From positions 349 through 64,348 of the forward strand of contig JAENWJ010000003.1 of the NCBI GenBank assembly GCA_016649995.1: DNA of 64,000 nt. Reading direction: 5' to 3'. The position numbers were made by a program, and so were the translations under genes. Every line of letters starts with the position of its first letter. Positions within the stretch are counted from its first letter, which is position 1. Below are positions 1-64,000 of the stretch, one piece after another. A model generated the notes under the pieces. The model was not told the origin of the DNA, did no database searches, and saw nothing but the letters and a program-made list of their open reading frames with translations. The stretch is from Peptostreptococcaceae bacterium (GTDB lineage: Bacteria > Bacillota > Clostridia > Peptostreptococcales > BM714).

Positions 1-1
1 T

Positions 2-1378
2 TTTTATGGAGCTACCTATTTATTTGACGCTTTAGGCGACAAGCTTGATGTCACCAAAGACTTGAGAACCTGCTTCCCGGACACCTATAAGCAGATCTTG
101 TCTATTGCATATTACTTGATTCTTGAAGATCGGAATCCATTAAGTCGCTTTCCGAAATGGGAGCGTACTCACAAACATCCTTACGAGAAGAATATTTCAT
201 CTCAAAGAAGCAGTGAACTTTTTTCATCCATCACAGAAGACAGCAAAGAACACTTCTTCAAACTCCAAGGAAAACGCCGAACTGAAAATGAATACTGGGC
301 CTATGATACAACCAGTATATCTTCCTATTCGGAATCGCTTAAGCAGGTCAAGTATGGCAGAAACAAGGACCATGATCCTCTGGCGCAGATTAATCTAGCA
401 TTGTTGTTTGGTGAAACATCCAATCTTCCTTTTTATTACCGGAAGCTACCTGGAAACATACCAGATGTCAAAACATTGAAAAACCTTCTTGCAGACATGG
501 ATTTTTTAGGCTTTGCCAAGGTGAAACTGGTAATGGATCGTGGTTTCTACAGCGAAGATAATGTCAATGCACTCTATCAAAATCACCTAAAATTCTTAAT
601 GGCAACAAAAGTGTCCTTGAAATTTGTACGTAAAGAGTTAGATCAGGTACGTGATACCATAAGGTCTAGGTCAAACTACAACACCATGTACCAACTTCAT
701 GCACATACAGCCATGATTGCTTGGGAGTATACACAAATCCGTCCTTATAAATGTGATGTCATCAAAGAGTCTCGAAGAATGTATCTCCACATCTATTACA
801 ATGGCGAGAAAGCCCTTGAACAGGAAAACAAGTTCAACCTTCTCCTGGATAAGCTTGAAGAAGAACTAATTTCAGGCAAGCGAAAGCCAGAAAATGAGAA
901 GCAATACAATAAGTATTTTGATGTAACAACAACACCAGTAAGAGGAACCAAAGTAACTGCCAAACAGGAGGCAATCAATCAAGCTCAAAAAGACTATGGT
1001 TTCTTTGCATTGATTAGCAACGAAATCAATGAACCGATAGAAGCATTGGAAATCTACCGAAACAAAGACTTGATAGAAAAAGGATTTGGTAATTTGAAGG
1101 AACGTCTGAATATGCGACGTACAACCGTTTCATCTGATAGTGCCTTGGAAGGTAAGCTGTTTGTGCAATTCATAGCGTTAGTCTATTTGTCTTATATAAA
1201 AAAACAGATGTCTGATCAAGGTCTTTTCAAAAAGTATACAATGCAGGAGCTACTTGATGAATTGGATATCATTGAATGCTTTGAGCAACCAGGAAATAAC
1301 ATACGTATTGGTGAAATGACCAAGAAACAAGAGGGACTTTATCACAAGCTTGGTGTTAAGCCACCAACCACGTTATAA
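2..1378 (+). mobile_element. IS1634-family (IS4-superfamily) DDE transposase gene, 5' end outside the window
   Basis: The reading frame stays open back to base 2 (FYGATYLFDALGDKLDVTKD...), so the ORF-track start at 62 is not the true start. DDE candidates are YDTTSI, VMDRGFYSEDN and Y-x2-K-x3-E-x6-K (YRNKDLIEKGFGNLK). No terminal inverted repeat could be identified. Confidence 0.8.
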
Positions 1379-1446
1379 TTGCTCGGGAATTCAGGTTACA
1401 ACAAAGGACGATTAAACGGAAGCAAACAGCGGATTAAGGAGAACGT

Positions 1447-2475
1447 ATGTTTAAAGGAAAGCTTTTTTCATTTAAGCGCAAAATTATCTCGATTGATGAA
1501 TTGTCAAAAATTGCGAGTGTAGGCGAGTACTATGATTTTGCAATGCTCGTCGAGGGATTTATTGAGAAAGGTATACTAAAGCCGGTAAAGTCTTCAGGCA
1601 GGAACGGCAGGAGTCCGTCCGTTTTTAATGAGTACAGGATAATTAGGCCAAAAGCTGATTATGCTGAGGCTATTGAAGATATCAAGAAGCTGCATCCGCG
1701 GTTCGATCATTCCAAATATGCGAAACGACCATCGGATTATATCAAGAACAAGCGAGAAATCGATTTGCTAAGTGATTTCTTGTGGAAAAATGAAGGGCAG
1801 TTTAATGAAGTAATGTCGGTTAACGAGAGATCTTTTCAGATATGGGGAGAAGAAAAATTGTTGAAGGGTGGTTCTGTTGTCAAGAAAATTTTCAAGTACA
1901 ATGGCTGGGACATGTCAGAACTCAATTGTTTTGAAACGCCTGAGCCTTTTTTTGACTATGTTTTTTCTTTTGGGGAAAAAACGAATGTTCTGATTCTCGA
2001 AAATAAGGACACTTGGTTTGGATTGAGGAAGATCATGAAGGAAGAAAGCAAGAACAGACTTTTTAGGGAATACAATGTGCTGCTTTATGGAGAGGGAAAG
2101 AAGATCATAAGCAGAAGAATGAGACTTGAGGACTATAATTTTTTGCTCGGGAATAGCAATAACCGATATTTCTATTTTGGAGATTTGGATTATGAAGGCA
2201 TAGATATTTTTCAGAAGCTTGTATTGCGGAATGAGGGGATTAGCATTTCTCTTTGCACGGAGCTGTACACTTGGATGGTCGAGGAGTCGAAAAAGTATGA
2301 ATTGCCATTCACTAAGAAAGGGCAGAAAGAGGTGGACGTTTCGGGTTTCCTGAGTTGGTTTTGCGAGGATGATGCCTTGGTGATAAGAAACATATTGGAA
2401 AGCAGAAGGTATATTCCCCAGGAAATATTGAATTACGCCATGCTAAAGAAATGTATGGATAAGGGGGAGGCATAG
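1447..2475 (+). CDS. JetD/MksG-like Toprim-domain protein (putative nuclease subunit of a Wadjet-like system)
   Basis: 342 aa. Toprim-type signature: Glu185 in VLILENKDTWF (nt 1999-2001), DxD in YFYFGDLDYEGIDIF (D246/D248, nt 2182-2190), and a C-terminal RYIPQE. SD AAGGAG lies upstream of the ATG. The TAG stop directly abuts the next ATG. Confidence 0.7.
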   Translation: MFKGKLFSFKRKIISIDELSKIASVGEYYDFAMLVEGFIEKGILKPVKSSGRNGRSPSVFNEYRIIRPKADYAEAIEDIKKLHPRFDHSKYAKRPSDYIKNKREIDLLSDFLWKNEGQFNEVMSVNERSFQIWGEEKLLKGGSVVKKIFKYNGWDMSELNCFETPEPFFDYVFSFGEKTNVLILENKDTWFGLRKIMKEESKNRLFREYNVLLYGEGKKIISRRMRLEDYNFLLGNSNNRYFYFGDLDYEGIDIFQKLVLRNEGISISLCTELYTWMVEESKKYELPFTKKGQKEVDVSGFLSWFCEDDALVIRNILESRRYIPQEILNYAMLKKCMDKGEA

Positions 2476-4092
2476 ATGATAGACTTTCTCGACGGATTTG
2501 AAAAGAGAATGGAGATAGTGGGGGTTGTTGAATCCATTGTAAATCGCAAAAAAAAGGATATGGAGATTGAAAGTCTTTTCGGAGACAATGATTTTGTGAG
2601 CCTGGTTTTTTCGGTGCTTCTTTATATCATGGAGAAAACGCTTTCGGAGGACAGCGATTGCGATATTGACCATATTCAGGGTTTCATAGGGAGCATACTC
2701 CCGGAACATTATGGTCTTGAGATAGACAAGGGCGACCTTGGTAATTTGACGGGATATATAATAAAGAATGTGCTTCAAAATGAGGGAGTTTCATATTCTT
2801 TTAGTGCAGTGAGCTATTCGTCAGGAAATAAAATGGATATTCCGATTAGATTGATAAGGGACCGCGTGGTAGAAGACGGGGGCTTATATAGGGTAAATTA
2901 TTCGTTGACGGATCAGGGATATGATTTTCTTTTCAGAACCAAAGAGGTGGATCAGGAAATCAAGATGACCATAGAGGAATTGAAGTTAAGGGAGCTTATA
3001 AAGCGAAAAAATTTCAAGAAGGCCCATGACCAAAGCCTGCAGCTAATACAGATGGTGCGGCAAAAGAAAAAGGAAATCAGTTTCTTTGTGTCGAAAATAA
3101 AGGAAAATATTCATGATGTGGATATTGGAGAATATGAACAGCTTGTAGACAGTACATATAAGTTGCTGGGTGAGGAATACAGCCTTATGGGGGATATCAT
3201 GGATATGGCCCTGAAGTCGGAAAACAGGATTAGGGAAGATTGCCAAGCGGGCATGGAGCTTGACGATAAATTGAGAAAAGCTCAGCATGACATAAAGAAG
3301 ATTGGCGAAAATATAAAAGCGGCTCTGAGCGAGCAGAGGCATCTAATAGTAAACCGCCAGAGCCTGACAAAGATATATAAGGCTACGATGAGCGATTCGT
3401 TTGAGCGCAATATTGAAAATAGGTATGACATGGAGGATATCATATTAAGACAGATGGAAGAGCATGTCGATATGGCAGATGAGTTCTGGCAACTTGTAAA
3501 TCCGCTTTTCATGCCGAATGTATACTCTAACATCAATATAAGGAGCATGTATGAGCCCCAAGGAATGATACAGCTCGAAAGCGGCGAAGAAAGTGCTGTT
3601 ATCGAAAAGGAAGAGCTCATGGAAGATTGCGAGAGGGAAAGGATTGAAGGAATAAATGAAACGTATGTAGAGATAATGGAATATCTTTTGACATATGTAC
3701 GTGAAAAAAGAGAGGTCAGTTTTGATGAGGTGATAAATTCACTTGAGGCCGATAAGGAAACATTCGAAAAGTTCACCAAAGACAGGCTTCTCTTTATGAC
3801 AATCCTGAAGCTTTATGACATAGGATCTATAGATGTTGAAGAATGGGAAAGACGGGGCGGGAAGGTTGTCATGAATCTGTCTGAAGAGTTTAACCTGGAG
3901 TATTGCCTCGGCAGGCTGGCGGATGAACGGGAATGTCTCCGCGGAGTCAAGAGGCTTGATGTATCGAAGCTTGGAGACGAACTCATAGAAGTGGAGATAA
4001 ATAGAAGCAAGGAAGGCGCCTTAAAAGAAATAAGCAAGATAGAGATGTCTAATTTTTGTATAAAGGTGGTAAAACGGGATGAATTCAATTAA
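2476..4092 (+). CDS. Hypothetical protein, kleisin-like (JetA/MukF position) by architecture only
   Basis: 538 aa with globular N- and C-terminal parts and a charged, heptad-rich central region (EELKLRELIKRKNFKKAHDQSLQLIQMVRQKKKE...). SD GGGGGAGG upstream. Its position between the Toprim gene and a small acidic protein plus SMC ATPase suggests kleisin. I recognise no catalytic motif. Confidence 0.45.
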   Translation: MIDFLDGFEKRMEIVGVVESIVNRKKKDMEIESLFGDNDFVSLVFSVLLYIMEKTLSEDSDCDIDHIQGFIGSILPEHYGLEIDKGDLGNLTGYIIKNVLQNEGVSYSFSAVSYSSGNKMDIPIRLIRDRVVEDGGLYRVNYSLTDQGYDFLFRTKEVDQEIKMTIEELKLRELIKRKNFKKAHDQSLQLIQMVRQKKKEISFFVSKIKENIHDVDIGEYEQLVDSTYKLLGEEYSLMGDIMDMALKSENRIREDCQAGMELDDKLRKAQHDIKKIGENIKAALSEQRHLIVNRQSLTKIYKATMSDSFERNIENRYDMEDIILRQMEEHVDMADEFWQLVNPLFMPNVYSNINIRSMYEPQGMIQLESGEESAVIEKEELMEDCERERIEGINETYVEIMEYLLTYVREKREVSFDEVINSLEADKETFEKFTKDRLLFMTILKLYDIGSIDVEEWERRGGKVVMNLSEEFNLEYCLGRLADERECLRGVKRLDVSKLGDELIEVEINRSKEGALKEISKIEMSNFCIKVVKRDEFN

Positions 4093-4780
4093 CTCGGCAG
4101 TGAAAATTTTTAGGGTGCTATTGGAAAATGGGCAACTCGATAGGGAAGACAGCAGCGATCTTTTTGTCGAATACTTGAATTCGGAGGTGCAGGATGCTCT
4201 CGGCGAATTCGAGGAAGAAATGGAATGCAGGATAATAAAGATAAAAAACACTATTTACCTTCTTCCGAATTGCGATAACGGATTTTTGGGATTTAAAGGG
4301 AAGAATTTCAAGGGCTATTTTGGGTCTAATTCGACACTTAAGGACAACTATCTTGCTTACTATATCACGATGTTTCTATTGTTCAAGTTTTATGGAGGGA
4401 AAAATAAGAATCCCAAGCAACGGGAGTTTATTAGGGTGATGACACTGATAGAAGAACTTGATATGAGGTTTGATTCTATTTTAAGCAGGGCGCGGGAGGA
4501 AGTGCTTGAAAAAGAAGAGGAGCTTAATGTCAATCTGATAGGTATCGCCGAGCTCTGGAACCAGAAGATTGCACTCGAGATGAACAAGCGCACTACGAAG
4601 CACGGAACGGTAACAAGGGTTTGCAATTTACTAAGAGACGAGAAGCTTGTAAGATTCATAGAGGACAAAAAGGAAATACGCACGACTAAGAAACTCGACG
4701 ATCTTATGACATATTATTTCCTTAACGACAGCAGGATTGACGAGATAAACGGACTATTCCGGACGGGGGGGGTGGAATAA
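4079..4780 (+). CDS. Hypothetical protein, KITE-like (JetB/MukE position) by size and context
   Basis: 233 aa. It overlaps the upstream gene by 14 nt and its stop overlaps the next start (TAATG). SD AAGGTGG. Size and position match DUF4194-type subunits. There is no direct motif evidence. Confidence 0.45.
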   Translation: MNSINSAVKIFRVLLENGQLDREDSSDLFVEYLNSEVQDALGEFEEEMECRIIKIKNTIYLLPNCDNGFLGFKGKNFKGYFGSNSTLKDNYLAYYITMFLLFKFYGGKNKNPKQREFIRVMTLIEELDMRFDSILSRAREEVLEKEEELNVNLIGIAELWNQKIALEMNKRTTKHGTVTRVCNLLRDEKLVRFIEDKKEIRTTKKLDDLMTYYFLNDSRIDEINGLFRTGGVE

Positions 4781-7700
4781 TGCCTCAGATTAACAGGATT
4801 AGGATTATTAATTTTTCATATAATAACAACAACAGGAACATACTTGACGAGACCTTCGATTTTTACCAAGGGGAAAACGCTCTTTTGAGCCTAAAGAACG
4901 GGGGCGGAAAGAGTGTGCTTGTGCAGCTGTTGTTTCAGCCGATTATTCCCAAATCCAAACTCATGGGCAGGAGGATAGAGGATTTTTTCATAGGCAGGAA
5001 TACTCCTTCGTACGTGATGATAGAGTGGAAGCTCGAGGATGAAGGTGGCTATCTGCTTACGGGAATCGGACTGGCAAACAGGATAGCGAGAGGCGGAGAA
5101 GGCGAGGAACCGGGCAACAATGTAAAATATTTTACATTTACATCGGCATATCGTAATGAGAATGCTTTCGACATAGTTGGGATTCCCCTGGTCGAAAAAC
5201 ATGGAAACGGCATTAGCATAGAGGAGTTCAGGGAAGCAAAGAGAATCATTGGAGGGAAGGAAAAGGCCTCAGGTTCAGATGTCAGGATGTTTACCGAAGA
5301 GGATGCAGTTGAGTACAGAAGATATCTCGAGAGTTACAACATTTTTCGGGACGAGTGGAAATCGATAGTTCTCAAGATAAATGAGTCTGAGGGTGGGGTT
5401 ATCGAGATTTTCGAAAAATGCAAGACATCGCAGATATTGATGAATGAATGGATTTTGAAATCGATTGAAAAAGTTGTAAATAAAGAGGACCGGGATCAGA
5501 ATATGTTGGAAAAGATGCTCGAAAATCTGGTCGAGGAAATGATAGACAACGAAGCGTATATCTACGAGAAGGAAATTTACCATGAGTTTCTCAAGGATAC
5601 CGAGGACCATCTTATCCGGCTTGACGAGTTGATGATTTCCATCGACAAGGAGAAGGAAATAGAGGATTCCATGGCGAGGATGTACGGAAGCCTCTTAAAA
5701 AGGCTCGGGATTGCCAACAAGGAGACGGAAACGCAAAGAATAGCAATATCTGCTTGCAAAGAGGAACTGAATAGGATAACTCTCGAGGAGCGTTCGAAGG
5801 AATACTACGATGCTCTTGATAAGGTCGGGAAATTGTCGAGAGTGAGAGCTGAAAAAGAGGAAGAGCTGAAGGCTGCCGAAAAAGAGCTTGAGAATAATAA
5901 GAGGGGAATCGCGGTTCAGGAAGCCGCAAGGGGATTCGCGCGCATAAAAGCGCTTAAGCAAGCAATTTCAATTATAAAAGAGAAGATCGGCAAGATAAAA
6001 AATGATGGGGACAATAGGAAAAAGATAAAGAACCTTGAATATTCGTTAAGGATTGCGTACGAGAAGGCTTTGGAGAAACTGAGGGGCGAGATAGACGGAG
6101 CGAGTTTGAGAAAGAAGGAAATAGAAAGTGAAATAGGTGAATTGGATGAGGTTTTGAGGGCCATCGGCTCCAATACTGAATTGCTTCAAAGAAAGTTAGG
6201 CGGAGCCGAAAATAAAGTGAAAGATTTTCTAATTTATGAGAAGAAGGCTGCTGAAGCCCTTTCCATAAAATACGAAAGAAATCTGCTGGGAGAGATAGAG
6301 AATGATTATTATGAAAGATATTCTCTTGCTGCAGAAAATGAGCTCAATAACTTGAAGGAAGAAAAAGCTGATATTGATGGTGATGTTGTAAGGGCAAATG
6401 AGAGGGAAGTGCAGATAGAAAAGGACTTGGAGGAGAAAAGGCAAAGTGGGCAGGATGCGGCGGTAGAGTTTTCGAGGCTCGCGGGCAAAATCGAAGACTA
6501 TCGAGACAAGGAAGAAGCAGTAAAGCCTTTGCTTGAGAGATACGAAATTGATTTCAGGGAAAGATTTCGGCATGGAGAGAACAGTATGATCCTTTGCGGG
6601 ATCATAAAAGAGCTTGAAAAAAAGGAAAGGGAGATAGATCTGGATGTGAGAGTCATGAGGGAAAACATTGATTCATTGAGGGACGGATCGCTTCATGTTT
6701 CCAAGGAATTCAAGCAATGGCTGATAAACCACGATATTGGTTTTGAAACCGGGGAAAACTATCTTAGGAAGCAGAAGCCGGAAAGAAGAGGCGCGCTTAC
6801 AAGCAAAAATCCTATGCTTCCGTTTTCGTTTTTGCTCTACGAGGATGACATTGCAAGTATAGGGACAATGGAAATTGGTATAGACATGCATCAGATGGTG
6901 CCGATTATGTCCTATGGGGACGTGAAAAATAAATTTGATTCAGAAGGAAATTTGCTTCAGGTGCAGGACGGAATTCGTTTCATATGCCTCTACGACGAGA
7001 AGATGATAGATACCGACAATTTGGAAATTTACATGGAAGAGAAAAAAAGAGAATTGAAAGAAATAGAGGGTAAACTCGGGCACTATAGGGAGGAACTCAA
7101 TTGCGCGAGGAATGATGCGCAAGAATTGAATCTATTCGCTTTTGACGAAAACTATGCCTATGAGCTTGAAAAGAAGAATGAAAGCGCCTTGGCGCGCATT
7201 GCTTCGATAGACGAGGAAACAATAAGGCTTGGTGAAGAGCGGGACAGAATCAAGAAAAGACTCAAAGAGTGCAGAGAAAGGATCGTCGAAATCGGTTCGC
7301 TAGCAAAAGAGTGCGAAGCGAGGAAGCGGGGGCTTGGGGAATTTATAGAAAAAGAAAAAGGGTATCAGGCAAGCAGGCAGCTTGTAGCAGAGTGCGAAAA
7401 TGGCTTGCGTGGGAATAAAAAGGAAAGGGAAAGAAAAGAAAAAGAAAAGGATTGCCTAGGTAAAGAGAAGGAATCCATAGGTGATATTATAATGAGGCTG
7501 GGCATGGAGATAAAAGATAAGGAGAAGGGGTATGCGTGCTATGCGGAGGCCGTGGACGGAGAGCTTTTGGATGATGATCTGGAATCCATGGAGGGAAGGC
7601 TGAGGGTCCTGCATAGCAAGATATCGTTACGCCTTGAGGAGCTTGAGAAGGAGCTGGAGGAAAAGTTCGGAGAGTTAAAAGAAAAAGAGACCATGCTTGA

Positions 7701-9177
7701 AGTGTGCGAGTTAAAGGAATCGGAATACAGGGATGTTGCCTTTGACTTGAAAAGGTTGAAGGAGCTTAAGGTTATGGGGCGCGCTTTGGAGGCTAGTTGC
7801 GGGGAAGCTGATGAGGCTTTGAACAAAGCGTATGGAAGCCTCAAACATGCCGAGGGGATGCTTGAAACTGCGCAAAAGGAAATATTGAAACTGACAGATG
7901 TCATTTTGGAAAGATCATCGATAAAGATGAATTTTGAGGGCCGTAGGGAGACGGAAGTAGCCGGAATGAGAAGCGCCGAAAAAAGGATTATTGAGCTTGA
8001 GAAGATATGCAGTGAGTGCAGGGACATAATAAGTGATATAAAAGCGAAGATAAACATTGGTTCATATAGCAAAGACGCCGGATATGAAATAGTAATAAGT
8101 TTCAGGGAGGATTTTGGGAAGCTTGAAATGGATCTTCGGGACGTAAAGGCAGAGAATGAAAAGCTTGAGAGGAATGCAGAAATAAACTATGGAGACATGA
8201 AAAACGAATTTGTCGATAAGAATGTAAACCTTAAAAAAATCTTTGACGGACTGGGATCGTTAGTTCAAAAGGCAAGGAGCAATAAGGATGACTACTATTA
8301 TCTGTGGGAAAGGATGACAGATAGCAAAGAAATATTGGACAAGTTGATAAAGGTCTGTGAACAAATGCTTTCGAGTTTCGAGAAGACCAAAAGGGACATG
8401 ATACAACATAGTTATATGCATGGGAAGCAGGTATACGACGAAATTCAAAAGATTGGCGAGAATTCTTCCATAAAGCTTGAAGGGAAGTCGCGCCCGGTTC
8501 CTATGCTGAAGATTGATATGGAGCCGCTTGAAGCCGTGGAGAAGGAAAATATCGACAAGATGAAAATGTATATAGAGAATTGCATTGGGATAATAAAAGA
8601 GGACATGAAAGAGAACAAAAAAATTGAAGATGTTCGCAAGAAAATTCACAGATATATGTCGACGAAGGAACTTTTAAATGTACTTTCCGATATGGGCAAG
8701 ATGACTGTTCGCGCATACAAGATAGATGTGAATTCTAGAAACAACAGATACAAAACATGGGAACAGGTGATAAAGGAGAATTCCGGTGGGGAAAGATTCG
8801 TTTCGTTTTTTGCCGTGCTTGTGGCGTTGATGTCCTATACGAGGACGAGCCTTAAGCTTGAGGATGACTATAGAAGGAACAGGGATACAAAGGTACTTGT
8901 TATGGATAATCCCTTTGGGCCAATATCATCCGAGCATTTGCTCAAGCCGCTGTTCAAGATAGCAGAGAAATACAATACACAGCTTATATGCCTTACGGAT
9001 TTGAAACAAAATTCAATCCTCAACTGCTTTAATCTTATTTACATGATTAAGATAAGAAAAAGCGTATTCGGTACTAGTGAATACATTCAAGTAGAGAGGC
9101 AGATAAAAAACGGCGCTGAAATGGAACAGGACGAAAAACTCGAAAAGGCCGTAATGATGTCGCAAATCAGTTTTTAA
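4780..9177 (+). CDS. SMC-like ABC ATPase with very long coiled coil (JetC/MukB-like)
   Basis: 1465 aa. Walker A LKNGGGKS (nt 4891-4914). More than 1000 aa are E/K/L/R-rich coiled coil, interrupted by a non-coil segment at about aa 640-750 (hinge candidate). ABC signature SGGERF starts at nt 8782. Walker B is KVLVMDN (Asp at nt 8905-8907). Confidence 0.8.
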   Translation: MPQINRIRIINFSYNNNNRNILDETFDFYQGENALLSLKNGGGKSVLVQLLFQPIIPKSKLMGRRIEDFFIGRNTPSYVMIEWKLEDEGGYLLTGIGLANRIARGGEGEEPGNNVKYFTFTSAYRNENAFDIVGIPLVEKHGNGISIEEFREAKRIIGGKEKASGSDVRMFTEEDAVEYRRYLESYNIFRDEWKSIVLKINESEGGVIEIFEKCKTSQILMNEWILKSIEKVVNKEDRDQNMLEKMLENLVEEMIDNEAYIYEKEIYHEFLKDTEDHLIRLDELMISIDKEKEIEDSMARMYGSLLKRLGIANKETETQRIAISACKEELNRITLEERSKEYYDALDKVGKLSRVRAEKEEELKAAEKELENNKRGIAVQEAARGFARIKALKQAISIIKEKIGKIKNDGDNRKKIKNLEYSLRIAYEKALEKLRGEIDGASLRKKEIESEIGELDEVLRAIGSNTELLQRKLGGAENKVKDFLIYEKKAAEALSIKYERNLLGEIENDYYERYSLAAENELNNLKEEKADIDGDVVRANEREVQIEKDLEEKRQSGQDAAVEFSRLAGKIEDYRDKEEAVKPLLERYEIDFRERFRHGENSMILCGIIKELEKKEREIDLDVRVMRENIDSLRDGSLHVSKEFKQWLINHDIGFETGENYLRKQKPERRGALTSKNPMLPFSFLLYEDDIASIGTMEIGIDMHQMVPIMSYGDVKNKFDSEGNLLQVQDGIRFICLYDEKMIDTDNLEIYMEEKKRELKEIEGKLGHYREELNCARNDAQELNLFAFDENYAYELEKKNESALARIASIDEETIRLGEERDRIKKRLKECRERIVEIGSLAKECEARKRGLGEFIEKEKGYQASRQLVAECENGLRGNKKERERKEKEKDCLGKEKESIGDIIMRLGMEIKDKEKGYACYAEAVDGELLDDDLESMEGRLRVLHSKISLRLEELEKELEEKFGELKEKETMLEVCELKESEYRDVAFDLKRLKELKVMGRALEASCGEADEALNKAYGSLKHAEGMLETAQKEILKLTDVILERSSIKMNFEGRRETEVAGMRSAEKRIIELEKICSECRDIISDIKAKINIGSYSKDAGYEIVISFREDFGKLEMDLRDVKAENEKLERNAEINYGDMKNEFVDKNVNLKKIFDGLGSLVQKARSNKDDYYYLWERMTDSKEILDKLIKVCEQMLSSFEKTKRDMIQHSYMHGKQVYDEIQKIGENSSIKLEGKSRPVPMLKIDMEPLEAVEKENIDKMKMYIENCIGIIKEDMKENKKIEDVRKKIHRYMSTKELLNVLSDMGKMTVRAYKIDVNSRNNRYKTWEQVIKENSGGERFVSFFAVLVALMSYTRTSLKLEDDYRRNRDTKVLVMDNPFGPISSEHLLKPLFKIAEKYNTQLICLTDLKQNSILNCFNLIYMIKIRKSVFGTSEYIQVERQIKNGAEMEQDEKLEKAVMMSQISF

Positions 9178-9365
9178 CAAATAAAGATGAGAGGATTCGG
9201 ATACGGAAGCGGATATGGTCCGAGGAACGGAACGATAAGAGCAGGCAATGGCAGATAGATTTACAGAAAAAGAATAAGATAAATAATATCGAGGAGGCAT
9301 CTTTCGATTGATTTCGGGGGTTGATTGTGTGTGTGAATATAAATATTGCAAATTGTGATAAAAAA

Positions 9366-9397
9366 TTAACATTTCGATGCGTCTTATGGTATATAAT
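9366..9397 (+). promoter_or_regulatory. Putative sigma-A promoter for the 9427 gene
   Basis: TTAACA (9366-9371), an 18-nt spacer, then TGgTATATAAT (extended -10, 9387-9397). SD AAAGGTGGGGA precedes the ATG at 9427. Confidence 0.4.
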
Positions 9398-9426
9398 GAA
9401 AGTAGAAACCTAAAGGTGGGGATATC

Positions 9427-10239
9427 ATGAAGCGGTTCGAAAGTTACATTCAGGAGCATATGTGCCACTACAAGATGGACTTTTTGAGAGTCAAGGAAAA
9501 AGGTGTTTACCGGTATGACGGGCGCGTGTACAATTATTGCTTCATTTTGCCCGAGGGGGACAAGGAAAAGAACATAATCCAGAAATACAGGGAACGTTTT
9601 TGGAACTCGTCCTATGCGCTGAAAGAGAATGACGAGGGCTTTTGCCATCTCGATTCTGCCCAGGCCATTTGCATAAACTTTTTTTATCCATTGATAGAGG
9701 GAGGATATCTTGAGGATTTCATCCAAATAATCGGCATGGGTAACAGAAAAATCAATTACAAGGATTGCATTAATCGCGAAGATCACTTTGAGCTTGACAT
9801 AGAAACGGAGATTGGTCATATGTTTTTCAATATCAAATACACAGGAAAGGCTTATGGTAGTCTTGAGGATACTGAGGAAAACAGAAAGGCGTATGAGGAT
9901 ATTTATAAGCCGGCGCTTGAAAAGTCGGATGCCATAAGGGATGTTTATAAGGAGAAAAAGATATTCTTCAAGCATTATGAAATAATGGAATCGCTTCTTA
10001 AAATTAAAGGGGAAGATTCTGTTGTATTCATGCTTCCTTATGAGAACGAGATGCTTAAGAGCTACATACACATAATTGAGGATATTCTAAAGCCAACTTA
10101 TCTGGAAAAGCTTAAGATTGTTTATTGGGAGGATATTTTTACATCCCTTCCCGATTCGATGATGCCTATGTACAGCGAGTTTATCTTGAAATATTTTCCG
10201 TATATAACATACAAGGTAAAGAGACAAATTCTCAAATAA
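9427..10239 (+). CDS. Hypothetical protein, possible PD-(D/E)xK nuclease fold
   Basis: 270 aa. HLDSAQAICINFFYP resembles the N-terminal helix motif of some restriction-endonuclease-like families. A D...E-x..K-like core is seen in FELDIETEIGHMFFNIKYTG. It has its own promoter and terminator. Confidence 0.35.
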   Translation: MKRFESYIQEHMCHYKMDFLRVKEKGVYRYDGRVYNYCFILPEGDKEKNIIQKYRERFWNSSYALKENDEGFCHLDSAQAICINFFYPLIEGGYLEDFIQIIGMGNRKINYKDCINREDHFELDIETEIGHMFFNIKYTGKAYGSLEDTEENRKAYEDIYKPALEKSDAIRDVYKEKKIFFKHYEIMESLLKIKGEDSVVFMLPYENEMLKSYIHIIEDILKPTYLEKLKIVYWEDIFTSLPDSMMPMYSEFILKYFPYITYKVKRQILK

Positions 10240-10292
10240 TGCAGATAGCATAAGTGAAAAGATTTTGCCGAATTTCAAATATTTTTATATTA

Positions 10293-10318
10293 AAAGACAC
10301 CCGCTGGGTGTCTTTGTC
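10293..10318. terminator. Rho-independent terminator hairpin
   Basis: AAAGACACCC-gct-GGGTGTCTTT, a perfect 10-bp stem followed by a short T run, 54 nt after the stop at 10239. Confidence 0.6.
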
Positions 10319-10385
10319 AATTGATAGGCAAACCCTGCTAGAAGTGACGCGGCTTCTAAATTTGTGGTTATGCAAAGGGTTCTAA

Positions 10386-10394
10386 TGGTATAAT
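10386..10394 (+). promoter_or_regulatory. Putative extended -10 promoter upstream of the patatin gene
   Basis: TGgTATAAT at 10386-10394. The -35 region is weak. Confidence 0.4.
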
Positions 10395-10470
10395 CTGAAT
10401 AGAAAGAAATCTCAGCATTGAGGCATGTTTCATTTGTCTTTTTGAGGGAGTGACAATAGGAGGATAATTT

Positions 10471-11775
10471 ATGGGGAAGCTGGGTTTGGTTCTTGAAGGC
10501 GGAGGCGCCAAGGGAGCTTATCAGGTTGGAGCATACAAGGCTCTTATGGAGCTTGGAATAGAGATCGACGGGATTGCGGGAACATCCATTGGAGCAATCA
10601 ACGGTGCGATGATAGCTCAGGGTTCTTTCGAGAGGTGCTACGATGTTTGGCACGGGATAAGACCGTCAACGCTTTTTGATGTTGACGAGGGTTATATTAA
10701 ACGCATAATAGGCTTTGAGCTTGATGAAAAGAGCCTTTCTTATGCGGCAAAAGCTATCAAGGAAATAATGCAGAACAATGGTCTTGACACAACCCTTGTG
10801 AAGGGCATAATCAGGGACAATATAGATGAGAAAATGCTTAGGGATTCGAAAATGGATTTCGGGTTTGTTACTTTTTCTCTCACGGACATGAAGCCTCTTG
10901 AGTTATACAAGGAGGATGTTCCCTTGGGCAAGATGCATGATTATATAATGGCTTCTGCGTCTGTGCCTGTTTTTAAGTTAGAAAAGATAGACAATAAGAT
11001 TTTTATTGACGGGGGCTTTCATGACAACATGCCTGTGAATCTCCTAGCGAGAAAGGGCTATAAGGATATAATAGTAATAAGGTCCTTTGGCATGGGCAGG
11101 GTTAAGAAGGTGGACCACGAGAACCTAAACATAACCTACATAACTCCATCGGAACCACTGGGCCGCACACTGGATTTTACCAACGACAAGGCGCTAAGGA
11201 ACATCGAAATGGGCTATTATGATACGCTTAGGTTATATAGGGGATACAGAGGCGAAAAGTATTGCATTGAAACAGACGCGGGAGAAGATTTTTTTCTGGA
11301 TTTTTTCAAGGGCCTGGATGAGAAAACCGTTCTTGAAATGGGAAGAGTTTTCGGAATTTCGGGAATGCCTTGGAGGCGCATGCTGTTTGAGCATATACTG
11401 CCTAGGATGGCTGCGGTGCTCGACCTTAAGGATACGGCTACATATGGAGACCTATTGTTGAGATTTCTGGAGCAGCAGGCGAAGGCGTACAATGTAAATC
11501 GTTTTGCTGTTTATAGCATGGAGGAGCTTTTTAATGAGGCAAAGAAGAAATATAAGCCAACGAACAGTGGCGTTTTCAACAAGCTGCCGGATTTTGTCAA
11601 GCAAAACGAGCTTTTGATGCTTTCACGAAACGTCAAGGACGAAATACTTGCTGAATTTATGGGTATTCTCATGAATAGGGAAGAAAAAAAAACGGACTTA
11701 TTTATTTCAGATAAAGCAAATCGAAAAGTTGCGAGAGATATTGAAAAAGGGAGGAAGAGAAATGGAAAACAATAA
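10471..11775 (+). CDS. Patatin-like phospholipase
   Basis: GLVLEGGGAKGAYQVG (oxyanion GGxK/R), GTSIGAING (GxSxG nucleophile) and FIDGGFHDN (catalytic DGG). SD AGGAGG upstream. Confidence 0.85.
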   Translation: MGKLGLVLEGGGAKGAYQVGAYKALMELGIEIDGIAGTSIGAINGAMIAQGSFERCYDVWHGIRPSTLFDVDEGYIKRIIGFELDEKSLSYAAKAIKEIMQNNGLDTTLVKGIIRDNIDEKMLRDSKMDFGFVTFSLTDMKPLELYKEDVPLGKMHDYIMASASVPVFKLEKIDNKIFIDGGFHDNMPVNLLARKGYKDIIVIRSFGMGRVKKVDHENLNITYITPSEPLGRTLDFTNDKALRNIEMGYYDTLRLYRGYRGEKYCIETDAGEDFFLDFFKGLDEKTVLEMGRVFGISGMPWRRMLFEHILPRMAAVLDLKDTATYGDLLLRFLEQQAKAYNVNRFAVYSMEELFNEAKKKYKPTNSGVFNKLPDFVKQNELLMLSRNVKDEILAEFMGILMNREEKKTDLFISDKANRKVARDIEKGRKRNGKQ

Positions 11776-13485
11776 ATTTTACGAGGAATGGCTTGCTGCA
11801 AAAGAAATAGATGAAGATACAAAATTGGAGTTGAAAGGTATTGCAGGCGACGCTGAAGAGATAGAGGACAGGTTCTATAAGGACCTGGAATTCGGGACCG
11901 GAGGAATGCGAGGCATTCGCGGGGCCGGCCGGAACAGAATAAACAAATACAATATAAGAAAGGTTACCCAGGGACTGGCTTCGTATCTCGATAAAAATGT
12001 GGACGGAGCGGCGGAGAAGGGTGTTGCAATTGCCTATGACAGCCGTATAAAGTCAGATGAATTTGCATGGGAGGCGTCAGAGGTTCTTGCCGGAAACGGC
12101 ATAAGGGTTTATCTTTACGAGGGAATAAGATCCACTCCCCAGCTTTCATTTACAGTGAAGAGGTTGGGTTGTGCGGGGGGTATTGTCCTCACCGCCAGTC
12201 ATAACCCGCCGGAGTATAACGGGTACAAGGTTTACGGGGAAAACGGGGGACAGATAGTCCCCAAGATAAGTGAGCCTCTTATTGCTGAGGTTAAAAGGAT
12301 TGAGGGCTTCAAGGGGATTTTGAGAATGAATCGCGAAGAGGCTCTAAAAAAGGGAATGATAAAGCTTATAGGCAGCGAAATGGACGAGGAATATTACGAA
12401 TCGGTTTTAAGTTTGTCGACTGTGAATGCTGAGAACCGCGAGGCTGTAAAGGGTTTAAAAATAGTATATACGCCGCTTCACGGGGTTGGCTTAGAGCCTG
12501 TTACAGAGGTGCTTTCACGGGATGGATTCCAGCATGTGACTGTGGTGCCTGAACAGGAAAAGCCCGATGGAACCTTTCCGACGGTGAAAAAGCCGAATCC
12601 TGAGGAGCCGGAGGCGCTTAAAATGGCGCTTGATCTGGCAGAGAAAAACGGAGCGGACCTGGTAATAGCTACCGATCCGGATTCGGACAGGGTTGGACTT
12701 GCGGCAAGAAACAGCCAAGGAAGGCTTGAATCGCTTTTGGGAAACCAGGTGGGACCGCTTCTTATAGATTATATTCTTTCGCATAAAAAGCTAATGAAAG
12801 GTGATTTTATCGTCAAGACGGTTGTGACATCGGACATGGGAGCAGCTGTTGCAAGGCATTACGGCGTGGACAGTTACGAGACTCTGACAGGCTTCAAGTG
12901 GATTTGCGACAAGGCAATGGAGCTTGAGAGAGAGGGCGGAAAGCGCTTTGTTTTCGGATACGAGGAAAGCATAGGGTACCTTGCAGGAGACTTTACCAAG
13001 GACAAGGATGCAGTTATTTCTGCAATGATAGCGTCTGAGATGGCAGCCTTTTTCAAGGCCAATGGCATGACTCTGCATGATGCACTTAGGGCATTGTGGG
13101 AAAGGCACGGCTTCTACAAGGACCACCTGATTTCGCTTTGGCTTGAGGGACGCGACGGCAAGGAACGCATAGGGAGAATAATGAAAAGCTTCAGGAATAA
13201 TTCGCCAAGGATAATCGGCGGAGCTGCTGTAACTGAAATAGTTGATTTCAATTCATCGACTAAAACCTATGTGGACAGAAAGGAATCGGAAATTTTGAGG
13301 TTCCATAAATCCAATGTTTTGAAATTTAAATTTGGAGATAGTTGCTGGTTTGCCATAAGGCCCAGCGGAACCGAACCGAAGATTAAGATATATTTCTCGG
13401 TCATGGATAGGGATGAGGCGAAGGCTTCTAAAAAGATGGAGGATATGATAGGTGAAGTCAGCAAATTGATTGAAGAGGTAAAATA

Positions 13486-13486
<1 letters not shown>
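11762..13486 (+). CDS. pgcA: Phosphoglucomutase/phosphomannomutase, PgcA-like
   Basis: Active-site loop TASHNPPEYNGYKVY, ATDPDSDRVG metal loop, GYEESIGY. I chose the ATG at 11762 (MENNKFYEEW) because SD GGGAGGAAG lies upstream of it. The track start at 11729 has no SD. Confidence 0.85.
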
Positions 13487-13600
<114 letters not shown>

Positions 13601-13628
13601 AGAAAAAATGTTTTATGGGGAGGTTTGC

Positions 13629-14759
13629 ATGGAAAAGGGGTTCTTGCATGTTGTGGGAAGAAACGATGAAGATGAATTTTTGGAAAGCGGATGCACTGCA
13701 ACACGATTAACTGGGGTTGCCGGGTGTTATGTTCTTTGGAAGGTGCCGAGTGGACAGCTCATGCAATTCTTTTGCATGGATTTTGAGAGCGAGGGTATAA
13801 AGGGCTACAAGAGTCTTCTTAATGGAACCGAAGAGCAAAGGCAGGACATGATGAAGGAGGCAATAGGTGTTTACGGAGAGAATTTCGAAAGTCTTTCCGA
13901 GAGGGATGCTATAGATTTGCTGAATCTAATGTATGCTGTAAATCTAAAATTTCATCTGCCTCTTCCGGGAAAAACTGCTGAATATGCTCATTTGCTTAAT
14001 CGCGAAAAAGTTGTGCCGGATGATGCAAGGAGGATTCTGGATAAGAGGCTTTCGAAACAAATGGAAACTGATTTTGAAGCCGCGAATTATTATATGAGTA
14101 GGGCTCTTGCAAATGACATCGAGGCTGAAAAGCAGCTTTTGGTTGTGGGAAGCAGGCTTGAGCTTGCTACATTGCCCGGGAAATCCATTCTCCTTAAAAA
14201 CGATGTTATTCCAAGAGAATGTTTTCCGGGGACAAGGTACGTCAATTGCACTGCATTGGCAAGAAAGGGAACCGATTATTTTATCGTAATGGCGAGATTA
14301 AGCCTTATGGATACCGAAGAGGGCATAAAGCTTATTGGTGCGCAGTTTCTCGAAAAGAAACATTTGACGGCTGCAGAGGCCTCAATGATTATAAAGAGGA
14401 CTGAATATTTGATGGTTTATCAGGTTGCGGACAAGGAGTGTTTTGGACAAGCTCTTTTGGTTGAAAAGCCTTGTGTCGAAAGGGAGCAACATGAAAAGGG
14501 AATGCTTTACACGCAGTTTAAGCGCGACAATAATCATTATAAGGAGCAGACTTATTTCATGAATGATGATATTTTCGGTTTATATTTTCTCATGGATGAA
14601 GGCAAACTGGTTGCTGTAACATATAGCGAGGATGGAATAAACGAAATAAATAAATTCTTTAGTAGGCCATGCTTTAGAAAATGCCTGACGATAGAAAAGG
14701 CTTTTTATTCTGAAAGCCCCTTATTTTATCATATTGTGCATCAAAAGGAAGAGAAGTAA
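13629..14759 (+). CDS. Hypothetical protein, paralog 1 of a pair flanking pgi
   Basis: 376 aa from the ATG at 13629 (SD GGGGAGG 6 nt upstream). It is collinear with the 16295 gene: TRLTGVAGCYVLWKVPSGQLMQFF..D.ESEGIKGYKSLLN versus TRLMGVVGVKVCWKLESGDFFYQFF..DSEAYGIDGYESLIN, and LYTQFKRDNNHYKEQTYFMNDDIFGLYF versus LFTYFNKDNDHVKEDLYYLNGDIHSVYF. Confidence 0.7.
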   Translation: MEKGFLHVVGRNDEDEFLESGCTATRLTGVAGCYVLWKVPSGQLMQFFCMDFESEGIKGYKSLLNGTEEQRQDMMKEAIGVYGENFESLSERDAIDLLNLMYAVNLKFHLPLPGKTAEYAHLLNREKVVPDDARRILDKRLSKQMETDFEAANYYMSRALANDIEAEKQLLVVGSRLELATLPGKSILLKNDVIPRECFPGTRYVNCTALARKGTDYFIVMARLSLMDTEEGIKLIGAQFLEKKHLTAAEASMIIKRTEYLMVYQVADKECFGQALLVEKPCVEREQHEKGMLYTQFKRDNNHYKEQTYFMNDDIFGLYFLMDEGKLVAVTYSEDGINEINKFFSRPCFRKCLTIEKAFYSESPLFYHIVHQKEEK

Positions 14760-14764
14760 AATAA

Positions 14765-14822
14765 GTGGGCAGTGGGCAGTGGGCAGCTGGCAGTAAAAGA
14801 CAAAGGCAAAAGCAAAAGACAA
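14765..14822 (+). repeat. Heptanucleotide array (GTGGGCA x3, GCTGGCA, then AAAAGAC/AAAGGC/AAAAGC units)
   Basis: Read directly from the sequence. It starts 6 nt after the stop at 14759. Confidence 0.9.
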
Positions 14823-14930
14823 CGCATCGTGTGATGTCGCGTAATCCGAAGTTAACGTGCTTTGGGAAGAAAAAACAGTAAAGAAGTTTGCAGTGTGAAG
14901 GGTAAAAAGGAATATGGAAAGGGGAGTCCT

Positions 14931-16280
14931 ATGGATATCAGGCTTGATTATGATCGGGCAAAGACGGATTTATCGGGAATTATTCATGAGTTGGAGCATG
15001 CCTTCAGCAGAATTTTAAGGAAAAGAAATCAAGGTTATCTTGGATTCATGGATTTGGTGAGTCATCAAAAGGATATTGAAAGGATTAAGAAAAAGTCAGA
15101 ATGGATAAGGCAAAGGTTTGATAATTTTGTTGTCATAGGCATTGGAGGGTCGAGTCTTGGCAGTTTGGCTCTGCATGAGGCCTTGAACGGAAAGTATTAC
15201 AATGACAAACCGAAATCCATTCGGAATGGTCCCAAATTTTATGTGTTGGATAATCCTGACCCTGAAAGTGTTGGTGACCTGCTTGATATTCTGGAGCCCG
15301 AAAAAACGGTTTTTAATGTTATAACTAAATCGGGCAGTACTTCAGAAACCATGTCAAATTTTATGATAGTCTACGACTGGCTATATAAAAATCTTCCGGA
15401 AAAGGCTGTTGCCGAGCGTATCATAGCAACCACCGATGCAAAGGATAGCATTCTTTTGGATATTGCCCGGGAAAAAGGTCTAGACACTTTTTATATACCT
15501 GGAAATGTAGGGGGGAGATTCTCGGTTCTTTCTCCGGTGGGACTGCTTTCGGCTTGCACCTGCGGCATAGATATTGACGGGCTGCTCATGGGGGCCGAAG
15601 ATATGGCGAATCGCTGCAACAATTTTTACCCGGAGGACAATCCTGCACTGATGGATGCCGCTGTGCATTTCATGATGATGAAAGCCGGAAGGAATATTTC
15701 CGTTTTGATGCCCTATGCCGACAGGCTAAGATATTTGTCGGACTGGCATTCCCAGCTTTGGGCTGAAAGTCTTGGAAAGAAGAGCGACAATGATGAAAAG
15801 GTTGTCCATACCGGGCAGACTCCTGTCAAGGCGCTTGGCACGATAGATCAGCATTCGCAGGTTCAGCTTTATGCCGAGGGTCCGGACGATAAGATTATAA
15901 CTTTTTTAAGGGTTGAAAGGTTTCGCAGGGATATGGCTATTCCGGGACGTTTTTCAGGCTACAAGAATCTTGAGGTGCTTGCGAATAGGGGCTTGTCAGA
16001 ATTAATGAATGCGGAACAATTGGCCACAGAGGATGCTCTTTCTGAATTTGGAAGGCCAATTCTTACCATCGTTTTTCCTGAGATCAATGAGGAGACTGTG
16101 GGCCAGTTTATATATATGCAGGAGCTCAAAACGGCTTATTGTGGGGAGCTTCTAAACATCAATGCTTTTAATCAGCCTGGAGTTGAATTGGGCAAGGTTC
16201 TCACGCGGAAGTATATGATGAAGACGGGTGAAAATCCGGAACGGTTTAAGAATCAGACTTTGTCAAAGGATGGAATCTAA
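14931..16280 (+). CDS. pgi: Glucose-6-phosphate isomerase
   Basis: IGIGGSSLG, VITKSGSTSET and GGRFSVLSPVGL motifs. The ATG at 14931 (MDIRLDY) follows SD GGAAAGGGGAG. The track start at 14862 was rejected. Confidence 0.9.
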   Translation: MDIRLDYDRAKTDLSGIIHELEHAFSRILRKRNQGYLGFMDLVSHQKDIERIKKKSEWIRQRFDNFVVIGIGGSSLGSLALHEALNGKYYNDKPKSIRNGPKFYVLDNPDPESVGDLLDILEPEKTVFNVITKSGSTSETMSNFMIVYDWLYKNLPEKAVAERIIATTDAKDSILLDIAREKGLDTFYIPGNVGGRFSVLSPVGLLSACTCGIDIDGLLMGAEDMANRCNNFYPEDNPALMDAAVHFMMMKAGRNISVLMPYADRLRYLSDWHSQLWAESLGKKSDNDEKVVHTGQTPVKALGTIDQHSQVQLYAEGPDDKIITFLRVERFRRDMAIPGRFSGYKNLEVLANRGLSELMNAEQLATEDALSEFGRPILTIVFPEINEETVGQFIYMQELKTAYCGELLNINAFNQPGVELGKVLTRKYMMKTGENPERFKNQTLSKDGI

Positions 16281-16294
16281 GGCAGGTGGTAGAA

Positions 16295-17476
16295 ATGAAA
16301 GAAAATAAATCAACAGAACTGAAAATTCTAAAGGGCGGCCGAGACAAGGGAAATTTGTCAGGCATTGGGCCCGGGAGTTTTCTTTGGGCCGAGGCGACAA
16401 ACACCAGGCTTATGGGTGTCGTTGGGGTAAAGGTTTGCTGGAAGCTTGAAAGCGGCGATTTCTTTTATCAATTTTTCCACTTAGATAGCGAGGCTTACGG
16501 AATTGACGGATACGAGAGTCTAATAAATCCCAACATATATGAAATTGACTATATAGCAATGCATATGATGGGCGGACTTGGAGGATCTTTTAAAACTATA
16601 TATTACAATGAACTCATCTATCTGTTAAGATGGTTCTATGATTTAAATTTAAAGAACGAAGAACCCCTTCCTGAAGGGTTCGGGGAGTTTGAAAAGCTTT
16701 TAGCAGATTCGGATACTATTTGCGATGTGGAAGGTCTTATGGGCAGGATATGCGAGCATATCGAAAACGAAGCCCACTGCATACATTATTTTTTGATGAG
16801 GATTTTCGGCGGGGATTATGTGGCTGCCGGCTTTCTTATGGACGACATGGTGGAAGACAATATCAGTTCCGATGTTCCAGATGGTATTCTTCTCAGGAAT
16901 GAAGTTTCATGCAAAAGAAAGACCAAAAGGGGCAGAGTTTGCCAGACGGAATCGCTTGTTGAGGCCAAATTCGGTTATATGCTTGTGCATTCCGAATTAA
17001 AGGTTGTACATTCTGAAGATGGCTACAAGATACGCATGGCGAAAAAGCTTGAGGATATGCGTGTATCAAACATAGAGGCGGCGTTTCTGCTTAAAAAGCC
17101 GGAGTATTTGGCTATTTATGAGATTGACTCCTTTGAAGAGTTCTTGATGGTTTTTAAGATAGAGAATCCATCTATGATGAACAGCATACATGAATCCGGG
17201 GTTCTTTTCACATATTTCAACAAGGACAACGACCATGTGAAAGAGGATTTGTATTATTTGAACGGAGACATACACAGCGTATATTTCATAACACGCGGAG
17301 AGCAGCTTATTGTTGCTTCATTCGAGAAAGAAAAGATGGGAGAGGCCAAGGAGATGCTTTCCGGCAAGGCGTACGGCGAAATGCTTGTTGAGAACGAGGA
17401 TATGTTAATGGAGGAGCCGGTGTTTTATGAATTCGTAAACAGCGGAGAGGACGATATATATGATTTTTTTGATTAA
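16295..17476 (+). CDS. Hypothetical protein, paralog 2 of the pair flanking pgi
   Basis: 393 aa from the ATG at 16295 (the GTG at 16286 is also possible). Similarity blocks to the 13629 gene are listed under that feature. Confidence 0.7.
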   Translation: MKENKSTELKILKGGRDKGNLSGIGPGSFLWAEATNTRLMGVVGVKVCWKLESGDFFYQFFHLDSEAYGIDGYESLINPNIYEIDYIAMHMMGGLGGSFKTIYYNELIYLLRWFYDLNLKNEEPLPEGFGEFEKLLADSDTICDVEGLMGRICEHIENEAHCIHYFLMRIFGGDYVAAGFLMDDMVEDNISSDVPDGILLRNEVSCKRKTKRGRVCQTESLVEAKFGYMLVHSELKVVHSEDGYKIRMAKKLEDMRVSNIEAAFLLKKPEYLAIYEIDSFEEFLMVFKIENPSMMNSIHESGVLFTYFNKDNDHVKEDLYYLNGDIHSVYFITRGEQLIVASFEKEKMGEAKEMLSGKAYGEMLVENEDMLMEEPVFYEFVNSGEDDIYDFFD

Positions 17477-17502
17477 AAGGGTATAGGATAGGGGGAAGCG
17501 GT

Positions 17503-18426
17503 TTGGTAGTTGTAACGCAGGTGTTGATTCTTTTTTTTATGATAATAACAGGATTCGTGGCAAAGAGGTTTGAAATAATCAAAAATGAAATGAACGAAGG
17601 TTTGATAAATCTTGTGCTTTACGTGATGCTTCCGTCTTTGATATTGACATCGATGGATTTTGATTTTTCACCGGAGATTCTGGCTAAAAGCGGAAAGATT
17701 TTTGTCATTTCCATAGTAATTTATTCGGTTATAATGGCTATATCATTTTTGATTCCGAAGATAGTGGGAGGCGAAAAAAGCCAAACGGCCATTTATCAAT
17801 ATGCGTTTATTTTTGTGAATGTGGCCTACATGGGATACCCTGTAGTCAATTCCGTTTATGGAAAGATAGGGGTTTTCTATACGGCTATTTTTAATTTGCC
17901 GTTCAATCTTTTCATATGGACAGTAGGTCTTTGGATACTTACCAAGGATCATGAGGAATTTAAGGGGCAGGTTGCAAGCTTTGAAATCAAGAGGTTTCTA
18001 AATCCGGCTATAATAGCTGTTTTTGCCGGATTCATTTTGTTCTTGTTTTCAATCCGCTTGCCGCAAATAATATATGACACATTGGGAACGCTCGGGAGCG
18101 CTACCATGCCGCTGTCGATGATTTTTATTGGGTCGGTACTGGCGGATGTGGAAATTAAGGATATTCTTACAGACAAGAAGGCGCTTGCGTATTCTGTGCT
18201 CCGCCAGACACTTGTTCCTCTTGTGATATTGTATTCCCTAAAGGCCCTGGGTTTTACGGGATACATGGTAGGGATTCCGGCTGTCATTTCAGGTATGCCT
18301 ACTGCGGCCAACACGGCTCTCATGGCATCGAAGTATAAAAATGATTACCATCTAGCATCGAGGCTTGTTTTTGTGTCAACGTTTGTATCTATTTTCACCA
18401 TTCCGGTGATAGTGATGCTGGTATAG
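17503..18426 (+). CDS. AEC (auxin efflux carrier) family membrane transporter
   Basis: 307 aa with about 10 hydrophobic segments. The N-terminus QVLILFFMIITGFVAKRF...LVLYVMLPSLIL is typical of the family. TTG start follows SD AGGGGGAAG. Confidence 0.7.
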   Translation: MVVVTQVLILFFMIITGFVAKRFEIIKNEMNEGLINLVLYVMLPSLILTSMDFDFSPEILAKSGKIFVISIVIYSVIMAISFLIPKIVGGEKSQTAIYQYAFIFVNVAYMGYPVVNSVYGKIGVFYTAIFNLPFNLFIWTVGLWILTKDHEEFKGQVASFEIKRFLNPAIIAVFAGFILFLFSIRLPQIIYDTLGTLGSATMPLSMIFIGSVLADVEIKDILTDKKALAYSVLRQTLVPLVILYSLKALGFTGYMVGIPAVISGMPTAANTALMASKYKNDYHLASRLVFVSTFVSIFTIPVIVMLV

Positions 18427-18440
18427 GAGGGGGAAAAAAG

Positions 18441-18905
18441 ATGCATAAGGATTTGAAAATGGCTGTGGATATGCTTTATAGCGAGGGCAGGGCTCTTGTG
18501 CTTGTAAGAAACGGAGAAGTTTTGAAGAGGGATGACAGACGAGGAATAGGACCGATGTATGACATTGCAACAGGTGAAAGGTCATTGTCTGATGGAAGCA
18601 GTCTTGCCGACAAGGTAATAGGAAAGGCAGCTGCAATGCTTGCGGTCGACGCAGGGATTGCCAGGCTTTATGCTCTTGTAATAAGCGAGGAAGCAGAAAA
18701 GGTTTTGTCTGATGCAAAGATGGAGTATCATTTCAAAACAATGGTGCCTTTCATACAGAACAGGGAAAAAACAGGCAAGTGTCCCATGGAGCGGTTGGCT
18801 GGGGGCATTGAATTTGGGGATACGGAAGTGTTGAAGGAAAGGCTTAGGGAGTTTTTAAAAACAGTAGAAAGTTGGAAAGTGGAAAGAAAAAACAGTGGAA
18901 AGTAG
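18441..18905 (+). CDS. DUF1893 (TM1506-like) domain protein
   Basis: Pattern ...LVLVRNGEVL...RGIGPMYDI...DKVIGKAAAML.... The last ~15 codons (KTVESWKVERKNSGK) are read from the heptamer repeat array. Confidence 0.55.
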   Translation: MHKDLKMAVDMLYSEGRALVLVRNGEVLKRDDRRGIGPMYDIATGERSLSDGSSLADKVIGKAAAMLAVDAGIARLYALVISEEAEKVLSDAKMEYHFKTMVPFIQNREKTGKCPMERLAGGIEFGDTEVLKERLREFLKTVESWKVERKNSGK

Positions 18906-19085
18906 AAAGTGGAAAGTGGAAAGAAAAAGATAAAAGATAAAAGATAAACGATAAACGATAAAAGAAAAAGATTAAAGAAAAAGATTAAAGAAATTCAAAG
19001 TGTTCATAAATAAGGGTTCAAGTGTTTGGTTTGAGTTTTTAGCTTTTGTATTTACTGCAAACTGCCAACTGCCATCTGCAAACTG
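18863..19085. repeat. Largest composite heptamer array: AGTAGAA/AGTGGAA units, ATAAAAG/ATAAACG units, AAAAAGATTAAAG x2, then CTGCAAA/CTGCCAA/CTGCCAT units in inverse orientation
   Basis: Forward-type units occupy 18863-18990. Units at 19055-19085 are the reverse complement of the GGCAGTN type seen elsewhere. Confidence 0.9.
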
Positions 19086-19120
19086 AAAACCCCCTCTTCT
19101 TCGGAAGAGGGGGTTTGTTT
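19086..19120. terminator. Bidirectional rho-independent terminator between convergent genes
   Basis: AACCCCCTCTTC-ttcg-GAAGAGGGGGTT, a 12-bp stem with A/T runs on both sides. Confidence 0.85.
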
Positions 19121-21920
19121 ATGGTCTTTTATAGATGGGATCCGATGTGTATTTCAGCCCGTCATTGGTGATGTATATGGTCATAAGGTTTAGGTCGGTG
19201 AATATGTCTATTCCGGCAATTTTGGGTGTTGAAGGGGCTGCTATAATCTTGAGCCCACTTTTCATTTTGCTGATTAAGTTTCCATCTCTTGAGGGGACAA
19301 TTGCATAGGTTTTTCCTCCGGTGCGCGCTCTGTAATCCTCGAGCCACTCAAGTACAAGATCTTCTTCTAGTGGGTCGGAGAAGTTCCACGGCTCGGACAT
19401 AGACAGAAGTATGTTTTTTTCTCCGGCCTTTTCGAGCTGGTCTCTGAGCCATGGTATCTGGGATGCACTTGAGGTTCGAAGTCCTGTTTTTGAAGAGTTG
19501 TCGAGATTTAGAACAAGAAGGTTTGTGCCGCCCGTGGCGCTATAGCCGGCGGAGTTCCCTATTAGGGGGGCCTTCAGTCTTTTGTTAAGATCTTCGCTAA
19601 TAGGACTAGGAGCCAAAGCAAAGTTGGATTTTTCGGCCAAAGCTGCAAGTCTTATATGGATTAGTCTGTCAAGCATTGTGGAAACAGGCCTTGTGTTTCC
19701 AAAGACTGAGATGGTGAGGAGCGGATTCTCGGGCGCATTGTCAAGAAGGTTTTCGTCTTTGGGAATCGCGAGTTCTTGAACATTTACCTGGCCGCTTGAT
19801 GGTGTTTTGTAGAAGGCTGTCAGCTCGTCGAACCAAATTTGACCCGAGGCTTTGTTTTCGGGATCTGTCTCTACTAGGTAAATTTGTTCAAGCCGTATGG
19901 GGAATGATACACCTGATGGGATGGACGCCTTAACGAAACGCCAGCCATCCCAGTCCACATAGCGAGCAAGGTCTAAAGTAGATGATTTTCCTTCGTTGTC
20001 TGTAATTTTGGCCCTGAGCCAGTGTCCTCCGCCATTATCGCCCTTTATCCAAAGCCCTATCTGGGACGGCGTGGAGTATATTTTTTTATTTAGATTTAGA
20101 TAGGCGGCCCTGGTGGCATCACTGCCGCTGAAGTCATATGTCATGACTCCCGATGAGTCGCCAATTTTGCTTATGCCGCCATCTATTCCGTAGGACCCCG
20201 TTACGGCCTCTGGATACCCGGAGAATGTGTCTCCTGGGTTTTCAAAGTCGTTGAAAACGAATGAAGTGTATCCTATTGAAACCGGAATTTCATCGGTGAA
20301 GGTGCCGAGAGAAACCGAAACTTTACCGCTTGATGCACGGTTTGAGGCGGAAAAGGTGTTGCCGGAAAGGCTACCGATACGATCCGGAACGGTGGCTGAA
20401 ATGTCTTCGAAGTCGACAGAAACTTCATATCCTTCGGAGGTATGGACAATTGCTTTTATTTCCGCAGTCCCATTAAGGTCGAGTGAAATGTTTCTCGGAT
20501 AGAGACGGATTCCTACGGGATTTTCTACGCATAGAAGGGTTATGCTACGAGAATTGCCTTTGTAGGTGCCCGTGATTGTCGAGCGTCCTGATCCTTCCGG
20601 ATAGAAGCGTCCGCTTTTAACTAGCCCATTTCCGGCTACAGACCATTCCACTTCATTGGGGTTGCCAATAGCGGGGTTTCTGTTCTTGTCGAAAAATAGG
20701 GTTTCTAGTAAACGCGATGTGCCGTCAACAACCCTTTCGTCCGATACATCTATGCGAAAATCCGAGGCTGCAAGGTTTGTCTTGAGGCTTGTTGCCGCTA
20801 TTGCGTTTGCAACACACCTTTCGGCCGAGCCGGAAGGTGTGTTGGCTATTGAAAGATTCGTTTCGCCAAGGCGGCGAGCGAGCATTTCTGTCGAGCCGCC
20901 ACCGTCAAGGTTGATTGCGTTCCATGCGCCAAGGTTTTTCATGTAGGAGGCAAGCTCTGCCTCTGTCATTCCTGCTGCCGATGAGCTTCTGCCGTCTACC
21001 GTAAGGAGCCAAAACCTGCTTCCACTTTTGTCTACGCCAAGTGCCGTTCTGGGGTTGCGTCCCGGAATAGGCATGGAGAAGCTGCTTGGAATTGCTCCGT
21101 TTTTAAGAAGGAGGCTCCCTCCTCCGAATGCGTCTGTGATGTTTTCTATTGAAGGAATCAATTCCATTTCCAGATTAACCAGTTGGTTTTGCTTGAAGGA
21201 TTCTGTCAAAGCTGATACTTTTGTACCGATAGCTGCAACAATAAAATCTAGAGAATCAATGTCGAGTGAGGATGCTTCTGTTTCAAAGCCGGTTACCTGT
21301 CCATTTGCGACTCCCATGTATATTGCGTCGGGCTTTTGGGGAGGAAGGCCTTCCCATGCCTTATCGTATACTATGATTCTGTCGTTTTTAAGATATGGCT
21401 TGTTGATTAATTCCACGGAGAGTTTGCTTCGGCTTGAGAGGTTATTAAGCGTATATGTTTCTTCAAAGGCTCCTCCGATTTGAAGCATGCCGTCAGCATC
21501 TGTCCATGCGGTGTTGAAGCCGGGGTCTTTTATTGAGCTGGATAAAAGAATGCCGTCTTTTATTACGGGGCCCATTGATACTGAAAGGCCGGTGTCGAAG
21601 AAGTCCCCGTTTACGACTGCCACGGCACCTGGCTGCGCAAGAGCAAGGACTGAAAGCGCGGCTCTTGCGTTTGCCTTTTCTTCAGAGAGAAGGCTAAGGC
21701 TCACCCCATTTTCTGACAGGTCTCCCTCTGTGATATGTATTGGAAGCCAACCGTTTTCTGTAAAAATCATGTTTTCCGTATATGTGATACCGTTTCCTAT
21801 CTGTTCGGTAAATTCAGTTTCGTGCAGTATGTCGTAATCGGCGAAGGCAAATGTGCCGGAAGCAAGAAGGCAAGCCAAACCTATGCAAAATATCTTTATC
21901 TTTTTCATTTTCATTTTCAT
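19119..21920 (-). CDS. Secreted multidomain protein with phosphodiester glycosidase (DUF2233/NAGPA-like) domain
   Basis: 933 aa. Signal peptide MKMKMKKIKIFCIGLACLLASGTFAFA. AWNAINLDGGGSTEM motif. Beta-rich Ig-like middle region. Confidence 0.55.
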   Translation of the reverse strand: MKMKMKKIKIFCIGLACLLASGTFAFADYDILHETEFTEQIGNGITYTENMIFTENGWLPIHITEGDLSENGVSLSLLSEEKANARAALSVLALAQPGAVAVVNGDFFDTGLSVSMGPVIKDGILLSSSIKDPGFNTAWTDADGMLQIGGAFEETYTLNNLSSRSKLSVELINKPYLKNDRIIVYDKAWEGLPPQKPDAIYMGVANGQVTGFETEASSLDIDSLDFIVAAIGTKVSALTESFKQNQLVNLEMELIPSIENITDAFGGGSLLLKNGAIPSSFSMPIPGRNPRTALGVDKSGSRFWLLTVDGRSSSAAGMTEAELASYMKNLGAWNAINLDGGGSTEMLARRLGETNLSIANTPSGSAERCVANAIAATSLKTNLAASDFRIDVSDERVVDGTSRLLETLFFDKNRNPAIGNPNEVEWSVAGNGLVKSGRFYPEGSGRSTITGTYKGNSRSITLLCVENPVGIRLYPRNISLDLNGTAEIKAIVHTSEGYEVSVDFEDISATVPDRIGSLSGNTFSASNRASSGKVSVSLGTFTDEIPVSIGYTSFVFNDFENPGDTFSGYPEAVTGSYGIDGGISKIGDSSGVMTYDFSGSDATRAAYLNLNKKIYSTPSQIGLWIKGDNGGGHWLRAKITDNEGKSSTLDLARYVDWDGWRFVKASIPSGVSFPIRLEQIYLVETDPENKASGQIWFDELTAFYKTPSSGQVNVQELAIPKDENLLDNAPENPLLTISVFGNTRPVSTMLDRLIHIRLAALAEKSNFALAPSPISEDLNKRLKAPLIGNSAGYSATGGTNLLVLNLDNSSKTGLRTSSASQIPWLRDQLEKAGEKNILLSMSEPWNFSDPLEEDLVLEWLEDYRARTGGKTYAIVPSRDGNLISKMKSGLKIIAAPSTPKIAGIDIFTDLNLMTIYITNDGLKYTSDPIYKRP

Positions 21921-21941
21921 TTCATTATCCTCTTTTCAATT

Positions 21942-22664
21942 TTACTTTTGTTTTGGGTTCCAAATGCTTAGTTGTTTGGGGTTTGTAAGAGCCTTGAGGA
22001 GATTTTCCCGTCCTCTGGGGTTTTCTTTGTCTATCTCACGCAGGAGTTCCTTCATGTAATCCCTTTTCGTTGCGCCCTCGGCGGGGCATTTGCTTTTTAT
22101 TACGGGAAAGTTGTTGCGCCTTGTTGCGCTAATTATGTCCTTTTCCTCGGCATAAACCAGTGGCCTTATTACGGTTATTCCCTGGCGGTCAAGATGGGTT
22201 ACCGGCATGAATGAGTGTATTCTGCCTTCATACAACATACTTAGAAGCAAAGTTTCTATAGCGTCGTCTCTGTGATGTCCTAGGGCAGCCTTGCTTACGC
22301 CGTGCTTCTTTAGCAGGTTGTAAAGGGCCCCTCTCCTGAGGTTTGCGCACAGCGAGCATGGATTCTTTTCCTTTCGCACATCAAATACGATTTTATATAT
22401 GTTTGTTTTTTCAATGATGTATTCTATTCCAAGATCTAAGCAGAATTTTTTTATTGGGCCGAAATCGAATTCTTCATATCCCATGTCAATAGAGAAGGCT
22501 TTTATTGTGAATGGAACCGGGTAAAAGTTTCTTAGCAGGTGGAGCCCATAGAGAAGGGTAAGTGAATCCTTTCCTCCGGATATTCCAACACCGATTACAT
22601 CTCCCGGTTGTATCATTTCATATTCCTGGGCGGCTTTTCGCATACAGCCTAGCACTTTTCGCAT
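21942..22664 (-). CDS. PP-loop ATPase, TtcA-family tRNA thiolation enzyme-like
   Basis: PP-loop GISGGKDS, and Cys motif NPCSLCANLRRG as in TtcA. The start was moved to the ATG at 22664 (MRKVLG), 6 nt after SD AAAGGAG. Confidence 0.7.
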   Translation of the reverse strand: MRKVLGCMRKAAQEYEMIQPGDVIGVGISGGKDSLTLLYGLHLLRNFYPVPFTIKAFSIDMGYEEFDFGPIKKFCLDLGIEYIIEKTNIYKIVFDVRKEKNPCSLCANLRRGALYNLLKKHGVSKAALGHHRDDAIETLLLSMLYEGRIHSFMPVTHLDRQGITVIRPLVYAEEKDIISATRRNNFPVIKSKCPAEGATKRDYMKELLREIDKENPRGRENLLKALTNPKQLSIWNPKQK

Positions 22665-22739
22665 ATTTTTCTCCTTTGATTGTTCTGATGCCTTCATTAT
22701 ACATCTGTTGGGAGGGGGACTTGATTAAGAAAGGGTTAC

Positions 22740-22970
22740 AAAGGGGTCGCAGGTTGGGGTTTGCATTTCCGGCTGCGCCCTGCTGATGTTTCTCAGCCCC
22801 CTTTGTCTTTCGCGAAAATCTAAAATTCGCAAACTCACTCCGTGTCGGGCCAAGGCCAAAGCGAATTTCTAACGATTTTCACTTATCCAAAGTGGTGAGA
22901 AACTATCCATCGCGCGATGCCGTTCAATCCGAAGCCCCAACCTGCTTTTGGGGATAAGAAAGTACAAGGG
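22740..22970. repeat. Copy A of a ~231-bp structured repeat
   Basis: About 90% identical by eye to 23119-23349, at a constant offset of 379 bp. The ends are inverted: GGGGTCGCAGGTTGGGG ... CCCCAACCTGCTTTTGGGG. Internal hairpin GAAAATCTAAAATTCGC...GCGAATTTCTAACGATTTTC. Confidence 0.9.
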
Positions 22971-23039
22971 AAAAAGGAAATCCAAAGGGGTCGCAGTTTA
23001 AGAATCGAATTTTCGGCAAGGTACGTTCTTACATCCTCT

Positions 23040-23116
23040 GGCTCGTGAACTAATTATGCAGCTGCGAACTGCTCATGCTTCGCGTGCCCTGTGGGTATTC
23101 GATGGGTTTTGTCTAT
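23040..23116. repeat. Left arm of a long imperfect inverted repeat bracketing copy B
   Basis: CATGCTTCGCGTGCCCTGTGGGTATTCGATGGGTTTTGTCT is the reverse complement, with a few mismatches, of AGACAAAAATCTACGAATACTTACAGGGCACGCGAAGCTATG at 23357-23400. Weaker complementarity extends outward. Confidence 0.8.
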
Positions 23117-23118
23117 CA

Positions 23119-23349
23119 AAAGGGGTCGCAGGTTAGGGCTTGCATTTCCGGCTGCGCCCTGCTGATGTTTTTCAATCCCCTTTGTCTTTCGATAAAACCT
23201 AAAATCCGCAAACTCGCTTCGCATCGGGCCAAGGCCAAAGCGGATTTCTGACGATTTTATCTTATCCAAAGTGGTGAGAAACTATCCATCGCGCGATGCC
23301 GTTCAATCCGAAGCCCCAACCTGCTTTTGGGGATAGGAAAGTGCAAGGG
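23119..23349. repeat. Copy B of the ~231-bp structured repeat
   Basis: See copy A. Confidence 0.9.
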
Positions 23350-23356
23350 AAAGGAG

Positions 23357-23450
23357 TAAGACAAAAATCTACGAATACTTACAGGGCACGCGAAGCTATG
23401 GATCGTTCGATGCTTTTAATCAGGTTCATTCGCCAAGCTTGTTATATGAA
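23357..23450. repeat. Right arm of the inverted repeat bracketing copy B
   Basis: See the left arm. Confidence 0.8.
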
Positions 23451-23483
23451 GCTAGCCGTGTTTCGGATTGTATCGGTTTTCAA

Positions 23484-23538
23484 GATGCCGTTCAATCCGA
23501 AGCTCTAACCTGCTCTTGGGGATAGGAAAGTGCAAGGG
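23484..23538. repeat. Partial copy C (the 3'-terminal 55 bp of the repeat unit)
   Basis: GATGCCGTTCAATCCGAAGCTCTAACCTGCTCTTGGGGATAGGAAAGTGCAAGGG matches 22916-22970 and 23295-23349. A related 33-nt motif (A)AGGGG(T)CGCAGTTTAAGAATCG(A/T)ATTTTCGGC occurs at 22984-23016 and 23565-23598. Confidence 0.85.
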
Positions 23539-23602
23539 GAAAGTGAGAAAAAAATGAAATCGAGAAGGGGGCGCAGTTTAAGAATCGTATTTTCGGCTGC
23601 AC

Positions 23603-23640
23603 AAAAAAAGAAAGCGCAAGGTTTTCACTTTACGCTTTCT
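23603..23640 (-). terminator. metK terminator
   Basis: On the minus strand: GAAAGCG-loop-CGCTTTC followed by a U run (plus-strand A run at 23603-23609). Confidence 0.75.
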
Positions 23641-23666
23641 CTTTTTGTTGATTTTAAATATGTTTC

Positions 23667-24872
23667 TTATTTATCTAATCCGGCTTCTTTTCGGAGTATC
23701 TCGGCTTTGTCTGTTTTTTCCCAGGCAACGTCTAGGTCTTCTCTTCCCATGTGTCCATATGCCGCAAGTTTTTTGTATATGGGTTTTCTGAGGTCAAGTT
23801 TCTCTATAATGGCTGCAGGCCTAAGATCAAAATGCTTTTGAACAAGCTCAGAGATTTTATCTTCGTCAATCACTGCAGTTCCGAAGGTTTCAACCATTAC
23901 GGACACGGGTCGGGCAACACCTATGGCGTATGCCAGTTGCACCTCGCACTTGTCTGCAAGTCCTGCTGCGACAACATTCTTTGCTACATATCTTGCGGCG
24001 TAGGATGCAGAACGGTCGACCTTTGTGGGATCTTTACCGGAGAAGGCTCCGCCGCCGTGTCTTGAATATCCTCCGTAGGTGTCGACAATTATTTTTCTTC
24101 CTGTAAGGCCCGCGTCTCCCTGTGGTCCTCCGGTGACGAACTTGCCTGTTGGATTAACATAGTATTTTGTATTCTCATCAAGCAGATTCTTGGGAATTAC
24201 AGCCTTTATAACATGCTCGATCATGTCTTTTTCGATTTGTTCATGTGTAGCTGTTTCGCTGTGCTGCGTAGAAATTACAACGGCGTCAACCCTTGCCGGT
24301 TTTCCGTCGACATACTCGACAGTAACCTGGGATTTTCCATCGGGTCTAAGGTATGAGAGATAGAAAGACTTGTCCTTTCTTACAAAAGCCAAACGCTTAA
24401 CGAGTTTGTGCGCAAGAGAAATGGGAAGAGGCATCAGCTCGGGAGTTTCGTTGCATGCAAATCCATACATGAGTCCCTGGTCTCCGGCTCCTGTTTTATT
24501 GTAACGATCTTCATCGTTTTCGCTTTCCTTTTTCTCCTTGGAATTGTCAACTCCAAGCGCTATATCACTTGACTGCTTGTCTATGGATGTAAGCACCGAA
24601 CAGGTGTCGCAGTCGAATCCGTACTTAGCCCTTGTGTATCCTATTTCTCGCACTGTATCCCTTACTATTCCTGTTATGTCTACATAGCAATTGGTAGTTA
24701 TCTCACCAATTACAAGCACCAAGCCTGTTGTAACGGCTGTTTCGCAAGCCACGCGAGCCTCGGGATCTTCCTTGATTATTGCGTCGAGGATTGCATCCGA
24801 AATTTGGTCGCAGATCTTGTCTGGATGCCCTTCGGTCACCGATTCGGCCGTCATTAAGAATTTTTTTGTCAT
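23667..24872 (-). CDS. metK: S-adenosylmethionine synthetase
   Basis: [35 protein letters not shown] and [16 protein letters not shown] motifs. 401 aa. Confidence 0.97.
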
Positions 24873-24924
24873 TTTGATGCCTCCTTGTTTTGGTTGTTTC
24901 TTGATACCCGGAGCGACTTTTAAT

Positions 24925-24952
24925 TAAAAAACCTCTTCCCAAAGGAAGAGGC
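24925..24952 (-). terminator. Riboswitch expression-platform terminator
   Basis: Minus strand: CCTCTTCC-tttg-GGAAGAGG followed by UUUUUU, between the aptamer and the metK SD. Confidence 0.85.
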
Positions 24953-24959
24953 ATATTTA

Positions 24960-25075
24960 TACCGTCTGTTCCTCATCTTCCAGATTCAATCTGTAGGATT
25001 TGGCACCGCGTATTTCTACCGGTTGCCGGGCTTCGTAGGGCCTATTCCCTCCACCACTCTTGATAAGGTATCAAG
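24960..25075 (-). promoter_or_regulatory. SAM-I (S-box) riboswitch
   Basis: The minus strand reads CTTATCAAGAGTGGTGGAGGGAATAGGCCCTACGAAGCCCGGCAACCGGTAGAAATACGCGGTGCCAAATCCTACAGATTGAATCTGGAAGATGAGG. This matches the conserved S-box core directly upstream of metK. Confidence 0.95.
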
Positions 25076-25099
25076 TTTTTATTTAGTTTTACAACATAT

Positions 25100-25128
25100 A
25101 TAGTACACCCTGCGCAAATACCTGTCAA
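25100..25128 (-). promoter_or_regulatory. Sigma-A promoter of the S-box/metK unit
   Basis: Minus strand: TTGACA (25128-25123), a 17-nt spacer, then TACTAT (25105-25100). Confidence 0.7.
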
Positions 25129-25153
25129 GAAGCTTTTTGCGCTTTTTTCTTGC

Positions 25154-25627
25154 TTATATTATTGCCTTGCTAAGGAGCGTTACAAGAATAGCTGCTATGC
25201 AATCTCCGGTTAAAATTGCTAGAAATGCTCTTTTTATGGGGATGTTGAAAAGGGATGCGGCCATTGCACCAGTCCAGACTCCCGTAGAAGGGAGCGGTAT
25301 GGCAACGAAAAGAATCAGTCCGTATGCACTGTATTTCTTTATGTTTTCCGCCCTGCGATTTGTTCTGCGCGTCAATGTGTCTACTATTTTAACACCGGTA
25401 TTGCTTCCCCTCATCCTAGTGAATACAGGCTTCATAAATAAAAGTATGAAGGGTACAGGGAGCATGCTTCCTGCTAAAGAAATCAATGCCGCTGAAAAAG
25501 GATTCATTCCTTCCGCAATTCCGAGAGGAATGGCGCCCCTGAGCTCGACTATGGGAAGCGCCGCAACTAAAAAAACCCGTATTTCTAAAGCCATGAAATT
25601 TATCAATTTAATTATGGACGTTTCCAA
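25154..25627 (-). CDS. Small multidrug-export-like membrane protein (COG2426-type)
   Basis: 157 aa, four hydrophobic segments, and a family-typical VELRGAIPLG motif. Confidence 0.55.
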   Translation of the reverse strand: METSIIKLINFMALEIRVFLVAALPIVELRGAIPLGIAEGMNPFSAALISLAGSMLPVPFILLFMKPVFTRMRGSNTGVKIVDTLTRRTNRRAENIKKYSAYGLILFVAIPLPSTGVWTGAMAASLFNIPIKRAFLAILTGDCIAAILVTLLSKAII

Positions 25628-25819
25628 TAGATATCACCGCCTAAAGCATTCTAACGATATTATACACTAATCCGGCTTGAAAGAATCCTTAATTATAAAA
25701 CCGTGGGGCTTTCACTGCGTAGCAATGATATAGAAGAATTCGGTAGCTCGACAGTTTTTTACCCAACTTAAAAATTATAAACGCTATTTTTAATCCGGTT
25801 TAAATTAAAACAATATTCT

Positions 25820-26506
25820 ATGGCCAACTTTTTACAAGGTCGGCTTTTTTCTTTTGAAATGAAAAACCGTATGATGGCACTGCCAGGCAAATCATGGGAA
25901 CCGGTTCCCCAAAGGAATGGGGAAATGGACAAAAGTATACAGTATATGGTTGTTGACACGGCGGAGGGCAGGTCTGATTTTCGGGGGGTTGTAGTCAGAA
26001 GGCTTGAACCCCTTATAAAGAAATCCATTGGTAGATTCTATTATGGCGATATGGATTATGAGGACCTGATGCAAGAGGGCAGGCTGCGCCTACTCAAGGA
26101 AATTGACCGTTTTGATCCGGAAAGAGGCACGGTATTTCTTGGTGTTGCGCAGAAGTCGTTAAGGTATCTTTATTGTGAGCTAAGGAGGAAAAAAGTTCCG
26201 CTTTGCCTGCTCAATGTTTGCATTAGAGGGGACGGCGATAACAGGGAAGAAATAGACCTAATTGAGGATTTGGTAGATATCGGGGACCTTTGCATAGGCA
26301 AGGAGATCAGGCTGACTATGAAGGGGGCTTTCGATAGGTTGAGGCCTGTGCACAAGGATATGATCAGGGAGTATTTTTTGAAAGGAAAAACACTTAGGCA
26401 GATAGCCGGAGAGAGGGGAATACACTACATGACGGCTGTGCAGCGAAAGAGAAGGGCTCTTGAGGAATTGGGAAAAAATCTTGAAGATATGGGATACGAA
26501 GTATAA
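25820..26506 (+). CDS. Sigma-70 family RNA polymerase sigma factor (YvrI/SigO-like context)
   Basis: Region 2: YEDLMQEGRLRLLKEIDRFDPERGTVFLGVAQKSLRY. Region 4 HTH: KTLRQIAGERGIHYMTAVQRKRRAL. The true start is possibly the ATG at 25925 (MDKSIQY). Confidence 0.8.
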   Translation: MANFLQGRLFSFEMKNRMMALPGKSWEPVPQRNGEMDKSIQYMVVDTAEGRSDFRGVVVRRLEPLIKKSIGRFYYGDMDYEDLMQEGRLRLLKEIDRFDPERGTVFLGVAQKSLRYLYCELRRKKVPLCLLNVCIRGDGDNREEIDLIEDLVDIGDLCIGKEIRLTMKGAFDRLRPVHKDMIREYFLKGKTLRQIAGERGIHYMTAVQRKRRALEELGKNLEDMGYEV

Positions 26507-26570
26507 ACAATCCGGTCAAGGCTCATTTATATAGTAGACCGGTCGGAAGAAAAAAAAGGAGGTGCTTTGT

Positions 26571-26798
26571 ATGGCAGTAGTATCGCAGGCAAAAGATTCT
26601 AAACTTAGAATCAAGTACATCGAGGGTATCGATGTTGAGGGAAACAACATCGTTAAGACCAAGACCTATTCAAAGGTCAAGGCAGAATCGGCGGATGCCG
26701 ATGTTTATGCGGCAGCCGATGCAATGATGAATCTTCAATCTAAATCGATTGAGGAAATTGCAAGAATTGATGAAGAAGAACTGGTAGATGAAGTATAG
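26571..26798 (+). CDS. DUF1659 domain protein
   Basis: 75 aa from the ATG at 26571 (8 nt after SD AGGAGG). The pattern ...LRIKYIEGIDVEGNNIVKTKTYSKVK... and the pairing with DUF2922 and YvrJ genes are typical of Firmicutes. Confidence 0.6.
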   Translation: MAVVSQAKDSKLRIKYIEGIDVEGNNIVKTKTYSKVKAESADADVYAAADAMMNLQSKSIEEIARIDEEELVDEV

Positions 26799-26815
26799 GA
26801 AGGGGGGCATAAAAA

Positions 26816-27028
26816 ATGAGCGATAGGCTTGAAATGACTTTCAACAACAACGCAGGAACAACCTCGAAAATCTCTGTCGACAATCCAAAAGTGGATTTGA
26901 CGGCGGTTGAGGTTCAAACGGGAATGGGCGCAATAGTGACTGCAAATATCTTTGACAGCACCGGTGGGGATCTTGTTTCCGCAAAGAGCGCCAGGGTTGT
27001 AAGCACAGAAATCAATGAGTTGTTCTAG
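26816..27028 (+). CDS. DUF2922 domain protein
   Basis: 70 aa, LEMTFNNNAGTTSKISVDNPKVDLT.... It is the usual partner of DUF1659. Confidence 0.6.
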   Translation: MSDRLEMTFNNNAGTTSKISVDNPKVDLTAVEVQTGMGAIVTANIFDSTGGDLVSAKSARVVSTEINELF

Positions 27029-27031
27029 GAT

Positions 27032-27108
<77 letters not shown>

Positions 27109-27110
27109 GG

Positions 27111-27138
27111 AAGGCGGTCGAGTGGTGACCGCCTTTTG
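27111..27138 (+). terminator. Rho-independent terminator
   Basis: AAGGCGGTC-gagtggt-GACCGCCTT followed by TTTG. Confidence 0.75.
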
Positions 27139-27166
27139 TCAACTTAAAAAAAGAGGGTGATTGCGG

Positions 27167-27310
27167 ATGGAAGAGATTTATGCGAATGTTGCCAATCTGG
27201 GTTTCCCGATAGCCGTTTCAGTATACCTGCTGGTGCGGATTGAAGGGAAACTCGAGAGGCTTACGGAAAGTATTCTTGAGCTTTCCAGGGTAATCAATAT
27301 AGAGAGATAG
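27167..27310 (+). CDS. YvrJ-family small membrane protein (absent from the ORF track because it is under 60 aa)
   Basis: 47 aa: MEEIYANVANLGFPIAVSVYLLVRIEGKLERLTESILELSRVINIER. SD AGAGGGTGA lies upstream. The expected DUF1659/DUF2922/YvrJ synteny is present. Confidence 0.7.
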   Translation: MEEIYANVANLGFPIAVSVYLLVRIEGKLERLTESILELSRVINIER

Positions 27311-27330
27311 CAGGGAAAACAGCAAAAGAA

Positions 27331-27492
27331 GCGTGCAGCGGGCAGTGGGCAGAAAAAGATAAAGAAAAAGATAAAGAAAAAGATAAAAGAGCAAAGGCAG
27401 TGGGCAGTGGGCAGTTGGCAGTGGGCAGTTGGCAGAAAAGGATAAAGATAAAGATAAAATAGCAAGGGAAGCGTGCAGCGGGCAGAAAAAGA
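27331..27492 (+). repeat. Heptamer array (GCGTGCA GCGGGCA GTGGGCA; AAAAAGATAAAG x3; GCAGTGG/GCAGTTG x5; GATAAA units; GCGTGCA GCGGGCA)
   Basis: Read directly. It is bracketed by a 25-nt near-direct repeat AGCAA(AA/GG)GAAGCGTGCAGCGGGCAG at 27321 and 27461. Confidence 0.95.
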
Positions 27493-27493
27493 C

Positions 27494-27519
27494 AGAACAA
27501 TCATTGGTTTTGTTCTTTT
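27494..27519 (+). terminator. Rho-independent terminator after the yvrJ array
   Basis: AGAACAA-tcattggtt-TTGTTCT followed by TTTT. Confidence 0.6.
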
Positions 27520-27807
27520 GGTAGTATAACAAAATCTGGGTTCTTTCTCATATTGTGTGGATTTAGCTTTTAACTAAGTTAAGATGATACATTATAATTG
27601 CCAATTGTGATATACTTTTTCATGAGTGATTTACTTATTACTCCTACTCATAAGATAGCCTCACGGAACTAACCGAGCGTGTTTTTTCAAGGCTTTCATA
27701 AAACACTAATATTACAATCCTCCTATTTTTACTAGGAGGTATTTCTTTTTTTGCTTGTGAAATTGGAAATTATTTTTGTAAAATCCATCTGATAGACTAT
27801 TAAAATC

Positions 27808-27835
27808 TTGACTTCATGAACCGACTTGGTATGCT
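27808..27835 (+). promoter_or_regulatory. Putative sigma-A promoter with extended -10, antisense to the small ORF
   Basis: TTGACT (27808-27813), a 16-nt spacer ending in TGg, then TATGCT (27830-27835). Confidence 0.4.
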
Positions 27836-27941
27836 AGCCAACAGTTCCTAAAGTAAAGACATGAAAAGCCGTTATCTGTCTTTTATATAGACATCCAATA
27901 GCGACTACTGCAGCTACTGCAGCTACTGCGACTACTATCAC
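27834..27941 (-). CDS. Speculative 35-aa hydrophobic peptide (type I toxin-like)
   Basis: GTG-initiated (M)IVVAVAAVAAVVAIGCLYKRQITAFHVFTLGTVG. There is no convincing SD. A degenerate frameshifted duplicate lies at about 27975-28010. Confidence 0.2.
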   Translation of the reverse strand: MIVVAVAAVAAVVAIGCLYKRQITAFHVFTLGTVG

Positions 27942-28054
27942 GAGATTCCACTAATTTATCACCTTAAAACCCTACAGCGACTGCTAAGACTACTATATTT
28001 TTCTGTCACGAGATTCCTACTCGATTGTGAAAAAGGAACTTTGGTATAGACGAC

Positions 28055-28081
28055 TAAATGAATTTTAAAAATTACCGATAG
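28055..28081 (+). promoter_or_regulatory. Possible SigD-type promoter upstream of the cheA remnant
   Basis: TAAA-N15-ACCGATAG, compared with the consensus TAAA-N15-GCCGATAT. Confidence 0.4.
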
Positions 28082-28099
28082 AATAAACATAAGCAGTCT

Positions 28100-28915
28100 T
28101 TATATGGCAAAACGAATTATACATAGAGTGAATGATCGAAATCTATAGCCATAAGATGGAACAATTGGTCGAGCAATTGGAAACCATTATCATAAACAAT
28201 GAAAAGACTTAGGACATTTTATAGGATATCTCTGAAATTTTAAACGGGAAACCGGAGGCAGATAATAATCGGAACCTTGAAGATGTACAGGACGAAGGTG
28301 TTTTGGACTTGGATTTAGAGGCGGGCGACAGGTTTTACCATGTTAAAATCAGTTTTGATGAAGATTCTCAGCTGGAAAATGTAAGGACTTTTTCCATCGT
28401 AAATGGTATAATGTAATTCGGTAAGTAGGTTTTTCATTATCCTTCGGATTTTAAAAGCGATTCTAACGAAGCATTAATTCGAGTAAAAGGCTTTGAAAAA
28501 TTTGGAAATAGAAGAAATCGATGTGAATATTTACAAGTCGATTGCTGGGGAATTACAAGGCGAAAGCAGAAATTCAGAAAAAGAAGTATCGGAGAAAAAG
28601 GAATCATCTTTAATTATCGAGAAAGCAAAAGATAAAGGAAGACAATAAACTGAATAAAGTTGCGAAAAAGCAAAAATATATAAGTGTTAAACGGAAAGGG
28701 ATTGAATAGGGGAAGAATTGTTGAAGAGGCGATAGAAAAGGGATTTTTTACCAATAAAGAAATCGCCGGCTTTTACGGACGGGAAGTCGGCATGGATGTG
28801 GTGGCTCGCGATATTGAGAAAATCGGTGGTGTAGTCCGAATCGAAAGTCACAGAGGAATAATATTGAAGCGGTTCGCAATATCCTTGAAACCTTACGAAT
28901 CCCGGTAAAAACAAT
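28100..28915 (+). pseudogene. cheA: Decayed cheA (histidine kinase) remnant
   Basis: One frame reads MEQLVEQLETIIINNEKT*DIL*DISEILNG...DRFYHVKISFDEDSQLENVRTFSIVNGIM*, which is CheA P1/P2-like, with in-frame TAG stops at 28210 and 28222. A later fragment, NGKGLNRGRIVEEAIEKGF...GREVGMDVVARDIEKIGGVVRIESHRG, resembles the CheA ATP-binding domain (consensus DDGrGl...kA.ekGl...SGRGVGMDVV...lgG.i...S..G) but has internal deletions. The whole remnant is about 0.8 kb, versus about 2 kb for an intact gene. Confidence 0.65.
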
Positions 28916-28968
28916 GGAAGTGAAGAAATTACAGTAAAAGGATTATTGTTTTCGGGAGGTTTATTTAA

Positions 28969-29331
28969 ATGGCGAAAAGCGTTTTAATAGTGGATGATGC
29001 AGTATTTGTTAGAATGATGGTTAAGGACATACTCGAAAAAAATGGTTTCATGGTTGTAGGTGAAGCGGGAAACGGAATAAAGGCAGTAGAGGAGTACAAA
29101 AAACTGAAACCGGACATTGTGACGATGGATATAACTATGCCGGAGATGAACGGAATCGAAGCCTTGAAGGAAATCAAGAAATTCGATCCAAAAGCAAAAG
29201 TGATTATGTGCAGCGCTAGGGGACAACAGGTTATGGTCTTGGACGCCATTAAGGCAGGTGCCATGGATTTCATTGTCAAGCCTTTTAACGGTGAACGTGT
29301 TGTCGAGGCAATTTACAAGGCATTGAAATAA
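28969..29331 (+). CDS. cheY: Chemotaxis response regulator CheY
   Basis: 120-aa receiver domain: LIVDDAVFVR, phospho-acceptor VTMDITMPEMNG, and FIVKPF. Confidence 0.9.
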   Translation: MAKSVLIVDDAVFVRMMVKDILEKNGFMVVGEAGNGIKAVEEYKKLKPDIVTMDITMPEMNGIEALKEIKKFDPKAKVIMCSARGQQVMVLDAIKAGAMDFIVKPFNGERVVEAIYKALK

Positions 29332-29352
29332 ACTCCGTAAAGAGGTGGTCTC

Positions 29353-30336
29353 ATGGAAAAAATATTATCTCAAGCAGAAATCGATACTTTAATCAATGAG
29401 ATAAGCAGTGGCGCTGAGAAATCCGAAAAAATTGTAAAGACGGAGGAAAAACGGCGGATAAAAAATTACGATTTTAGAAGACCCAACAAGTTTTCTAAAA
29501 ATCATATAAATGTCATCAAATCCATTTACCAAAATTACGCCAGAATCCTATCCAATATTTTATCCAATCAAATGAGAGCTGATATTGAAATGAAGGTGGC
29601 ATCCGTTGAGCAGGTCATCTATGGTGAATTCATGCGTTCTGTTTTAAATCCTACGCTCATGTGTATTTTTAGAATGGAACCATTGAGAGGTCCCATGATA
29701 TTGGAGGCTAAACCGCAGTTGGGATTTCAATTGGTGGATTTGCTATGCGGTGGAACGTTGCGTAATAACATCGAGTTGAGGGAATTCACGGAAATTGAAA
29801 TCAGCATAATAAAGGAGGTTATGGCCATGATGATAAACGAAAACAAGATGGCCTGGAAGGAATTTTTAGATTTGGAACCCGTCATGGACGGGATAGAAAC
29901 CAACGGCCAATTGAACGAGATATTGTCGTTTGGAGTAGCCGTTTGCCTAATAACTTTTAGTATCAATATAAATGGCGAACAAAGTTTGATTAATATGTGC
30001 ATCCCGTATAGAGCTTTTGACGGATCCCTTGACAAACTCCACACTAATACTTATCAAGAAATGGATAGTATGGCATCTGTAGATATGCACCGATTCGACA
30101 TAGAGCAAATCATAGGAAAAAGCAACGTGAATCTGAGGGTGAATCTCGGAGAAGCGCAAATCACTGTGGAGGATTTCATGGAGCTTAGTTGCGGAGATGT
30201 GCTGCAACTGGACATACTGGCAGGGGAACCCATGAAACTATACGTAGAGGACTGCGAGTATCTGCGTGTTCAGCCTGGTCTCTACAATAAAAAATTGGCA
30301 GTTCAGGTCGTAGAATATACAAGAAAGGATGTGTAA
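29353..30336 (+). CDS. fliM: Flagellar motor switch protein FliM
   Basis: N-terminal LSQAEIDTLI CheY-binding peptide; size and position fit. Confidence 0.9.
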   Translation: MEKILSQAEIDTLINEISSGAEKSEKIVKTEEKRRIKNYDFRRPNKFSKNHINVIKSIYQNYARILSNILSNQMRADIEMKVASVEQVIYGEFMRSVLNPTLMCIFRMEPLRGPMILEAKPQLGFQLVDLLCGGTLRNNIELREFTEIEISIIKEVMAMMINENKMAWKEFLDLEPVMDGIETNGQLNEILSFGVAVCLITFSININGEQSLINMCIPYRAFDGSLDKLHTNTYQEMDSMASVDMHRFDIEQIIGKSNVNLRVNLGEAQITVEDFMELSCGDVLQLDILAGEPMKLYVEDCEYLRVQPGLYNKKLAVQVVEYTRKDV

Positions 30337-30339
30337 TAG

Positions 30340-31416
30340 GTGAGCGACAACTTTTTATCTCGGGAAGAAATTGATTCTCTGCACCGCAAGAGTATGGACG
30401 TAGACGATACGGAAGATATCAGTCCTCAGGAAAGAGATGTAATGGGGGAAGTGGGAAACCTTTCCATGTCGACAGTGACCACGGCCTTGTCAACTTTATT
30501 GAATAAACAAGTCAGTATTACGACTACGCAAGTGGAGTTGACAACATTCAAGGAACTGGTCGCCAACTTCGAGACACCCTATGTTTTGTTGCAGGTGAAA
30601 TTTAATGAGGGGCTTCACGGAACAAACGCTCTTTTGATGAGAAACAGGGACGCATCAATCATTGCCAACCTCATGATGGGTGGAGATGGCAGCAATCCGA
30701 ACAAGGAAATGTCGGAAATAGAGTTCAGTGCAGTGTCTGAAGCTATGAATCAAATGATAGGCTCGACTTCAACGGCTATATCTACCATGCTGGGACGGTC
30801 TGTGGACATAGATACGCCCTTCATCCAGGTAGGGGATGATACTGGAAAAATCGAACTTCAAGATCTTTCGGCCGACACGAAAGTCGTAAAAATTGTTTTT
30901 AATATGAAAATCGAAGACCTGATTGATAGCGAAATCACGCAATTGTATATGATTGAAACCGCCAAAGAGATTTCAAAGGGTATGCTGGAAGGCCTCGACT
31001 CACCGGATTCAAAGCCTGAAAATACCTTTGGAGAAGAGCTTGAAACGAAACCCTTCTTTGAATCTGAAGTTTTTGAAATGGAAAGACCTAATGAAGATGT
31101 TCGAATCCAAAAACCGATGTTTGCGGAATTAAAGGAGCAATCAAGGCAAAGGGGTCCGAGAAACATAGATCTAATTTTCGATGTGCCGCTGGAATTAAGC
31201 GTGGTTCTTGGAAAGACGAAAAAAAGCATAAAGGATATTTTGGCGCTTGAGCCGGGAACCATTGTGGAATTGAATAAATTGGTTGAAGAGCCACTGGAAA
31301 TATACATCAACGGCAAACATTTGGCACAGGGAGAAGTAGTAGTGGTGGATGAAAAATTCGGTATACGTATCACAAATATTCTCAGCGCAGCTGAAAGGGT
31401 ACTCAAATTGGGTTAA
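30340..31416 (+). CDS. fliY: Flagellar motor switch protein FliY (CheC-like domain plus FliN C-terminal domain)
   Basis: 358 aa, GTG start. N-terminal LSREEIDSL peptide. C-terminal FliN/SpoA-type domain DVPLELSVVLGKTKKSIKDILALEPGTIVELNKLVEEPLEIYINGKHLAQGEVVVVDEKFGIRI. Confidence 0.85.
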   Translation: MSDNFLSREEIDSLHRKSMDVDDTEDISPQERDVMGEVGNLSMSTVTTALSTLLNKQVSITTTQVELTTFKELVANFETPYVLLQVKFNEGLHGTNALLMRNRDASIIANLMMGGDGSNPNKEMSEIEFSAVSEAMNQMIGSTSTAISTMLGRSVDIDTPFIQVGDDTGKIELQDLSADTKVVKIVFNMKIEDLIDSEITQLYMIETAKEISKGMLEGLDSPDSKPENTFGEELETKPFFESEVFEMERPNEDVRIQKPMFAELKEQSRQRGPRNIDLIFDVPLELSVVLGKTKKSIKDILALEPGTIVELNKLVEEPLEIYINGKHLAQGEVVVVDEKFGIRITNILSAAERVLKLG

Positions 31417-31481
31417 TAGAGAGCAAGTCAGAAATTTTCGATTCAGAAATCCTTGATTTTTAAGAAAGTTTTTTGAAACAG

Positions 31482-31508
31482 TAAACTTCTACATGGGGAT
31501 GCCGATAT
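31482..31508 (+). promoter_or_regulatory. SigD (sigma-28) promoter of the flgM operon
   Basis: TAAA (31482-31485), N15, then GCCGATAT (31501-31508). This matches the Firmicute SigD consensus exactly. Confidence 0.8.
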
Positions 31509-31556
31509 AATAATAAGGGAAGATATGGACAAGACCGGATAAAGAGGTGGATAGTT

Positions 31557-31847
31557 ATGAAGATAAACAGAACGGGATATGCACAGTTTGTACAAAAACT
31601 TGAAAAAAGCATAGAAAAGAATAATATAAGCTCAAAATCGGGAGAAAAGGACACCATCAAATTGTCCGAGGCCTCACAAAAAATCAAAGATTATGCCAAG
31701 GCCATTAAAACCATGGATTTCGGAAATGCCAATAAGGTTGAATCCATAAAAGCAAAATTGCAGGCAGGAACATACAAAGTGTCTTCAAGGGAATTGGCAG
31801 ACCGCATACTTGCTGAAATCAATCAGCAGATGTACAAGGAGAAATAA
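31557..31847 (+). CDS. flgM: Anti-sigma-28 factor FlgM
   Basis: 96 aa. The C-terminus VESIKAKLQAGTYKVSSRELADRIL is typical of FlgM. Confidence 0.85.
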   Translation: MKINRTGYAQFVQKLEKSIEKNNISSKSGEKDTIKLSEASQKIKDYAKAIKTMDFGNANKVESIKAKLQAGTYKVSSRELADRILAEINQQMYKEK

Positions 31848-31850
31848 ATC

Positions 31851-32300
31851 ATGAGGCATTTATTGCAGCGACAGGAAAATCTTTTGAGGCGGCTTGCAGA
31901 TTTGCTTCGCGAGGAGAAAGATGTTCTAATACATGAAGACGGGAAGCGTCTAATGAAGCTTGTTGCCCTCAAAGAGTCGATACAGAAGGATTTGGATCAA
32001 ACGGAAAACTTTAGAAAAGAGGCATGGGGAAATATTTCCTTGGGTGAGATGGTCCGTCAATTGGACGAAAAAAGGGGTCGGAGCCTTTTTGAAAAGGGCG
32101 AAGCCATAAAGAATCTTGCGGATGAAGTCAAGGCGCTTCAGGAAATAAATATTATGCTCACTCAGCAATCCGTGAAGTATGCCCAACGGCTCATGGACAT
32201 ACTTCAAAAAGCTATTAGAAAGAGCGGAATCACCTATGGACAAAAGGGTACTGTTGCGAACAAGCAAGGAGTGACAGCATCTATGGACAGATCGGTTTAG
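31851..32300 (+). CDS. FlgN-family flagellar chaperone
   Basis: 149 aa, helical, located between flgM and flgK as in other Firmicutes. Confidence 0.6.
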   Translation: MRHLLQRQENLLRRLADLLREEKDVLIHEDGKRLMKLVALKESIQKDLDQTENFRKEAWGNISLGEMVRQLDEKRGRSLFEKGEAIKNLADEVKALQEINIMLTQQSVKYAQRLMDILQKAIRKSGITYGQKGTVANKQGVTASMDRSV

Positions 32301-32309
32301 GGGGAAGTC

Positions 32310-33890
32310 ATGTCAGGCATATTTCAAGCATTTAATGTGGCAAAGCTCGGCATGCAGGTGCAGCAATATGCCGTAAACACCACGAGTCACAACATTTCAA
32401 ATGCAAATACGGAAGGGTTCTCAAGGCAGAGGGTCAATCTGCAGACGACCCAGCCTTTTAGTTATGCCGGCATCGGACAGTTAGGTACCGGCGTGGAAGT
32501 CGTCTCCATAACCCGGACTAGAGACGAACTCCTCGATGCACAGATACGTTTTGAGAACGCCATAGAGGGGCGTTTCGAATCCGGAGAGGCTGCCCTTGAG
32601 CAGGTGGAAATGATATTGCTCGAGCCGAGCGATACGGGGCTCAATTCAACCTTGGGCGAATTTTGGAATTCGTGGCAGGAATTGAGCAAAACTCCTGAGA
32701 ATGTCAGTGCCAAGACTATAGTTGCGCAGGGAGCAGTTACTCTGACAGGCACAGTAAACCACTTGGACGGACAGATGGAAACCCTTAAAGCAGACCTGAC
32801 GACCTTACAGACGTCAAAGGTCTATGATGCAAACGTGCTTTTGGGACAGATAAACGATATGAACGACCAGATATATAGAGTTAATATCAAGGGAATGGAG
32901 CCAAACGATCTCATGGACCGAAGGGATCTCCTCGTGGACAGGCTTTCTTCCATAATAAACATAGAAACGAGCCTAGACAAGAACGGCAGCATGGAGATAA
33001 CAAACAGGGAGACAGGCAAGATTCTACTTGACGTGAATCCAAAAGAGCCTGCCGAGATGGAAATGTCCGTAGTTCAATCAGTCGTGTTTGTGGAAGGCGA
33101 TACGGATGGAGAATGGCATCTCACAGTTTCACTAAAGGGTGATCCAACTGATATTCATACCGTAAAAACGAACGTTGCTGATTATACGCAGGGTGATGTT
33201 ATTTTCACCGATCCCAGAGAGGATTGGAATGATGGAACAGTGATATTGACGAAACCGGACCTCAAGGAAGGCGCTCTGGTGGGAAACACCATGGCAATGA
33301 CAGATATTTCAAACTATCAGGACCAGCTGGATTTGCTCGTCAATGGGATAGCGCAAGCGGTAAACAAAATTCATAATCCTGATGGTGTTACGGTGGATTT
33401 CTTCACGGGACAAGAAGGCGAACCATTCACTGCCGAAAACATATCTGTAAATGCGGCTATTCTGCAGGATGAGAATTTGGTGCAGGCGGGAGCAGTTTTG
33501 GACGGCCCCGCCGGCGACGGAAGCCGGGCACTGGCTATCGCCCAGCTCAGGAACGGTCGGTTCGACATGGCTGCAATCGGTTTGGATTTAGCCGGATACG
33601 ATGCCGTGGATATGTCTGTGCCCTCGAATGCGGAGGGAACCTTTGACAGCTTCTACAAGGGAATCATTGCTACAGTCGGAATCGACACGCAGAGCGCCCA
33701 GCGGGGATTAGAGAACCAGGAAACCCTGCTGCTTCAGCTTAACCAGCGCAAGGAATCCATTTCAGGAGTTTCCATAGACGAGGAAGTGGCAAACCTCATA
33801 CAATACCAGACGGCCTATCAAGCCAACGCAAGGGTAATGTCCACACTGACGCAGATGTTGGACACCCTCTTGAATGGACTGTTCGCATAG
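32310..33890 (+). CDS. flgK: Flagellar hook-associated protein 1, FlgK
   Basis: Conserved N-terminus (GLQVQQYAVNTTSHNISNANTEGFSRQ) and C-terminus (VSIDEEVANLIQYQTAYQANARV). Confidence 0.9.
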   Translation: MSGIFQAFNVAKLGMQVQQYAVNTTSHNISNANTEGFSRQRVNLQTTQPFSYAGIGQLGTGVEVVSITRTRDELLDAQIRFENAIEGRFESGEAALEQVEMILLEPSDTGLNSTLGEFWNSWQELSKTPENVSAKTIVAQGAVTLTGTVNHLDGQMETLKADLTTLQTSKVYDANVLLGQINDMNDQIYRVNIKGMEPNDLMDRRDLLVDRLSSIINIETSLDKNGSMEITNRETGKILLDVNPKEPAEMEMSVVQSVVFVEGDTDGEWHLTVSLKGDPTDIHTVKTNVADYTQGDVIFTDPREDWNDGTVILTKPDLKEGALVGNTMAMTDISNYQDQLDLLVNGIAQAVNKIHNPDGVTVDFFTGQEGEPFTAENISVNAAILQDENLVQAGAVLDGPAGDGSRALAIAQLRNGRFDMAAIGLDLAGYDAVDMSVPSNAEGTFDSFYKGIIATVGIDTQSAQRGLENQETLLLQLNQRKESISGVSIDEEVANLIQYQTAYQANARVMSTLTQMLDTLLNGLFA

Positions 33891-33897
33891 GAGGGAC

Positions 33898-34791
33898 ATG
33901 ATGAGAGTCACAAACAGCAGTATAATGGCTAATTATCTGTATAATCTGAACAGGAATTTGGAAAACATGCAGAAGTTTCAGAATCAGCTTTCCACGGGGA
34001 AGGAAATCACAAGGCCCTCAGACGACCCGTTCCTGGCGACCAGGGCATTGGATATTCAGACTTCTATCGACCGTAACGACCAGTACCTTAGAAACATAGA
34101 AGATTCCAGCGGTTGGACCGAGATGACAGACAGCGCATTGGGAGGCATGGGAGATATGCTTCAAAAAATCCGTGAGCTGACCGTCTACGGGGCAAACGGA
34201 ACCTTGGCGCCGGAAGACATGAAGGCTATAGCAAACGAGGTTGGGCAAAACATAGAGGCTATCGCACAGATTGGGAATACAAACTACGATGGCAGGTACG
34301 TTTTGGCCGGGCAGAAAACCACGGAGCCGCCATTTTCGGTTTCGGGATATATGCTTGCATACGGAGGAGACGATGGGGCGCTTAACCGCGAGCTCTCTGA
34401 GAACGTAACAATGGATGTAAGTGTTTCCGGAGGCCGGCTTACGGACGGCTCCGTGGAATCCTTGGGGGATACATTGAAAAACATAATGAACAGATTGGAA
34501 TCGGGGCAAAACTCTGAACTTTCTTCGGATTCGTTGGAGAAGCTGGATGAGCACCTCGAAAATCTACTGAGTCTTCGGGCGGAGATTGGCGCCAAGTACA
34601 ACCGGCTCCAGGCCGCGAAATCAAAAAACGAGGCTGAGACAATCAATTTGACAGAGCTGCTATCGGAGACAGAGGACATAGACATGGCCGAGAAAATCAT
34701 GGAGTTTTCCATGATGGAAAATGTATATCAGGCTTCATTGGCGACGGGGGCAAGGATACTCCAGCCATCGCTATTGGATTATTTGAGATAA
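33898..34791 (+). CDS. flgL: Flagellar hook-associated protein 3, FlgL
   Basis: MMRVTNSSIMANYLYNLNRNLENMQKFQNQLSTGKEITRPSDDP. ATG at 33898 or 33901, after SD AGGAGGGA. Confidence 0.9.
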   Translation: MMRVTNSSIMANYLYNLNRNLENMQKFQNQLSTGKEITRPSDDPFLATRALDIQTSIDRNDQYLRNIEDSSGWTEMTDSALGGMGDMLQKIRELTVYGANGTLAPEDMKAIANEVGQNIEAIAQIGNTNYDGRYVLAGQKTTEPPFSVSGYMLAYGGDDGALNRELSENVTMDVSVSGGRLTDGSVESLGDTLKNIMNRLESGQNSELSSDSLEKLDEHLENLLSLRAEIGAKYNRLQAAKSKNEAETINLTELLSETEDIDMAEKIMEFSMMENVYQASLATGARILQPSLLDYLR

Positions 34792-34799
34792 GAGAAGAG

Positions 34800-35246
34800 G
34801 TGCGTAGCGAGGTGAAGGTCAATACAAGAATTTTGGGAGAAATCGAAGTGGCACCTGAGGCAATTATAACGTTCAAGGAAGGACTTCTTGGTTTGGAAGA
34901 ATTCAAAGCGTACGTGCTTCTTGAACTCCCGGACAATGATAGGTTTTATTGCCTTCAAAGCCTAGAGCGTCCGGATACGGCATTTTTTGTTATACGGCCT
35001 TGGGATTTCTTCCCCGACTACGAGGCGGAGATTCCCGATGGCGAGATGAGAACCGTGGGGATCTCAAAGGTTGATCAGGTGAATCTTTATTGCATTCTTA
35101 CTATTTCCGGAGAAATAAAGGAAATGACGGCAAATCTTCTCGCACCGATTATTATTGGAGGCGAAAAAAATGAAGGGAAACAGGTTGTACTTAAGAAAAC
35201 CGAGTATAAGACAAAGCATCGGCTCTTTACGGGGAAAGGGGTGTAG
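34800..35246 (+). CDS. fliW: Flagellar assembly factor FliW
   Basis: KVNTRILGEIEVAPEAIITFKEGLLGLEEF matches FliW. The alternative GTG at 34812 gives the more typical MKVNTR start. Confidence 0.9.
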   Translation: MRSEVKVNTRILGEIEVAPEAIITFKEGLLGLEEFKAYVLLELPDNDRFYCLQSLERPDTAFFVIRPWDFFPDYEAEIPDGEMRTVGISKVDQVNLYCILTISGEIKEMTANLLAPIIIGGEKNEGKQVVLKKTEYKTKHRLFTGKGV

Positions 35247-35249
35247 ATT

Positions 35250-35498
35250 GTGCTCGTGCTAAGCAGGAAGGAAAACGAAGGTATAATAATAGGGGAAGGA
35301 ATCATCGTCCGCGTCATGGGAATAGAGGACGGGCGGGTCAGTATAGGGATAGAGGCCCCCAAGGAGGTGTCAATCCACCGCGAGGAAGTCTTCGAGGCCA
35401 TCAGAAAAGAGAACATGGAAGCGTCCGGGGCGACTGCGGGCCTTATGGATGCATTGGGTGAATTGAATGGATTGCAACCTTGGAAAGACCGAAAATGA
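35250..35498 (+). CDS. csrA: Carbon storage regulator CsrA
   Basis: (M)LVLSRKENEGIIIGEGIIVRVMGIEDGRVSIGIEAPKEVSIHREEV. Confidence 0.95.
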   Translation: MLVLSRKENEGIIIGEGIIVRVMGIEDGRVSIGIEAPKEVSIHREEVFEAIRKENMEASGATAGLMDALGELNGLQPWKDRK

Positions 35499-35514
35499 AA
35501 ACGGTCTTTTTTTA
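35485..35514 (+). terminator. Terminator overlapping the csrA stop
   Basis: AAGACCG-loop-CGGTCTT followed by TTTTTTT. Confidence 0.7.
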
Positions 35515-35536
35515 TTTGCATTTTTTTAAAAAAAGC

Positions 35537-35563
35537 TAAACAAATAGATGGGCCTTCCGATAT
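35537..35563 (+). promoter_or_regulatory. SigD promoter of the flagellin gene
   Basis: TAAA (35537-35540), N15, then TCCGATAT (35556-35563). Confidence 0.8.
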
Positions 35564-35610
35564 ATACATTAGGCGAAGACTTCGGCCGAAGCTTCATCAA
35601 AAAAATCAGG

Positions 35611-35640
35611 CAAGGATGCCAAAAACAAATTCAAGGAGGA
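35611..35640 (+). promoter_or_regulatory. Probable CsrA binding sites in the flagellin leader
   Basis: Two AAGGA motifs: CAAGGATG at 35611, and CAAGGAGGA at 35632 overlapping the SD. This arrangement matches the B. subtilis hag leader, and fliW-csrA lie immediately upstream. Confidence 0.5.
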
Positions 35641-35647
35641 AAAAGAA

Positions 35648-36826
35648 ATGAGAATCAATCACAATATTGCAGCGCTCAACACGTATTCAAGATTAAACAG
35701 TGCAAGCAATGCACAAGCCAAATCATTGGAAAAACTTTCATCTGGGCTTAGAATCAACAGAGCAGGGGACGATGCGGCGGGTCTTGCGATATCCGAGAAG
35801 ATGCGCGGACAGATCAGCGGACTCAACCAAGCCTCAAGAAACGCACAGGACGGAATTTCCATGATTCAGACAGCAGAAGGCGCGCTAAACGAAACGCATT
35901 CCATGCTACAAAGAATAAGGGAATTGGCAGTGCAATCAAACAATGACACGAACACCTCGGACGATATTGTAGAAATACAAAAGGAAATCAAAGCTTTGAC
36001 AGACCAGATTGACAGCATTGCAAGTGATACAGAATTCAACGGAAAAAAATTGCTAAATGGCACTCTCGCACTAAAACTTAAGGTGGATGATCCCGACCTC
36101 TTCCCTGAAGAAGCTGGCACAGCTGTTGGTTCTGTTGGGATTTTGGTCGACGCGGATGTGGATGTTTCTGCAGCTAAAGCAAGTGCGATATATACATTTA
36201 CTTATGGATTGGCAGCTGAAGAGATTTCTTTGTCAAATGGTGAGGGTTTAAGTCAGACAGTAGGTATAGGCACTCTCGGGGCTGTTGCGGAAGGTGATGT
36301 TCTTAATTTTGATAAGCTGGGCGTAAAAATCACGATAGGCGCAACTGCTTCAGTAGCAGGTCTTGATGGACAAACGCTTATAACCGAAGATGATGCAGCA
36401 GTATCCGGAAGCGCTAATCTGCAAATTGGTGCGAATGCAGGACAGGAATTGAGGCTTTCTTTTAGCGATATGAGCGCAGATGCGTTGGGGATGAGCGCTG
36501 GCGCAACATTTGCGTTGAGTGGAGTTGATGTAAGCAGTGATATAAATACTTTTACGGACACTCTAGGAGTGATCGATCAGGCGATTTCAGATGTTTCAAG
36601 TTCAAGATCGACATTGGGAGCTGGGCAGAACCGCCTCGAGCACTCAATCAACAACTTGACAACTTCGGCAGAGAATCTCACAGCCGCCGAATCTAGAGTC
36701 AGAGACGTAGACATGGCCAAGGAAATGATGGAATTCACAAAGAACAACATATTGAGCCAGGCCGCCACGTCTATGCTTGCCCAGGCGAACCAACAGCCTC
36801 AATCGGTTCTTCAGCTTCTCAGATAG
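35648..36826 (+). CDS. fliC: Flagellin
   Basis: MRINHNIAALNTYSRL...LSSGLRINRAGDDAAGLAISEKMRGQ and C-terminal ...ILSQAATSMLAQANQQPQSVLQLLR. Confidence 0.97.
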   Translation: MRINHNIAALNTYSRLNSASNAQAKSLEKLSSGLRINRAGDDAAGLAISEKMRGQISGLNQASRNAQDGISMIQTAEGALNETHSMLQRIRELAVQSNNDTNTSDDIVEIQKEIKALTDQIDSIASDTEFNGKKLLNGTLALKLKVDDPDLFPEEAGTAVGSVGILVDADVDVSAAKASAIYTFTYGLAAEEISLSNGEGLSQTVGIGTLGAVAEGDVLNFDKLGVKITIGATASVAGLDGQTLITEDDAAVSGSANLQIGANAGQELRLSFSDMSADALGMSAGATFALSGVDVSSDINTFTDTLGVIDQAISDVSSSRSTLGAGQNRLEHSINNLTTSAENLTAAESRVRDVDMAKEMMEFTKNNILSQAATSMLAQANQQPQSVLQLLR

Positions 36827-36844
36827 CATATGTAATGAAAGACA

Positions 36845-36880
36845 GCAAGCCGGCCGAATTGTCGGCCGGCTTGCATTTTT
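36845..36880 (+). terminator. Flagellin terminator
   Basis: GCAAGCCGGCCGA-attg-TCGGCCGGCTTGC followed by ATTTTT. Confidence 0.9.
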
Positions 36881-37053
36881 AATGCGAATAAAGCGTTATG
36901 AATAACATTCATAAAAAATGGACCGAGTTTCTTCCTAATATATAGCGGACTGAAAAAAGGCATAAGTGAACTTGGCCGGGACGTGAAATTTCAGGAATTC
37001 GGATTATTATGAATGGTATTCATAATAATAATGCGATAAGGAGGGACTTCTGA

Positions 37054-37434
37054 ATGATAAGCGTGCAGAAATCAAATGGAGTTAAAACGGAAACTTTAGC
37101 AAAACCGTTTTCAATAGGGAAGTTTCCACAAAAAATTTTGGACCGGTCTGCTGATAATATCAAGAAGTCGGGGACAGAGCATCTGCAAGAGGAATTGAAA
37201 GAACCGCCGAGCCGTGAGGAATTAGAGGAGATATTAAAGTTAGCCGGACAGATCATTTTCGGGAATGACACACATTACGAATTCAAGCTTCATGAGAAGA
37301 CGGGAACCATGATGTGCAAGCTGGTCAACAACGAGACCAACGAAACAGTGAGTGAGATCCCGTCCGAAAAGATTCTGGACGTGGTCGCAGGAATATGGGA
37401 ATTAGTAGGAATAATTGTAGACGAAAAGGGTTAG
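37054..37434 (+). CDS. flaG: FlaG family protein
   Basis: C-terminal FKLHEKTGTMMCKLVNNETNETVSEIPSEKILDVVAGIWELVGIIVDEKG is typical of FlaG. Confidence 0.8.
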   Translation: MISVQKSNGVKTETLAKPFSIGKFPQKILDRSADNIKKSGTEHLQEELKEPPSREELEEILKLAGQIIFGNDTHYEFKLHEKTGTMMCKLVNNETNETVSEIPSEKILDVVAGIWELVGIIVDEKG

Positions 37435-37444
37435 GAGTGATTTT

Positions 37445-38845
37445 ATGAGCAGCGGCATAAATTTTTTGGGTTCGTATTCCGGAATAGACCAGAGCACCAT
37501 CGATTCCTTGATGGAAATGGAAAAGCTTCCACTGGTGCAGATGGCGAGTCAGAAAACCGAATACGAGAGCAAGCAGGACGCCTGGAGGGATATAAACACG
37601 CGCCTCGACAGCCTGATGACCAAGGTGAGGGACATCCAGTACGATTCGGTCTACGAAGGCAAGGCGGCAACGAGTACGGATTCGGGGACGGTTTCGGCTG
37701 CCGCGACAGCAGAGGCCATGAGCGGAACCTATGAGATAGTGATAGGCCGCATTGCGACCTCATCGCGGATCATAGGGGCAAAGGTTCTCGCGGTGGGGGA
37801 GACTAACGACACCGCGCTCGGCATCGCGGGGAGCTTCACAATTACGAACGGTGACGGGTTGTTTGAAACCGTCATGGTTGAGGCTACGGACACCCTTTCC
37901 ACCATAGTGGGAAAAATAAACAACCTGAACGACACTCTCGAGGTGGCGGCGACGGTGGTGGACGGCCGTCTGGTTTTAAAGGACGACAATAAAGGAGCAC
38001 GGACACTAACCCTTGCAGATGCGGCCGGAACGCCTCTTGCATCGCTGGGTTTGGATGTTGTAGATCCTTTGGTGACATCGGAGACCGGCCTTACCGCGCA
38101 GTTTTCCATAAACGGAATCGATATCGAAAGGGATACAAACGAGATTGACGATGCCGTAGTGGGGCTTACGATAACGCTTGGCGCAGAAACGAATGTAGGG
38201 GATTCCAAGATCATAACGGTTTCAAACAACACGGCGCAGGCAATCGAAAAGGTTGAGGCATTTATCGCCCAATATAATTCGACGCTTGCATTTCTGCAGG
38301 AGAAATCCGATGCGGGGGATTCTGAAACGGCCGGAAGCGCCGGAAGCGCAGGGACGCTGGCAGGGGATTCGACGCTTCAGAGGATTATTTCAAGGCTCAG
38401 AACCATGGCGTCAAGCTCTTTTTCCGGGCTTGATTCGAAATTTTCGAACGCATCCCAGCTAGGGATTACTACAATTGACAAGGAGGGCCAGCTTCAATTG
38501 AATTCTTCGAAATTGACTGATGCCCTAGTCGAAGATGCGAAAGCAGTGAAGAACTTTTTCCATGACACGGATGCGGCTGGAAACGAAATAGGCCTGACTG
38601 CAAACTTGGAAAATTATATAAATAGCCTCATTGCGACGGGGACGGGAATAACGGAGGTCAGGGCAGACGGTCTGCAGCGTTCTTTGGACACGCTGAGCGA
38701 CCGAATCGACGCGTTCACCGACCGCATGGAGACGAGGGAGACTTATTACATCCGCATATTCACGAGGCTCGATGTGGCGCTTCAACAGGCTGAAAGCCAG
38801 ATGTCGATGCTTACGGGCCAGCTGGATTCCTTGTCTGGCTTGTAA
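37445..38845 (+). CDS. fliD: Flagellar filament cap protein FliD
   Basis: N-terminal GIDQSTIDSLMEMEKLPLVQMASQKTEYESKQDAWRDINTRL and a C-terminal coiled segment. Confidence 0.9.
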   Translation: MSSGINFLGSYSGIDQSTIDSLMEMEKLPLVQMASQKTEYESKQDAWRDINTRLDSLMTKVRDIQYDSVYEGKAATSTDSGTVSAAATAEAMSGTYEIVIGRIATSSRIIGAKVLAVGETNDTALGIAGSFTITNGDGLFETVMVEATDTLSTIVGKINNLNDTLEVAATVVDGRLVLKDDNKGARTLTLADAAGTPLASLGLDVVDPLVTSETGLTAQFSINGIDIERDTNEIDDAVVGLTITLGAETNVGDSKIITVSNNTAQAIEKVEAFIAQYNSTLAFLQEKSDAGDSETAGSAGSAGTLAGDSTLQRIISRLRTMASSSFSGLDSKFSNASQLGITTIDKEGQLQLNSSKLTDALVEDAKAVKNFFHDTDAAGNEIGLTANLENYINSLIATGTGITEVRADGLQRSLDTLSDRIDAFTDRMETRETYYIRIFTRLDVALQQAESQMSMLTGQLDSLSGL

Positions 38846-38878
38846 GTAGCTGAAGCAGTTAAAACAGGAGTGGGGTAA

Positions 38879-39244
38879 ATGCTGAATATCGACAAGGTGG
38901 ACTCTCAAATTTTGAAGCTGGTCCTAGAGAAGACAGAAAAGGATTATGTCCACAAAAAAGACAATCCCTTTGTTGATAAGGACGGGAGACACAAGGAGAA
39001 GGACAGAAAGCGGGATTCTAGCGTTCTTAGACAGGAAATTCACCGGCTCAACAAGGTATTCGAGGTAAAAGGTGTGGACATATACCTGGTAGTTGTGGAG
39101 GATGAGCCGGAAAATAGCCTGCAGATAAAGGTGTTTGAAAAATCGAGCAACTATTTGATTCGAATATTGAGCGAAGATGAGATGGACCGGATCTTGAAAA
39201 AAATCATGGGGGATTCGGGCATAATCTTCGATCGGAGAGTGTAG
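38879..39244 (+). CDS. Hypothetical protein with a FlaG-like C-terminal region
   Basis: 121 aa. LNKVFEVKGVDIYLVVVEDEPENSLQIKVFEKSSNYLIRILSEDEMDRILKKIMGDSGIIFDRRV parallels the FlaG pattern. Confidence 0.4.
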   Translation: MLNIDKVDSQILKLVLEKTEKDYVHKKDNPFVDKDGRHKEKDRKRDSSVLRQEIHRLNKVFEVKGVDIYLVVVEDEPENSLQIKVFEKSSNYLIRILSEDEMDRILKKIMGDSGIIFDRRV

Positions 39245-39252
39245 GAGGAATT

Positions 39253-39618
39253 ATGTATAATACAGCGAACGCATACAGAGTTTACGAAACCAATAATGTA
39301 ACCACGGCCTCGCCTAAAAGGCTGATAATTATGCTTTGTGACGGAGCCATCCGCTTATGCAAATTGTCGGAAATAGCAATCAGGGAAAAGAATATTGAAA
39401 AGAAAAATGAGTACCTTAAGAGGGCTCAAGCCATCCTGGGTGAGCTTTCGTTTACTTTGAATTTCGATGCCGGTGAAATAGCCAATCAATTGAGTGATCT
39501 GTATGCTTTTATGATGCGGGAGCTGGTATACGCCAATATAAAAATGGACGCGGAAAAGGTCAAGAGTGTTCGTGAGCTTCTTGAGGAATTGAGGGAAGCG
39601 TGGTCGGAGATTGTTTGA
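39253..39618 (+). CDS. fliS: Flagellin chaperone FliS
   Basis: YRVYETNNVTTASPKRLIIMLCDGAIRLCK...LSDLYAFMMRELVYANIKMD. Confidence 0.9.
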   Translation: MYNTANAYRVYETNNVTTASPKRLIIMLCDGAIRLCKLSEIAIREKNIEKKNEYLKRAQAILGELSFTLNFDAGEIANQLSDLYAFMMRELVYANIKMDAEKVKSVRELLEELREAWSEIV

Positions 39619-39634
39619 CGAGGGGGAACGAGTA

Positions 39635-40096
39635 ATGGAGCAACTGAAATTTTTGATTGGTAATTTGAAGGCTCAAACAAAGAAGTACGAGGCTTTGAAA
39701 CCGGCAATGGTCAAGGACGGGAAATCGGCGGAAGATATCTTGGAAATTCTCAAGAATAGTCAGGATATCATAGATGATATCAGCCAGCTTGCCAAAGAAA
39801 GGCGAAGGTTGGAGTACCACCTGGCTGGTTCCTTGGGACTGGAAAAGTTTGATAGAAAAGTCCTGGAGAATCGAGTGCCGGAAAATCTGCTTAAGGCTTT
39901 TGACGAGGCTGTGGCTGATTTGACGAGGGAGCTTAAAGCCATGGTTCATTGTCAGAGAGACAACATACAAGTCATTATGAAGGGAAAAGCCGATGTTGTC
40001 GAGATGTTGTCGGAAACTTCCAAGGGAAAGAAAAACTTAAAGACATATTATGTAAAGGACAGGGAGGCTTGCTTCATCGATAAAAAGTCGGAATGA
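39635..40096 (+). CDS. Hypothetical helical protein (FliT/FlgN-like position)
   Basis: 153 aa from the ATG at 39635 (SD AGGGGGAA). The call rests on context only. Confidence 0.35.
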   Translation: MEQLKFLIGNLKAQTKKYEALKPAMVKDGKSAEDILEILKNSQDIIDDISQLAKERRRLEYHLAGSLGLEKFDRKVLENRVPENLLKAFDEAVADLTRELKAMVHCQRDNIQVIMKGKADVVEMLSETSKGKKNLKTYYVKDREACFIDKKSE

Positions 40097-40349
40097 ACCG
40101 ACTTATAAAAATATTCAAGTAATTTAAATATATTTATAAAGCATTCAGGCGTTGGAATTACAAGTGAATACAGTGAAAATACAGATTGCACACAGTGTAA
40201 AAAGCAGGTTGCCATAAAAAGGACTTGCTTTTTCTATTTCTATCAGTTATCCTTGACTTTGAGCATAAGGAATAAGAATTTTATATAATTCATAATAATA
40301 AATTCAGGTGTATTGTCATTGAAATTCGATCTGATAGGAAGTGACTGAA

Positions 40350-40766
40350 ATGAGTATGCAAATCATCGGAAGTCGGGATTTTGAAATATTAAAAAAAGCT
40401 ATGGATACTGCAACTCTTAGGCAGAAAACCATAGCCAACAACATTGCCAACGTAAATACCAAGGGCTACAAGGCACAGAAGGTGTCATTCGAGGAAGCCA
40501 TGAAGTCTGCCATAGGTTCGCCGAAGGGGACTACGCTGAAGATGACTGACCAAGGGCATATGGGAACCGAAAGCAAAATAGAATCCGTTCGGCCTGAAAT
40601 CGTCAGGGATGAATCTGCATCTCAACGGATGGATGGTAACAATGTGAATATTGAATCGGAAATGGTGAACCTTGCGGCAAATCAGCTTTTGTACAGTGCT
40701 TTGACCCAGCGGATTTCCAATAAGATTTCAGTTCTGAGATATGTTATCCATGAAGGGAGAGGATAA
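40350..40766 (+). CDS. flgB: Flagellar basal-body rod protein FlgB
   Basis: [31 protein letters not shown] at 40350 after SD AGGAAG. Confidence 0.9.
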
Positions 40767-40768
40767 TT

Positions 40769-41203
40769 TTGAAATTATTCGATTCACTGGCTATCAGCGC
40801 TAGCGGGTTGACGGCCGAGCGGCTGAGGATGGATGTTATAGCCGCCAATATAGCCAATGCCAATACGACTCGCACAGAGGAAGGCGGTCCATACAGAAGA
40901 AAAGTGGCAGTTTTTCGAGAAAAACTACAGACTGAACTCAATAGGGATGTTTTTAAGGGAGACTGTCCGGGAACTGGCGTAGAAGCGGTTGGAATTGAAG
41001 AGGATCAAAGCCCTTTCAAACGGGTTTACGACCCTAGCCACCCCGACGCCGACGAGGATGGGTATGTGGAATTGCCAAATGTCAATCTTCTCAATGAAAT
41101 GGTAGACATGATTGCGGCCACTAGAGCTTATGAAGCAAATATTACAATCCTTAATTCAAGCAAGGCTATGTATGCTAAGGCTCTTGAAATAGGCAAAGGC
41201 TAA
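40769..41203 (+). CDS. flgC: Flagellar basal-body rod protein FlgC
   Basis: [36 protein letters not shown]...[25 protein letters not shown]. Confidence 0.95.
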
Positions 41204-41221
41204 TGATGATGGGAGATAGGG

Positions 41222-41509
41222 ATGAGAATAGAATCTTTACTTAATGTGGGAATTGTTTCGGGTGACAAGTCTTTAGGCGCCGACAAGGCAACATCTTTTT
41301 CGGAGACTATGAGAAAGCAATTGGAAGAGGTCAATGAGCTACAGATACAATCCGAAAAAAACTCTGAAGCTTTGGCTCTTGGCGAAACTGATGACATACA
41401 CAATGTTTTAATACAGGGCGAAGAGGCAAGATTGGCACTTGAAATGACTGTTCAGGTAAGGAATAAAGTCATCGAAGCCTACCAGGAAATCATGAAAATG
41501 CAAATTTAA
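41222..41509 (+). CDS. fliE: Flagellar hook-basal body protein FliE
   Basis: 95 aa. C-terminal LALEMTVQVRNKVIEAYQEIMKMQI. Confidence 0.9.
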   Translation: MRIESLLNVGIVSGDKSLGADKATSFSETMRKQLEEVNELQIQSEKNSEALALGETDDIHNVLIQGEEARLALEMTVQVRNKVIEAYQEIMKMQI

Positions 41510-41600
41510 TAGTTTTGGAAAGGGCAAACCAATTGAAAAATTGGGACGCAAAGTAATCGGGTCTACGGCGGTAAACGCTATGGCAGCCGGACTATAACCT
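41509..41600 (+). promoter_or_regulatory. c-di-GMP-I (GEMM-I) riboswitch aptamer
   Basis: AUAGUUUUGGAAAGGGCAAACCAAUUGAAAAAUUGGGACGCAAAGUAAUCGGGUCUACGGCGGUAAACGCUAUGGCAGCCGGACUAU. It carries GGCAAACC-stem-GAAA tetraloop-stem-GGGACGCAAAG, a second hairpin with a UAUGG receptor-like bulge, AGCCGG, and P1 pairing of AUAGU (41509-41513) with ACUAU (41591-41595). Confidence 0.85.
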
Positions 41601-41611
41601 GACAGAATACA

Positions 41612-41642
41612 GGGGAGCCTTTTATAATAGGGCTTTTTTTTG
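41612..41642 (+). terminator. Candidate riboswitch-controlled terminator
   Basis: A weak stem GGAGCC...GGCUUU is followed by an 8-nt U tract (41634-41641), about 60 nt upstream of fliF. Confidence 0.5.
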
Positions 41643-41700
41643 TGTGCTCATGTATGCCCGTCATAAGAGATAAAATAATAGAAAAAGGGAGCCATGGGAA

Positions 41701-43299
41701 ATGGAAAATCCGAAACAAATGGCTAACAGAGTGGATAAAATATGGAAAAATATGAGTAAAACCAAGCGATTAGGAGTTGCAGGATTGTGTTCTGCGTTTT
41801 TGATTGCATTGGTCGCCTATTACATATTTTTTGGACAGGTGAATTATGTACCTATCTTTCCAAACCTCGAAATGAACGATTCGGCCGACATCATCAAGAA
41901 ACTCGATGAAATGAAAATAAGCGATTATAGGATTGAGGATGAAGGCATGACCATATTGGTGCCGGAATCACAGGTGGGACGTTTACGTATCGATCTTGCA
42001 ATGGATGGGTTATTGCCTAAAAGCAGTAAGGGTTTTGAAATTTTTGACGATACAGGGTTCGCAGTCACTGACGAGGACCGCAAAATCATGTATCAGAGGG
42101 CTTTGGAGGGAGAATTGGCCCGTTCGGTCATGTCTTTGGAGGAAGTGGAGTATGCCAGGGTACATCTGGCCCTTTCGGAAGAATCGGTTTTTACCCGGGA
42201 GGCAAAACCGGGGAGTGCCACGGTGGTACTCAAGATTAATTCCCTCAATAGACTGGAGCCACAGCATATACGGGGCATTATTGCCTTGGTTTCGGGAGCG
42301 GTTAGAAATGTTCCAGAAGGGAATGTTCGGGTTATAGATACTAATGCCAATCTTCTTAGCGAAGGAATTTTTATGGACGAGTCAGAAATGTCGGCAACCG
42401 CCCTGGTCAACAGCCATCTTGCTATGGAGGCGGCATTTGAAAGTGATCTCGAGGTGGGGATTCAGAATATGTTGGAGCAGACTTTGGGGGTTGGAAATGT
42501 TCTTGTCAAAATCAATGCAGATATGGATTTTGATTCAGAGGAGACAACCATTGTCGAATATGATGATGAAAAGGTTTTAAGGAGCCAGCAGGACCGATTG
42601 GAGCGTTCCGACAGTCTAAATGCTACGGCAGGTTCGAGTCCTGTGGATAATAATCTGGAATATTATATAGAAAACCCGGATGCTGTTGCCGAAGACGGCA
42701 ATGTCAGCAACTTCGAGACGACTCGCAATTATGAAATAGGGGAGACACGGATGCATCGGATAAAGGCGCCAGGGGAGGTTCGACGGATTTCGACCTCTGT
42801 AGTTTACAATGGAACTCTTTCGCAAGATAAAGGTACGGCTATTCGTAACCTTATCGTGGCTGCTGTGGGATATGACGAGAGCAGAGGGGACCTCATCAGC
42901 GTGGAAGGAATGGCATTCGACAAAACTTATCAGAATCAATTGATTGCGGAAATGGAAGTGCAACAGGCGACAACCTTTGAGATAGAGCAGAAAAGGCAAA
43001 AATATCTGCTCTATGGCGGCATCGCCGGTGGTTTTTTGTTTTTGATTCTTTTGGCCGTAATGGTGTTGATTCTACGAAAGGGCCAAAAAGGGACCCGCTT
43101 TAGAGAAAGGCTCGATATGAACATAGGGCAACCCTTGCCGCTTGAGAATGTAATGGATAATGTCATAGAGGAGGCCACTGTGAGAATGGAATCCATGGAA
43201 GACGGGGAACTTGAAAAAAGTGTCAAGATGTATGCCGATGAACATCCGGAAAAGCTGGCGGAATTGGTGAAGACTTGGGTTTTGAAGGATGAGGTGTGA
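41701..43299 (+). CDS. fliF: Flagellar MS-ring protein FliF
   Basis: 532 aa with N- and C-terminal TM segments. YQRALEGELARSVMSLEEVEYARVHLAL motif. Confidence 0.95.
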   Translation: MENPKQMANRVDKIWKNMSKTKRLGVAGLCSAFLIALVAYYIFFGQVNYVPIFPNLEMNDSADIIKKLDEMKISDYRIEDEGMTILVPESQVGRLRIDLAMDGLLPKSSKGFEIFDDTGFAVTDEDRKIMYQRALEGELARSVMSLEEVEYARVHLALSEESVFTREAKPGSATVVLKINSLNRLEPQHIRGIIALVSGAVRNVPEGNVRVIDTNANLLSEGIFMDESEMSATALVNSHLAMEAAFESDLEVGIQNMLEQTLGVGNVLVKINADMDFDSEETTIVEYDDEKVLRSQQDRLERSDSLNATAGSSPVDNNLEYYIENPDAVAEDGNVSNFETTRNYEIGETRMHRIKAPGEVRRISTSVVYNGTLSQDKGTAIRNLIVAAVGYDESRGDLISVEGMAFDKTYQNQLIAEMEVQQATTFEIEQKRQKYLLYGGIAGGFLFLILLAVMVLILRKGQKGTRFRERLDMNIGQPLPLENVMDNVIEEATVRMESMEDGELEKSVKMYADEHPEKLAELVKTWVLKDEV

Positions 43300-43305
43300 T
43301 GAAAG

Positions 43306-44328
43306 GTGAATAAACTAACTGAATTAGAGGAATTGAACGGGGTGGAAAAAGCAGCAGTTTTGTTCATATCTTTGGGCTCGGAAAAATCCTCCAAAATTCT
43401 AAAGATGCTTCCGGAACCGATGATCGAGAAAATCACATACGGAATAGCCAATATAACCAGCGTGGAACCCAAAGTCAGAGATAGCATACTCCTGGAATTC
43501 GTGGAAATGAACAAGGCAAGGGAGCATATCCGCCAGGGCGGCATTGATTACGCCAGGGACATTCTGACCCGTGCTCTGGGAAATAAGCGGGCTCAGAATA
43601 TTATTGATAATTTGAGTCCGGTGGCCATGAATAAAAAGCCTTTTTCCATAGCTCGCGAAACAGACCCCATGCAAGTACTAAAGACTATCGTGAACGAGCA
43701 TCCTCAGACCATAGCTTTAATAATGTGTTTTCTGGAGCCTGAGAATTCGGCGCGCATTCTTTCAGAACTGCCTGATGAAGTTAAATCGGATGTGGCCTAC
43801 CGTATCGCGACTATGAACAAGACATCCCCTACGGTCATCATGCGGGTGGAGAAAATCCTCGATGGCAAGCTATCCAATGTGAAAGACAACCAATTTGAAT
43901 CCTACGGGGGAATCAAGACCATAGTGGACATCCTTAACTCAGCCGACCGATCTACCGAGAAGAATATCATCGAGGAAATGGCTAAGGAAAATCCGAAACT
44001 AGTCGAGGAAATAAAGGACGGCATGTTTGTTTTCGAAGATATCATCAGTCTTGATAGCGCATCCATTCAGAGAATGCTTAGAGAAATTGACGGCGCAGAC
44101 CTTGCTCTTTCAATCAAAGGAGCCTCTAGGGATATGGCTGAAATTATATACAAGAATCTCTCCAAGAGGGCGGTCGAAGTCCTCAAGGATGACGTCGAGT
44201 TTCTCGGACCGGTACGCCTTGTTTCCGTGGAAGAAGCCCAGCATAAAATTGTGGCGGTCATAAGAAGACTGGATGAGGCTGGAGAAATATACATGAATAG
44301 GGGGGGCGAGGATGCAATCATCTCATAA
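43306..44328 (+). CDS. fliG: Flagellar motor switch protein FliG
   Basis: GVEKAAVLFISLGSEKSSKILKML... and MFVFEDI motifs. GTG start. Confidence 0.95.
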   Translation: MNKLTELEELNGVEKAAVLFISLGSEKSSKILKMLPEPMIEKITYGIANITSVEPKVRDSILLEFVEMNKAREHIRQGGIDYARDILTRALGNKRAQNIIDNLSPVAMNKKPFSIARETDPMQVLKTIVNEHPQTIALIMCFLEPENSARILSELPDEVKSDVAYRIATMNKTSPTVIMRVEKILDGKLSNVKDNQFESYGGIKTIVDILNSADRSTEKNIIEEMAKENPKLVEEIKDGMFVFEDIISLDSASIQRMLREIDGADLALSIKGASRDMAEIIYKNLSKRAVEVLKDDVEFLGPVRLVSVEEAQHKIVAVIRRLDEAGEIYMNRGGEDAIIS

Positions 44329-45079
44329 GATATACAAAAATCGGCAAATGGATGACAGTCGAGGAATATGCCCCATACCAGTCAAAGAAAATCCGGTAGG
44401 CATCAGGGAATATTCCTTTGACGGACAGGCTGATTCCCTGATTCGTCAGACTAAACAACGGGCTGACGAACTGCTTAGGATGGCGGAGCAGGAAAGCAAG
44501 GAAATTATTTCCGCGGCAGAAGATGAAGCGTTGGAAGCTGTGGAGGAAGAGAAAAGAAAAGGCTATGAAACCGGATACAAAACCGGAGCTGAAGAAGGGT
44601 ACGGGGAAGGATGCGAAGTCGGCCGGCAAGAAGTTTTGAAGGAAAGTCAAAAAAAAATTGATGAGGCCGGAAAGATACTGAAAACAGCCCACAAGGAATC
44701 ACGTGCATATATACAAAAAACGGAAAACGAAATTATAGGCTTGGCTGTAAAAATTGCGGAAACAATCATTAAAAAAGAACTCGAATTGGACGATAGTATT
44801 ATTGTGGGGATTGCAAAGGATGCTTTGGCAGAAGTCCGGAGTATGAGCCAAATAGTGATTCGGACCGGAAAGCAGGAAGCGGTGATAATTCAGAATAATT
44901 TGACAGAACTCCAGGAACTATGTCCAAACGGCGTGTTCACGATTCTAAGGGATGAAACGGTACAGGCGGGAGGCTGTTTCATCGAAACGGACATTAACAT
45001 CATCGATGCCACCGTAGACAAGAAACTGGAGAATGTCAAACGGGTTCTTATGGAAACGGGGCAAAGGCATGGAAAATAG
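44312..45079 (+). CDS. fliH: Flagellar assembly protein FliH
   Basis: 255 aa with an E/K-rich central helix and a C-terminal domain. It lies between fliG and fliI. Confidence 0.8.
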   Translation: MQSSHKIYKNRQMDDSRGICPIPVKENPVGIREYSFDGQADSLIRQTKQRADELLRMAEQESKEIISAAEDEALEAVEEEKRKGYETGYKTGAEEGYGEGCEVGRQEVLKESQKKIDEAGKILKTAHKESRAYIQKTENEIIGLAVKIAETIIKKELELDDSIIVGIAKDALAEVRSMSQIVIRTGKQEAVIIQNNLTELQELCPNGVFTILRDETVQAGGCFIETDINIIDATVDKKLENVKRVLMETGQRHGK

Positions 45080-46382
45080 CCGACACTTCGATTTGTACCA
45101 CAAGGCACTATCGGGTAAGTCATTTTATCAAAAAATCGGGAAGGTAACTCAAGTCATAGGTTTGACCATACAGGTTGAGGGAGTCAAAAGTTTTGTAGGA
45201 GAGGTCTGCCGCATTGAAATTGACGACCATAAGCATGTATTAGCGGAAGTAGTGGGCTTCAAAAACGAAAAAGTGCTGCTGATGCCTCTAGGGGATATCA
45301 GTGGGATTGGTCCAGGTTGCAGGGTGGTTTCCACGGGCAAGTCCCTGCAGATAAAGGTTGGAGAAAATCTTTTGGGAAAAGTTCTTGACGGATTAGGAGA
45401 ACCTATCGATAAGGAATACTTGTATTTGGATAAGGAAGTAGACATCTATAGGAATCCTCCCAATCCATTGAAGCGCAAATCCATTAAAATGCCAATGTGC
45501 ACCGGCATAAGGGCGATTGACGGGTTGTTGACTTGCGGAGAAGGTCAGAGGCTAGGCATTTTCGCCGGTAGCGGAGTAGGCAAGAGCATTCTTTTAGGCA
45601 AAATCGCAAGATCCTCTAATGCCGATGTCAATGTCATTGCTCTAATAGGAGAACGAAACCGAGAATTGCGCAATGTTTTGGACAAGGACCTGGGAGAGGA
45701 TGGACTCAAGAAATCGGTTGTGATTTGCGCAACTTCGGATCAACCCGCTCTCGTCCGATTAAAGGGGGCTTTCACTGCTACAGCCATTGCCGAGTATTAC
45801 AGGGACCAAGGACTGAAGGTCATGTTCATGATGGATTCAGTTACGCGTTTTGCAATGGCGCAGAGAGAAGTGGGCCTGGCTATTGGGGAACCGCCCACTA
45901 CCAAAGGATACACTCCTTCGGTTTTCGCACTTTTACCTAAATTGCTGGAGCGGACCGGAATGGCTGAAAAGGGTTCCATTACAGCTTTTTATACAGTTCT
46001 GGTTGACGGTGACGACATGAATGAGCCCATTGCGGATGCAGTCCGGGGTATTTTGGATGGACATATTGTTCTGTCGAGGAAATTGGCGGCAAAGAATCAT
46101 TTTCCTGCCATTGATGTGCAGGAAAGTATCAGCCGCCTTATGAAGCAGATAGTGGACAAAGATTATTATGAGATGGCCGGTAGAATCCGTGACAGCCTTA
46201 CAGTTTATGAAAAAGCTGAAGATTTGATTAATGTTGGGGCCTATGTCAAAGGATCAAACCCCAAGATTGATAGAGCTATAGCTCTGAACGATAAATTGAT
46301 AGAGTTTCTTCAACAGGAAGTAGAAGAAGAGTCTTCCATGAAAGAAACCTTGGACGCCATGAAACTTTTGTTCATAAAGTAG
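45069..46382 (+). CDS. fliI: Flagellum-specific ATPase FliI
   Basis: Walker A GIFAGSGVGKS and Walker B VMFMMDSVTRFA. Start is the ATG at 45069 (MENSRH); 45033 is an alternative. Confidence 0.95.
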   Translation: MENSRHFDLYHKALSGKSFYQKIGKVTQVIGLTIQVEGVKSFVGEVCRIEIDDHKHVLAEVVGFKNEKVLLMPLGDISGIGPGCRVVSTGKSLQIKVGENLLGKVLDGLGEPIDKEYLYLDKEVDIYRNPPNPLKRKSIKMPMCTGIRAIDGLLTCGEGQRLGIFAGSGVGKSILLGKIARSSNADVNVIALIGERNRELRNVLDKDLGEDGLKKSVVICATSDQPALVRLKGAFTATAIAEYYRDQGLKVMFMMDSVTRFAMAQREVGLAIGEPPTTKGYTPSVFALLPKLLERTGMAEKGSITAFYTVLVDGDDMNEPIADAVRGILDGHIVLSRKLAAKNHFPAIDVQESISRLMKQIVDKDYYEMAGRIRDSLTVYEKAEDLINVGAYVKGSNPKIDRAIALNDKLIEFLQQEVEEESSMKETLDAMKLLFIK

Positions 46383-46394
46383 GGGAGGATTGAA

Positions 46395-46838
46395 ATGAAG
46401 GGATTCGACTATACATTGGAGAATGTGCTCAAACTTAGGATTCAAACCGAGGTTGAGCGTCTCTCTGAATTTTCGAGTGCTCAGCGAAATTACAACGAGC
46501 ATATGGAGTCCGTTGTAAAAATTGAGTCGGAAATCGATGGCATCATCGATTCTTTTCAAAAAGCGAAACCGACCCAGGTAGCATCTAGGAAGCATTACTA
46601 TTTTTATCTTGAGAATCTCCGGTTTAAGAAAGGACAACAGAATGATCTTTTGCATGAAGCTGGAAAGTTTTGCGAACGGAAACGTCAGGCTTTTGAAAAG
46701 GCTCAAATAAAGCGCAAGACAATCGAAAGCCATCGGGAAAAGCAATTGGACGTTTATAAGCTGGGGGAAAAGAAGAAAGAGGAGTGTATACTCGATGAAA
46801 TGGCTGTAATCGCCTTCAAAAGGAGGCTTGAATTATAG
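46395..46838 (+). CDS. fliJ: Flagellar export protein FliJ
   Basis: 147-aa coiled-coil protein immediately after fliI. Confidence 0.8.
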   Translation: MKGFDYTLENVLKLRIQTEVERLSEFSSAQRNYNEHMESVVKIESEIDGIIDSFQKAKPTQVASRKHYYFYLENLRFKKGQQNDLLHEAGKFCERKRQAFEKAQIKRKTIESHREKQLDVYKLGEKKKEECILDEMAVIAFKRRLEL

Positions 46839-46866
46839 AAAGTCAAAGCAAATAGGAGGTGAATAT

Positions 46867-48330
46867 ATGGAATGCGCAATAAAATTGAATATAGGCAAAA
46901 AGGCGGAATTTACGCTGAGCACCGGGAAGGCAGGCAAGACTGATATAGGTGAATCCGTAGGAAAAGGTGAAAGATTCGAGGCTTTGATGCGCAGGTTTAT
47001 GAGTGTAGACGGCAAGAACGTCGAAACCCAAGTACCGACGCACAAGGTATTGCCGGAAAAAGACATGTTGTCTGCATTGGCTGGTGTCCAGATGGAGATG
47101 AAGGTGATTATTGAAGCCGTAGAGATTGAGGATGTTACTGCGGGGAAGGAACTTTCGGAAGCTGATTTTGATAAAGGGAAAAAGACGGTCGGCAAAGTCT
47201 GTCTTGATAATCTTGGCAGATTTCCTGAGATACCGCGAGAATTCATTAAAGAAACCGGAATGATGCAGGATGTCAATTTGAAATCCGAATCAGAGAGGCT
47301 GAATGATGAGGCAGTCGCCCAGCCCCTTGAAGCAGGAAGAGGCAGTGAAATTACCGACAGGACTGCTGGTGAATGGTTGCAAAATCCGGGAGCTGAATCT
47401 GTTGCAGTGGCAGGGACTTTCTATGCTGAGCAAGGATTGCCTGATATCGTTTCCGAAAAGCGAACGGTAGACAAGAATGCAATGTTTTCACCGTCTGCGG
47501 GGGTACAGGAAAATATACAGGGATTGGAATCAAAGCAACCGAAAAATCTTGAAACTATCGCGATGAACGAAGACGAAAAAAGATTTTTACATTCCGCTAG
47601 GAGGCAGAGCGTTTTGAACCGCTTGCCTGAAATGCAAAAGCAAGGACAAGAAGAAACCGGCACATTGCAAACAGGGAAAGGCGCGCTCGTGGAAACCGGC
47701 GAAATGAAGAACACCGCAAAACCCGAACTGAAGAACACCGCAAAACCCGAACTGAAGAACACCGCAAAACCCGAACTGAAGAACGGAATTTCAGAGCAGG
47801 CTGCTAAAATGGTCGAGGGTGTACCTGCTATTGATACAAAAATTGCCGGATTGGAAACAGTCAAGGCGGAGACGGTTGATGCTGCGAGAGCAATTACAAA
47901 TTTCGAGGAAATCGGTGAGAAGATTGAGTTTGGAATGAACAAAGCCCGTGAAAATGGAGAAACCGTAATGAGGGTGCGATTGAAGCCGGAGGAATTGGGC
48001 AGGATAGAAATTAAACTGACGAACGAGGACGGCGCGGTGAAGGCTCGGATTTTTGTGGAAAACGAAGGCGTCAAAGAACAATTGAAAAATTTTCTCATGG
48101 ATGATAGGGCTTTTTCGAGGCAAAACGGTCTACGACTGAAAGAAATAGAAGTGAGTGTTTTCAATCAACAAACAGGCAATTCGGAGGAATTCGGACAAAG
48201 AGCTTTCGATTTTCAGAGAGAGGCCCGTCAAGATGATTTTACGGATGATTTTCGGGAAGAACGCAATGATTTGTTGTGGCAAACTGAAGAAGGGCGAGGC
48301 GCACAAAAGGGATTGGATTTATTCGCTTAG
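46867..48330 (+). CDS. fliK: Flagellar hook-length control protein FliK
   Basis: C-terminal FliK domain MRVRLKPEELGRIEIKLTNEDGAVKARIFVENEGVKEQL. ATG at 46867 after SD AGGAGGTG. Confidence 0.85.
   Translation: MECAIKLNIGKKAEFTLSTGKAGKTDIGESVGKGERFEALMRRFMSVDGKNVETQVPTHKVLPEKDMLSALAGVQMEMKVIIEAVEIEDVTAGKELSEADFDKGKKTVGKVCLDNLGRFPEIPREFIKETGMMQDVNLKSESERLNDEAVAQPLEAGRGSEITDRTAGEWLQNPGAESVAVAGTFYAEQGLPDIVSEKRTVDKNAMFSPSAGVQENIQGLESKQPKNLETIAMNEDEKRFLHSARRQSVLNRLPEMQKQGQEETGTLQTGKGALVETGEMKNTAKPELKNTAKPELKNTAKPELKNGISEQAAKMVEGVPAIDTKIAGLETVKAETVDAARAITNFEEIGEKIEFGMNKARENGETVMRVRLKPEELGRIEIKLTNEDGAVKARIFVENEGVKEQLKNFLMDDRAFSRQNGLRLKEIEVSVFNQQTGNSEEFGQRAFDFQREARQDDFTDDFREERNDLLWQTEEGRGAQKGLDLFA
47707..47784 (+). 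repeat. In-frame 24-nt tandem repeat x3.25 within fliK
   Basis: AAGAACACCGCAAAACCCGAACTG is repeated perfectly three times and encodes (KNTAKPEL)3. Confidence 0.95.
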
Positions 48331-48338
48331 GAGGTGAA

Positions 48339-48833
48339 ATGATGGAAGTAAGCAACGTAAGCAGCTATGTGGATGCATCGCAAAGTAGCAGTAGCGGACA
48401 GAAACTCGGTAAAAATGAATTTTTTCAGATTCTTGCTGCACAGCTTCAGTTTCAGGATCCCATGGAAGGTGGGGATAATTCGGAATATGTGGCCCAATTG
48501 GCGCAGTTTTCTGCCCTTGAGCAGATGGAGAATTTAAATTTAGCCATTGCAGATTTGAAAAACAATCAGAACCTGCTTTTTGGAAGTCAGATGATAGGAA
48601 AGACTGTAGAGGTTGTGGGAGAAAATGAGATAGTCAAGGGAGAAGTCCAATCGGTCAGGGTTCGCGAATCGGGACTCTATATCGTAGTGGGGGACCAGGA
48701 ATATGTGGCGGAGGACATACTGAACATGACTTTAACACCGGATGAACAGGTGCAGCAGATCATTGAAGGAATGGAGCATATTGGCCAGGTCTTGGATCAA
48801 GCCTTTGCACCGGAACCTCAAGTTGTTATCTAA
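48339..48833 (+). CDS. flgD: Flagellar hook capping protein FlgD
   Basis: LGKNEFFQILAAQLQFQDPMEGGDNSEYVAQLAQFSALEQMENL. Confidence 0.9.
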   Translation: MMEVSNVSSYVDASQSSSSGQKLGKNEFFQILAAQLQFQDPMEGGDNSEYVAQLAQFSALEQMENLNLAIADLKNNQNLLFGSQMIGKTVEVVGENEIVKGEVQSVRVRESGLYIVVGDQEYVAEDILNMTLTPDEQVQQIIEGMEHIGQVLDQAFAPEPQVVI

Positions 48834-48854
48834 ATGCTTTAAGGAAGTGATTAA

Positions 48855-49253
48855 ATGGCTTACAGAGTGAATAATGGAATGCTTTATCCGGTTGACCGAC
48901 CAGGGAAAAGCAAGAATAACGGCACTGACAAAGCAAACCGCGGTGACGGGAACTTCAGGCAGATTCTTAATAAGACATTAGATAATAAGTCGGAGCTGAA
49001 AGTTTCAGCACACGCACTCAGACGACTGGAACAGAGGAATTTAAGGCTTACGGAGAACGACATGAGGAATCTTGAAAAGGCAGTTGACAAGGCTGAAGCC
49101 AAGGGGGCAAAAGAATCATTGCTTCTTTACAAGGAAATGGCTTTTGTAGCAAGCATCCACAACCGTACAATAATTACGGCAGTGGGGCAGAAAGATGCAA
49201 AGGAAAACGTTTTTACAAACATAGACAGTGCAGTCATCATCGACGAAGATTGA
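48855..49253 (+). CDS. Flagellar operon protein (family usually found between flgD and flgE in Firmicutes)
   Basis: 132 aa. KVSAHALRRLEQRNLRLTENDMRNLEKAVDKAEAKGAKESLLLYKEMAFVASIHNRTIITA pattern. Confidence 0.6.
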   Translation: MAYRVNNGMLYPVDRPGKSKNNGTDKANRGDGNFRQILNKTLDNKSELKVSAHALRRLEQRNLRLTENDMRNLEKAVDKAEAKGAKESLLLYKEMAFVASIHNRTIITAVGQKDAKENVFTNIDSAVIIDED

Positions 49254-49338
49254 CAGGCCGGACCTCCAAGAGGAAGCCTGGCGCCGCGGATTGAATGAAG
49301 CGGCGCACATCTTCAAAACACAAGGGAGGAATTTTAAT

Positions 49339-50259
49339 ATGTTAAGATCACTTTATGCAGGCGTAAGTGGAATGAGAAGCAATCAGGTAAAGATGGATGT
49401 AATAGGCAACAATATCGCAAACGTAAACACAACGGCATTCAAGTCGGGGCGAGCAAGGTTTCAGGATCTTTTCAGCCAGACTCTTGCAAACGCGCAGATG
49501 CCTTCCGATACAGGCCTGGGCGGAATAAACCCCAAGCAGGTTGGCCTTGGAGTTGGAGTTGCGGCGATTGACACGGTAATGAGCGGAGGCTCTCTTAAGC
49601 CTACGGGAAGAGAACTCGACTTCGCAATCGAAGGGGAAGGTTTCTTTGTGGTATCTCGGGATAGTGCAGGAGACATGAAGCGCTACACGCGCGACGGAGC
49701 CTTCTTCACCGACTACGAGGGTAATTTGGTTAATGCTGAGGGACTTCGCGTGCTTGGGTATGCTGCCGACGGATTGACTGGAAGCGTCGGGGCGTATGAT
49801 CACACTGGCACAACCGTCATCACCAGCCCAAGCGATTCCACACAAAGCGATCTGCTGGTGTCCATATGCATTCCAAATGAAATGACCGTTGGGGCGAACA
49901 CCGTCAGCTTGGAGACCTTTTCCATAGACGGTTCAGGATTGATACAAGGCATATACAGTGATGGAGAGGTATACTCATTGGGACAAATAGGCATTGGCAA
50001 ATTCAAAAATCCGGGAGGGCTTGACAAGCTGGGAGGAAATACATACCGGGATACACGAAATTCGGGGGAAGTTGAAGTCGGAGTGGCTAACGAAAACGGC
50101 TTCGGAGCAATAAGGCCGGGAGTATTGGAAATGTCGAATGTGGACCTTGCCAATGAATTCACCGAGATGATAATCACCAGCCGGGCCTATCAGGCTAATG
50201 CGAAGACGATTTCGACCTCGGATGAAATGCTTCAGGAATTGATCAACCTCAAGCGATAA
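49339..50259 (+). CDS. flgE: Flagellar hook protein FlgE
   Basis: [35 protein letters not shown]... and C-terminal LANEFTEMIITSRAYQANAKTIS. ATG at 49339 after SD AAGGGAGGA. The track start at 49228 was rejected. Confidence 0.9.
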   Translation: MLRSLYAGVSGMRSNQVKMDVIGNNIANVNTTAFKSGRARFQDLFSQTLANAQMPSDTGLGGINPKQVGLGVGVAAIDTVMSGGSLKPTGRELDFAIEGEGFFVVSRDSAGDMKRYTRDGAFFTDYEGNLVNAEGLRVLGYAADGLTGSVGAYDHTGTTVITSPSDSTQSDLLVSICIPNEMTVGANTVSLETFSIDGSGLIQGIYSDGEVYSLGQIGIGKFKNPGGLDKLGGNTYRDTRNSGEVEVGVANENGFGAIRPGVLEMSNVDLANEFTEMIITSRAYQANAKTISTSDEMLQELINLKR

Positions 50260-50261
50260 TT

Positions 50262-50345
50262 GGGAAGTGGAAAGATTAAAGATTAAAGATTAAAGATTAA
50301 AGATATCAGGAAAAGATGTAAAAAATAAAGTGGGAAATGGAAAAA
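50262..50345 (+). repeat. Heptamer array (GGGAAGT GGAAAG, ATTAAAG x4, then degenerate A-rich units)
   Basis: Read directly. It starts 3 nt after the flgE stop. Confidence 0.9.
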
Positions 50346-50397
50346 CAAATAAAAATCATAAGCCGGCTAAAATTTAATTCGAGTCGGTAGGAAGTCA

Positions 50398-50424
50398 GGG
50401 GCGGGCGCATAGAATGCCCGCCCC
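50398..50424 (+). other. GC-rich 9-bp hairpin without a U tract, just upstream of the flbD SD
   Basis: GGGGCGGGC-gcatagaat-GCCCGCCCC. Confidence 0.7.
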
Positions 50425-50444
50425 GATAAAGGAGTTGTTTTCAA

Positions 50445-50633
50445 GTGGTAAGACTGACTTCATTAAAGGGTGAACCTTTTTATCTCAATGCAGAACTGAT
50501 TGAAAAAATTGAGGAAATCCCTGATACTCTAATTACCTTGACAAGCGGCAAGAAAATCAGGGTAAGTCAAAAGGCGCTGGAAGTAGTGGAGAGCGTCATA
50601 GCCTACCGCAGAAAAATAAATGGCGGGCTTTAG
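50445..50633 (+). CDS. flbD: Flagellar protein FlbD
   Basis: (M)VRLTSLKGEPFYLNAELIEKIEEIPDTLITLTSGKKIRVSQ. Confidence 0.9.
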   Translation: MVRLTSLKGEPFYLNAELIEKIEEIPDTLITLTSGKKIRVSQKALEVVESVIAYRRKINGGL

Positions 50634-50644
50634 GAGGCTAAAGA

Positions 50645-51448
50645 ATGAAAAAAATCGATATTTTTCCATTGCTGGCCATATTTATAGGAACCACGATGAT
50701 TATAATAGCTATTTCAACGCAGGGAAATATTATGGTATTCTGGAGTCTTTCATCTCTGGTTATAACCGTTTTAGGTTCATTCTGCGCACTCATGGCTAGC
50801 TATCCTATAAAAGTGCTATTGGGTGTTCCCAAGATTTTAAAGCAGGCATTCATATCTAATATGGACAATCGCAGCAATTTAGTTGTTTTGTTCGCAAATC
50901 TTTCACGCAAGGCACGTTCGGAGGGTCTATTATCGATAGAGGAAGAAGTGGAGAAAATAGAAAACGAATTTCTCATCAGGGGCTTGCGGATGGTAGTGGA
51001 CGGAATTGAGCCGGAGAACATCAAGTCTATTTTGGGTCTTGAAATCGCTACAATTGAAAGACGTCATGGTGTTGGACATAATATTTTCAAGTCATGGGGG
51101 GAGTTAGCCCCGGCTTTTGGCATGATTGGTACTCTCATCGGCCTTGTTATCATGTTGAGCGACCTTAACGACGCCAGTGCCATCGGGGTAGGCATGGCCA
51201 CGGCGTTGATAACCACTTTCTATGGAGCTTTTTTTGCCAACATGTTACTTATTCCTGTCGCCACCAAGTTGCAAAGTCAGACCGAAGAGGAAATTTTTAC
51301 CAGAGAAATGATGATTGAAGGGATTTTGTCTATTCAGTCGGGAACAAACCCGAAAATTGTTGAAGAAAAATTGACTACTTACTTATCGCCATATGAAAGA
51401 AAGAAGGACCGGGAGGAGGAAGCTGTGGTGATAAAAAATGCCTCTTAG
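50645..51448 (+). CDS. motA: Flagellar stator protein MotA
   Basis: 267 aa, four TM segments. PAFGMIGTLIGLV...ALITTFYGAFFAN. Confidence 0.9.
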   Translation: MKKIDIFPLLAIFIGTTMIIIAISTQGNIMVFWSLSSLVITVLGSFCALMASYPIKVLLGVPKILKQAFISNMDNRSNLVVLFANLSRKARSEGLLSIEEEVEKIENEFLIRGLRMVVDGIEPENIKSILGLEIATIERRHGVGHNIFKSWGELAPAFGMIGTLIGLVIMLSDLNDASAIGVGMATALITTFYGAFFANMLLIPVATKLQSQTEEEIFTREMMIEGILSIQSGTNPKIVEEKLTTYLSPYERKKDREEEAVVIKNAS

Positions 51449-52169
51449 AAGAAAAAAACAGGATGATGGCAGAGGTTCTCCATCTTGGATGACTACTTTT
51501 TCAGATCTCATGACACTTTTGCTGACTTTTTTTATCCTGCTATACTCAATGTCGACTATCGACGTCTTTAAATTCGAGAATGTGGCTAGCGCTTTGCAAA
51601 GTGTTCTGATTGGCGAGGCCAAACCGACAATTTTCTCCGACGACATTCCGCCGGGCAATGTTCCGATTAATGATCTTTTGCCTATTGAACAAACCCAGAT
51701 TGAAGAGATGAACACGGAACTGGTACAGCTCTACCAATTGGTGAATGAATATGTTAAAAGAGAGGGTCTCCAAGCTGAGATATCTGTAAGGGCTGATCGG
51801 AGAGGAGTTATTATAGACATCAAGGAGAAGGTGCTTTTCGATTCAGGAGCGGCCGTATTGAAGGGAAATAGCAAGGAGGTACTTGATAAGGTTGTGATGC
51901 TAATAGAACAATTTGACAATAAAATAATCGTCGAGGGACATACGGATACAGTGCCGATAAATACGGCCAAGTTCCCTAGCAACTGGGAACTTTCGGTAAT
52001 CAGAGCCATAAACGTACTGAGGTATTTTACCGAAGAAAAGGATATAGATCCTGTACGAATATCTGTAGCCGGATACGGAAAATACAAACCCATTTCAACC
52101 AATGACAACACCTTGGGTAGAGCCATGAACCGTCGGGTGAATATTTTGATTTTGGTAGAAACGGAATAG
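51438..52169 (+). CDS. motB: Flagellar stator protein MotB (OmpA-like C-terminal domain)
   Basis: WMTTFSDLMTLLLTFFILLYSMS with the conserved Asp, and a C-terminal VEGHTDTVPI...NWELSVIRA...NRRVNI. Confidence 0.9.
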   Translation: MPLRRKKQDDGRGSPSWMTTFSDLMTLLLTFFILLYSMSTIDVFKFENVASALQSVLIGEAKPTIFSDDIPPGNVPINDLLPIEQTQIEEMNTELVQLYQLVNEYVKREGLQAEISVRADRRGVIIDIKEKVLFDSGAAVLKGNSKEVLDKVVMLIEQFDNKIIVEGHTDTVPINTAKFPSNWELSVIRAINVLRYFTEEKDIDPVRISVAGYGKYKPISTNDNTLGRAMNRRVNILILVETE

Positions 52170-52176
52170 GAGGAAA

Positions 52177-52665
52177 TTGAAATTGACAGATAATGCAAAT
52201 AGTAAGGGCAACGCTCACGATGACAAAAATCCTAAGAAGAAAGTAAAAACACTAATCATAATTGCGGTTCTCGTTTTAGCTTTGGCAGCCGCTTCGTTTT
52301 TTGCATATGCCTACTTCACAAAGACCTTTATTTTCAATGAGGACTCCAAGGTTGCACCTGTGGCGGAAGTTGTTTATCCCTTGGGCGAATTCGTTATAAA
52401 TCTGAACGATTCCAACAACAGAAGCTATTTGAAGACTCAGATAGCCGTAGGGTATGCAAACAAAAAAGACGAGATTTTTATAAAGGATAAAAAGTTTCAA
52501 ATCCGGGATATAATTATACAAACTCTTCGCTCGAAGACTGCGGAGGATATAAGGGCAGTCGAAAAGACGGATGAATTAAAGGTAGAGATTATGAACAAAT
52601 TAAATGAACTTTTCGAGCCGGAACTGATTTTGGAAGTCTATATTGTCGATATTTTGATTCAGTGA
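52177..52665 (+). CDS. fliL: Flagellar basal body-associated protein FliL
   Basis: Single N-terminal TM segment. YPLGEFVINLNDSNNRSYLKTQIAVGY. TTG start at 52177 or 52183. Confidence 0.85.
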   Translation: MKLTDNANSKGNAHDDKNPKKKVKTLIIIAVLVLALAAASFFAYAYFTKTFIFNEDSKVAPVAEVVYPLGEFVINLNDSNNRSYLKTQIAVGYANKKDEIFIKDKKFQIRDIIIQTLRSKTAEDIRAVEKTDELKVEIMNKLNELFEPELILEVYIVDILIQ

Positions 52666-52690
52666 TTTAAAAAGAGAAGAGGACAGCAAT

Positions 52691-53053
52691 ATGGGAAATA
52701 TGAATTTTACTCAAAGCCTTATTAAATTGTTCATAGCCTTTCCGGTGGTAATCATGGTCGCTTATTTCAGCCTCAGGTTGGGGAATCGATATCTGAAAAG
52801 AATGGGAAATACGAGGAATCTCGAGGTTATTGAGACTGTTCCGATTTATAACAAGGCGGTTCTGAGCATTGTCCGCATATTTGACGCCTACTATGTGTTG
52901 GGCGTTACGGAGCACGGGGTTGAAACAATCCGCGAGTTGTCGGATACGGAAATCGATGCCTTCCTCAGAAATGGTTTTTCCAATGGAAGGAGTTTCGTGG
53001 GGAAACTGAAAAGTTTCAAATGGAAAGAGAAAGTGAAGGATGGCTATGAATAG
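52691..53053 (+). CDS. fliO: Flagellar biosynthesis protein FliO/FliZ
   Basis: 120 aa, one TM segment. Pattern LEVIETVPIYNKAVLSIVRIFDAYYVLGVTEHGV. Confidence 0.75.
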   Translation: MGNMNFTQSLIKLFIAFPVVIMVAYFSLRLGNRYLKRMGNTRNLEVIETVPIYNKAVLSIVRIFDAYYVLGVTEHGVETIRELSDTEIDAFLRNGFSNGRSFVGKLKSFKWKEKVKDGYE

Positions 53054-53807
53054 GAAACTGGCATTTTTAATACTGGCGATTATTATCATCGTTTTCATGG
53101 GCAATGTGTCCTTCGCAGAGGAAGTGGATTTGCCGATTCCAAGAATCGGCATCAATGTCGACGAGGCAGAAACACCGGACGATTATGTCGATGGCATCAA
53201 AATATTGATTATGTTGACCGTACTGACACTTGTGCCTTCGTTTTTAGTTCTAATGACGTCTTTTACGAGGATTATCATTGTGCTTTCTTTCCTTAGAAGT
53301 GCCATGGCCACCCAGCAGACGCCTCCTAATCAGATATTAATCGGATTGGCGCTTTTCTTGACATTTTTTCTTATGGCGCCGGTTTACACGGAGGTCATCG
53401 AAGATGCGGTGAATCCTTACTTGACAAATGAAATTTCGCAGGAGGAAGCCATCGACATAGGTTCAAAGCCAATCAAGAATTTTATGCTTAATCAGACCAG
53501 AGAAAAGGATCTGGCTCTTTTTATAAATCTGTCGGGTGACGAATTTCCTGAAACCAGCATAGAAACGTCTTTCATGGCAGTGATTCCGGCTTTTATTATC
53601 AGTGAGCTAAAAACCGCATTCCAGATGGGCTTCATGCTATTTATACCATTCATCGTCATAGATTTAATCGTGGCAAGCATACTTATGTCAATGGGCATGT
53701 TCATGCTGCCGCCGGTAATGATATCGCTTCCGTTTAAACTTTTACTTTTTGTAATGGTGGACGGGTGGTATCTAGTTGTGAAATCCATTATGGAAAGTTT
53801 TATTTAG
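53046..53807 (+). CDS. fliP: Flagellar export apparatus protein FliP
   Basis: LTVLTLVPSFLVLMTSFTRIIIVLSFLRSAMATQQTPPNQILIGLALFLTFF. Start is the ATG at 53046 (or 53040). Confidence 0.95.
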   Translation: MNRKLAFLILAIIIIVFMGNVSFAEEVDLPIPRIGINVDEAETPDDYVDGIKILIMLTVLTLVPSFLVLMTSFTRIIIVLSFLRSAMATQQTPPNQILIGLALFLTFFLMAPVYTEVIEDAVNPYLTNEISQEEAIDIGSKPIKNFMLNQTREKDLALFINLSGDEFPETSIETSFMAVIPAFIISELKTAFQMGFMLFIPFIVIDLIVASILMSMGMFMLPPVMISLPFKLLLFVMVDGWYLVVKSIMESFI

Positions 53808-53819
53808 GGGGGATGTATC

Positions 53820-54089
53820 ATGACTCAGTCAATGGTTGGCGATATCATGAGAGATGCGTTGACAACCGTGCTACTTACAGCCGGTCCCGTTTTAATGGCG
53901 GCGCTGCTTGTCGGACTTATTGTTAGTATATTTCAAGCTACAACACAGATTCAGGAGCAAACTCTCACTTTTGTACCCAAAATTGTAGCTGTGTTCTTCA
54001 CAATTATGATTACAGGACCATATATGTTGAGTAAATTGACGGATTTTACGACGCAAATGTTCACTAACATTGCCACCATGATCAGGTAG
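53820..54089 (+). CDS. fliQ: Flagellar export apparatus protein FliQ
   Basis: 89 aa. LLVGLIVSIFQATTQIQEQTLTFVPKI. Confidence 0.95.
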   Translation: MTQSMVGDIMRDALTTVLLTAGPVLMAALLVGLIVSIFQATTQIQEQTLTFVPKIVAVFFTIMITGPYMLSKLTDFTTQMFTNIATMIR

Positions 54090-54096
54090 GTGTTCC

Positions 54097-54882
54097 ATGA
54101 CAATTTATAATTTTACGGTTTATTTTCTTATTTTAGCAAGAATTGCCAGCTTCATGGGAACGTCACTGATTTTTTCAGTTCGAGGACTTCCGAATTTGTT
54201 GAAGGTCGGTTTTGCGGTAATACTTAGTATTTTGCTATATCCGATAGCTCATGCAGATGTCTTTGTGGAACCAACGTTGATAGGCTATGTATTGCAGGTG
54301 GTTTTTGAAGTGATCTTTGGACTGGCTCTCGGTTTTACGACCAACATTATTTTTATTGCAATGCAGATGGGCGGGCAGCTGATTGATTTTCAAATAGGGT
54401 TTTCAATGGCTTCGGTATATGACCCGTTGACTAAGAACAAGGTATCACTTTACGGCCGGTTGTATTACTGGATGGGGCTGGCATTGTTTTTCGCTGTGGA
54501 TGCCCATCATTATCTTGTTTATGTCATGGCTAGAATGTTTGAAATTTTGCCGGTAGGAGGAGTTGTAACGGAGCATTTGAAGGCTGCAGATGTCATTTTT
54601 CTTTTTACATCGAGCTTTCGTACGGCTTTTCAGATTGCAGTGCCGTTGCTGCTTATACTCTTCATGACGGATGTCATTATGGGTATGCTTGCTAGGACGG
54701 TACCACAGCTTAATGTGTTTATTTTGGGATTGCCACTTAAGGTTCTTATAGGGGTGTCGGCTTCGATTTTGCTTATGCCGTCAATCATCCGAATGATGAT
54801 TCCGGTAATTGAAAGCATTCCCTTTCAATTGGAAAAACTGATGGAGGTGCTTGCGGTTTTATATATGGGAGGTTGGAGTTGA
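54097..54882 (+). CDS. fliR: Flagellar export apparatus protein FliR
   Basis: 261-aa polytopic protein. Position and size fit. Confidence 0.9.
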   Translation: MTIYNFTVYFLILARIASFMGTSLIFSVRGLPNLLKVGFAVILSILLYPIAHADVFVEPTLIGYVLQVVFEVIFGLALGFTTNIIFIAMQMGGQLIDFQIGFSMASVYDPLTKNKVSLYGRLYYWMGLALFFAVDAHHYLVYVMARMFEILPVGGVVTEHLKAADVIFLFTSSFRTAFQIAVPLLLILFMTDVIMGMLARTVPQLNVFILGLPLKVLIGVSASILLMPSIIRMMIPVIESIPFQLEKLMEVLAVLYMGGWS

Positions 54883-54886
54883 TCTG

Positions 54887-56098
54887 ATGGGACACACGGA
54901 ATGGATTTTATTTTTTGCAATAATAATTTTTATAGACGGTGTTGCATGGGACAGAAGTGGCGAATTCGTTTTTTTGCCCGCGGGATTTACCGGAAGCATT
55001 AGGCCGGTTTTCGATTCCGACCGGTTTGATTCGATATTTTTTGCGGCGGATGAAAAGACCGAAGATCCTACCCCGAAGAAACTCAGTGAAGCACGTAAAA
55101 AGGGGCAGGTTGCAAAAAGCACCGACTTGAACTCAATCATCATACTTATTTTGGCGGCTATTTTATTAATGTACGCCGGAGAATACGGGTTCGAGAAATT
55201 GTATTTCTTTTTGTATGGAGCCCTGTCTAATGCTGATTATAAGGTCACTATAGGGAATCTAAGGCCATTGCTCATCTATTATGGTTATTCTTATTTATCC
55301 GTAGTGGCCATTGTTTTTGCTACGGTAATGGTGGCGGGGACGGTAGCGAATTTATCCCAATCAGGTTTCCTTTTTTCGGTGGAACCACTTAAACCGAATT
55401 TCAAAAAATTGAATCCGTTGGAGGGATTTAAAAATCTGTTTTCGAAAAAGACATTGTTCAATTTGATAAAGACTCTTTTTAAATTTCTGCTAGTTGGATA
55501 CATCGTTTACACTTTTGCTAAAAAAAATATTCCCATGGTTTTTTCATCAGTTGGAATGAAAGCGGAAGCGGTTTTTCCATTAACAAAGGACTTGATATAC
55601 AGATTGGTGGTTAGGATTGCCGTGGTTTTGGGGATTCTTGCTATAGTGGATTTCGTTTATCAGAAATATGATTTCAAGAAGAACCTCAAGATGACGAAGA
55701 ATGAAATTAAGGAAGAGATGAAACAGATGGAGGGAGACCCTAAAATCAAGTCCCGAAGGAAACAGAAACAACGGCAATTGGCCATGAGCCGAATGATGGC
55801 CGATGTACCCCAAGCAACGGTGATTTTGACAAATCCGACACACCTGTCTGTTGCCTTGAAATATGAGGACAAAAAGAATGAAGCCCCGGTTGTAGTGGCC
55901 AAAGGGGCGGACTTGATAGCTTTTAAGATAAGGGAAATCGCCAAGGTTAACGACATTCCTCTTATTGAGAACAAACCCCTGGCAAGAATGTTGTACAAGC
56001 GTTCCAATGTAGGGGATGAGGTGCCGGCCGATCTATATCAGGCGGTGGCTGAAATATTGGCAATGGTTTATAAAATGAAGAAGAAGCATCGAAGGTAA
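54887..56098 (+). CDS. flhB: Flagellar export switch protein FlhB, with an N-terminal extension
   Basis: EKTEDPTPKKLSEARKKGQVAKS and the autocleavage site NPTHL are present. The first ATG is at 54887, and the conserved EKTE box lies about 55 aa into the protein. Confidence 0.9.
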   Translation: MGHTEWILFFAIIIFIDGVAWDRSGEFVFLPAGFTGSIRPVFDSDRFDSIFFAADEKTEDPTPKKLSEARKKGQVAKSTDLNSIIILILAAILLMYAGEYGFEKLYFFLYGALSNADYKVTIGNLRPLLIYYGYSYLSVVAIVFATVMVAGTVANLSQSGFLFSVEPLKPNFKKLNPLEGFKNLFSKKTLFNLIKTLFKFLLVGYIVYTFAKKNIPMVFSSVGMKAEAVFPLTKDLIYRLVVRIAVVLGILAIVDFVYQKYDFKKNLKMTKNEIKEEMKQMEGDPKIKSRRKQKQRQLAMSRMMADVPQATVILTNPTHLSVALKYEDKKNEAPVVVAKGADLIAFKIREIAKVNDIPLIENKPLARMLYKRSNVGDEVPADLYQAVAEILAMVYKMKKKHRR

Positions 56099-58185
56099 TG
56101 AAAGGAATACCCATGAAAAATAATCAAGTAAGCGCAATGAAGCAAATAAGCAACAATATGGGTACATTGACTGCATTTGGCGTCATTGGCATAATAGGTA
56201 TGATAATTTTACCTATGCCTCCTATTTTGCTTGACATACTGTTGACTTTTAATATAACTTTGGCCATGATAATCTTGCTTATTACCATGTTTACCACGGA
56301 TACTCTCCAGTTTTCGTCTTTTCCCACGCTGCTTTTGATTACAACATTGTTTCGTCTGGGGCTAAATGTCTCCTCGACTCGCCTGATTCTCAGTCAGGGG
56401 GCGGCGGGAGAAGTGATTGGTGCATTTGGAGGGTTTGTAACAGGAGACAATTATGTGGTGGGGGCCATTATTTTCATAATCATTGTTGTCATACAATTCA
56501 TAGTTATAACCAACGGTGCCGGACGGGTTGCTGAAGTGGGAGCTCGTTTCACCCTTGATGCCATGCCGGGCAAGCAGATGAGCATTGATGCAGATCTTAA
56601 TGCCGGAGTAATAACGGATCAGGATGCCAAAAGCCGAAGACAGAATTTGCAGAGAGAAGCGGATTTTTACGGATCTATGGATGGAGCAAGTAAATTTGTC
56701 AAAGGCGATGCCATTGCAGGAATCGTAATTGTAATAATAAACTTTCTCGGTGGCATAACTATTTTCGTGGGCCAGAAGGGTCTGCCGTTCGGAGAAGCCA
56801 TACAGAAGTTTGGAATACTCACAATCGGGGACGGTCTCGTGAGTCAGGTTCCGGCACTCTTGATTTCCGTGGCTTCGGGAATATTAGTGACGCGGTCGGC
56901 TACTGGCACTGATTTTGGAAGTGAACTCTCAAAACAGCTTATGTCAGAGCCTAAAGCTATTGGAATAGTTTCTGTAGTGCTTCTGGGGCTTGGTCTGATT
57001 CCGGCCCTACCCAATTTCCTTTTCCTCAGCATTGGCACATTAAACGGAATTCTAGCCTATTTTCTTAATGAGGAAGCCAAACAAAAGAAACGGGCTGAAA
57101 GCGTTAAAAGAGCAAAACCTGCCGTTGCAATAGAAAGAGAACCGGAAGATGTTGTAAAATACATTCAAGTCGAAGCACTTGAGATAGAAATAGGGTACGG
57201 TCTTATTGCCTTGACGGATGCTTCTTCAGGGGGGGATTTATTAGATAGGATTGCGGCCGTTAGACGGCAATGCGCGACGGAAATGGGTATAATAGTTCAA
57301 CCCATTCGCATACGCGACAATCTTCAACTGCCATCAGATGCTTATGTAATCAAGATTCGGGGCAATGAAATCGTTTCAGGGGAAGTTTTGCATAATCATT
57401 ATCTTGTTATGGATCCGGGAAACGATAAAATGGAAGTTGTTGGAAAAGAAACGGTGGAACCGGCCTTTGGATTGCCGGCAGTATGGGTGGATGAGTCCCA
57501 GAAGGACAAGGCTGAGATGCTCGGGTACACTATTGTCGATCCGGCGACGGTTATGGTGACTCATCTGAATGAGGTGATTCGTAAGTATAGTCATGAGCTT
57601 CTGGGTCGGCAGGAGGTCAAATCCCTTTTAGATATGCTTAAGGAAAAGTATGGAGCCGTAGTGGAGGAACTTATTCCGGATTTGCTTTCTGTTGGGGATT
57701 TGCAAAAAGTTCTACAGAATCTTTTAAGGGAGCGGGTTCCCATAAAGGATCTTGTCACCATACTTGAAACTTTGGCGGACTATGCTGTGAATACCAAGGA
57801 TACGGAGATTCTTACAGAATATGTGCGTCATAGAATTGGCCGAACCATTGTGAAACCGTATTTGAATGAAAAGGGAAGTCTGGATGTGATTACGATTCAT
57901 CCGGATGTAGAACAGAAGATTTATGAGAACATACAAAAATCTTTTCAAGGATCTTTTCCGGCCATAAATCCGGAACTTAATTCCGAGATTCTTGAAAAAC
58001 TTAGCCAGCTTAGACAGGAAAGCGTCGTTAAGAATAAGAAGCCCGTAGTTCTGGCTTCTCCGAGAATACGGGGTCCATTTAAGCGTTTGGTTGAGATTAC
58101 TTTTTCGGATTTGGCGGTGATTTCTCTGAATGAAATACCGAATTCTATTGAAATAGAAGGAGTGGGGATGGTGAAAAAATCATGA
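56098..58185 (+). CDS. flhA: Flagellar export gate protein FlhA
   Basis: 695 aa. FPTLLLITTLFRLGLNVSSTRLIL and RFTLDAMPGKQMSIDADLNAG. Confidence 0.97.
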   Translation: MKGIPMKNNQVSAMKQISNNMGTLTAFGVIGIIGMIILPMPPILLDILLTFNITLAMIILLITMFTTDTLQFSSFPTLLLITTLFRLGLNVSSTRLILSQGAAGEVIGAFGGFVTGDNYVVGAIIFIIIVVIQFIVITNGAGRVAEVGARFTLDAMPGKQMSIDADLNAGVITDQDAKSRRQNLQREADFYGSMDGASKFVKGDAIAGIVIVIINFLGGITIFVGQKGLPFGEAIQKFGILTIGDGLVSQVPALLISVASGILVTRSATGTDFGSELSKQLMSEPKAIGIVSVVLLGLGLIPALPNFLFLSIGTLNGILAYFLNEEAKQKKRAESVKRAKPAVAIEREPEDVVKYIQVEALEIEIGYGLIALTDASSGGDLLDRIAAVRRQCATEMGIIVQPIRIRDNLQLPSDAYVIKIRGNEIVSGEVLHNHYLVMDPGNDKMEVVGKETVEPAFGLPAVWVDESQKDKAEMLGYTIVDPATVMVTHLNEVIRKYSHELLGRQEVKSLLDMLKEKYGAVVEELIPDLLSVGDLQKVLQNLLRERVPIKDLVTILETLADYAVNTKDTEILTEYVRHRIGRTIVKPYLNEKGSLDVITIHPDVEQKIYENIQKSFQGSFPAINPELNSEILEKLSQLRQESVVKNKKPVVLASPRIRGPFKRLVEITFSDLAVISLNEIPNSIEIEGVGMVKKS

Positions 58186-59282
58186 TTGTAAAAAAATATC
58201 TAGTTGATGACATGTATGATGCCATGGTTAAAATCAAGCAGGATCTTGGAAGCAATGCAATTATTGTTAGCAAGCGCAGTGTTCGGCAAAAGGGTTTTTT
58301 CTGGTTCTTAAAAAAACGGGTATTAGAAGTGACGGCGGCCACAGAGACTGAGGAGATGAAAGAACGGGGTATCCAGAAAAAGACGCCTGTGGTAGAAAAA
58401 GAGCCGGAGCCTGAAAAGGATTCGGAAAATATGTGCAAAGAAGTCCATGAACTTCGAGATATTGTCATGGAACTGGTAGGAAAGGTGCAGACGCCCAAGA
58501 CAAAGGCCTTCGGCGGCAAGAACGCCTTGTATGATATGCTGGTTGATATGGATTTCAACAGGATAGTAATAGATGATTTCGATACATATTGCGAGGTCAA
58601 AAAGGTTTCACCGGAGGATGTCAATAGGATTATACTATATGAATTCTTAAAGGAACGTTTCAATGATAAGTTGAAAGTAGATGTGCCAAAGAGCCGGGTA
58701 ATGATTTTTGTAGGACCTACGGGGGTCGGCAAGACCACGACAATCGCGAAAATCGCTTCAAGCGAATCTTTGATTCATCAGAAAAAAGTCGGTTTAATCA
58801 CTATCGATACTTATCGAATCGGGGCTGTAGAGCAATTGAAAATATATGCCAATATTTTGGATATCCCCCTCGAAGTTGTGGTTTCCAAGGAGGAACTGCA
58901 GGAAGCCTTCGAACGATTGGATGATTGCGATCTGATATTGATTGATTCTACCGGTAGAAGCCATAAGAATACTCAACAATTGGATAAAATGAAGAGTTAC
59001 ATTGATGTAGTCGATGACAAAAAAACTTACTTAGTAGTTAGCATGACAACGAAAAATACAGACTTTGTTAAGATTATTAAAAATTACGAGTGCATGGATT
59101 ATGACCACCTGATTTTAACGAAACTTGACGAAACTCAGAGCTATGGCAATATTGTCAATGCTTTCTATTGTTCCGACAAGCCAATAACCTACATCAGTAC
59201 GGGCCAAGTAGTGCCGGACGATTTGGAAAAGGCATCGAAGGATTTATTGTTTAAATATGCGTGGGGAGAGTTGCAAGTATGA
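58182..59282 (+). CDS. flhF: Flagellar GTPase FlhF (SRP-type)
   Basis: FVGPTGVGKTTTIAKIA, DTYRIGAVEQL, IDSTGRS and LTKLDET. Confidence 0.95.
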   Translation: MIVKKYLVDDMYDAMVKIKQDLGSNAIIVSKRSVRQKGFFWFLKKRVLEVTAATETEEMKERGIQKKTPVVEKEPEPEKDSENMCKEVHELRDIVMELVGKVQTPKTKAFGGKNALYDMLVDMDFNRIVIDDFDTYCEVKKVSPEDVNRIILYEFLKERFNDKLKVDVPKSRVMIFVGPTGVGKTTTIAKIASSESLIHQKKVGLITIDTYRIGAVEQLKIYANILDIPLEVVVSKEELQEAFERLDDCDLILIDSTGRSHKNTQQLDKMKSYIDVVDDKKTYLVVSMTTKNTDFVKIIKNYECMDYDHLILTKLDETQSYGNIVNAFYCSDKPITYISTGQVVPDDLEKASKDLLFKYAWGELQV

Positions 59283-60157
59283 TGGATCAAGCGAATCGTC
59301 TGAGAAGTATGGTTGTTCAAAGAGATATCAATCATCTACAAAATAATATGAATCGGAATATCAAGATATATACCATTGCAAGCGGCAAGGGCGGAGTCGG
59401 CAAGACCAATATTGCCGTCAATATGGCCATAGCTATGCAGAAGAAAGGTCAAAGGGTCATGATTTTGGATGCGGATTTGGGACTTGCAAATGTGGACGTG
59501 GTGTTGGGAATTTATCCGAGTATTACACTCTATGACGTTATGTTTAAGAACAAACATCTGAACGACGCTGTTGTAAGCGGTCCGGGGGGGATTCGCATCA
59601 TTCCAGGGGGATCGGGAATGATGGAAATGACTAAAATTGATGGGAAAAGGCAAGGTGAACTGGCAAAACAATTCACTGAAATCGAGGATATCGATATTCT
59701 TCTAATTGATACAGGGGCAGGCATATCAATGAATCAATTGTCATTTATCACTTTTTCCCATGAAGTGATTCTGGTCACAACTCCGGAGCCTACATCCATC
59801 ACAGATGTATATAGCGTCATGAAAATCATAGCGGAGCTTAAAATGAAGAAAAAAGTTAAATTGATTGTGAATAAGGCTACCAGTAGTAAGCTGGCTGAAT
59901 TGACATATGAAAAGCTTCAGAAGACATCAAGTAACTTCCTGGGTATCAATTTGGAATATCTTGGGTATGTTGTAGACGACGTACGAGTGGTTAATTCGGT
60001 CATGAAGCAGGTGCCTTTTATACTGCAATATCCCAATTGCCTTGCGAGTCAGAGCATCGAAAGAATTTCAGACCGGATTATGGGAGAGGAAGTGCAAGGG
60101 ACGAAAATCAGAACCATGTCGGAAGTCTACAATCGATTATTTAAAATTTTTGGGTGA
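59279..60157 (+). CDS. flhG: MinD/ParA-type ATPase FlhG (YlxH)
   Basis: Deviant Walker A ASGKGGVGKTN and ILDADLGLANV. ATGA overlap with flhF. Confidence 0.9.
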   Translation: MMDQANRLRSMVVQRDINHLQNNMNRNIKIYTIASGKGGVGKTNIAVNMAIAMQKKGQRVMILDADLGLANVDVVLGIYPSITLYDVMFKNKHLNDAVVSGPGGIRIIPGGSGMMEMTKIDGKRQGELAKQFTEIEDIDILLIDTGAGISMNQLSFITFSHEVILVTTPEPTSITDVYSVMKIIAELKMKKKVKLIVNKATSSKLAELTYEKLQKTSSNFLGINLEYLGYVVDDVRVVNSVMKQVPFILQYPNCLASQSIERISDRIMGEEVQGTKIRTMSEVYNRLFKIFG

Positions 60158-60172
60158 GGATGGTATGAATCG

Positions 60173-60868
60173 ATGGAATACGTGATTAATAGCAAAGTGG
60201 ACGTATCGTCAATTGAAAATGAGCATATCGGAAGTAGCTTGCTTCAGGATTTTGATGAAGCTTATATTTACATCAGCATTCCCATAGATAAAGGGATGCA
60301 GAAAAGACTCGAGGCGGGGCGAAAGATAAAACTGATTTATTATGAAGAAAACCGCCTTTATTACTTTGATAGCATTGTTGACGGATCGAAAATGGACAAT
60401 ATTCTGCTTTACCGAGTGCCGCGGCCGAAAGACTACAAAACAGAAATAGTTCAAAGACGTGAGGATATCCGATTTTCCATAGTATTGAACGTGTATTACA
60501 TGAAAATTGATATCAATAAATTGGACGACTTAAATGTTATGGTTATGAATGAGATTGAGGAGCATTTTGAACGTTTTGAACATTCTTTTAAAAAATGCGT
60601 GAGCGTTGATTTGAGTGGGCAGGGCATAGGTTTGATTAGCGCGGATAACCTCAAGGAGGGTGACCATATTCTTGTTTTGATAGAACACCCTCTGCTGAAA
60701 GAGGCTCTAAAAGGACAGGTTATATGCAAGGAGAAATTGTACAAGGGTAAAGGACAGAGATGTCGGGTCGGTGTGCGATTTTTAGATTTGAAATTCAATA
60801 CGAAAGAAAAAATCATTCATTTCATCTTTGAAAAGATGAGAGAACAGTTAGAAATTCGCAAAGAATGA
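60173..60868 (+). CDS. PilZ-domain flagellar brake protein (YcgR/MotI-like)
   Basis: c-di-GMP binding motifs QRREDIR (RxxxR) and VDLSGQGIG (DxSxxG). Confidence 0.8.
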   Translation: MEYVINSKVDVSSIENEHIGSSLLQDFDEAYIYISIPIDKGMQKRLEAGRKIKLIYYEENRLYYFDSIVDGSKMDNILLYRVPRPKDYKTEIVQRREDIRFSIVLNVYYMKIDINKLDDLNVMVMNEIEEHFERFEHSFKKCVSVDLSGQGIGLISADNLKEGDHILVLIEHPLLKEALKGQVICKEKLYKGKGQRCRVGVRFLDLKFNTKEKIIHFIFEKMREQLEIRKE

Positions 60869-60881
60869 TGAGGTGTTGATT

Positions 60882-61619
60882 ATGATGGAACAATTGGCGT
60901 ATGGCAGAACAGAAGAGGATATCTTGAGATATCTTCCCTTGGTTAAAAAAGTAGTGGATAGGATTGGAACAAATAACAAGCAGAATATGGAACGAGAGGA
61001 CTTGATTCATATAGGCATCATCGGGCTTATGGATGCTTTCTCGAGATATGATGCTTCAAAAAATACGCCTTTTGAGCATTATGCCAAATGGCGTATTCGT
61101 GGCACCATCCTTGATGAGTTGAGAAAGAACGGTTTGATTTCGAGGGATAGGATGAGCAAGGTGAATCGTTTGTACGAAGCCGTGAAAATTTTGCAACAGC
61201 GACAAATGAGGGAACCTACAGATAAAGAAATCTGTGAATATCTAGGTATCGATGTTCATCAGCTTGATGCCATACATCATACAGTGCACTTCTTATCCCA
61301 GTATTCCCTGGAAGGTACGCTTTTTGTCGCAGATCAGAAAGATTATTCGTTGAAAGATATTCTGGTGGATGAAAATGCAGAAAACCCAATTGAAACATTG
61401 GAAGCGGATGAGCGTTCCCTTTTACTGGCAGAGGCTATTGAAGGTTTGAAGGAAAGAGAAAGGTTTATTCTGAATTTGTATTATTACGAAGAGCTTCCAT
61501 TGAAAGATATTGCCGTTCTCTTGGGTGTGTCCCTGTCTAGAGTGTCGCAAATACACGGAAAGATATTGCTTAAGATGAGAGGATATTTGTCTGAGGAAGG
61601 GGGAACTATCCGAATATGA
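60882..61619 (+). CDS. sigD: Flagellar sigma factor SigD/FliA (sigma-28)
   Basis: DLIHIGIIGLMDAFSRYD (region 2) and LKDIAVLLGVSLSRVSQIHGKIL (region 4.2). The ATG at 60882 is preferred over the GTG at 60873. Confidence 0.9.
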   Translation: MMEQLAYGRTEEDILRYLPLVKKVVDRIGTNNKQNMEREDLIHIGIIGLMDAFSRYDASKNTPFEHYAKWRIRGTILDELRKNGLISRDRMSKVNRLYEAVKILQQRQMREPTDKEICEYLGIDVHQLDAIHHTVHFLSQYSLEGTLFVADQKDYSLKDILVDENAENPIETLEADERSLLLAEAIEGLKERERFILNLYYYEELPLKDIAVLLGVSLSRVSQIHGKILLKMRGYLSEEGGTIRI

Positions 61620-62062
61620 AGATTCTGATTATGATTATTGGGACGGTTTGCGTAATTTACGGTTTTGTCAAAAAGAGACGCAAACGGGCCTTTCGAAGTG
61701 TATTGGATGATGTTGAAAAAGAATCTGCCGATAAGATAGTGGATTCGCTTGATTCAGACGTTTTGTTTACCGATAGTATGGATATGGGCCGAGCTGTTCG
61801 TCAAATGGAATCTGATTTTATAAATATCAGTAATTCCAAAAGAGCTCTAGAGGATAGAGTTACACTGATAGAAAATTTATTGCAAGATTTCAAACCCCCT
61901 AGGCAGCACATAGAGCAAACGTATTCGGGAAATTCCAAAAGTCTAAAAAAAGAATTTTACGACAAGCTGGATTTCAATGGAAAGAGCTTGGAGGAATTAT
62001 CTATGGAGACAGGTTTGGACAAGGGGGAATTACTATTATTGAAAAAAAATTATCAAAAATAA
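61616..62062 (+). CDS. Hypothetical membrane-anchored protein (SwrB-like position). Its reading frame possibly continues to 62241 after a 1-nt shift in an A8 tract.
   Basis: N-terminal TM segment MKILIMIIGTVCVIYGF. See the finding on the A8 tract at 62042-62049. Confidence 0.5.
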   Translation: MKILIMIIGTVCVIYGFVKKRRKRAFRSVLDDVEKESADKIVDSLDSDVLFTDSMDMGRAVRQMESDFINISNSKRALEDRVTLIENLLQDFKPPRQHIEQTYSGNSKSLKKEFYDKLDFNGKSLEELSMETGLDKGELLLLKKNYQK

Positions 62063-62237
62063 AACTTTCTGCGAATTTCATAATAGGGTTCGGTACCGGA
62101 TTATTAGTGGCAGTTTTGTTGCTGGGTTTTTCAAGAGTCGGGCTTACCAATTATGAATTGGAAAAAAAAGCCAGAGATTTAGGGATGATGTATCATTCAG
62201 AGATTAAGGCACAAGACTTTTATGAGGAGGCTACCAA

Positions 62238-63011
62238 GTGATTAGAGGATTGTATACAGCAGCATCGGGTATGATAGTGCAACAAAAGCGCCAAGAGAAC
62301 GTTTCCAATAATATAGCAAATATCGAGACGCCTTCTTTCAAAAAACAGACTCTGATGGTCATGGCCAGAGAGGATTCGCAAATTCTCAAAAGTTCAGGAA
62401 ATTCCAAGACTTCCCTTGGAACGCTTCAGTTCGGATTGGAAATTAATGATGCGCTGACTGATTTTTCGCAGGGACTGCTCAAGGAAACCGGTAGGCCTGA
62501 GGATTTGGCTATTGAAGGTCGTGGGTTTTTTAAGACAGAGCTTATCTCCGGACAAGCCGCCTACACTCGAAATGGTTCCATTGAAAGGGATGGCATGGGT
62601 TATCTTGTCAATTCAAGCGGATTTCGTTTATTTGGAAAAAGTTCCGAAAGCGGAGGATTTGAACCGATACAGCTTGATAAGGCAAATTTCGCGGTTGATA
62701 GTGCAGGAAATATTACCGATTCCGAGGGGAAAAAGCTTTACACACTTGATCTAGTTGATTTTGAGGATCTTAGTGCTCTCGTAGAAGTGACAGATGGTGT
62801 TTACATTCTTCCGGTTGATAAAAATAACCTTGAAATACCGGCAAAAAATACGCGATTAGTATCAGGGGTTCAAGAAGCTTCTAATGTAAACGCCCTTGAG
62901 GAGATGGTTAAGCTTATTGAAATAGCCCGCAGTTTTGAATCGAATCAAAGAGTGATTCAATCGCTGGATGAAATCCTGGGTATGGCGGTCAGCGACATCG
63001 GCAGAGTATAA
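62238..63011 (+). CDS. Flagellar basal-body rod protein, FlgF/FlgG family
   Basis: (M)IRGLYTAASGMIVQQKRQENVSNNIANIETPSFKK and C-terminal NALEEMVKLIEIARSFESNQRVIQ. Confidence 0.85.
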   Translation: MIRGLYTAASGMIVQQKRQENVSNNIANIETPSFKKQTLMVMAREDSQILKSSGNSKTSLGTLQFGLEINDALTDFSQGLLKETGRPEDLAIEGRGFFKTELISGQAAYTRNGSIERDGMGYLVNSSGFRLFGKSSESGGFEPIQLDKANFAVDSAGNITDSEGKKLYTLDLVDFEDLSALVEVTDGVYILPVDKNNLEIPAKNTRLVSGVQEASNVNALEEMVKLIEIARSFESNQRVIQSLDEILGMAVSDIGRV

Positions 63012-63024
63012 GGGGGGTTGAAGC

Positions 63025-63807
63025 ATGTATAGATCATTGTATACAAGTAGAACCGGTATGAATGCATATCAAAATAAGTTGGATGTAATCTCAAACAATT
63101 TGGCCAATAGCCAGACCGATGGATATAAACGGATTTCCACGGAATTTGAAAGTCTTTTGAAGGATTCACTTAATGGCAGGGGTGTGCCGCTATCTGAAAA
63201 CGCAGGAAAGAACCTTGTAATAGGAACAGGGATAAAGACAGGCGACTCCATTCGCATATGGGAACAGGGCATACTGATGACTGATGAGAATCCACTTGCA
63301 ATAGCCCTGGATGGGGAAGGATTCTTTGGAGTGGAAAATCCTTCAGGGGATTTGCTTTTGACAAGAAACGGGCAGTTTGGACTTTCTTTGAATGGTGAAC
63401 TTGTCAATGAAGATGGCTATAAGGTGGCCGTTGAAAACGAGGAATCACTTGAAGGATGGGCTCCGGAGCAAATAGAGGTAACAGTGGATGGCGAATTATT
63501 CGTGACAGGGACAGACGGAGAAATAAAATCCATGGGAAGCCTGAAACTTTACAGGACCATGTCTCAGGAAGTCTTGACAGAGGTGGGAGAGGGCTATTTC
63601 TTATCCGACGAAAATGGACTGGAGCAGATTGAGAGGAATAAGTTATTTGAAACGGTGGTAAGGCAGGGATTTGTCGAGAAATCCAATGTGGATATCGGTC
63701 AGGAAATGGTGGACATGATGATTTCGCAGAGAGCTTATCAGATGAATGCCCGTGCAGTACAGACTGCCGATGAAATGTGGTCATTGATTAACAACATGAA
63801 GCGGTAA
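63025..63807 (+). CDS. flgG: Flagellar basal-body rod protein FlgG
   Basis: MYRSLYTSRTGMNAYQNKLDVISNNLANSQTDGYK and C-terminal GQEMVDMMISQRAYQMNARAVQTADEM. Confidence 0.9.
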   Translation: MYRSLYTSRTGMNAYQNKLDVISNNLANSQTDGYKRISTEFESLLKDSLNGRGVPLSENAGKNLVIGTGIKTGDSIRIWEQGILMTDENPLAIALDGEGFFGVENPSGDLLLTRNGQFGLSLNGELVNEDGYKVAVENEESLEGWAPEQIEVTVDGELFVTGTDGEIKSMGSLKLYRTMSQEVLTEVGEGYFLSDENGLEQIERNKLFETVVRQGFVEKSNVDIGQEMVDMMISQRAYQMNARAVQTADEMWSLINNMKR

Positions 63808-63810
63808 TCA

Positions 63811-63832
63811 GGCTTTTGAAAGCCTGGTTTAG
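63811..63832 (+). terminator. Possible weak terminator hairpin
   Basis: CAGGCTTT-tga-AAGCCTG followed by GTTT. Confidence 0.35.
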
Positions 63833-63910
63833 AAAGTCTTTATATAAGCAAGCGAACATCGAGAACTGCGGGAACGTTATTCGACACCAAAAGCAATTAG
63901 GAGGAAAAAG

Positions 63911-64000
63911 ATGACATCCGCATGGATTGAACTATATGTAAAGTTAATACTTTTTATTGTGTTTTTTAAAGTGATAGGTTCAGCAACATTTAAAGGTTGG
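63911..64000 (+). CDS. Partial ORF running off the window (hydrophobic N-terminus)
   Basis: ATG after SD AGGAGGAAAAAG. MTSAWIELYVKLILFIVFFKVIGSATFKGW.... Confidence 0.4.
   Translation, partial: MTSAWIELYVKLILFIVFFKVIGSATFKGW

Follow-up and report, generated by a model that had tools for sequence, protein, structure and literature searches.

Wadjet type III was reportedly defined by Doron et al. in 2018, and an operon of Bacillus thuringiensis is said to be its representative in the literature. The three Wadjet types are told apart by their operon organisation and domain composition, and the extrusion-cleavage activity shown for types I and II is considered "by extension likely" for type III, which is itself described as "largely uncharacterized" (bioRxiv 10.1101/2025.03.10.642339). 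Type I, as found in the JetABCD systems of E. coli GF4-3 and P. aeruginosa PA14 and in MksBEFG of C. glutamicum, combines an SMC ATPase, a kleisin, a KITE protein and a Toprim nuclease, and its genes run in the order A-B-C-D. Type II, exemplified by nvJET-II of Neobacillus vireti (PDB 9QE0), is likewise an anti-plasmid SMC complex, in which the KITE subunit is a tandem protein of ~388 aa with four winged-helix domains. Both type II and type III are without a hinge channel and tend to have long coiled coils resembling those of MukB (PMC12647877). The gamma-proteobacterial condensin MukBEF, which provides the best structural matches for two of the proteins described below, is a housekeeping chromosome organiser with no nuclease subunit.

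Gene content and order of the locus

The window, by which we mean the whole 64-kb stretch of DNA analysed here, comes from a Peptostreptococcaceae MAG and carries four plus-strand ORFs (Table 1) that the initial annotation had read as a single operon of translationally coupled genes. This reading was confirmed, with coordinates and junctions exactly as it had given them. As read from the sequence, the stop codon of jetD3 abuts the start codon of jetA3 (TAG directly followed by ATG, 2475/2476), jetA3 and jetB3 overlap by 14 nt (4079-4092), and jetB3 and jetC3 share one base within TAATG (4780). A purine-rich RBS precedes every start codon, the four in gene order being AAGGAG, GGGGGAGG, AGGTGG, and GGTGG.

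Each of the four proteins matches its PADLOC Wadjet type III model with almost complete coverage of both protein and profile, and a chance match is ruled out by profile E-values that lie between 1e-79 and 1e-163. When the PADLOC profiles for the other types were considered, proteins A, B, and C had no match to any of the type I or type II models (JetA1/2, JetB1/2, and JetC1/2), while JetD3 yielded only weak cross-matches to the JetD1 and JetD2 models (1.4e-5 to 5e-3, with 1.4e-5 for JetD1). Thus, the locus is very probably an intact, canonical type III Wadjet operon, jetD3-jetA3-jetB3-jetC3, located on the chromosome of this Peptostreptococcaceae bacterium. A Wadjet (JetABCD/MksBEFG-class) identity with a Toprim nuclease, a kleisin, a KITE protein, and an SMC-like ATPase had already been recognised by the initial annotation, and it is upheld by the PADLOC profiles together with the Pfam JetD_C and Foldseek matches presented below. 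The same annotation had suggested that the second and third proteins might lie outside current family models, which is not the case, as both are hit by type III models (Table 1) and the third protein is also a member of Pfam DUF6063.

Table 1. Features of the type III Wadjet locus and its immediate surroundings (positions refer to the window).
Feature	Coordinates	Strand	Evidence
IS1634-family DDE transposase gene	2..1378	+	NCBIfam NF033559 1.1e-91; Pfam DDE_Tnp_1; context, outside the Wadjet system
Leader upstream of jetD3	1374..1446	+	TATAAT, weak -35, RBS; read from sequence
jetD3, predicted Toprim-domain nuclease effector, 342 aa	1447..2475	+	PADLOC JetD3 PDLC00592 7.9e-93, residues 5-339
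jetA3, predicted kleisin subunit (MukF-like), 538 aa	2476..4092	+	PADLOC JetA3 PDLC00562 2.4e-160, full length
jetB3, predicted KITE subunit (MukE/JetB-like tandem winged helix), 233 aa	4079..4780	+	PADLOC JetB3 PDLC00576 3e-79; Pfam DUF6063 3e-44
jetC3, SMC-like ABC ATPase, 1465 aa	4780..9177	+	PADLOC JetC3 PDLC00583 1.9e-163, residues 1-1440 vs 1-1447 of 1471
Weak terminator-like hairpin (putative)	9301..9320	+	Consensus scan: 7-bp stem, T-rich tail; in the 249-bp gap after jetC3

The operon had originally been proposed as a novel, permuted Wadjet in which the nuclease had been moved and shortened, the ATPase enlarged, and the kleisin and KITE might lie beyond the reach of existing family models. 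The order of its genes, the sizes of its proteins, and the lack of a Pfam match for JetA3 are indeed real differences from types I and II. With respect to type I, the order is D-A-B-C rather than A-B-C-D, the JetD1 models have ~390-410 positions versus ~345 for JetD3, JetC is larger in the window locus, and no sequence similarity to type I models or PDB chains is detectable for JetA3, JetB3, and JetC3. With respect to type II, the gene order also differs, A, B, and C are without a sequence-level match, and a single 233-aa KITE takes the place of the tandem protein. However, these features turned out to be common to the whole type III family. A search of reference genomes for the locus with a single-protein query found nothing, while an alignment query succeeded and provided a sample of 80 homologous loci from GTDB reference genomes. 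The order D-A-B-C was present in every one of the 73 loci in which all four genes were detected, and the remaining seven consist of six loci cut by contig ends and one deletion remnant. The same order is seen in plasmid pJFP838A of C. perfringens, as annotated in RefSeq. Median family lengths for D/A/B/C are 347/536/235/1469 aa, compared with 342/538/233/1465 aa in the window, and the type III profiles themselves span 345-350 positions for JetD3 and 1453-1494 positions for JetC3. A D-first order, a JetD of ~345 aa, and a JetC of ~1465 aa are therefore norms of type III and are not peculiar to this locus. They are best used for calibration, as a signature of the type instead of as the permutation, the truncated nuclease, and the unusual MukB-sized ATPase for which they had been taken. 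That D-first is normal is based upon the 80-locus survey, plasmid pJFP838A, and the published distinction of the types by operon organisation, whereas the searchable literature yielded no passage that spells out the type III gene order.

With all four proteins scoring strongly against type-III-specific models over their full lengths and with a D-first order that is common, a combination that the initial annotation had itself named as the mark of a known system, the claim of novelty falls, and we give almost no credence to the reading as a new, permuted system. Type III Wadjet is an already catalogued system, and the locus is an ordinary, typical copy of it. It resembles other type III loci in its full-length profile matches, gene order, protein sizes, and conserved motifs of the Toprim and ATPase proteins, the D-N Walker B described below among them, and nothing structural sets it apart. 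What distinguishes it is a sequence that is 47-71% identical to its nearest homologs (in the nine loci that come first in the gene-order survey) and an IS1634-family element directly upstream.

Nuclease, kleisin, and KITE subunits

The JetD/MksG-type Toprim signature pointed out in the initial annotation withstood examination in an 18-sequence family alignment, in which E185, D246, D248, E250, Q325, and E326 are all invariant and P324 is at least 90% conserved. All 18 family members match Pfam JetD_C (best 5.5e-9), although the window JetD3 by itself scores 18.3 bits, which is under the gathering threshold of 22 bits. From its sequence, JetD3 is thus a predicted Toprim nuclease. Searches against PDB chains gave no meaningful sequence matches for JetD3 (queried both as a single protein and as a profile), for the JetA3 and JetB3 profiles, or for JetC3, and Pfam scans of 26 JetA3 homologs produced only scattered noise. 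Because these sequence searches were of little use, the kleisin and KITE assignments were tested by structure.

The AF2 model of JetA3 (pLDDT 74.8, pTM 0.35) begins with an N-terminal helix/beta-wing domain, continues with long helical hairpins and a disordered linker (residues 347-381), and ends in a C-terminal domain, which is the domain order of a MukF-like kleisin. Its top six Foldseek matches in the PDB are all MukF, with a best E-value of 7.7e-5 and TM-scores of 0.21-0.35. The predicted model supports a MukF-like kleisin architecture, with a domain arrangement that should be regarded as unreliable given the pTM and the range of TM-scores. For the model of JetB3 (pLDDT 81.2, pTM 0.74), the top 18 Foldseek matches in the PDB are exclusively MukE, type I JetB, or type II JetB (E-values of 2e-4 to 4e-2, probabilities of 0.97-1.00, TM ~0.4). 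The type I JetB structures 8dk1 and 8as8 are among the chains matched, as is, weakly, the type II chain 9qe0_D. These matches support a predicted KITE fold for JetB3.

No sequence-level similarity links the window proteins to MukBEF. By structure, JetA3 is best matched by MukF and JetB3 by MukE, and neither is closer to its type I counterpart than to the Muk protein, so the operon might also be read as a MukBEF/MksBEF-like housekeeping condensin with a role in organising or segregating the host chromosome and no part in plasmid defence. The roughly MukB-like size of JetC3 and the location of the locus, which is chromosomal and adjoins housekeeping genes, would be in keeping with such a role. 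However, the operon invariably includes a translationally coupled gene for a Toprim nuclease whose catalytic residues do not vary. Bacillota normally organise their chromosome with Smc-ScpAB, which further argues against a second housekeeping machine. The distribution of the locus also speaks against it, as homologs are patchy across Bacillota, the best of them is only 59% identical, one genome carries both an intact and a degraded copy (loci L036 and L072), and accessory genes, an IS element among them, flank the locus. A housekeeping condensin is therefore very unlikely. The accessory character that the initial annotation had attributed to the locus is borne out by the patchy distribution, the distance to the nearest homolog, and the adjacent IS element, and it fits the published defence role of Wadjet. 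JetD3 homologs numbered 1261 at E<=1e-5. Among the plasmids in PLSDB, only three carry a JetD3 homolog, and all three are at least 404 kb in size, which is compatible with a type III system aimed at small circles.

The JetC3 ATPase and a candidate mechanism

The N-terminal Walker A and the C-terminal signature that the initial annotation had read in JetC3 are both present. A crude composition profile suggests heads at ~1-230 and ~1200-1465, a hinge-like break at ~640-760, and ~850 aa of coiled-coil-like sequence, for which the more than 1000 aa given initially would be somewhat too high. Walker A reads NGGGKS and contains K44, while the signature reads NSGGERF, with SGGE at 1336-1339. The Walker B of the initial annotation is present as well, but the canonical catalytic Glu does not follow its Asp. 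Instead, the Walker B strand VLVMD places N1378 directly after D1377, and D1407 occupies the H-loop position. Thus, JetC3 from the window departs from the canonical SMC/MukB/Rad50-type site (hhhhDE plus an H-loop His). This departure is a property of the family, as none of these motifs in the window protein deviates from the family consensus, which is GGGKS for Walker A, SGGE for the signature, and hhhhDNPFG for Walker B. Among 150 JetC3 representatives, Walker B is D-N-P in 144 and D-E-P in none, while 108 have D and 19 have H at the H-loop position. Another His, H1386, is near-invariant in JetC3 and lies at the D-loop position (...DNPFGPISSEH). Similarity to SMC proteins was otherwise slight, consisting of a weak match of the coiled coil to SMC_prok_B and a weak alignment of the signature motif with the SMC head 6qj0.

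In canonical SMC and MukB heads, the Walker B motif carries D-E rather than the D-N of JetC3, and in canonical SMC proteins the engineered change of the catalytic Glu from E to Q is the classic hydrolysis-dead mutation. With the Walker B Glu absent and the H-loop His usually absent, the JetC3 ATPase cycle may differ from that of types I and II. The presence of N at the position of the catalytic Glu would imply that type III either hydrolyses ATP via relocated catalytic residues or does so very slowly. Candidates for such residues would be E1385, E1328 in the invariant W-E, and H1386. We consider it possible, if somewhat doubtful, that the type III family as a whole runs a non-canonical SMC ATPase cycle. 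Canonical ATPase chemistry should thus not simply be assumed for JetC3, while its membership in type III is unaffected. We found no mention of the D-N Walker B of JetC3 in the searchable literature. If it were confirmed to alter the ATPase chemistry, it would be of interest to the SMC and loop-extrusion field, type III being unreconstituted.

The literature that we found reports no biochemical reconstitution of a type III system, so the mechanism proposed here is drawn by analogy from types I and II. A JetC3 dimer would be closed by the JetA3 kleisin, which would in turn bear a JetB3 KITE dimer, and two such motor units would be paired via the kleisin N-termini. The complex would load onto DNA and extrude loops with ATP. 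On a small circular molecule, extrusion would run to completion and the two motors would stall against one another, a state that may recruit or activate a dimer of the JetD3 Toprim nuclease, resulting in cleavage of the plasmid. Linear and chromosome-sized DNA would be expected to escape.

Flanking DNA and a possible promoter region

The IS1634-family transposase gene lies upstream of jetD3 in the same orientation, and its frame is already open at base 2 of the window, with the 5' end past the left edge. Only 68 bp separate the end of this ORF from the jetD3 start codon. In an independent assembly, Logan contig L001 starts at position 1368 of the window, a start point that suggests the boundary of a repeat. 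There is no second copy of the element within the 64-kb window.

The closeness of the element to jetD3 raises the question of whether the operon is expressed. At 1374-1379 there is a perfect TATAAT, which shares bases with the transposase stop codon and is preceded, across an 18-nt spacer, by a weak -35 (TTGGTG), while the RBS of jetD3 is found at 1434-1439. From these elements, the leader at 1374-1446 may serve as a promoter. It is conceivable that the element has come to lie between jetD3 and its native promoter, leaving an operon that is intact but transcriptionally silenced or deregulated, which would be compatible with its type III identity. The short distance between the transposase stop and the jetD3 ATG and the assembly break at 1368 both point in this direction, as does a consensus promoter scan in which no plus-strand site between 1379 and 1446 passed the thresholds. 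However, the perfect TATAAT argues against silencing, the co-orientation of the transposase gene makes read-through possible, and the four full-length ORFs with their conserved catalytic residues show no sign of decay. Overall, we regard silencing or deregulation as unlikely, though by no means negligible.

The IS element and further accessory genes flank the Wadjet locus. Downstream of jetC3, a 352-aa minus-strand ORF (9013-10071) was rejected as a gene, because jetC3 and the REase gene both extend into it and coding bias there strongly favours the plus strand. The REase-ARP and patatin genes were considered as conserved fifth and sixth components and were also rejected, because neither was matched in any of the 80 loci. 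The nuclease-like gene that the initial annotation had noted downstream is accordingly not a conserved partner (0/80 loci). It should be noted that NCBI labels all four Wadjet proteins "hypothetical". The locus is one further instance of type III Wadjet, and its practical use lies in re-annotation.

Assignment of the operon to Wadjet type III

The operon comprising jetD3, jetA3, jetB3 and jetC3, which encode a predicted Toprim nuclease, a MukF-like kleisin, a KITE subunit and an SMC-like ABC ATPase, had initially been annotated as a Wadjet-like anti-plasmid system, and judged from its sequence this identification is correct. We scanned all four encoded proteins against the PADLOC models, a profile search that the initial annotation had proposed, and each gave a strong, essentially full-length match to a type-III-specific model. 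JetD3 matched PDLC00592 (7.9e-93; residues 5-339 on profile positions 7-344 of 346), JetA3 matched PDLC00562 over its full length (2.4e-160), JetB3 likewise matched PDLC00576 (3e-79), and JetC3 matched PDLC00583 (1.9e-163; residues 1-1440 on 1-1447 of 1471). The PADLOC type I and II models of JetA, JetB and JetC returned no matches to the window proteins, and the only cross-type matches were weak ones of JetD (1.4e-5 to JetD1). Pfam was much weaker than PADLOC on these proteins: the JetD_C score of this JetD3 copy lies below the Pfam threshold, the 538-aa JetA3 has no Pfam match, and the 233-aa JetB3 matches DUF6063 (3e-44). The Pfam results explain why no recognizable motifs had been seen at first. 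The NCBI label for the window's Wadjet protein (JJE29_01070, on a 65.8-kb contig of a Peptostreptococcaceae MAG) is hypothetical protein.

The positions and junctions originally reported for the four ORFs agree exactly with the sequence. The TAG of jetD3 directly abuts the ATG of jetA3 (2475/2476), jetA3 and jetB3 overlap by 14 nt (4079-4092), and jetB3 and jetC3 share one base of a TAATG (4780). A purine-rich ribosome-binding site precedes each of the four start codons. Within the jet genes, long ORFs on the minus strand (e.g. 9013-10071) are probably shadow ORFs.

Features of the Wadjet type III locus and its downstream neighbors
Feature	Position	Strand	Length	Remarks
jetD3	1447-2475	+	342 aa	
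jetA3	2476-4092	+	538 aa	
jetB3	4079-4780	+	233 aa	
jetC3	4780-9177	+	1465 aa	
D1377-N1378 of JetC3	8908-8913			Walker B
D1407 of JetC3	8998-9000			H-loop position
REase-ARP-family gene	9427-10239			downstream of jetC3; PF22558, 1.8e-15; no PADLOC match
Patatin-like phospholipase	10471-11775			downstream of jetC3; NCBIfam 1.2e-6; PADLOC 'Effector' 3.3e-8

Gene order and subunit sizes across the family

The nuclease gene in first position, a seemingly short JetD and a MukB-sized JetC had led to the proposal of a permuted and possibly novel Wadjet. An alignment of 18 JetD3 homologs was used to retrieve 80 loci from species-representative genomes, and the four jet genes were placed in each by tblastn. 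The order D-A-B-C was found in 73 of the 80, the remaining seven being six loci cut at contig ends (D, DA or DAB) and one deletion remnant; no other order occurred in this set. Plasmid pJFP838A of C. perfringens, as annotated in RefSeq, is arranged in the same way: a JetD-domain protein comes first, followed by hypothetical proteins of 547 aa and 1450 aa with a DUF6063 protein between them. Family median lengths are 347 aa for JetD, 536 for JetA, 235 for JetB and 1469 for JetC, so that neither the window's JetD nor its JetC is of unusual size. Wadjet-III, like Wadjet-II and MukBEF, is also on record as having no hinge channel and usually long coiled coils (PMC12647877). As order and sizes match both the family survey and the literature, the three apparent oddities are normal for, and define, a type that is already established. 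All four proteins score strongly against standard models and the D-first order is common; thus, a permuted or novel architecture is ruled out, the locus is an already known Wadjet type III, and it is for that reason of low interest in itself. The family is large, with 1261 JetD3 homologs at E≤1e-5 and 803 cluster representatives (50% identity) of the JetC3 C-terminal head.

Several individual loci are worth recording. In a Muiribacteriota MAG (L066), the type III operon has foreign genes embedded at 5736-7576 and 8340-9530: a HEC-01A/HEC-01B pair (AAA_21 ATPase and DUF4276; PADLOC 1.2e-132 and 1.8e-77) between jetA3 and jetB3, and weakly matched HATPase_c and STAS-like proteins between jetB3 and jetC3. 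The Syntrophomonadaceae MAG CA_145 has two loci, an intact D-A-B-C operon (L036) and the deletion remnant (L072, 10001-11727), in which JetD residues 5-278 are joined to JetC residues 1148-1458, with jetA, jetB and most of jetC gone. Type III loci L020, L052, L066 and L076 come from MAGs labeled Spirochaetia, Candidatus Muiribacteriota and the archaeon Methanosphaera. In percent identity to the window proteins, the Methanosphaera locus resembles loci L077 (Clostridiales) and L080 (Ruminococcus), for which the isolate names seem to be related, so that a binning error is possible.

Subunit folds and the JetC3 ATPase motif

PDB chains include no sequence-level relatives of JetA3, JetB3 or JetC3, and Pfam has none of JetA3 either; therefore, the kleisin and KITE assignments were tested by structure. 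The JetB3 model (40-sequence alignment; pLDDT 81.2, pTM 0.74) had KITE subunits as all 18 of its best Foldseek PDB matches (E 2e-4 to 4e-2), including MukE (9gmb, 3rpu, 3euh, 7nyw, 7v8p), type I JetB (8dk1, 8as8) and type II JetB (9qe0). In the JetA3 model (45 sequences; pLDDT 74.8, pTM 0.35), a helix/beta-wing domain at the N-terminus is followed by long helical hairpins, a disordered linker (347-381) and a C-terminal domain that is predicted well. MukF accounts for each of the six best PDB matches of this model (best 7.7e-5), with low TM-scores (0.21-0.35) as expected of a flexible multi-domain protein. The predicted models thus support the kleisin and KITE likeness first proposed for these two subunits. 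In JetD3, six residues (E185, D246, D248, E250, Q325, E326) do not vary across the 18-sequence alignment, conservation at P324 is 90% or more, and all 18 family members match Pfam JetD_C. JetC3 contains both a Walker A motif with K44 and an SGGE signature, and its composition profile fits a head-arm-hinge-arm-head layout with the hinge at ~640-760. What this analysis establishes is the set of components, the folds of two of the subunits and the catalytic motifs.

In SMC, MukB and Rad50 ATPases, the Walker B Asp is directly followed by the catalytic Glu. JetC3 has an Asn in the position of this Glu (VLVMD-N-PFGPISSEH). A weak profile match to the SMC head 6qj0 aligns the signature motif in the expected way and thereby puts D1377 at the Walker B site. 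The D-N motif hardly varies among 57 JetC3 homologs taken from the loci, and D-N-P occurs in 144 of 150 family representatives and D-E-P in none; it is family-wide and hence not a defect of this copy. At the expected H-loop His position, 108 of the 150 have Asp and 19 have His, and a His seven residues past DNP, after PISSE, is at least 90% conserved in the family. We found no mention of these JetC3 features in the searchable literature. They do not alter the type III identification; given the D-N Walker B and the H-loop Asp, however, a canonical chemistry cannot be assumed for the type III ATPase.

By analogy with types I and II, JetABC3 motor units would extrude DNA loops, paired motors would stall once a small circle had been completely extruded, and JetD3 would then cut the DNA. 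A JetD3 homolog was present in only three of 72,556 PLSDB plasmids, of 404, 898 and 900 kb and all predicted to be non-mobilizable. Their large size fits a system intolerant of small circles, in a tiny sample (n=3).

Genomic neighborhood and expression

The ORF upstream of jetD3, in the stretch 2-1446, encodes an IS1634-family DDE transposase (NF033559, 1.1e-91), the frame of which is open to, and cut at, the left edge of the window. It has the same orientation as jetD and stops 68 bp before it. An independent short Logan assembly of the same sequence (L001) begins at position 1368, which suggests a repeat boundary at that point. The native promoter of jetD may have been cut off from the gene by the IS. 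A promoter scan of the gap between transposase and jetD yielded no qualifying site, and a perfect TATAAT at 1374-1379 overlaps the transposase stop codon. With the IS end ~70 bp away and no scanned promoter, but with the TATAAT and a co-oriented transposase, expression of this copy is plausible, though unproven.

The IS element, Wadjet III, the REase-ARP-family gene and the patatin-like phospholipase form a small accessory patch; everything else in the window is chromosomal, with genes for phosphoglucomutase, glucose-6-phosphate isomerase and SAM synthetase as well as a large flagellar regulon. The phospholipase is weakly similar to CBASS and anti-phage lipases. Both downstream genes are absent beside the type III operons of all 80 other loci, indicating that they are neighbors rather than Wadjet components; they may be independent defense genes. 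The glucose-6-phosphate isomerase gene lies between two plus-strand ORFs, 13608-14759 (383 aa) and 16286-17476 (396 aa), neither of which has a match in Pfam, PADLOC or NCBIfam. Long ORFs over the whole window lie mostly on the plus strand. GC skew, in 1-kb windows across 1-20000, is positive from 501 to 20000 (+0.07 to +0.43), the first 1-kb window alone being slightly negative.

Follow-up and report, generated by a model that had tools for sequence, protein, structure and literature searches.

The flgB operon in the 64,000-nt stretch of DNA analysed here (the window) carries, directly after fliE, an RNA that is by identity a genuine class I c-di-GMP-sensing RNA. We consider it likely that this RNA is a functional riboswitch within the operon, and that it acts most probably as a transcriptional OFF switch. 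Riboswitches mostly head the transcription units that they control (PMC9943018).

An earlier, sequence-only reading of this DNA had recognized a GEMM-I aptamer from its motifs and suggested a check against the Rfam model, and the family search bears the assignment out. A cmscan of the whole window with Rfam 15 at gathering thresholds places RF01051 (c-di-GMP-I) at 41513–41599 on the forward strand with 65.4 bits (E = 1.5e-10), against a gathering score of 35 bits. The match covers the full length of the model (positions 1–87 of 87), begins 4 nt 3′ of the fliE stop codon TAA (41507–41509) and is the sole RNA family match in 35000–64000, even at E ≤ 0.1. The aptamer and its parts are as follows.

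41513–41599, forward strand: c-di-GMP-I (GEMM-I) aptamer, from the RF01051 match and covariation
41529–41544, forward strand: aptamer hairpin 1, CCAAUU-GAAA-AAUUGG, with the GAAA loop at 41535–41538
G41524–C41549 and C41525–G41548, forward strand: aptamer junction pairs
41552–41593, forward strand: aptamer hairpin 2, containing the UAUGG receptor strand
G41523, A41550 and C41598, forward strand: putative ligand contacts (G20, A47 and C92), from spacing and the RF03167 consensus
C41547–G41586, forward strand: putative interhelical pair, counterpart of C44–G83 in Vc2 numbering

The ligand-contacting residues of class I are G20, A47 and C92, in addition to which there is the interhelical C44–G83 pair, all in Vc2 numbering (PMC4744006). 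In the window, G41523, A41550, C41547 and G41586 are found at the expected positions, and the ACC motif with C41598 is kept but displaced by a 3-nt insertion, AUA (41594–41596), between hairpin 2 and the C92 motif. By inspection of the alignment, a GNRA tetraloop caps the first hairpin and the second contains a tetraloop-receptor motif, its strands UCUACG ... CUAUGG fitting the model columns CUAAg ... uAuGa. For Vc2, the class I archetype from Vibrio cholerae, the window RNA has putative counterparts of G20, A47, C92 and C44–G83; it also has a GAAA tetraloop and receptor, and 27 nt separate G20 from A47 as in Vc2. Vc2, however, lies in the 5′ leader of a proteobacterial gene, and the window RNA differs from it in the 3-nt insertion before the C92 motif and in its P1.

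P1 is also where the sequence-only reading went astray. It had paired AUAGU (41509–41513) with ACUAU (41591–41595), but ACU at 41591–41593 is the base of the second hairpin, pairing with AGU at 41552–41554 in the Rfam alignment, and the proposed pairing is not retained in L003–L006, the relatives that share a subclade with the window. We therefore rejected this assignment. The 3′ strand of P1 is probably 41599–41608, opposite 41512–41522; P1 of the window is short and interrupted, and in L004 it is not clearly conserved. The error leaves the conclusion on the switch unaffected.

Judged from its sequence, the 41513–41599 aptamer should bind c-di-GMP. It is highly improbable that it responds to another cyclic dinucleotide (e.g. 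3′3′-cGAMP) or binds c-di-GMP only weakly. Such altered or weak binding can be proposed because the 3-nt insertion adjoins the C92 position in the window subclade; an insertion before ACC (AUA, AUU, UCA or GCU) is confined to the window and L003–L006. Single changes at ligand-contacting positions alter specificity in class I, and variant families exist in Rfam (RF03167). Nevertheless, the residues assigned to G20, A47 and C92 all agree with those of c-di-GMP binders, and the RF01051 score is far above threshold. A G at position 20 has been reported to separate c-di-GMP binders from cGAMP binders, and the window has G there. The consensus of RF03167 (c-di-GMP-I-GGC) has G at position 47, GACGCGAA; the window reads GACGCAAAG and fits RF01051 best. 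Two relatives, L008 and L010, slightly favor RF03167 over RF01051 (60 bits, with the gathering score at 59), yet their position 47 is A, not G, and we therefore did not assign them to the GGC variant.

The genes around the aptamer, and those that would be gated by it, are the following.

40341 or 40350 to 40766, forward strand: flgB (FlgB TIGR01396, 120 bits)
40769–41203, forward strand: flgC (FlgC TIGR01395, 176 bits)
41222–41509, forward strand: fliE (FliE TIGR00205, 95.5 bits)
41687–41691 and 41701–41703, forward strand: fliF ribosome-binding site GGGAG and start codon ATG, from the sequence and the ORF list
41701–43299, forward strand: fliF (FliF NCBIfam, 255 bits), followed by FliG, FliH and FliI
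41701–61619, forward strand: downstream genes that would be gated, from NCBIfam and Pfam
60173–60868, forward strand: ycgR-like PilZ gene, with PilZNR (PF12945) and PilZ (PF07238) domains

The TIGR01396, TIGR01395 and TIGR00205 matches all exceed their NCBIfam cut-offs, and the gene calls of a contig from the same species (L002) served as a further basis. The source organism is uncultured and known as a MAG; assemblies of this species come from SRR13106732 and SRR13106734. NCBIfam agrees with the earlier reading that flgB–flgC–fliE precede the switch and fliF follows it, and the motor, export and sigD genes that it described over roughly 20 kb further downstream are recovered by NCBIfam and Pfam. 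Their order is fliF, fliG, fliH, fliI, fliJ, fliK, flgD, a small flagellar gene, flgE, flbD, motA, motB, fliL, fliO, fliP, fliQ, fliR, flhB, flhA, flhF and flhG, then the ycgR-like PilZ gene and sigD (60873–61619). The PilZ gene, previously noted at 60173, has in addition to its two domains the RxxxR (RREDIR) and DxSxxG (DLSGQG) motifs in its translation.

The position within the operon is conserved in a clade of uncultured relatives. Comparing the riboswitch position in related genomes, as the earlier reading had suggested, we find the element between fliE and fliF in 11 distinct relatives and upstream of flgB in other lineages. The 11 relatives, nine species genomes and two metagenome contigs with FliF identities of 47–70%, share the same layout of an aptamer, a hairpin and a U-run between fliE and fliF. 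The aptamer reaches 51–80 bits with Rfam in L003–L011 and is also present in L088 and L119. It starts 1–9 nt after the fliE stop in eight of the 11 and 45–217 nt after it in L011, L007 and L088; the hairpin and U-run lie 45–100 nt before fliF in every one, with differing sequences. L011 and L088 are separate from the main clade in the FliF tree. Across 10 orthologous aptamers, the helices are paired in 96.5% of cells with compensatory changes in 13 of 21 pairs; none of 500 shuffles scores as high, and slid controls pair in 22–43%. The ligand-contact bases are invariant across the aligned relatives. The minimum-energy fold of the whole leader has z = −1.65, which is uninformative taken alone.

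Downstream of the second hairpin, and reaching back into the aptamer core, are three elements of the putative expression platform.

41519–41525, forward strand: predicted antiterminator 5′ strand AAAGGGC, overlapping G20 and the aptamer junction G–C pairs
41598–41613, forward strand: linker with conserved ACCUGA(C), from alignments and constrained folds
41614–41641, forward strand: intrinsic terminator, stem 41614–41621 with 41629–41636, loop UUAUAAU, U8 tract 41634–41641

The terminator stem, GGAGCCUU/AGGGCUUU, consists of three G–C, two A–U and three G–U pairs. At −8.4 kcal/mol it is weak, and a simple terminator scan misses it; 59 nt separate the U8 tract from the fliF ATG, in accord with the U8 tract and weak stem that had been read from the sequence about 60 nt before fliF. 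Terminator pairing holds in 94.6% of cells in seven sequences, with just one compensatory change. The linker holds the C92 equivalent and an alternative small hairpin, CCUG/CAGG.

The weakness of the terminator favors the idea of a decaying relic or a constitutive attenuator that sets the ratio of rod to later products independently of ligand, as does the plain terminator hairpin without an aptamer that occupies the fliE–fliF gap of L017 and L018, which lie outside the clade. This idea is scarcely credible when set against the compensatory changes, which keep all aptamer helices intact among relatives as divergent in FliF as those above, and against the invariance of the ligand-contact bases.

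For a regulated terminator, folding predicts an antiterminator in which 41519–41525 pairs with GCCUUUU (41617–41623) in the terminator 5′ arm. In the transcript ending before the terminator 3′ arm, the pairing of 41521–41525 with 41617–41621 has a probability of 0.81–0.83 (five pairs reported). Transcripts cut at the same point in the window and L003–L006 give 0.8–1.0 for most antiterminator pairs, and L011 gives 0.6–0.95; in those of L008 and L009 the terminator 5′ arm pairs with the aptamer 3′ strand instead (0.9–1.0). Pairing potential for the antiterminator is present in 95.9% of cells in seven sequences, but slid controls still reach 63–79% and the shuffle is uninformative with an invariant 5′ strand. 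Covariation is likewise uninformative on the antiterminator because this strand belongs to the invariant aptamer core. In the full leader, the predicted terminator fold is more stable than the antiterminator fold (−38.2 versus −33.6), a difference that fits a kinetic switch.

These folds predict OFF polarity. The reverse, in which c-di-GMP binding prevents termination and raises fliF expression, is very unlikely. In its favor, class I c-di-GMP riboswitches of both polarities have been described, and the ligand-free minimum-energy fold of the full-length leader already contains the terminator. The terminator arms (41614–41636) lie outside the aptamer, however, and because they do not overlap it the folded aptamer cannot sequester them. 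Moreover, the sole conserved competitor of the terminator is a strand used by the ligand-bound aptamer, and in L007–L010 the 3′ strand of the aptamer or of P1 takes this role, the classical OFF layout. Repression of flagella by c-di-GMP is also the known logic of Cd1 (PMC6366702), and it accords with the PilZ brake gene that the operon carries.

Two questions bear on whether an OFF switch at this position would control fliF: (i) does transcription enter from upstream of flgB and (ii) could a promoter within the operon bypass the switch. For the first question, two features 5′ of flgB are relevant.

40204–40233, forward strand: terminator-like hairpin (GCAGGU/ACUUGC, then UUUUU), from the sequence
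40225–40253, forward strand: candidate sigma-A promoter of the flgB operon, TTGCTT-17 nt-TATCCT, from a conserved block, by inspection

The hairpin probably ends an upstream late-gene unit (flagellin, fliD, flaG-like, fliS and flgN-like genes, identified by Pfam). The window and L003–L006 share the block AAAAAG..CTTG.TTTTT without variation, and in the alignment of flgB upstream regions the −10 of the candidate promoter reads TAGAAT or TAAAAT in relatives. We infer that flgB to sigD form a single transcription unit: the conserved terminator-like hairpin and promoter-like block count toward this, as does the gap from the fliE stop to the aptamer, which is too small for a promoter. A scan of 41701–61619 finds 12 terminator-like sites against a shuffle mean of 16.5, none with a long U-run. 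Searches for a second aptamer, 5′ of flgB or in the rest of the locus, found none, whether with Rfam at its gathering score or at E ≤ 0.1 or with a custom model.

The second question concerns an internal promoter, an alternative already raised in the sequence-only reading, which would make the switch partly or wholly irrelevant to fliF and which we regard as unlikely. It could take two forms: (a) firing of the sigma-70-like match given below, yielding a fliF transcript without aptamer and terminator or (b) a promoter in the fliE 3′ end, with the aptamer as the true 5′ leader of a fliF operon of its own and the terminator doubling as the end of the flgB–flgC–fliE unit.

41599–41628, forward strand: sigma-70-like match CTGACA-18 nt-TATAAT (11/12), from the promoter scan, overlapping the linker and the terminator loop

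Transcripts from this match would begin inside the U tract and so bypass the switch. Within the roughly 24 kb scanned, no other site matches at 11/12 and no sigma-70-like site is better; L003 retains a partial site (CTGATG, 18 nt, TATAAG). The −10 hexamer, however, is not conserved in L003–L006, the terminator loop reading CAACAG, CTGTAG and CTTTAG in L004–L006, and the −35-like CTGACA owes its conservation to the RNA, in which it belongs to the ACCUGAC linker and P1 strand. For form (b), the 45–217-nt gap before the aptamer leaves room for a promoter in L011, L007 and L088. On the other hand, the promoter scan detects no promoter-like site in the fliE 3′ end, and in the eight relatives with the aptamer 1–9 nt after the stop conservation of the FliE C-terminus constrains the sequence upstream. 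We also dropped the idea of a promoter conserved in the gap or in the 3′ end of fliE: no site was found, and that C-terminus explains the similarity there. Form (b) would in any case keep fliF and the genes beyond it under c-di-GMP control.

We thus return to an intra-operon OFF switch, for which the following sequence of events can be proposed. Transcription would start upstream of flgB, pass through flgB, flgC and fliE and enter the aptamer. At low c-di-GMP, AAAGGGC (41519–41525) would pair with its partner at 41617–41623; with the 5′ arm held in the antiterminator, the terminator could not form, and RNA polymerase would read on into fliF and the basal-body, export, motor, PilZ and sigD genes that make up about 20 kb. 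When c-di-GMP is high, its binding would lock G41523 and the junction pairs in the folded aptamer, and with the aptamer 5′ core so occupied the terminator hairpin would form and transcription would stop at the U8 tract. The flgB–flgC–fliE mRNA would still be made, and FliF and sigD would be shut off. FliF is the first step of flagellum assembly, and from its place between fliE and fliF the switch would, at high c-di-GMP, probably stop transcription before the gene that starts this assembly. The PilZ brake protein, encoded in the gated part, would provide a second, post-translational c-di-GMP input. That c-di-GMP would gate read-through into fliF is suggested by the predicted alternative pairings and by analogy with Cd1.

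Cd1 (Cdi-1-3) is a class I OFF switch in the 5′ UTR of flgB in Clostridioides difficile, heading an early flagellar operon that spans about 23 kb and includes sigD; c-di-GMP causes its premature termination and leads to fewer flagella (PMC6366702). The two systems are alike in aptamer class, operon type and expected outcome. The contrast drawn in the sequence-only reading is confirmed, however: Cd1 lies upstream of flgB and controls the whole operon, whereas the window switch lies 3′ of fliE and flgB, flgC and fliE would therefore escape control. With our custom model (R1), c-di-GMP-I aptamers upstream of flgB score 45–65 bits in Tissierellales, Alkalibaculum, Paratissierella and Soehngenia genomes (L029, L033–L035, L038, L039, L045, L047, L049, L050 and L056). 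These lie 60–280 nt upstream of flgB, and the fliE–fliF gap in such loci is merely 17–30 nt. The Tissierellales-type loci match the window in aptamer class and operon synteny but not in platform, which is a P1 stem followed directly by a U-run (an OFF design), as opposed to the separate terminator and predicted antiterminator of the window clade. The upstream aptamers and short fliE–fliF gaps of other lineages thus indicate that the window represents a lineage-specific relocation of a known switch.

A choice between genes is not without parallel. The PyrR-dependent attenuators between pyrR and pyrP and between pyrP and pyrB of Bacillus subtilis are intercistronic and protein-controlled. They likewise place a terminator/antiterminator decision between genes, so that proximal and distal expression differ, but there a protein decides, whereas in the window a ligand-binding RNA would. 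Searches of the literature turned up no relevant account of a c-di-GMP riboswitch lying between fliE and fliF or inside a flagellar operon, and those on intercistronic riboswitches returned no usable precedent.

The fliE–fliF gap draws attention in its own right, as another clade carries there an element absent from Rfam. In the Proteiniclasticum/Alkalibacter clade the joint holds an un-catalogued structured element of 90–110 nt, (G/A)ACUGCUU ... AAGCAGUUUUUU, and Rfam at E ≤ 10 gives chance-level matches only on the Proteiniclasticum gap. This element could be a new ligand- or protein-responsive attenuator. Tentatively, and with more doubt than confidence, we raise the idea that in clostridial flagellar operons the fliE/fliF joint recurs as an RNA checkpoint, filled with unrelated elements by different lineages. 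In the window clade, a riboswitch at the joint would separate the supply of rod proteins (flgB, flgC and fliE) from the decision to build a new basal body (fliF–sigD). If the elements of both clades respond to signals, gating at fliF and not at flgB would be a selected design, not an accident of one genome.

Riboswitch control of flagella is already established in C. difficile; what is new here is the wiring, with a known riboswitch inside the operon instead of in front of it. One transcription unit would become two differently regulated parts, three rod genes escaping control and fliF–sigD subject to it. If confirmed, this would provide a case from nature of a riboswitch that operates between cistrons, and would show that related lineages apply c-di-GMP control at different points of the flagellar hierarchy. 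The operon would also offer a compact, testable system with two c-di-GMP inputs, an RNA switch on flagellar synthesis and a PilZ brake on flagellar function.

Searching the whole window against Rfam 15 at curated thresholds returns two riboswitches, a c-di-GMP-I aptamer and a SAM element, and a more permissive Rfam search finds no further RNA family in 35000–64000. The c-di-GMP-I match lies in the gap between fliE and fliF and starts 4 nt past the fliE stop codon (TAA, 41507–41509). Its score, well above the gathering score and obtained over the full model, together with the weak hairpin and U8 tract that follow it, confirms what the sequence-only reading had described at this position, including the distance of about 60 nt to fliF. 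The relevant features are as follows, with genes assigned by NCBIfam and Pfam.

23667–24872, minus strand: metK (SAM synthetase gene), directly downstream of the SAM riboswitch
24970–25069, minus strand: SAM (S-box) riboswitch, 81 bits against a gathering score of 44.4
40341–40766, plus strand: flgB
40769–41203, plus strand: flgC
41222–41509, plus strand: fliE
fliE–fliF gap, plus strand: 191 nt, holding the switch
41513–41599, plus strand: c-di-GMP-I aptamer (RF01051), 65.4 bits against a gathering score of 35, E = 1.5e-10
41614–41636, plus strand: weak hairpin GGAGCCUU/AGGGCUUU, -8.4 kcal/mol
41634–41641, plus strand: U8 tract, 59 nt before the fliF start
41701–43299, plus strand: fliF
after fliF, plus strand, in order: fliG, fliH, fliI, fliJ, fliK, flgD, flgE, flbD
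next, plus strand, in order: motA, motB, fliL, fliO, fliP, fliQ, fliR, flhB, flhA, flhF, flhG
60173–60868, plus strand: YcgR-like PilZ gene
60873–61619, plus strand: FliA/WhiG-type sigma factor gene (sigD)

The SAM riboswitch upstream of metK is an ordinary arrangement.

To place the switch among relatives, loci around fliF were collected from 80 species-level genomes and 80 metagenomes; two short assemblies of the same species as the window also exist, and the window FliF shows 100% identity to the protein of an NCBI entry labelled MAG: Peptostreptococcaceae bacterium. The order flgB–flgC–fliE–fliF–fliG is kept in every locus where the contig reaches far enough, and three forms of the fliE–fliF gap are evident: (i) in most Bacillota it is 13–40 nt long; (ii) in the window and 11 distinct relatives (genome loci L003–L011 and metagenome contigs L088 and L119; FliF 47–70% identical) it is 150–380 nt long and holds a c-di-GMP-I aptamer and (iii) in a Proteiniclasticum/Alkalibacter clade it is 160–300 nt long and holds a different structured element. 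The relatives' fliE–fliF aptamers score 51–80 bits with Rfam and about 80–97 bits with a custom model, and each of the 11 has a hairpin and U-run 45–100 nt before fliF. The aptamer starts 1–9 nt past the fliE stop in eight of this set and 45 to about 217 nt past it in L011, L088/L119 and L007. Tissierellales, Alkalibaculum, Paratissierella, Soehngenia and several metagenome contigs instead carry the aptamer 60–280 nt upstream of flgB, with a fliE–fliF gap of 17–30 nt. This is the arrangement of Cd1, the class I switch of the Clostridioides difficile flgB operon (PMC6366702), and the contrast drawn with that system in the sequence-only reading holds.

In a neighbour-joining FliF tree, the fliE–fliF type forms one clade (window, L003–L010) and a second small clade (L011, L088), both inside a larger group whose other members have no aptamer; the flgB-upstream and Proteiniclasticum/Alkalibacter types fall in other clades. 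The tree and the placement pattern show the window arrangement to be a known switch in a position specific to its lineage, acquired either on two occasions or only once with several later losses. L003 (3229–3316, identical in metagenome contig L083 at 2229–2316) has a partial tandem duplication of the last ~50 nt of fliE and the first ~35 nt of the aptamer before the complete aptamer; the shortened copy reaches 29 bits under the custom model, and the duplication may be real or an artefact of assembly that both records share. In L007 (3123–3338) an inverted-repeat element, GACCUACCAACGAAC ... GUUCGGGUUAGGUC, occurs twice in the stretch separating fliE from the aptamer and resembles a small mobile or repeat sequence that has inserted ahead of the switch. 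Alkalibaculum sporogenes (L034) has two tandem c-di-GMP-I aptamers upstream of flgB, at 1432–1513 (55.8 bits) and 1625–1707 (54 bits; custom model R1).

Ten orthologous aptamers were aligned and scored against the Rfam-derived structure. Standard pairs occupy 96.5% of cells and compensatory double changes occur at 13 of 21 pairs, a level of covariation reached by none of 500 shuffles; slid controls are only 22–43% paired. The one detail of the sequence-only reading that fails is its P1 helix, AUAGU/ACUAU: ACU (41591–41593) pairs with AGU (41552–41554) at the base of the second hairpin in the Rfam structure, and relatives do not preserve the AUAGU/ACUAU pairing. In the Vibrio cholerae Vc2 riboswitch, c-di-GMP is contacted by G20, A47 and C92, and there is an interhelical C–G pair (PMC4744006). 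We mapped the contact residues by the conserved 27-nt G20–A47 spacing and by the consensus of the GGC variant model (RF03167), whose name-giving G stands in for the first A after GACGC.

41523, plus strand: G, equivalent of G20
41547, plus strand: C, equivalent of C44
41550, plus strand: A, equivalent of A47
41586, plus strand: G, equivalent of G83
41598, plus strand: C, candidate equivalent of C92, within a conserved ACC motif

The first four are exactly in place. Between the second hairpin and C92, the window and L003–L006 have three extra nucleotides (AUA, AUU, UCA or GCU) that are absent from L007–L011, L088 and all flgB-upstream aptamers. RF03167 is the marginally better-scoring model for L008 and L010 (60 bits; gathering score 59), but their A at position 47 makes them ordinary class I aptamers. 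The aptamer is almost certainly real and under selection.

The aptamer shares no nucleotides with the terminator arms, and a third element is therefore needed to couple ligand binding to termination. To approximate the point at which the switch decides, we folded transcripts ending just before the terminator 3′ arm. In the window, the terminator 5′ arm (G41617–U41621, and on to U41623) pairs with A41519–C41525 at a probability of 0.81–0.83 over five reported pairs; the same pairs reach 0.95–1.0 in L003–L006 and the equivalent pairing 0.6–0.95 in L011, and by inspection L088 has the same complementarity. Since A41519–C41525 includes G20 and two junction G–C pairs, this predicted antiterminator and the ligand-bound aptamer would be mutually exclusive. 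Other layouts use other strands. In L008 and L009 the competitor is the aptamer 3′ strand GAUGGCU (probability 0.9–1.0); L010 has the same strands, but the pairing is not seen in the fold of its shortened transcript. In L007 a strong hairpin including the P1 3′ strand competes with the AAAACUGUG/CGCAGUUUU terminator. In the mechanism proposed for the window, the aptamer 5′ strand would sequester the terminator 5′ arm at low c-di-GMP. In every one of these layouts ligand binding is predicted to free the terminator, giving an OFF switch.

In the full-length window leader the fold with the terminator is favoured, at -38.2 kcal/mol against -33.6 kcal/mol for the antiterminator fold, consistent with a switch under kinetic control. 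Over seven sequences the terminator has a pairing potential of 94.6% and the antiterminator one of 95.9%, with slid controls of the antiterminator still at 63–79%. Because of these controls, and because covariation is unable to support an antiterminator whose 5′ strand never varies, the OFF mechanism stands as a well-motivated inference, supported by analogy with Cd1 and by the flgB-upstream aptamers, in which a U-run directly follows P1. Read-through into fliF is probably under the control of the aptamer as an OFF switch.

A terminator-like hairpin (40204–40233 in the window) precedes flgB in the window and in L003–L006, which also share a promoter-like block there: TTGCTT, a 17-nt spacer and TATCCT (TAGAAT/TAAAAT in the relatives). 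This would fit a promoter for a unit starting at flgB. The genes immediately upstream, also on the plus strand, are late flagellar ones: flagellin, fliD, a flaG-like gene, fliS and a weak FlgN-like ORF (161 aa, 39611–40096), which cannot be assigned to a family with confidence, its only match being a sub-threshold one to FlgN (20 bits against 30.5). A functional internal promoter of any kind, the alternative raised by the sequence-only reading, is unlikely. Transcription starting at CTGACA-18-TATAAT (41599–41628), an 11/12 match and the top-ranking sigma-70-like site across the roughly 24 kb scanned, would bypass the switch, but its -35-like hexamer falls within the conserved ACCUGAC linker of the RNA and its -10 hexamer lies within the terminator loop, where L004–L006 differ in sequence. 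No promoter-like site was found in the fliE 3′ end, and in most clade members the aptamer follows the fliE stop too closely to leave room for a promoter.

Downstream of fliF, a terminator scan yields 12 terminator-like sites, fewer than in shuffles (mean 16.5), none with a long U-run; read-through at 41641 would therefore plausibly reach sigD. The expected motor, export and sigD genes are all present on the plus strand from fliF (41701) through sigD (61619), and the PilZ protein, predicted as a further c-di-GMP input, retains its RxxxR and DxSxxG motifs. A 148-aa ORF after sigD (61616–62062, plus strand) has no Pfam match and likewise lacks a confident family.

The flgB-upstream leaders have a more compact OFF design than the window clade. 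In L029, L034, L035, L038, L039, L045, L049, L050 and L056, the P1 3′ strand is followed directly by 6–9 U, and thus the ligand-stabilised P1 would itself be the terminator stem. The Proteiniclasticum/Alkalibacter gap element (e.g. L023 3336–3426, L060 3337–3426) consists of a long-range helix, (G/A)ACUGCUU ... AAGCAGU, enclosing 70–90 nt and followed by a U-run. It occurs in Proteiniclasticum spp., Alkalibacter mobilis, Clostridium sp. UBA699 and related MAGs (L019–L023, L025–L032, L041, L059, L060, L096, L097, L100, L105, L109, L125, L130, L159). RNAalifold gives a 9-pair outer helix whose seven outermost pairs form in 16/16 sequences; ACUGC/GCAGU is almost invariant, and the enclosed part in Proteiniclasticum has conserved GCUCGCUUCC, UGACGGAAUA and GGGAGCG. 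The element has no Rfam 15 match even at E <= 10 and may represent an attenuator, at the same point of the operon, that has yet to be catalogued. Two Bacillota MAGs, MES13 and MES16 (L017 3347–3488, L018 3335–3488), have a plain GGCC-stem terminator hairpin and U-run without an aptamer, which could be a relic or an independent attenuator; the L017 gap opens with AAAGGCAGAUUAC, faintly like the start of an aptamer. In metagenome contigs L108 (1034–1308) and L112 (2219–2458) the gap is filled with tandem AATGCA(A/G)-type simple repeats and no structured element. Given attenuator-like elements in the gaps of several lineages, attenuators in Clostridia seem to favour the fliE–fliF joint.

The aptamer class is well known, and Cd1 already provides an example of c-di-GMP-I control over flagellar genes; Cd1 lies upstream of flgB, whereas the window aptamer follows fliE. 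Full-text searches of an incomplete collection of papers returned no description of a c-di-GMP riboswitch so placed inside a flagellar operon, which is absence of evidence only. What is new is (i) the conserved position of the aptamer inside the operon, (ii) an expression platform unlike that of the flgB-upstream relatives and (iii) the predicted division of the operon into an uncontrolled flgB–flgC–fliE and a controlled fliF to sigD, an arrangement that a specialist would find neat and testable rather than very surprising.
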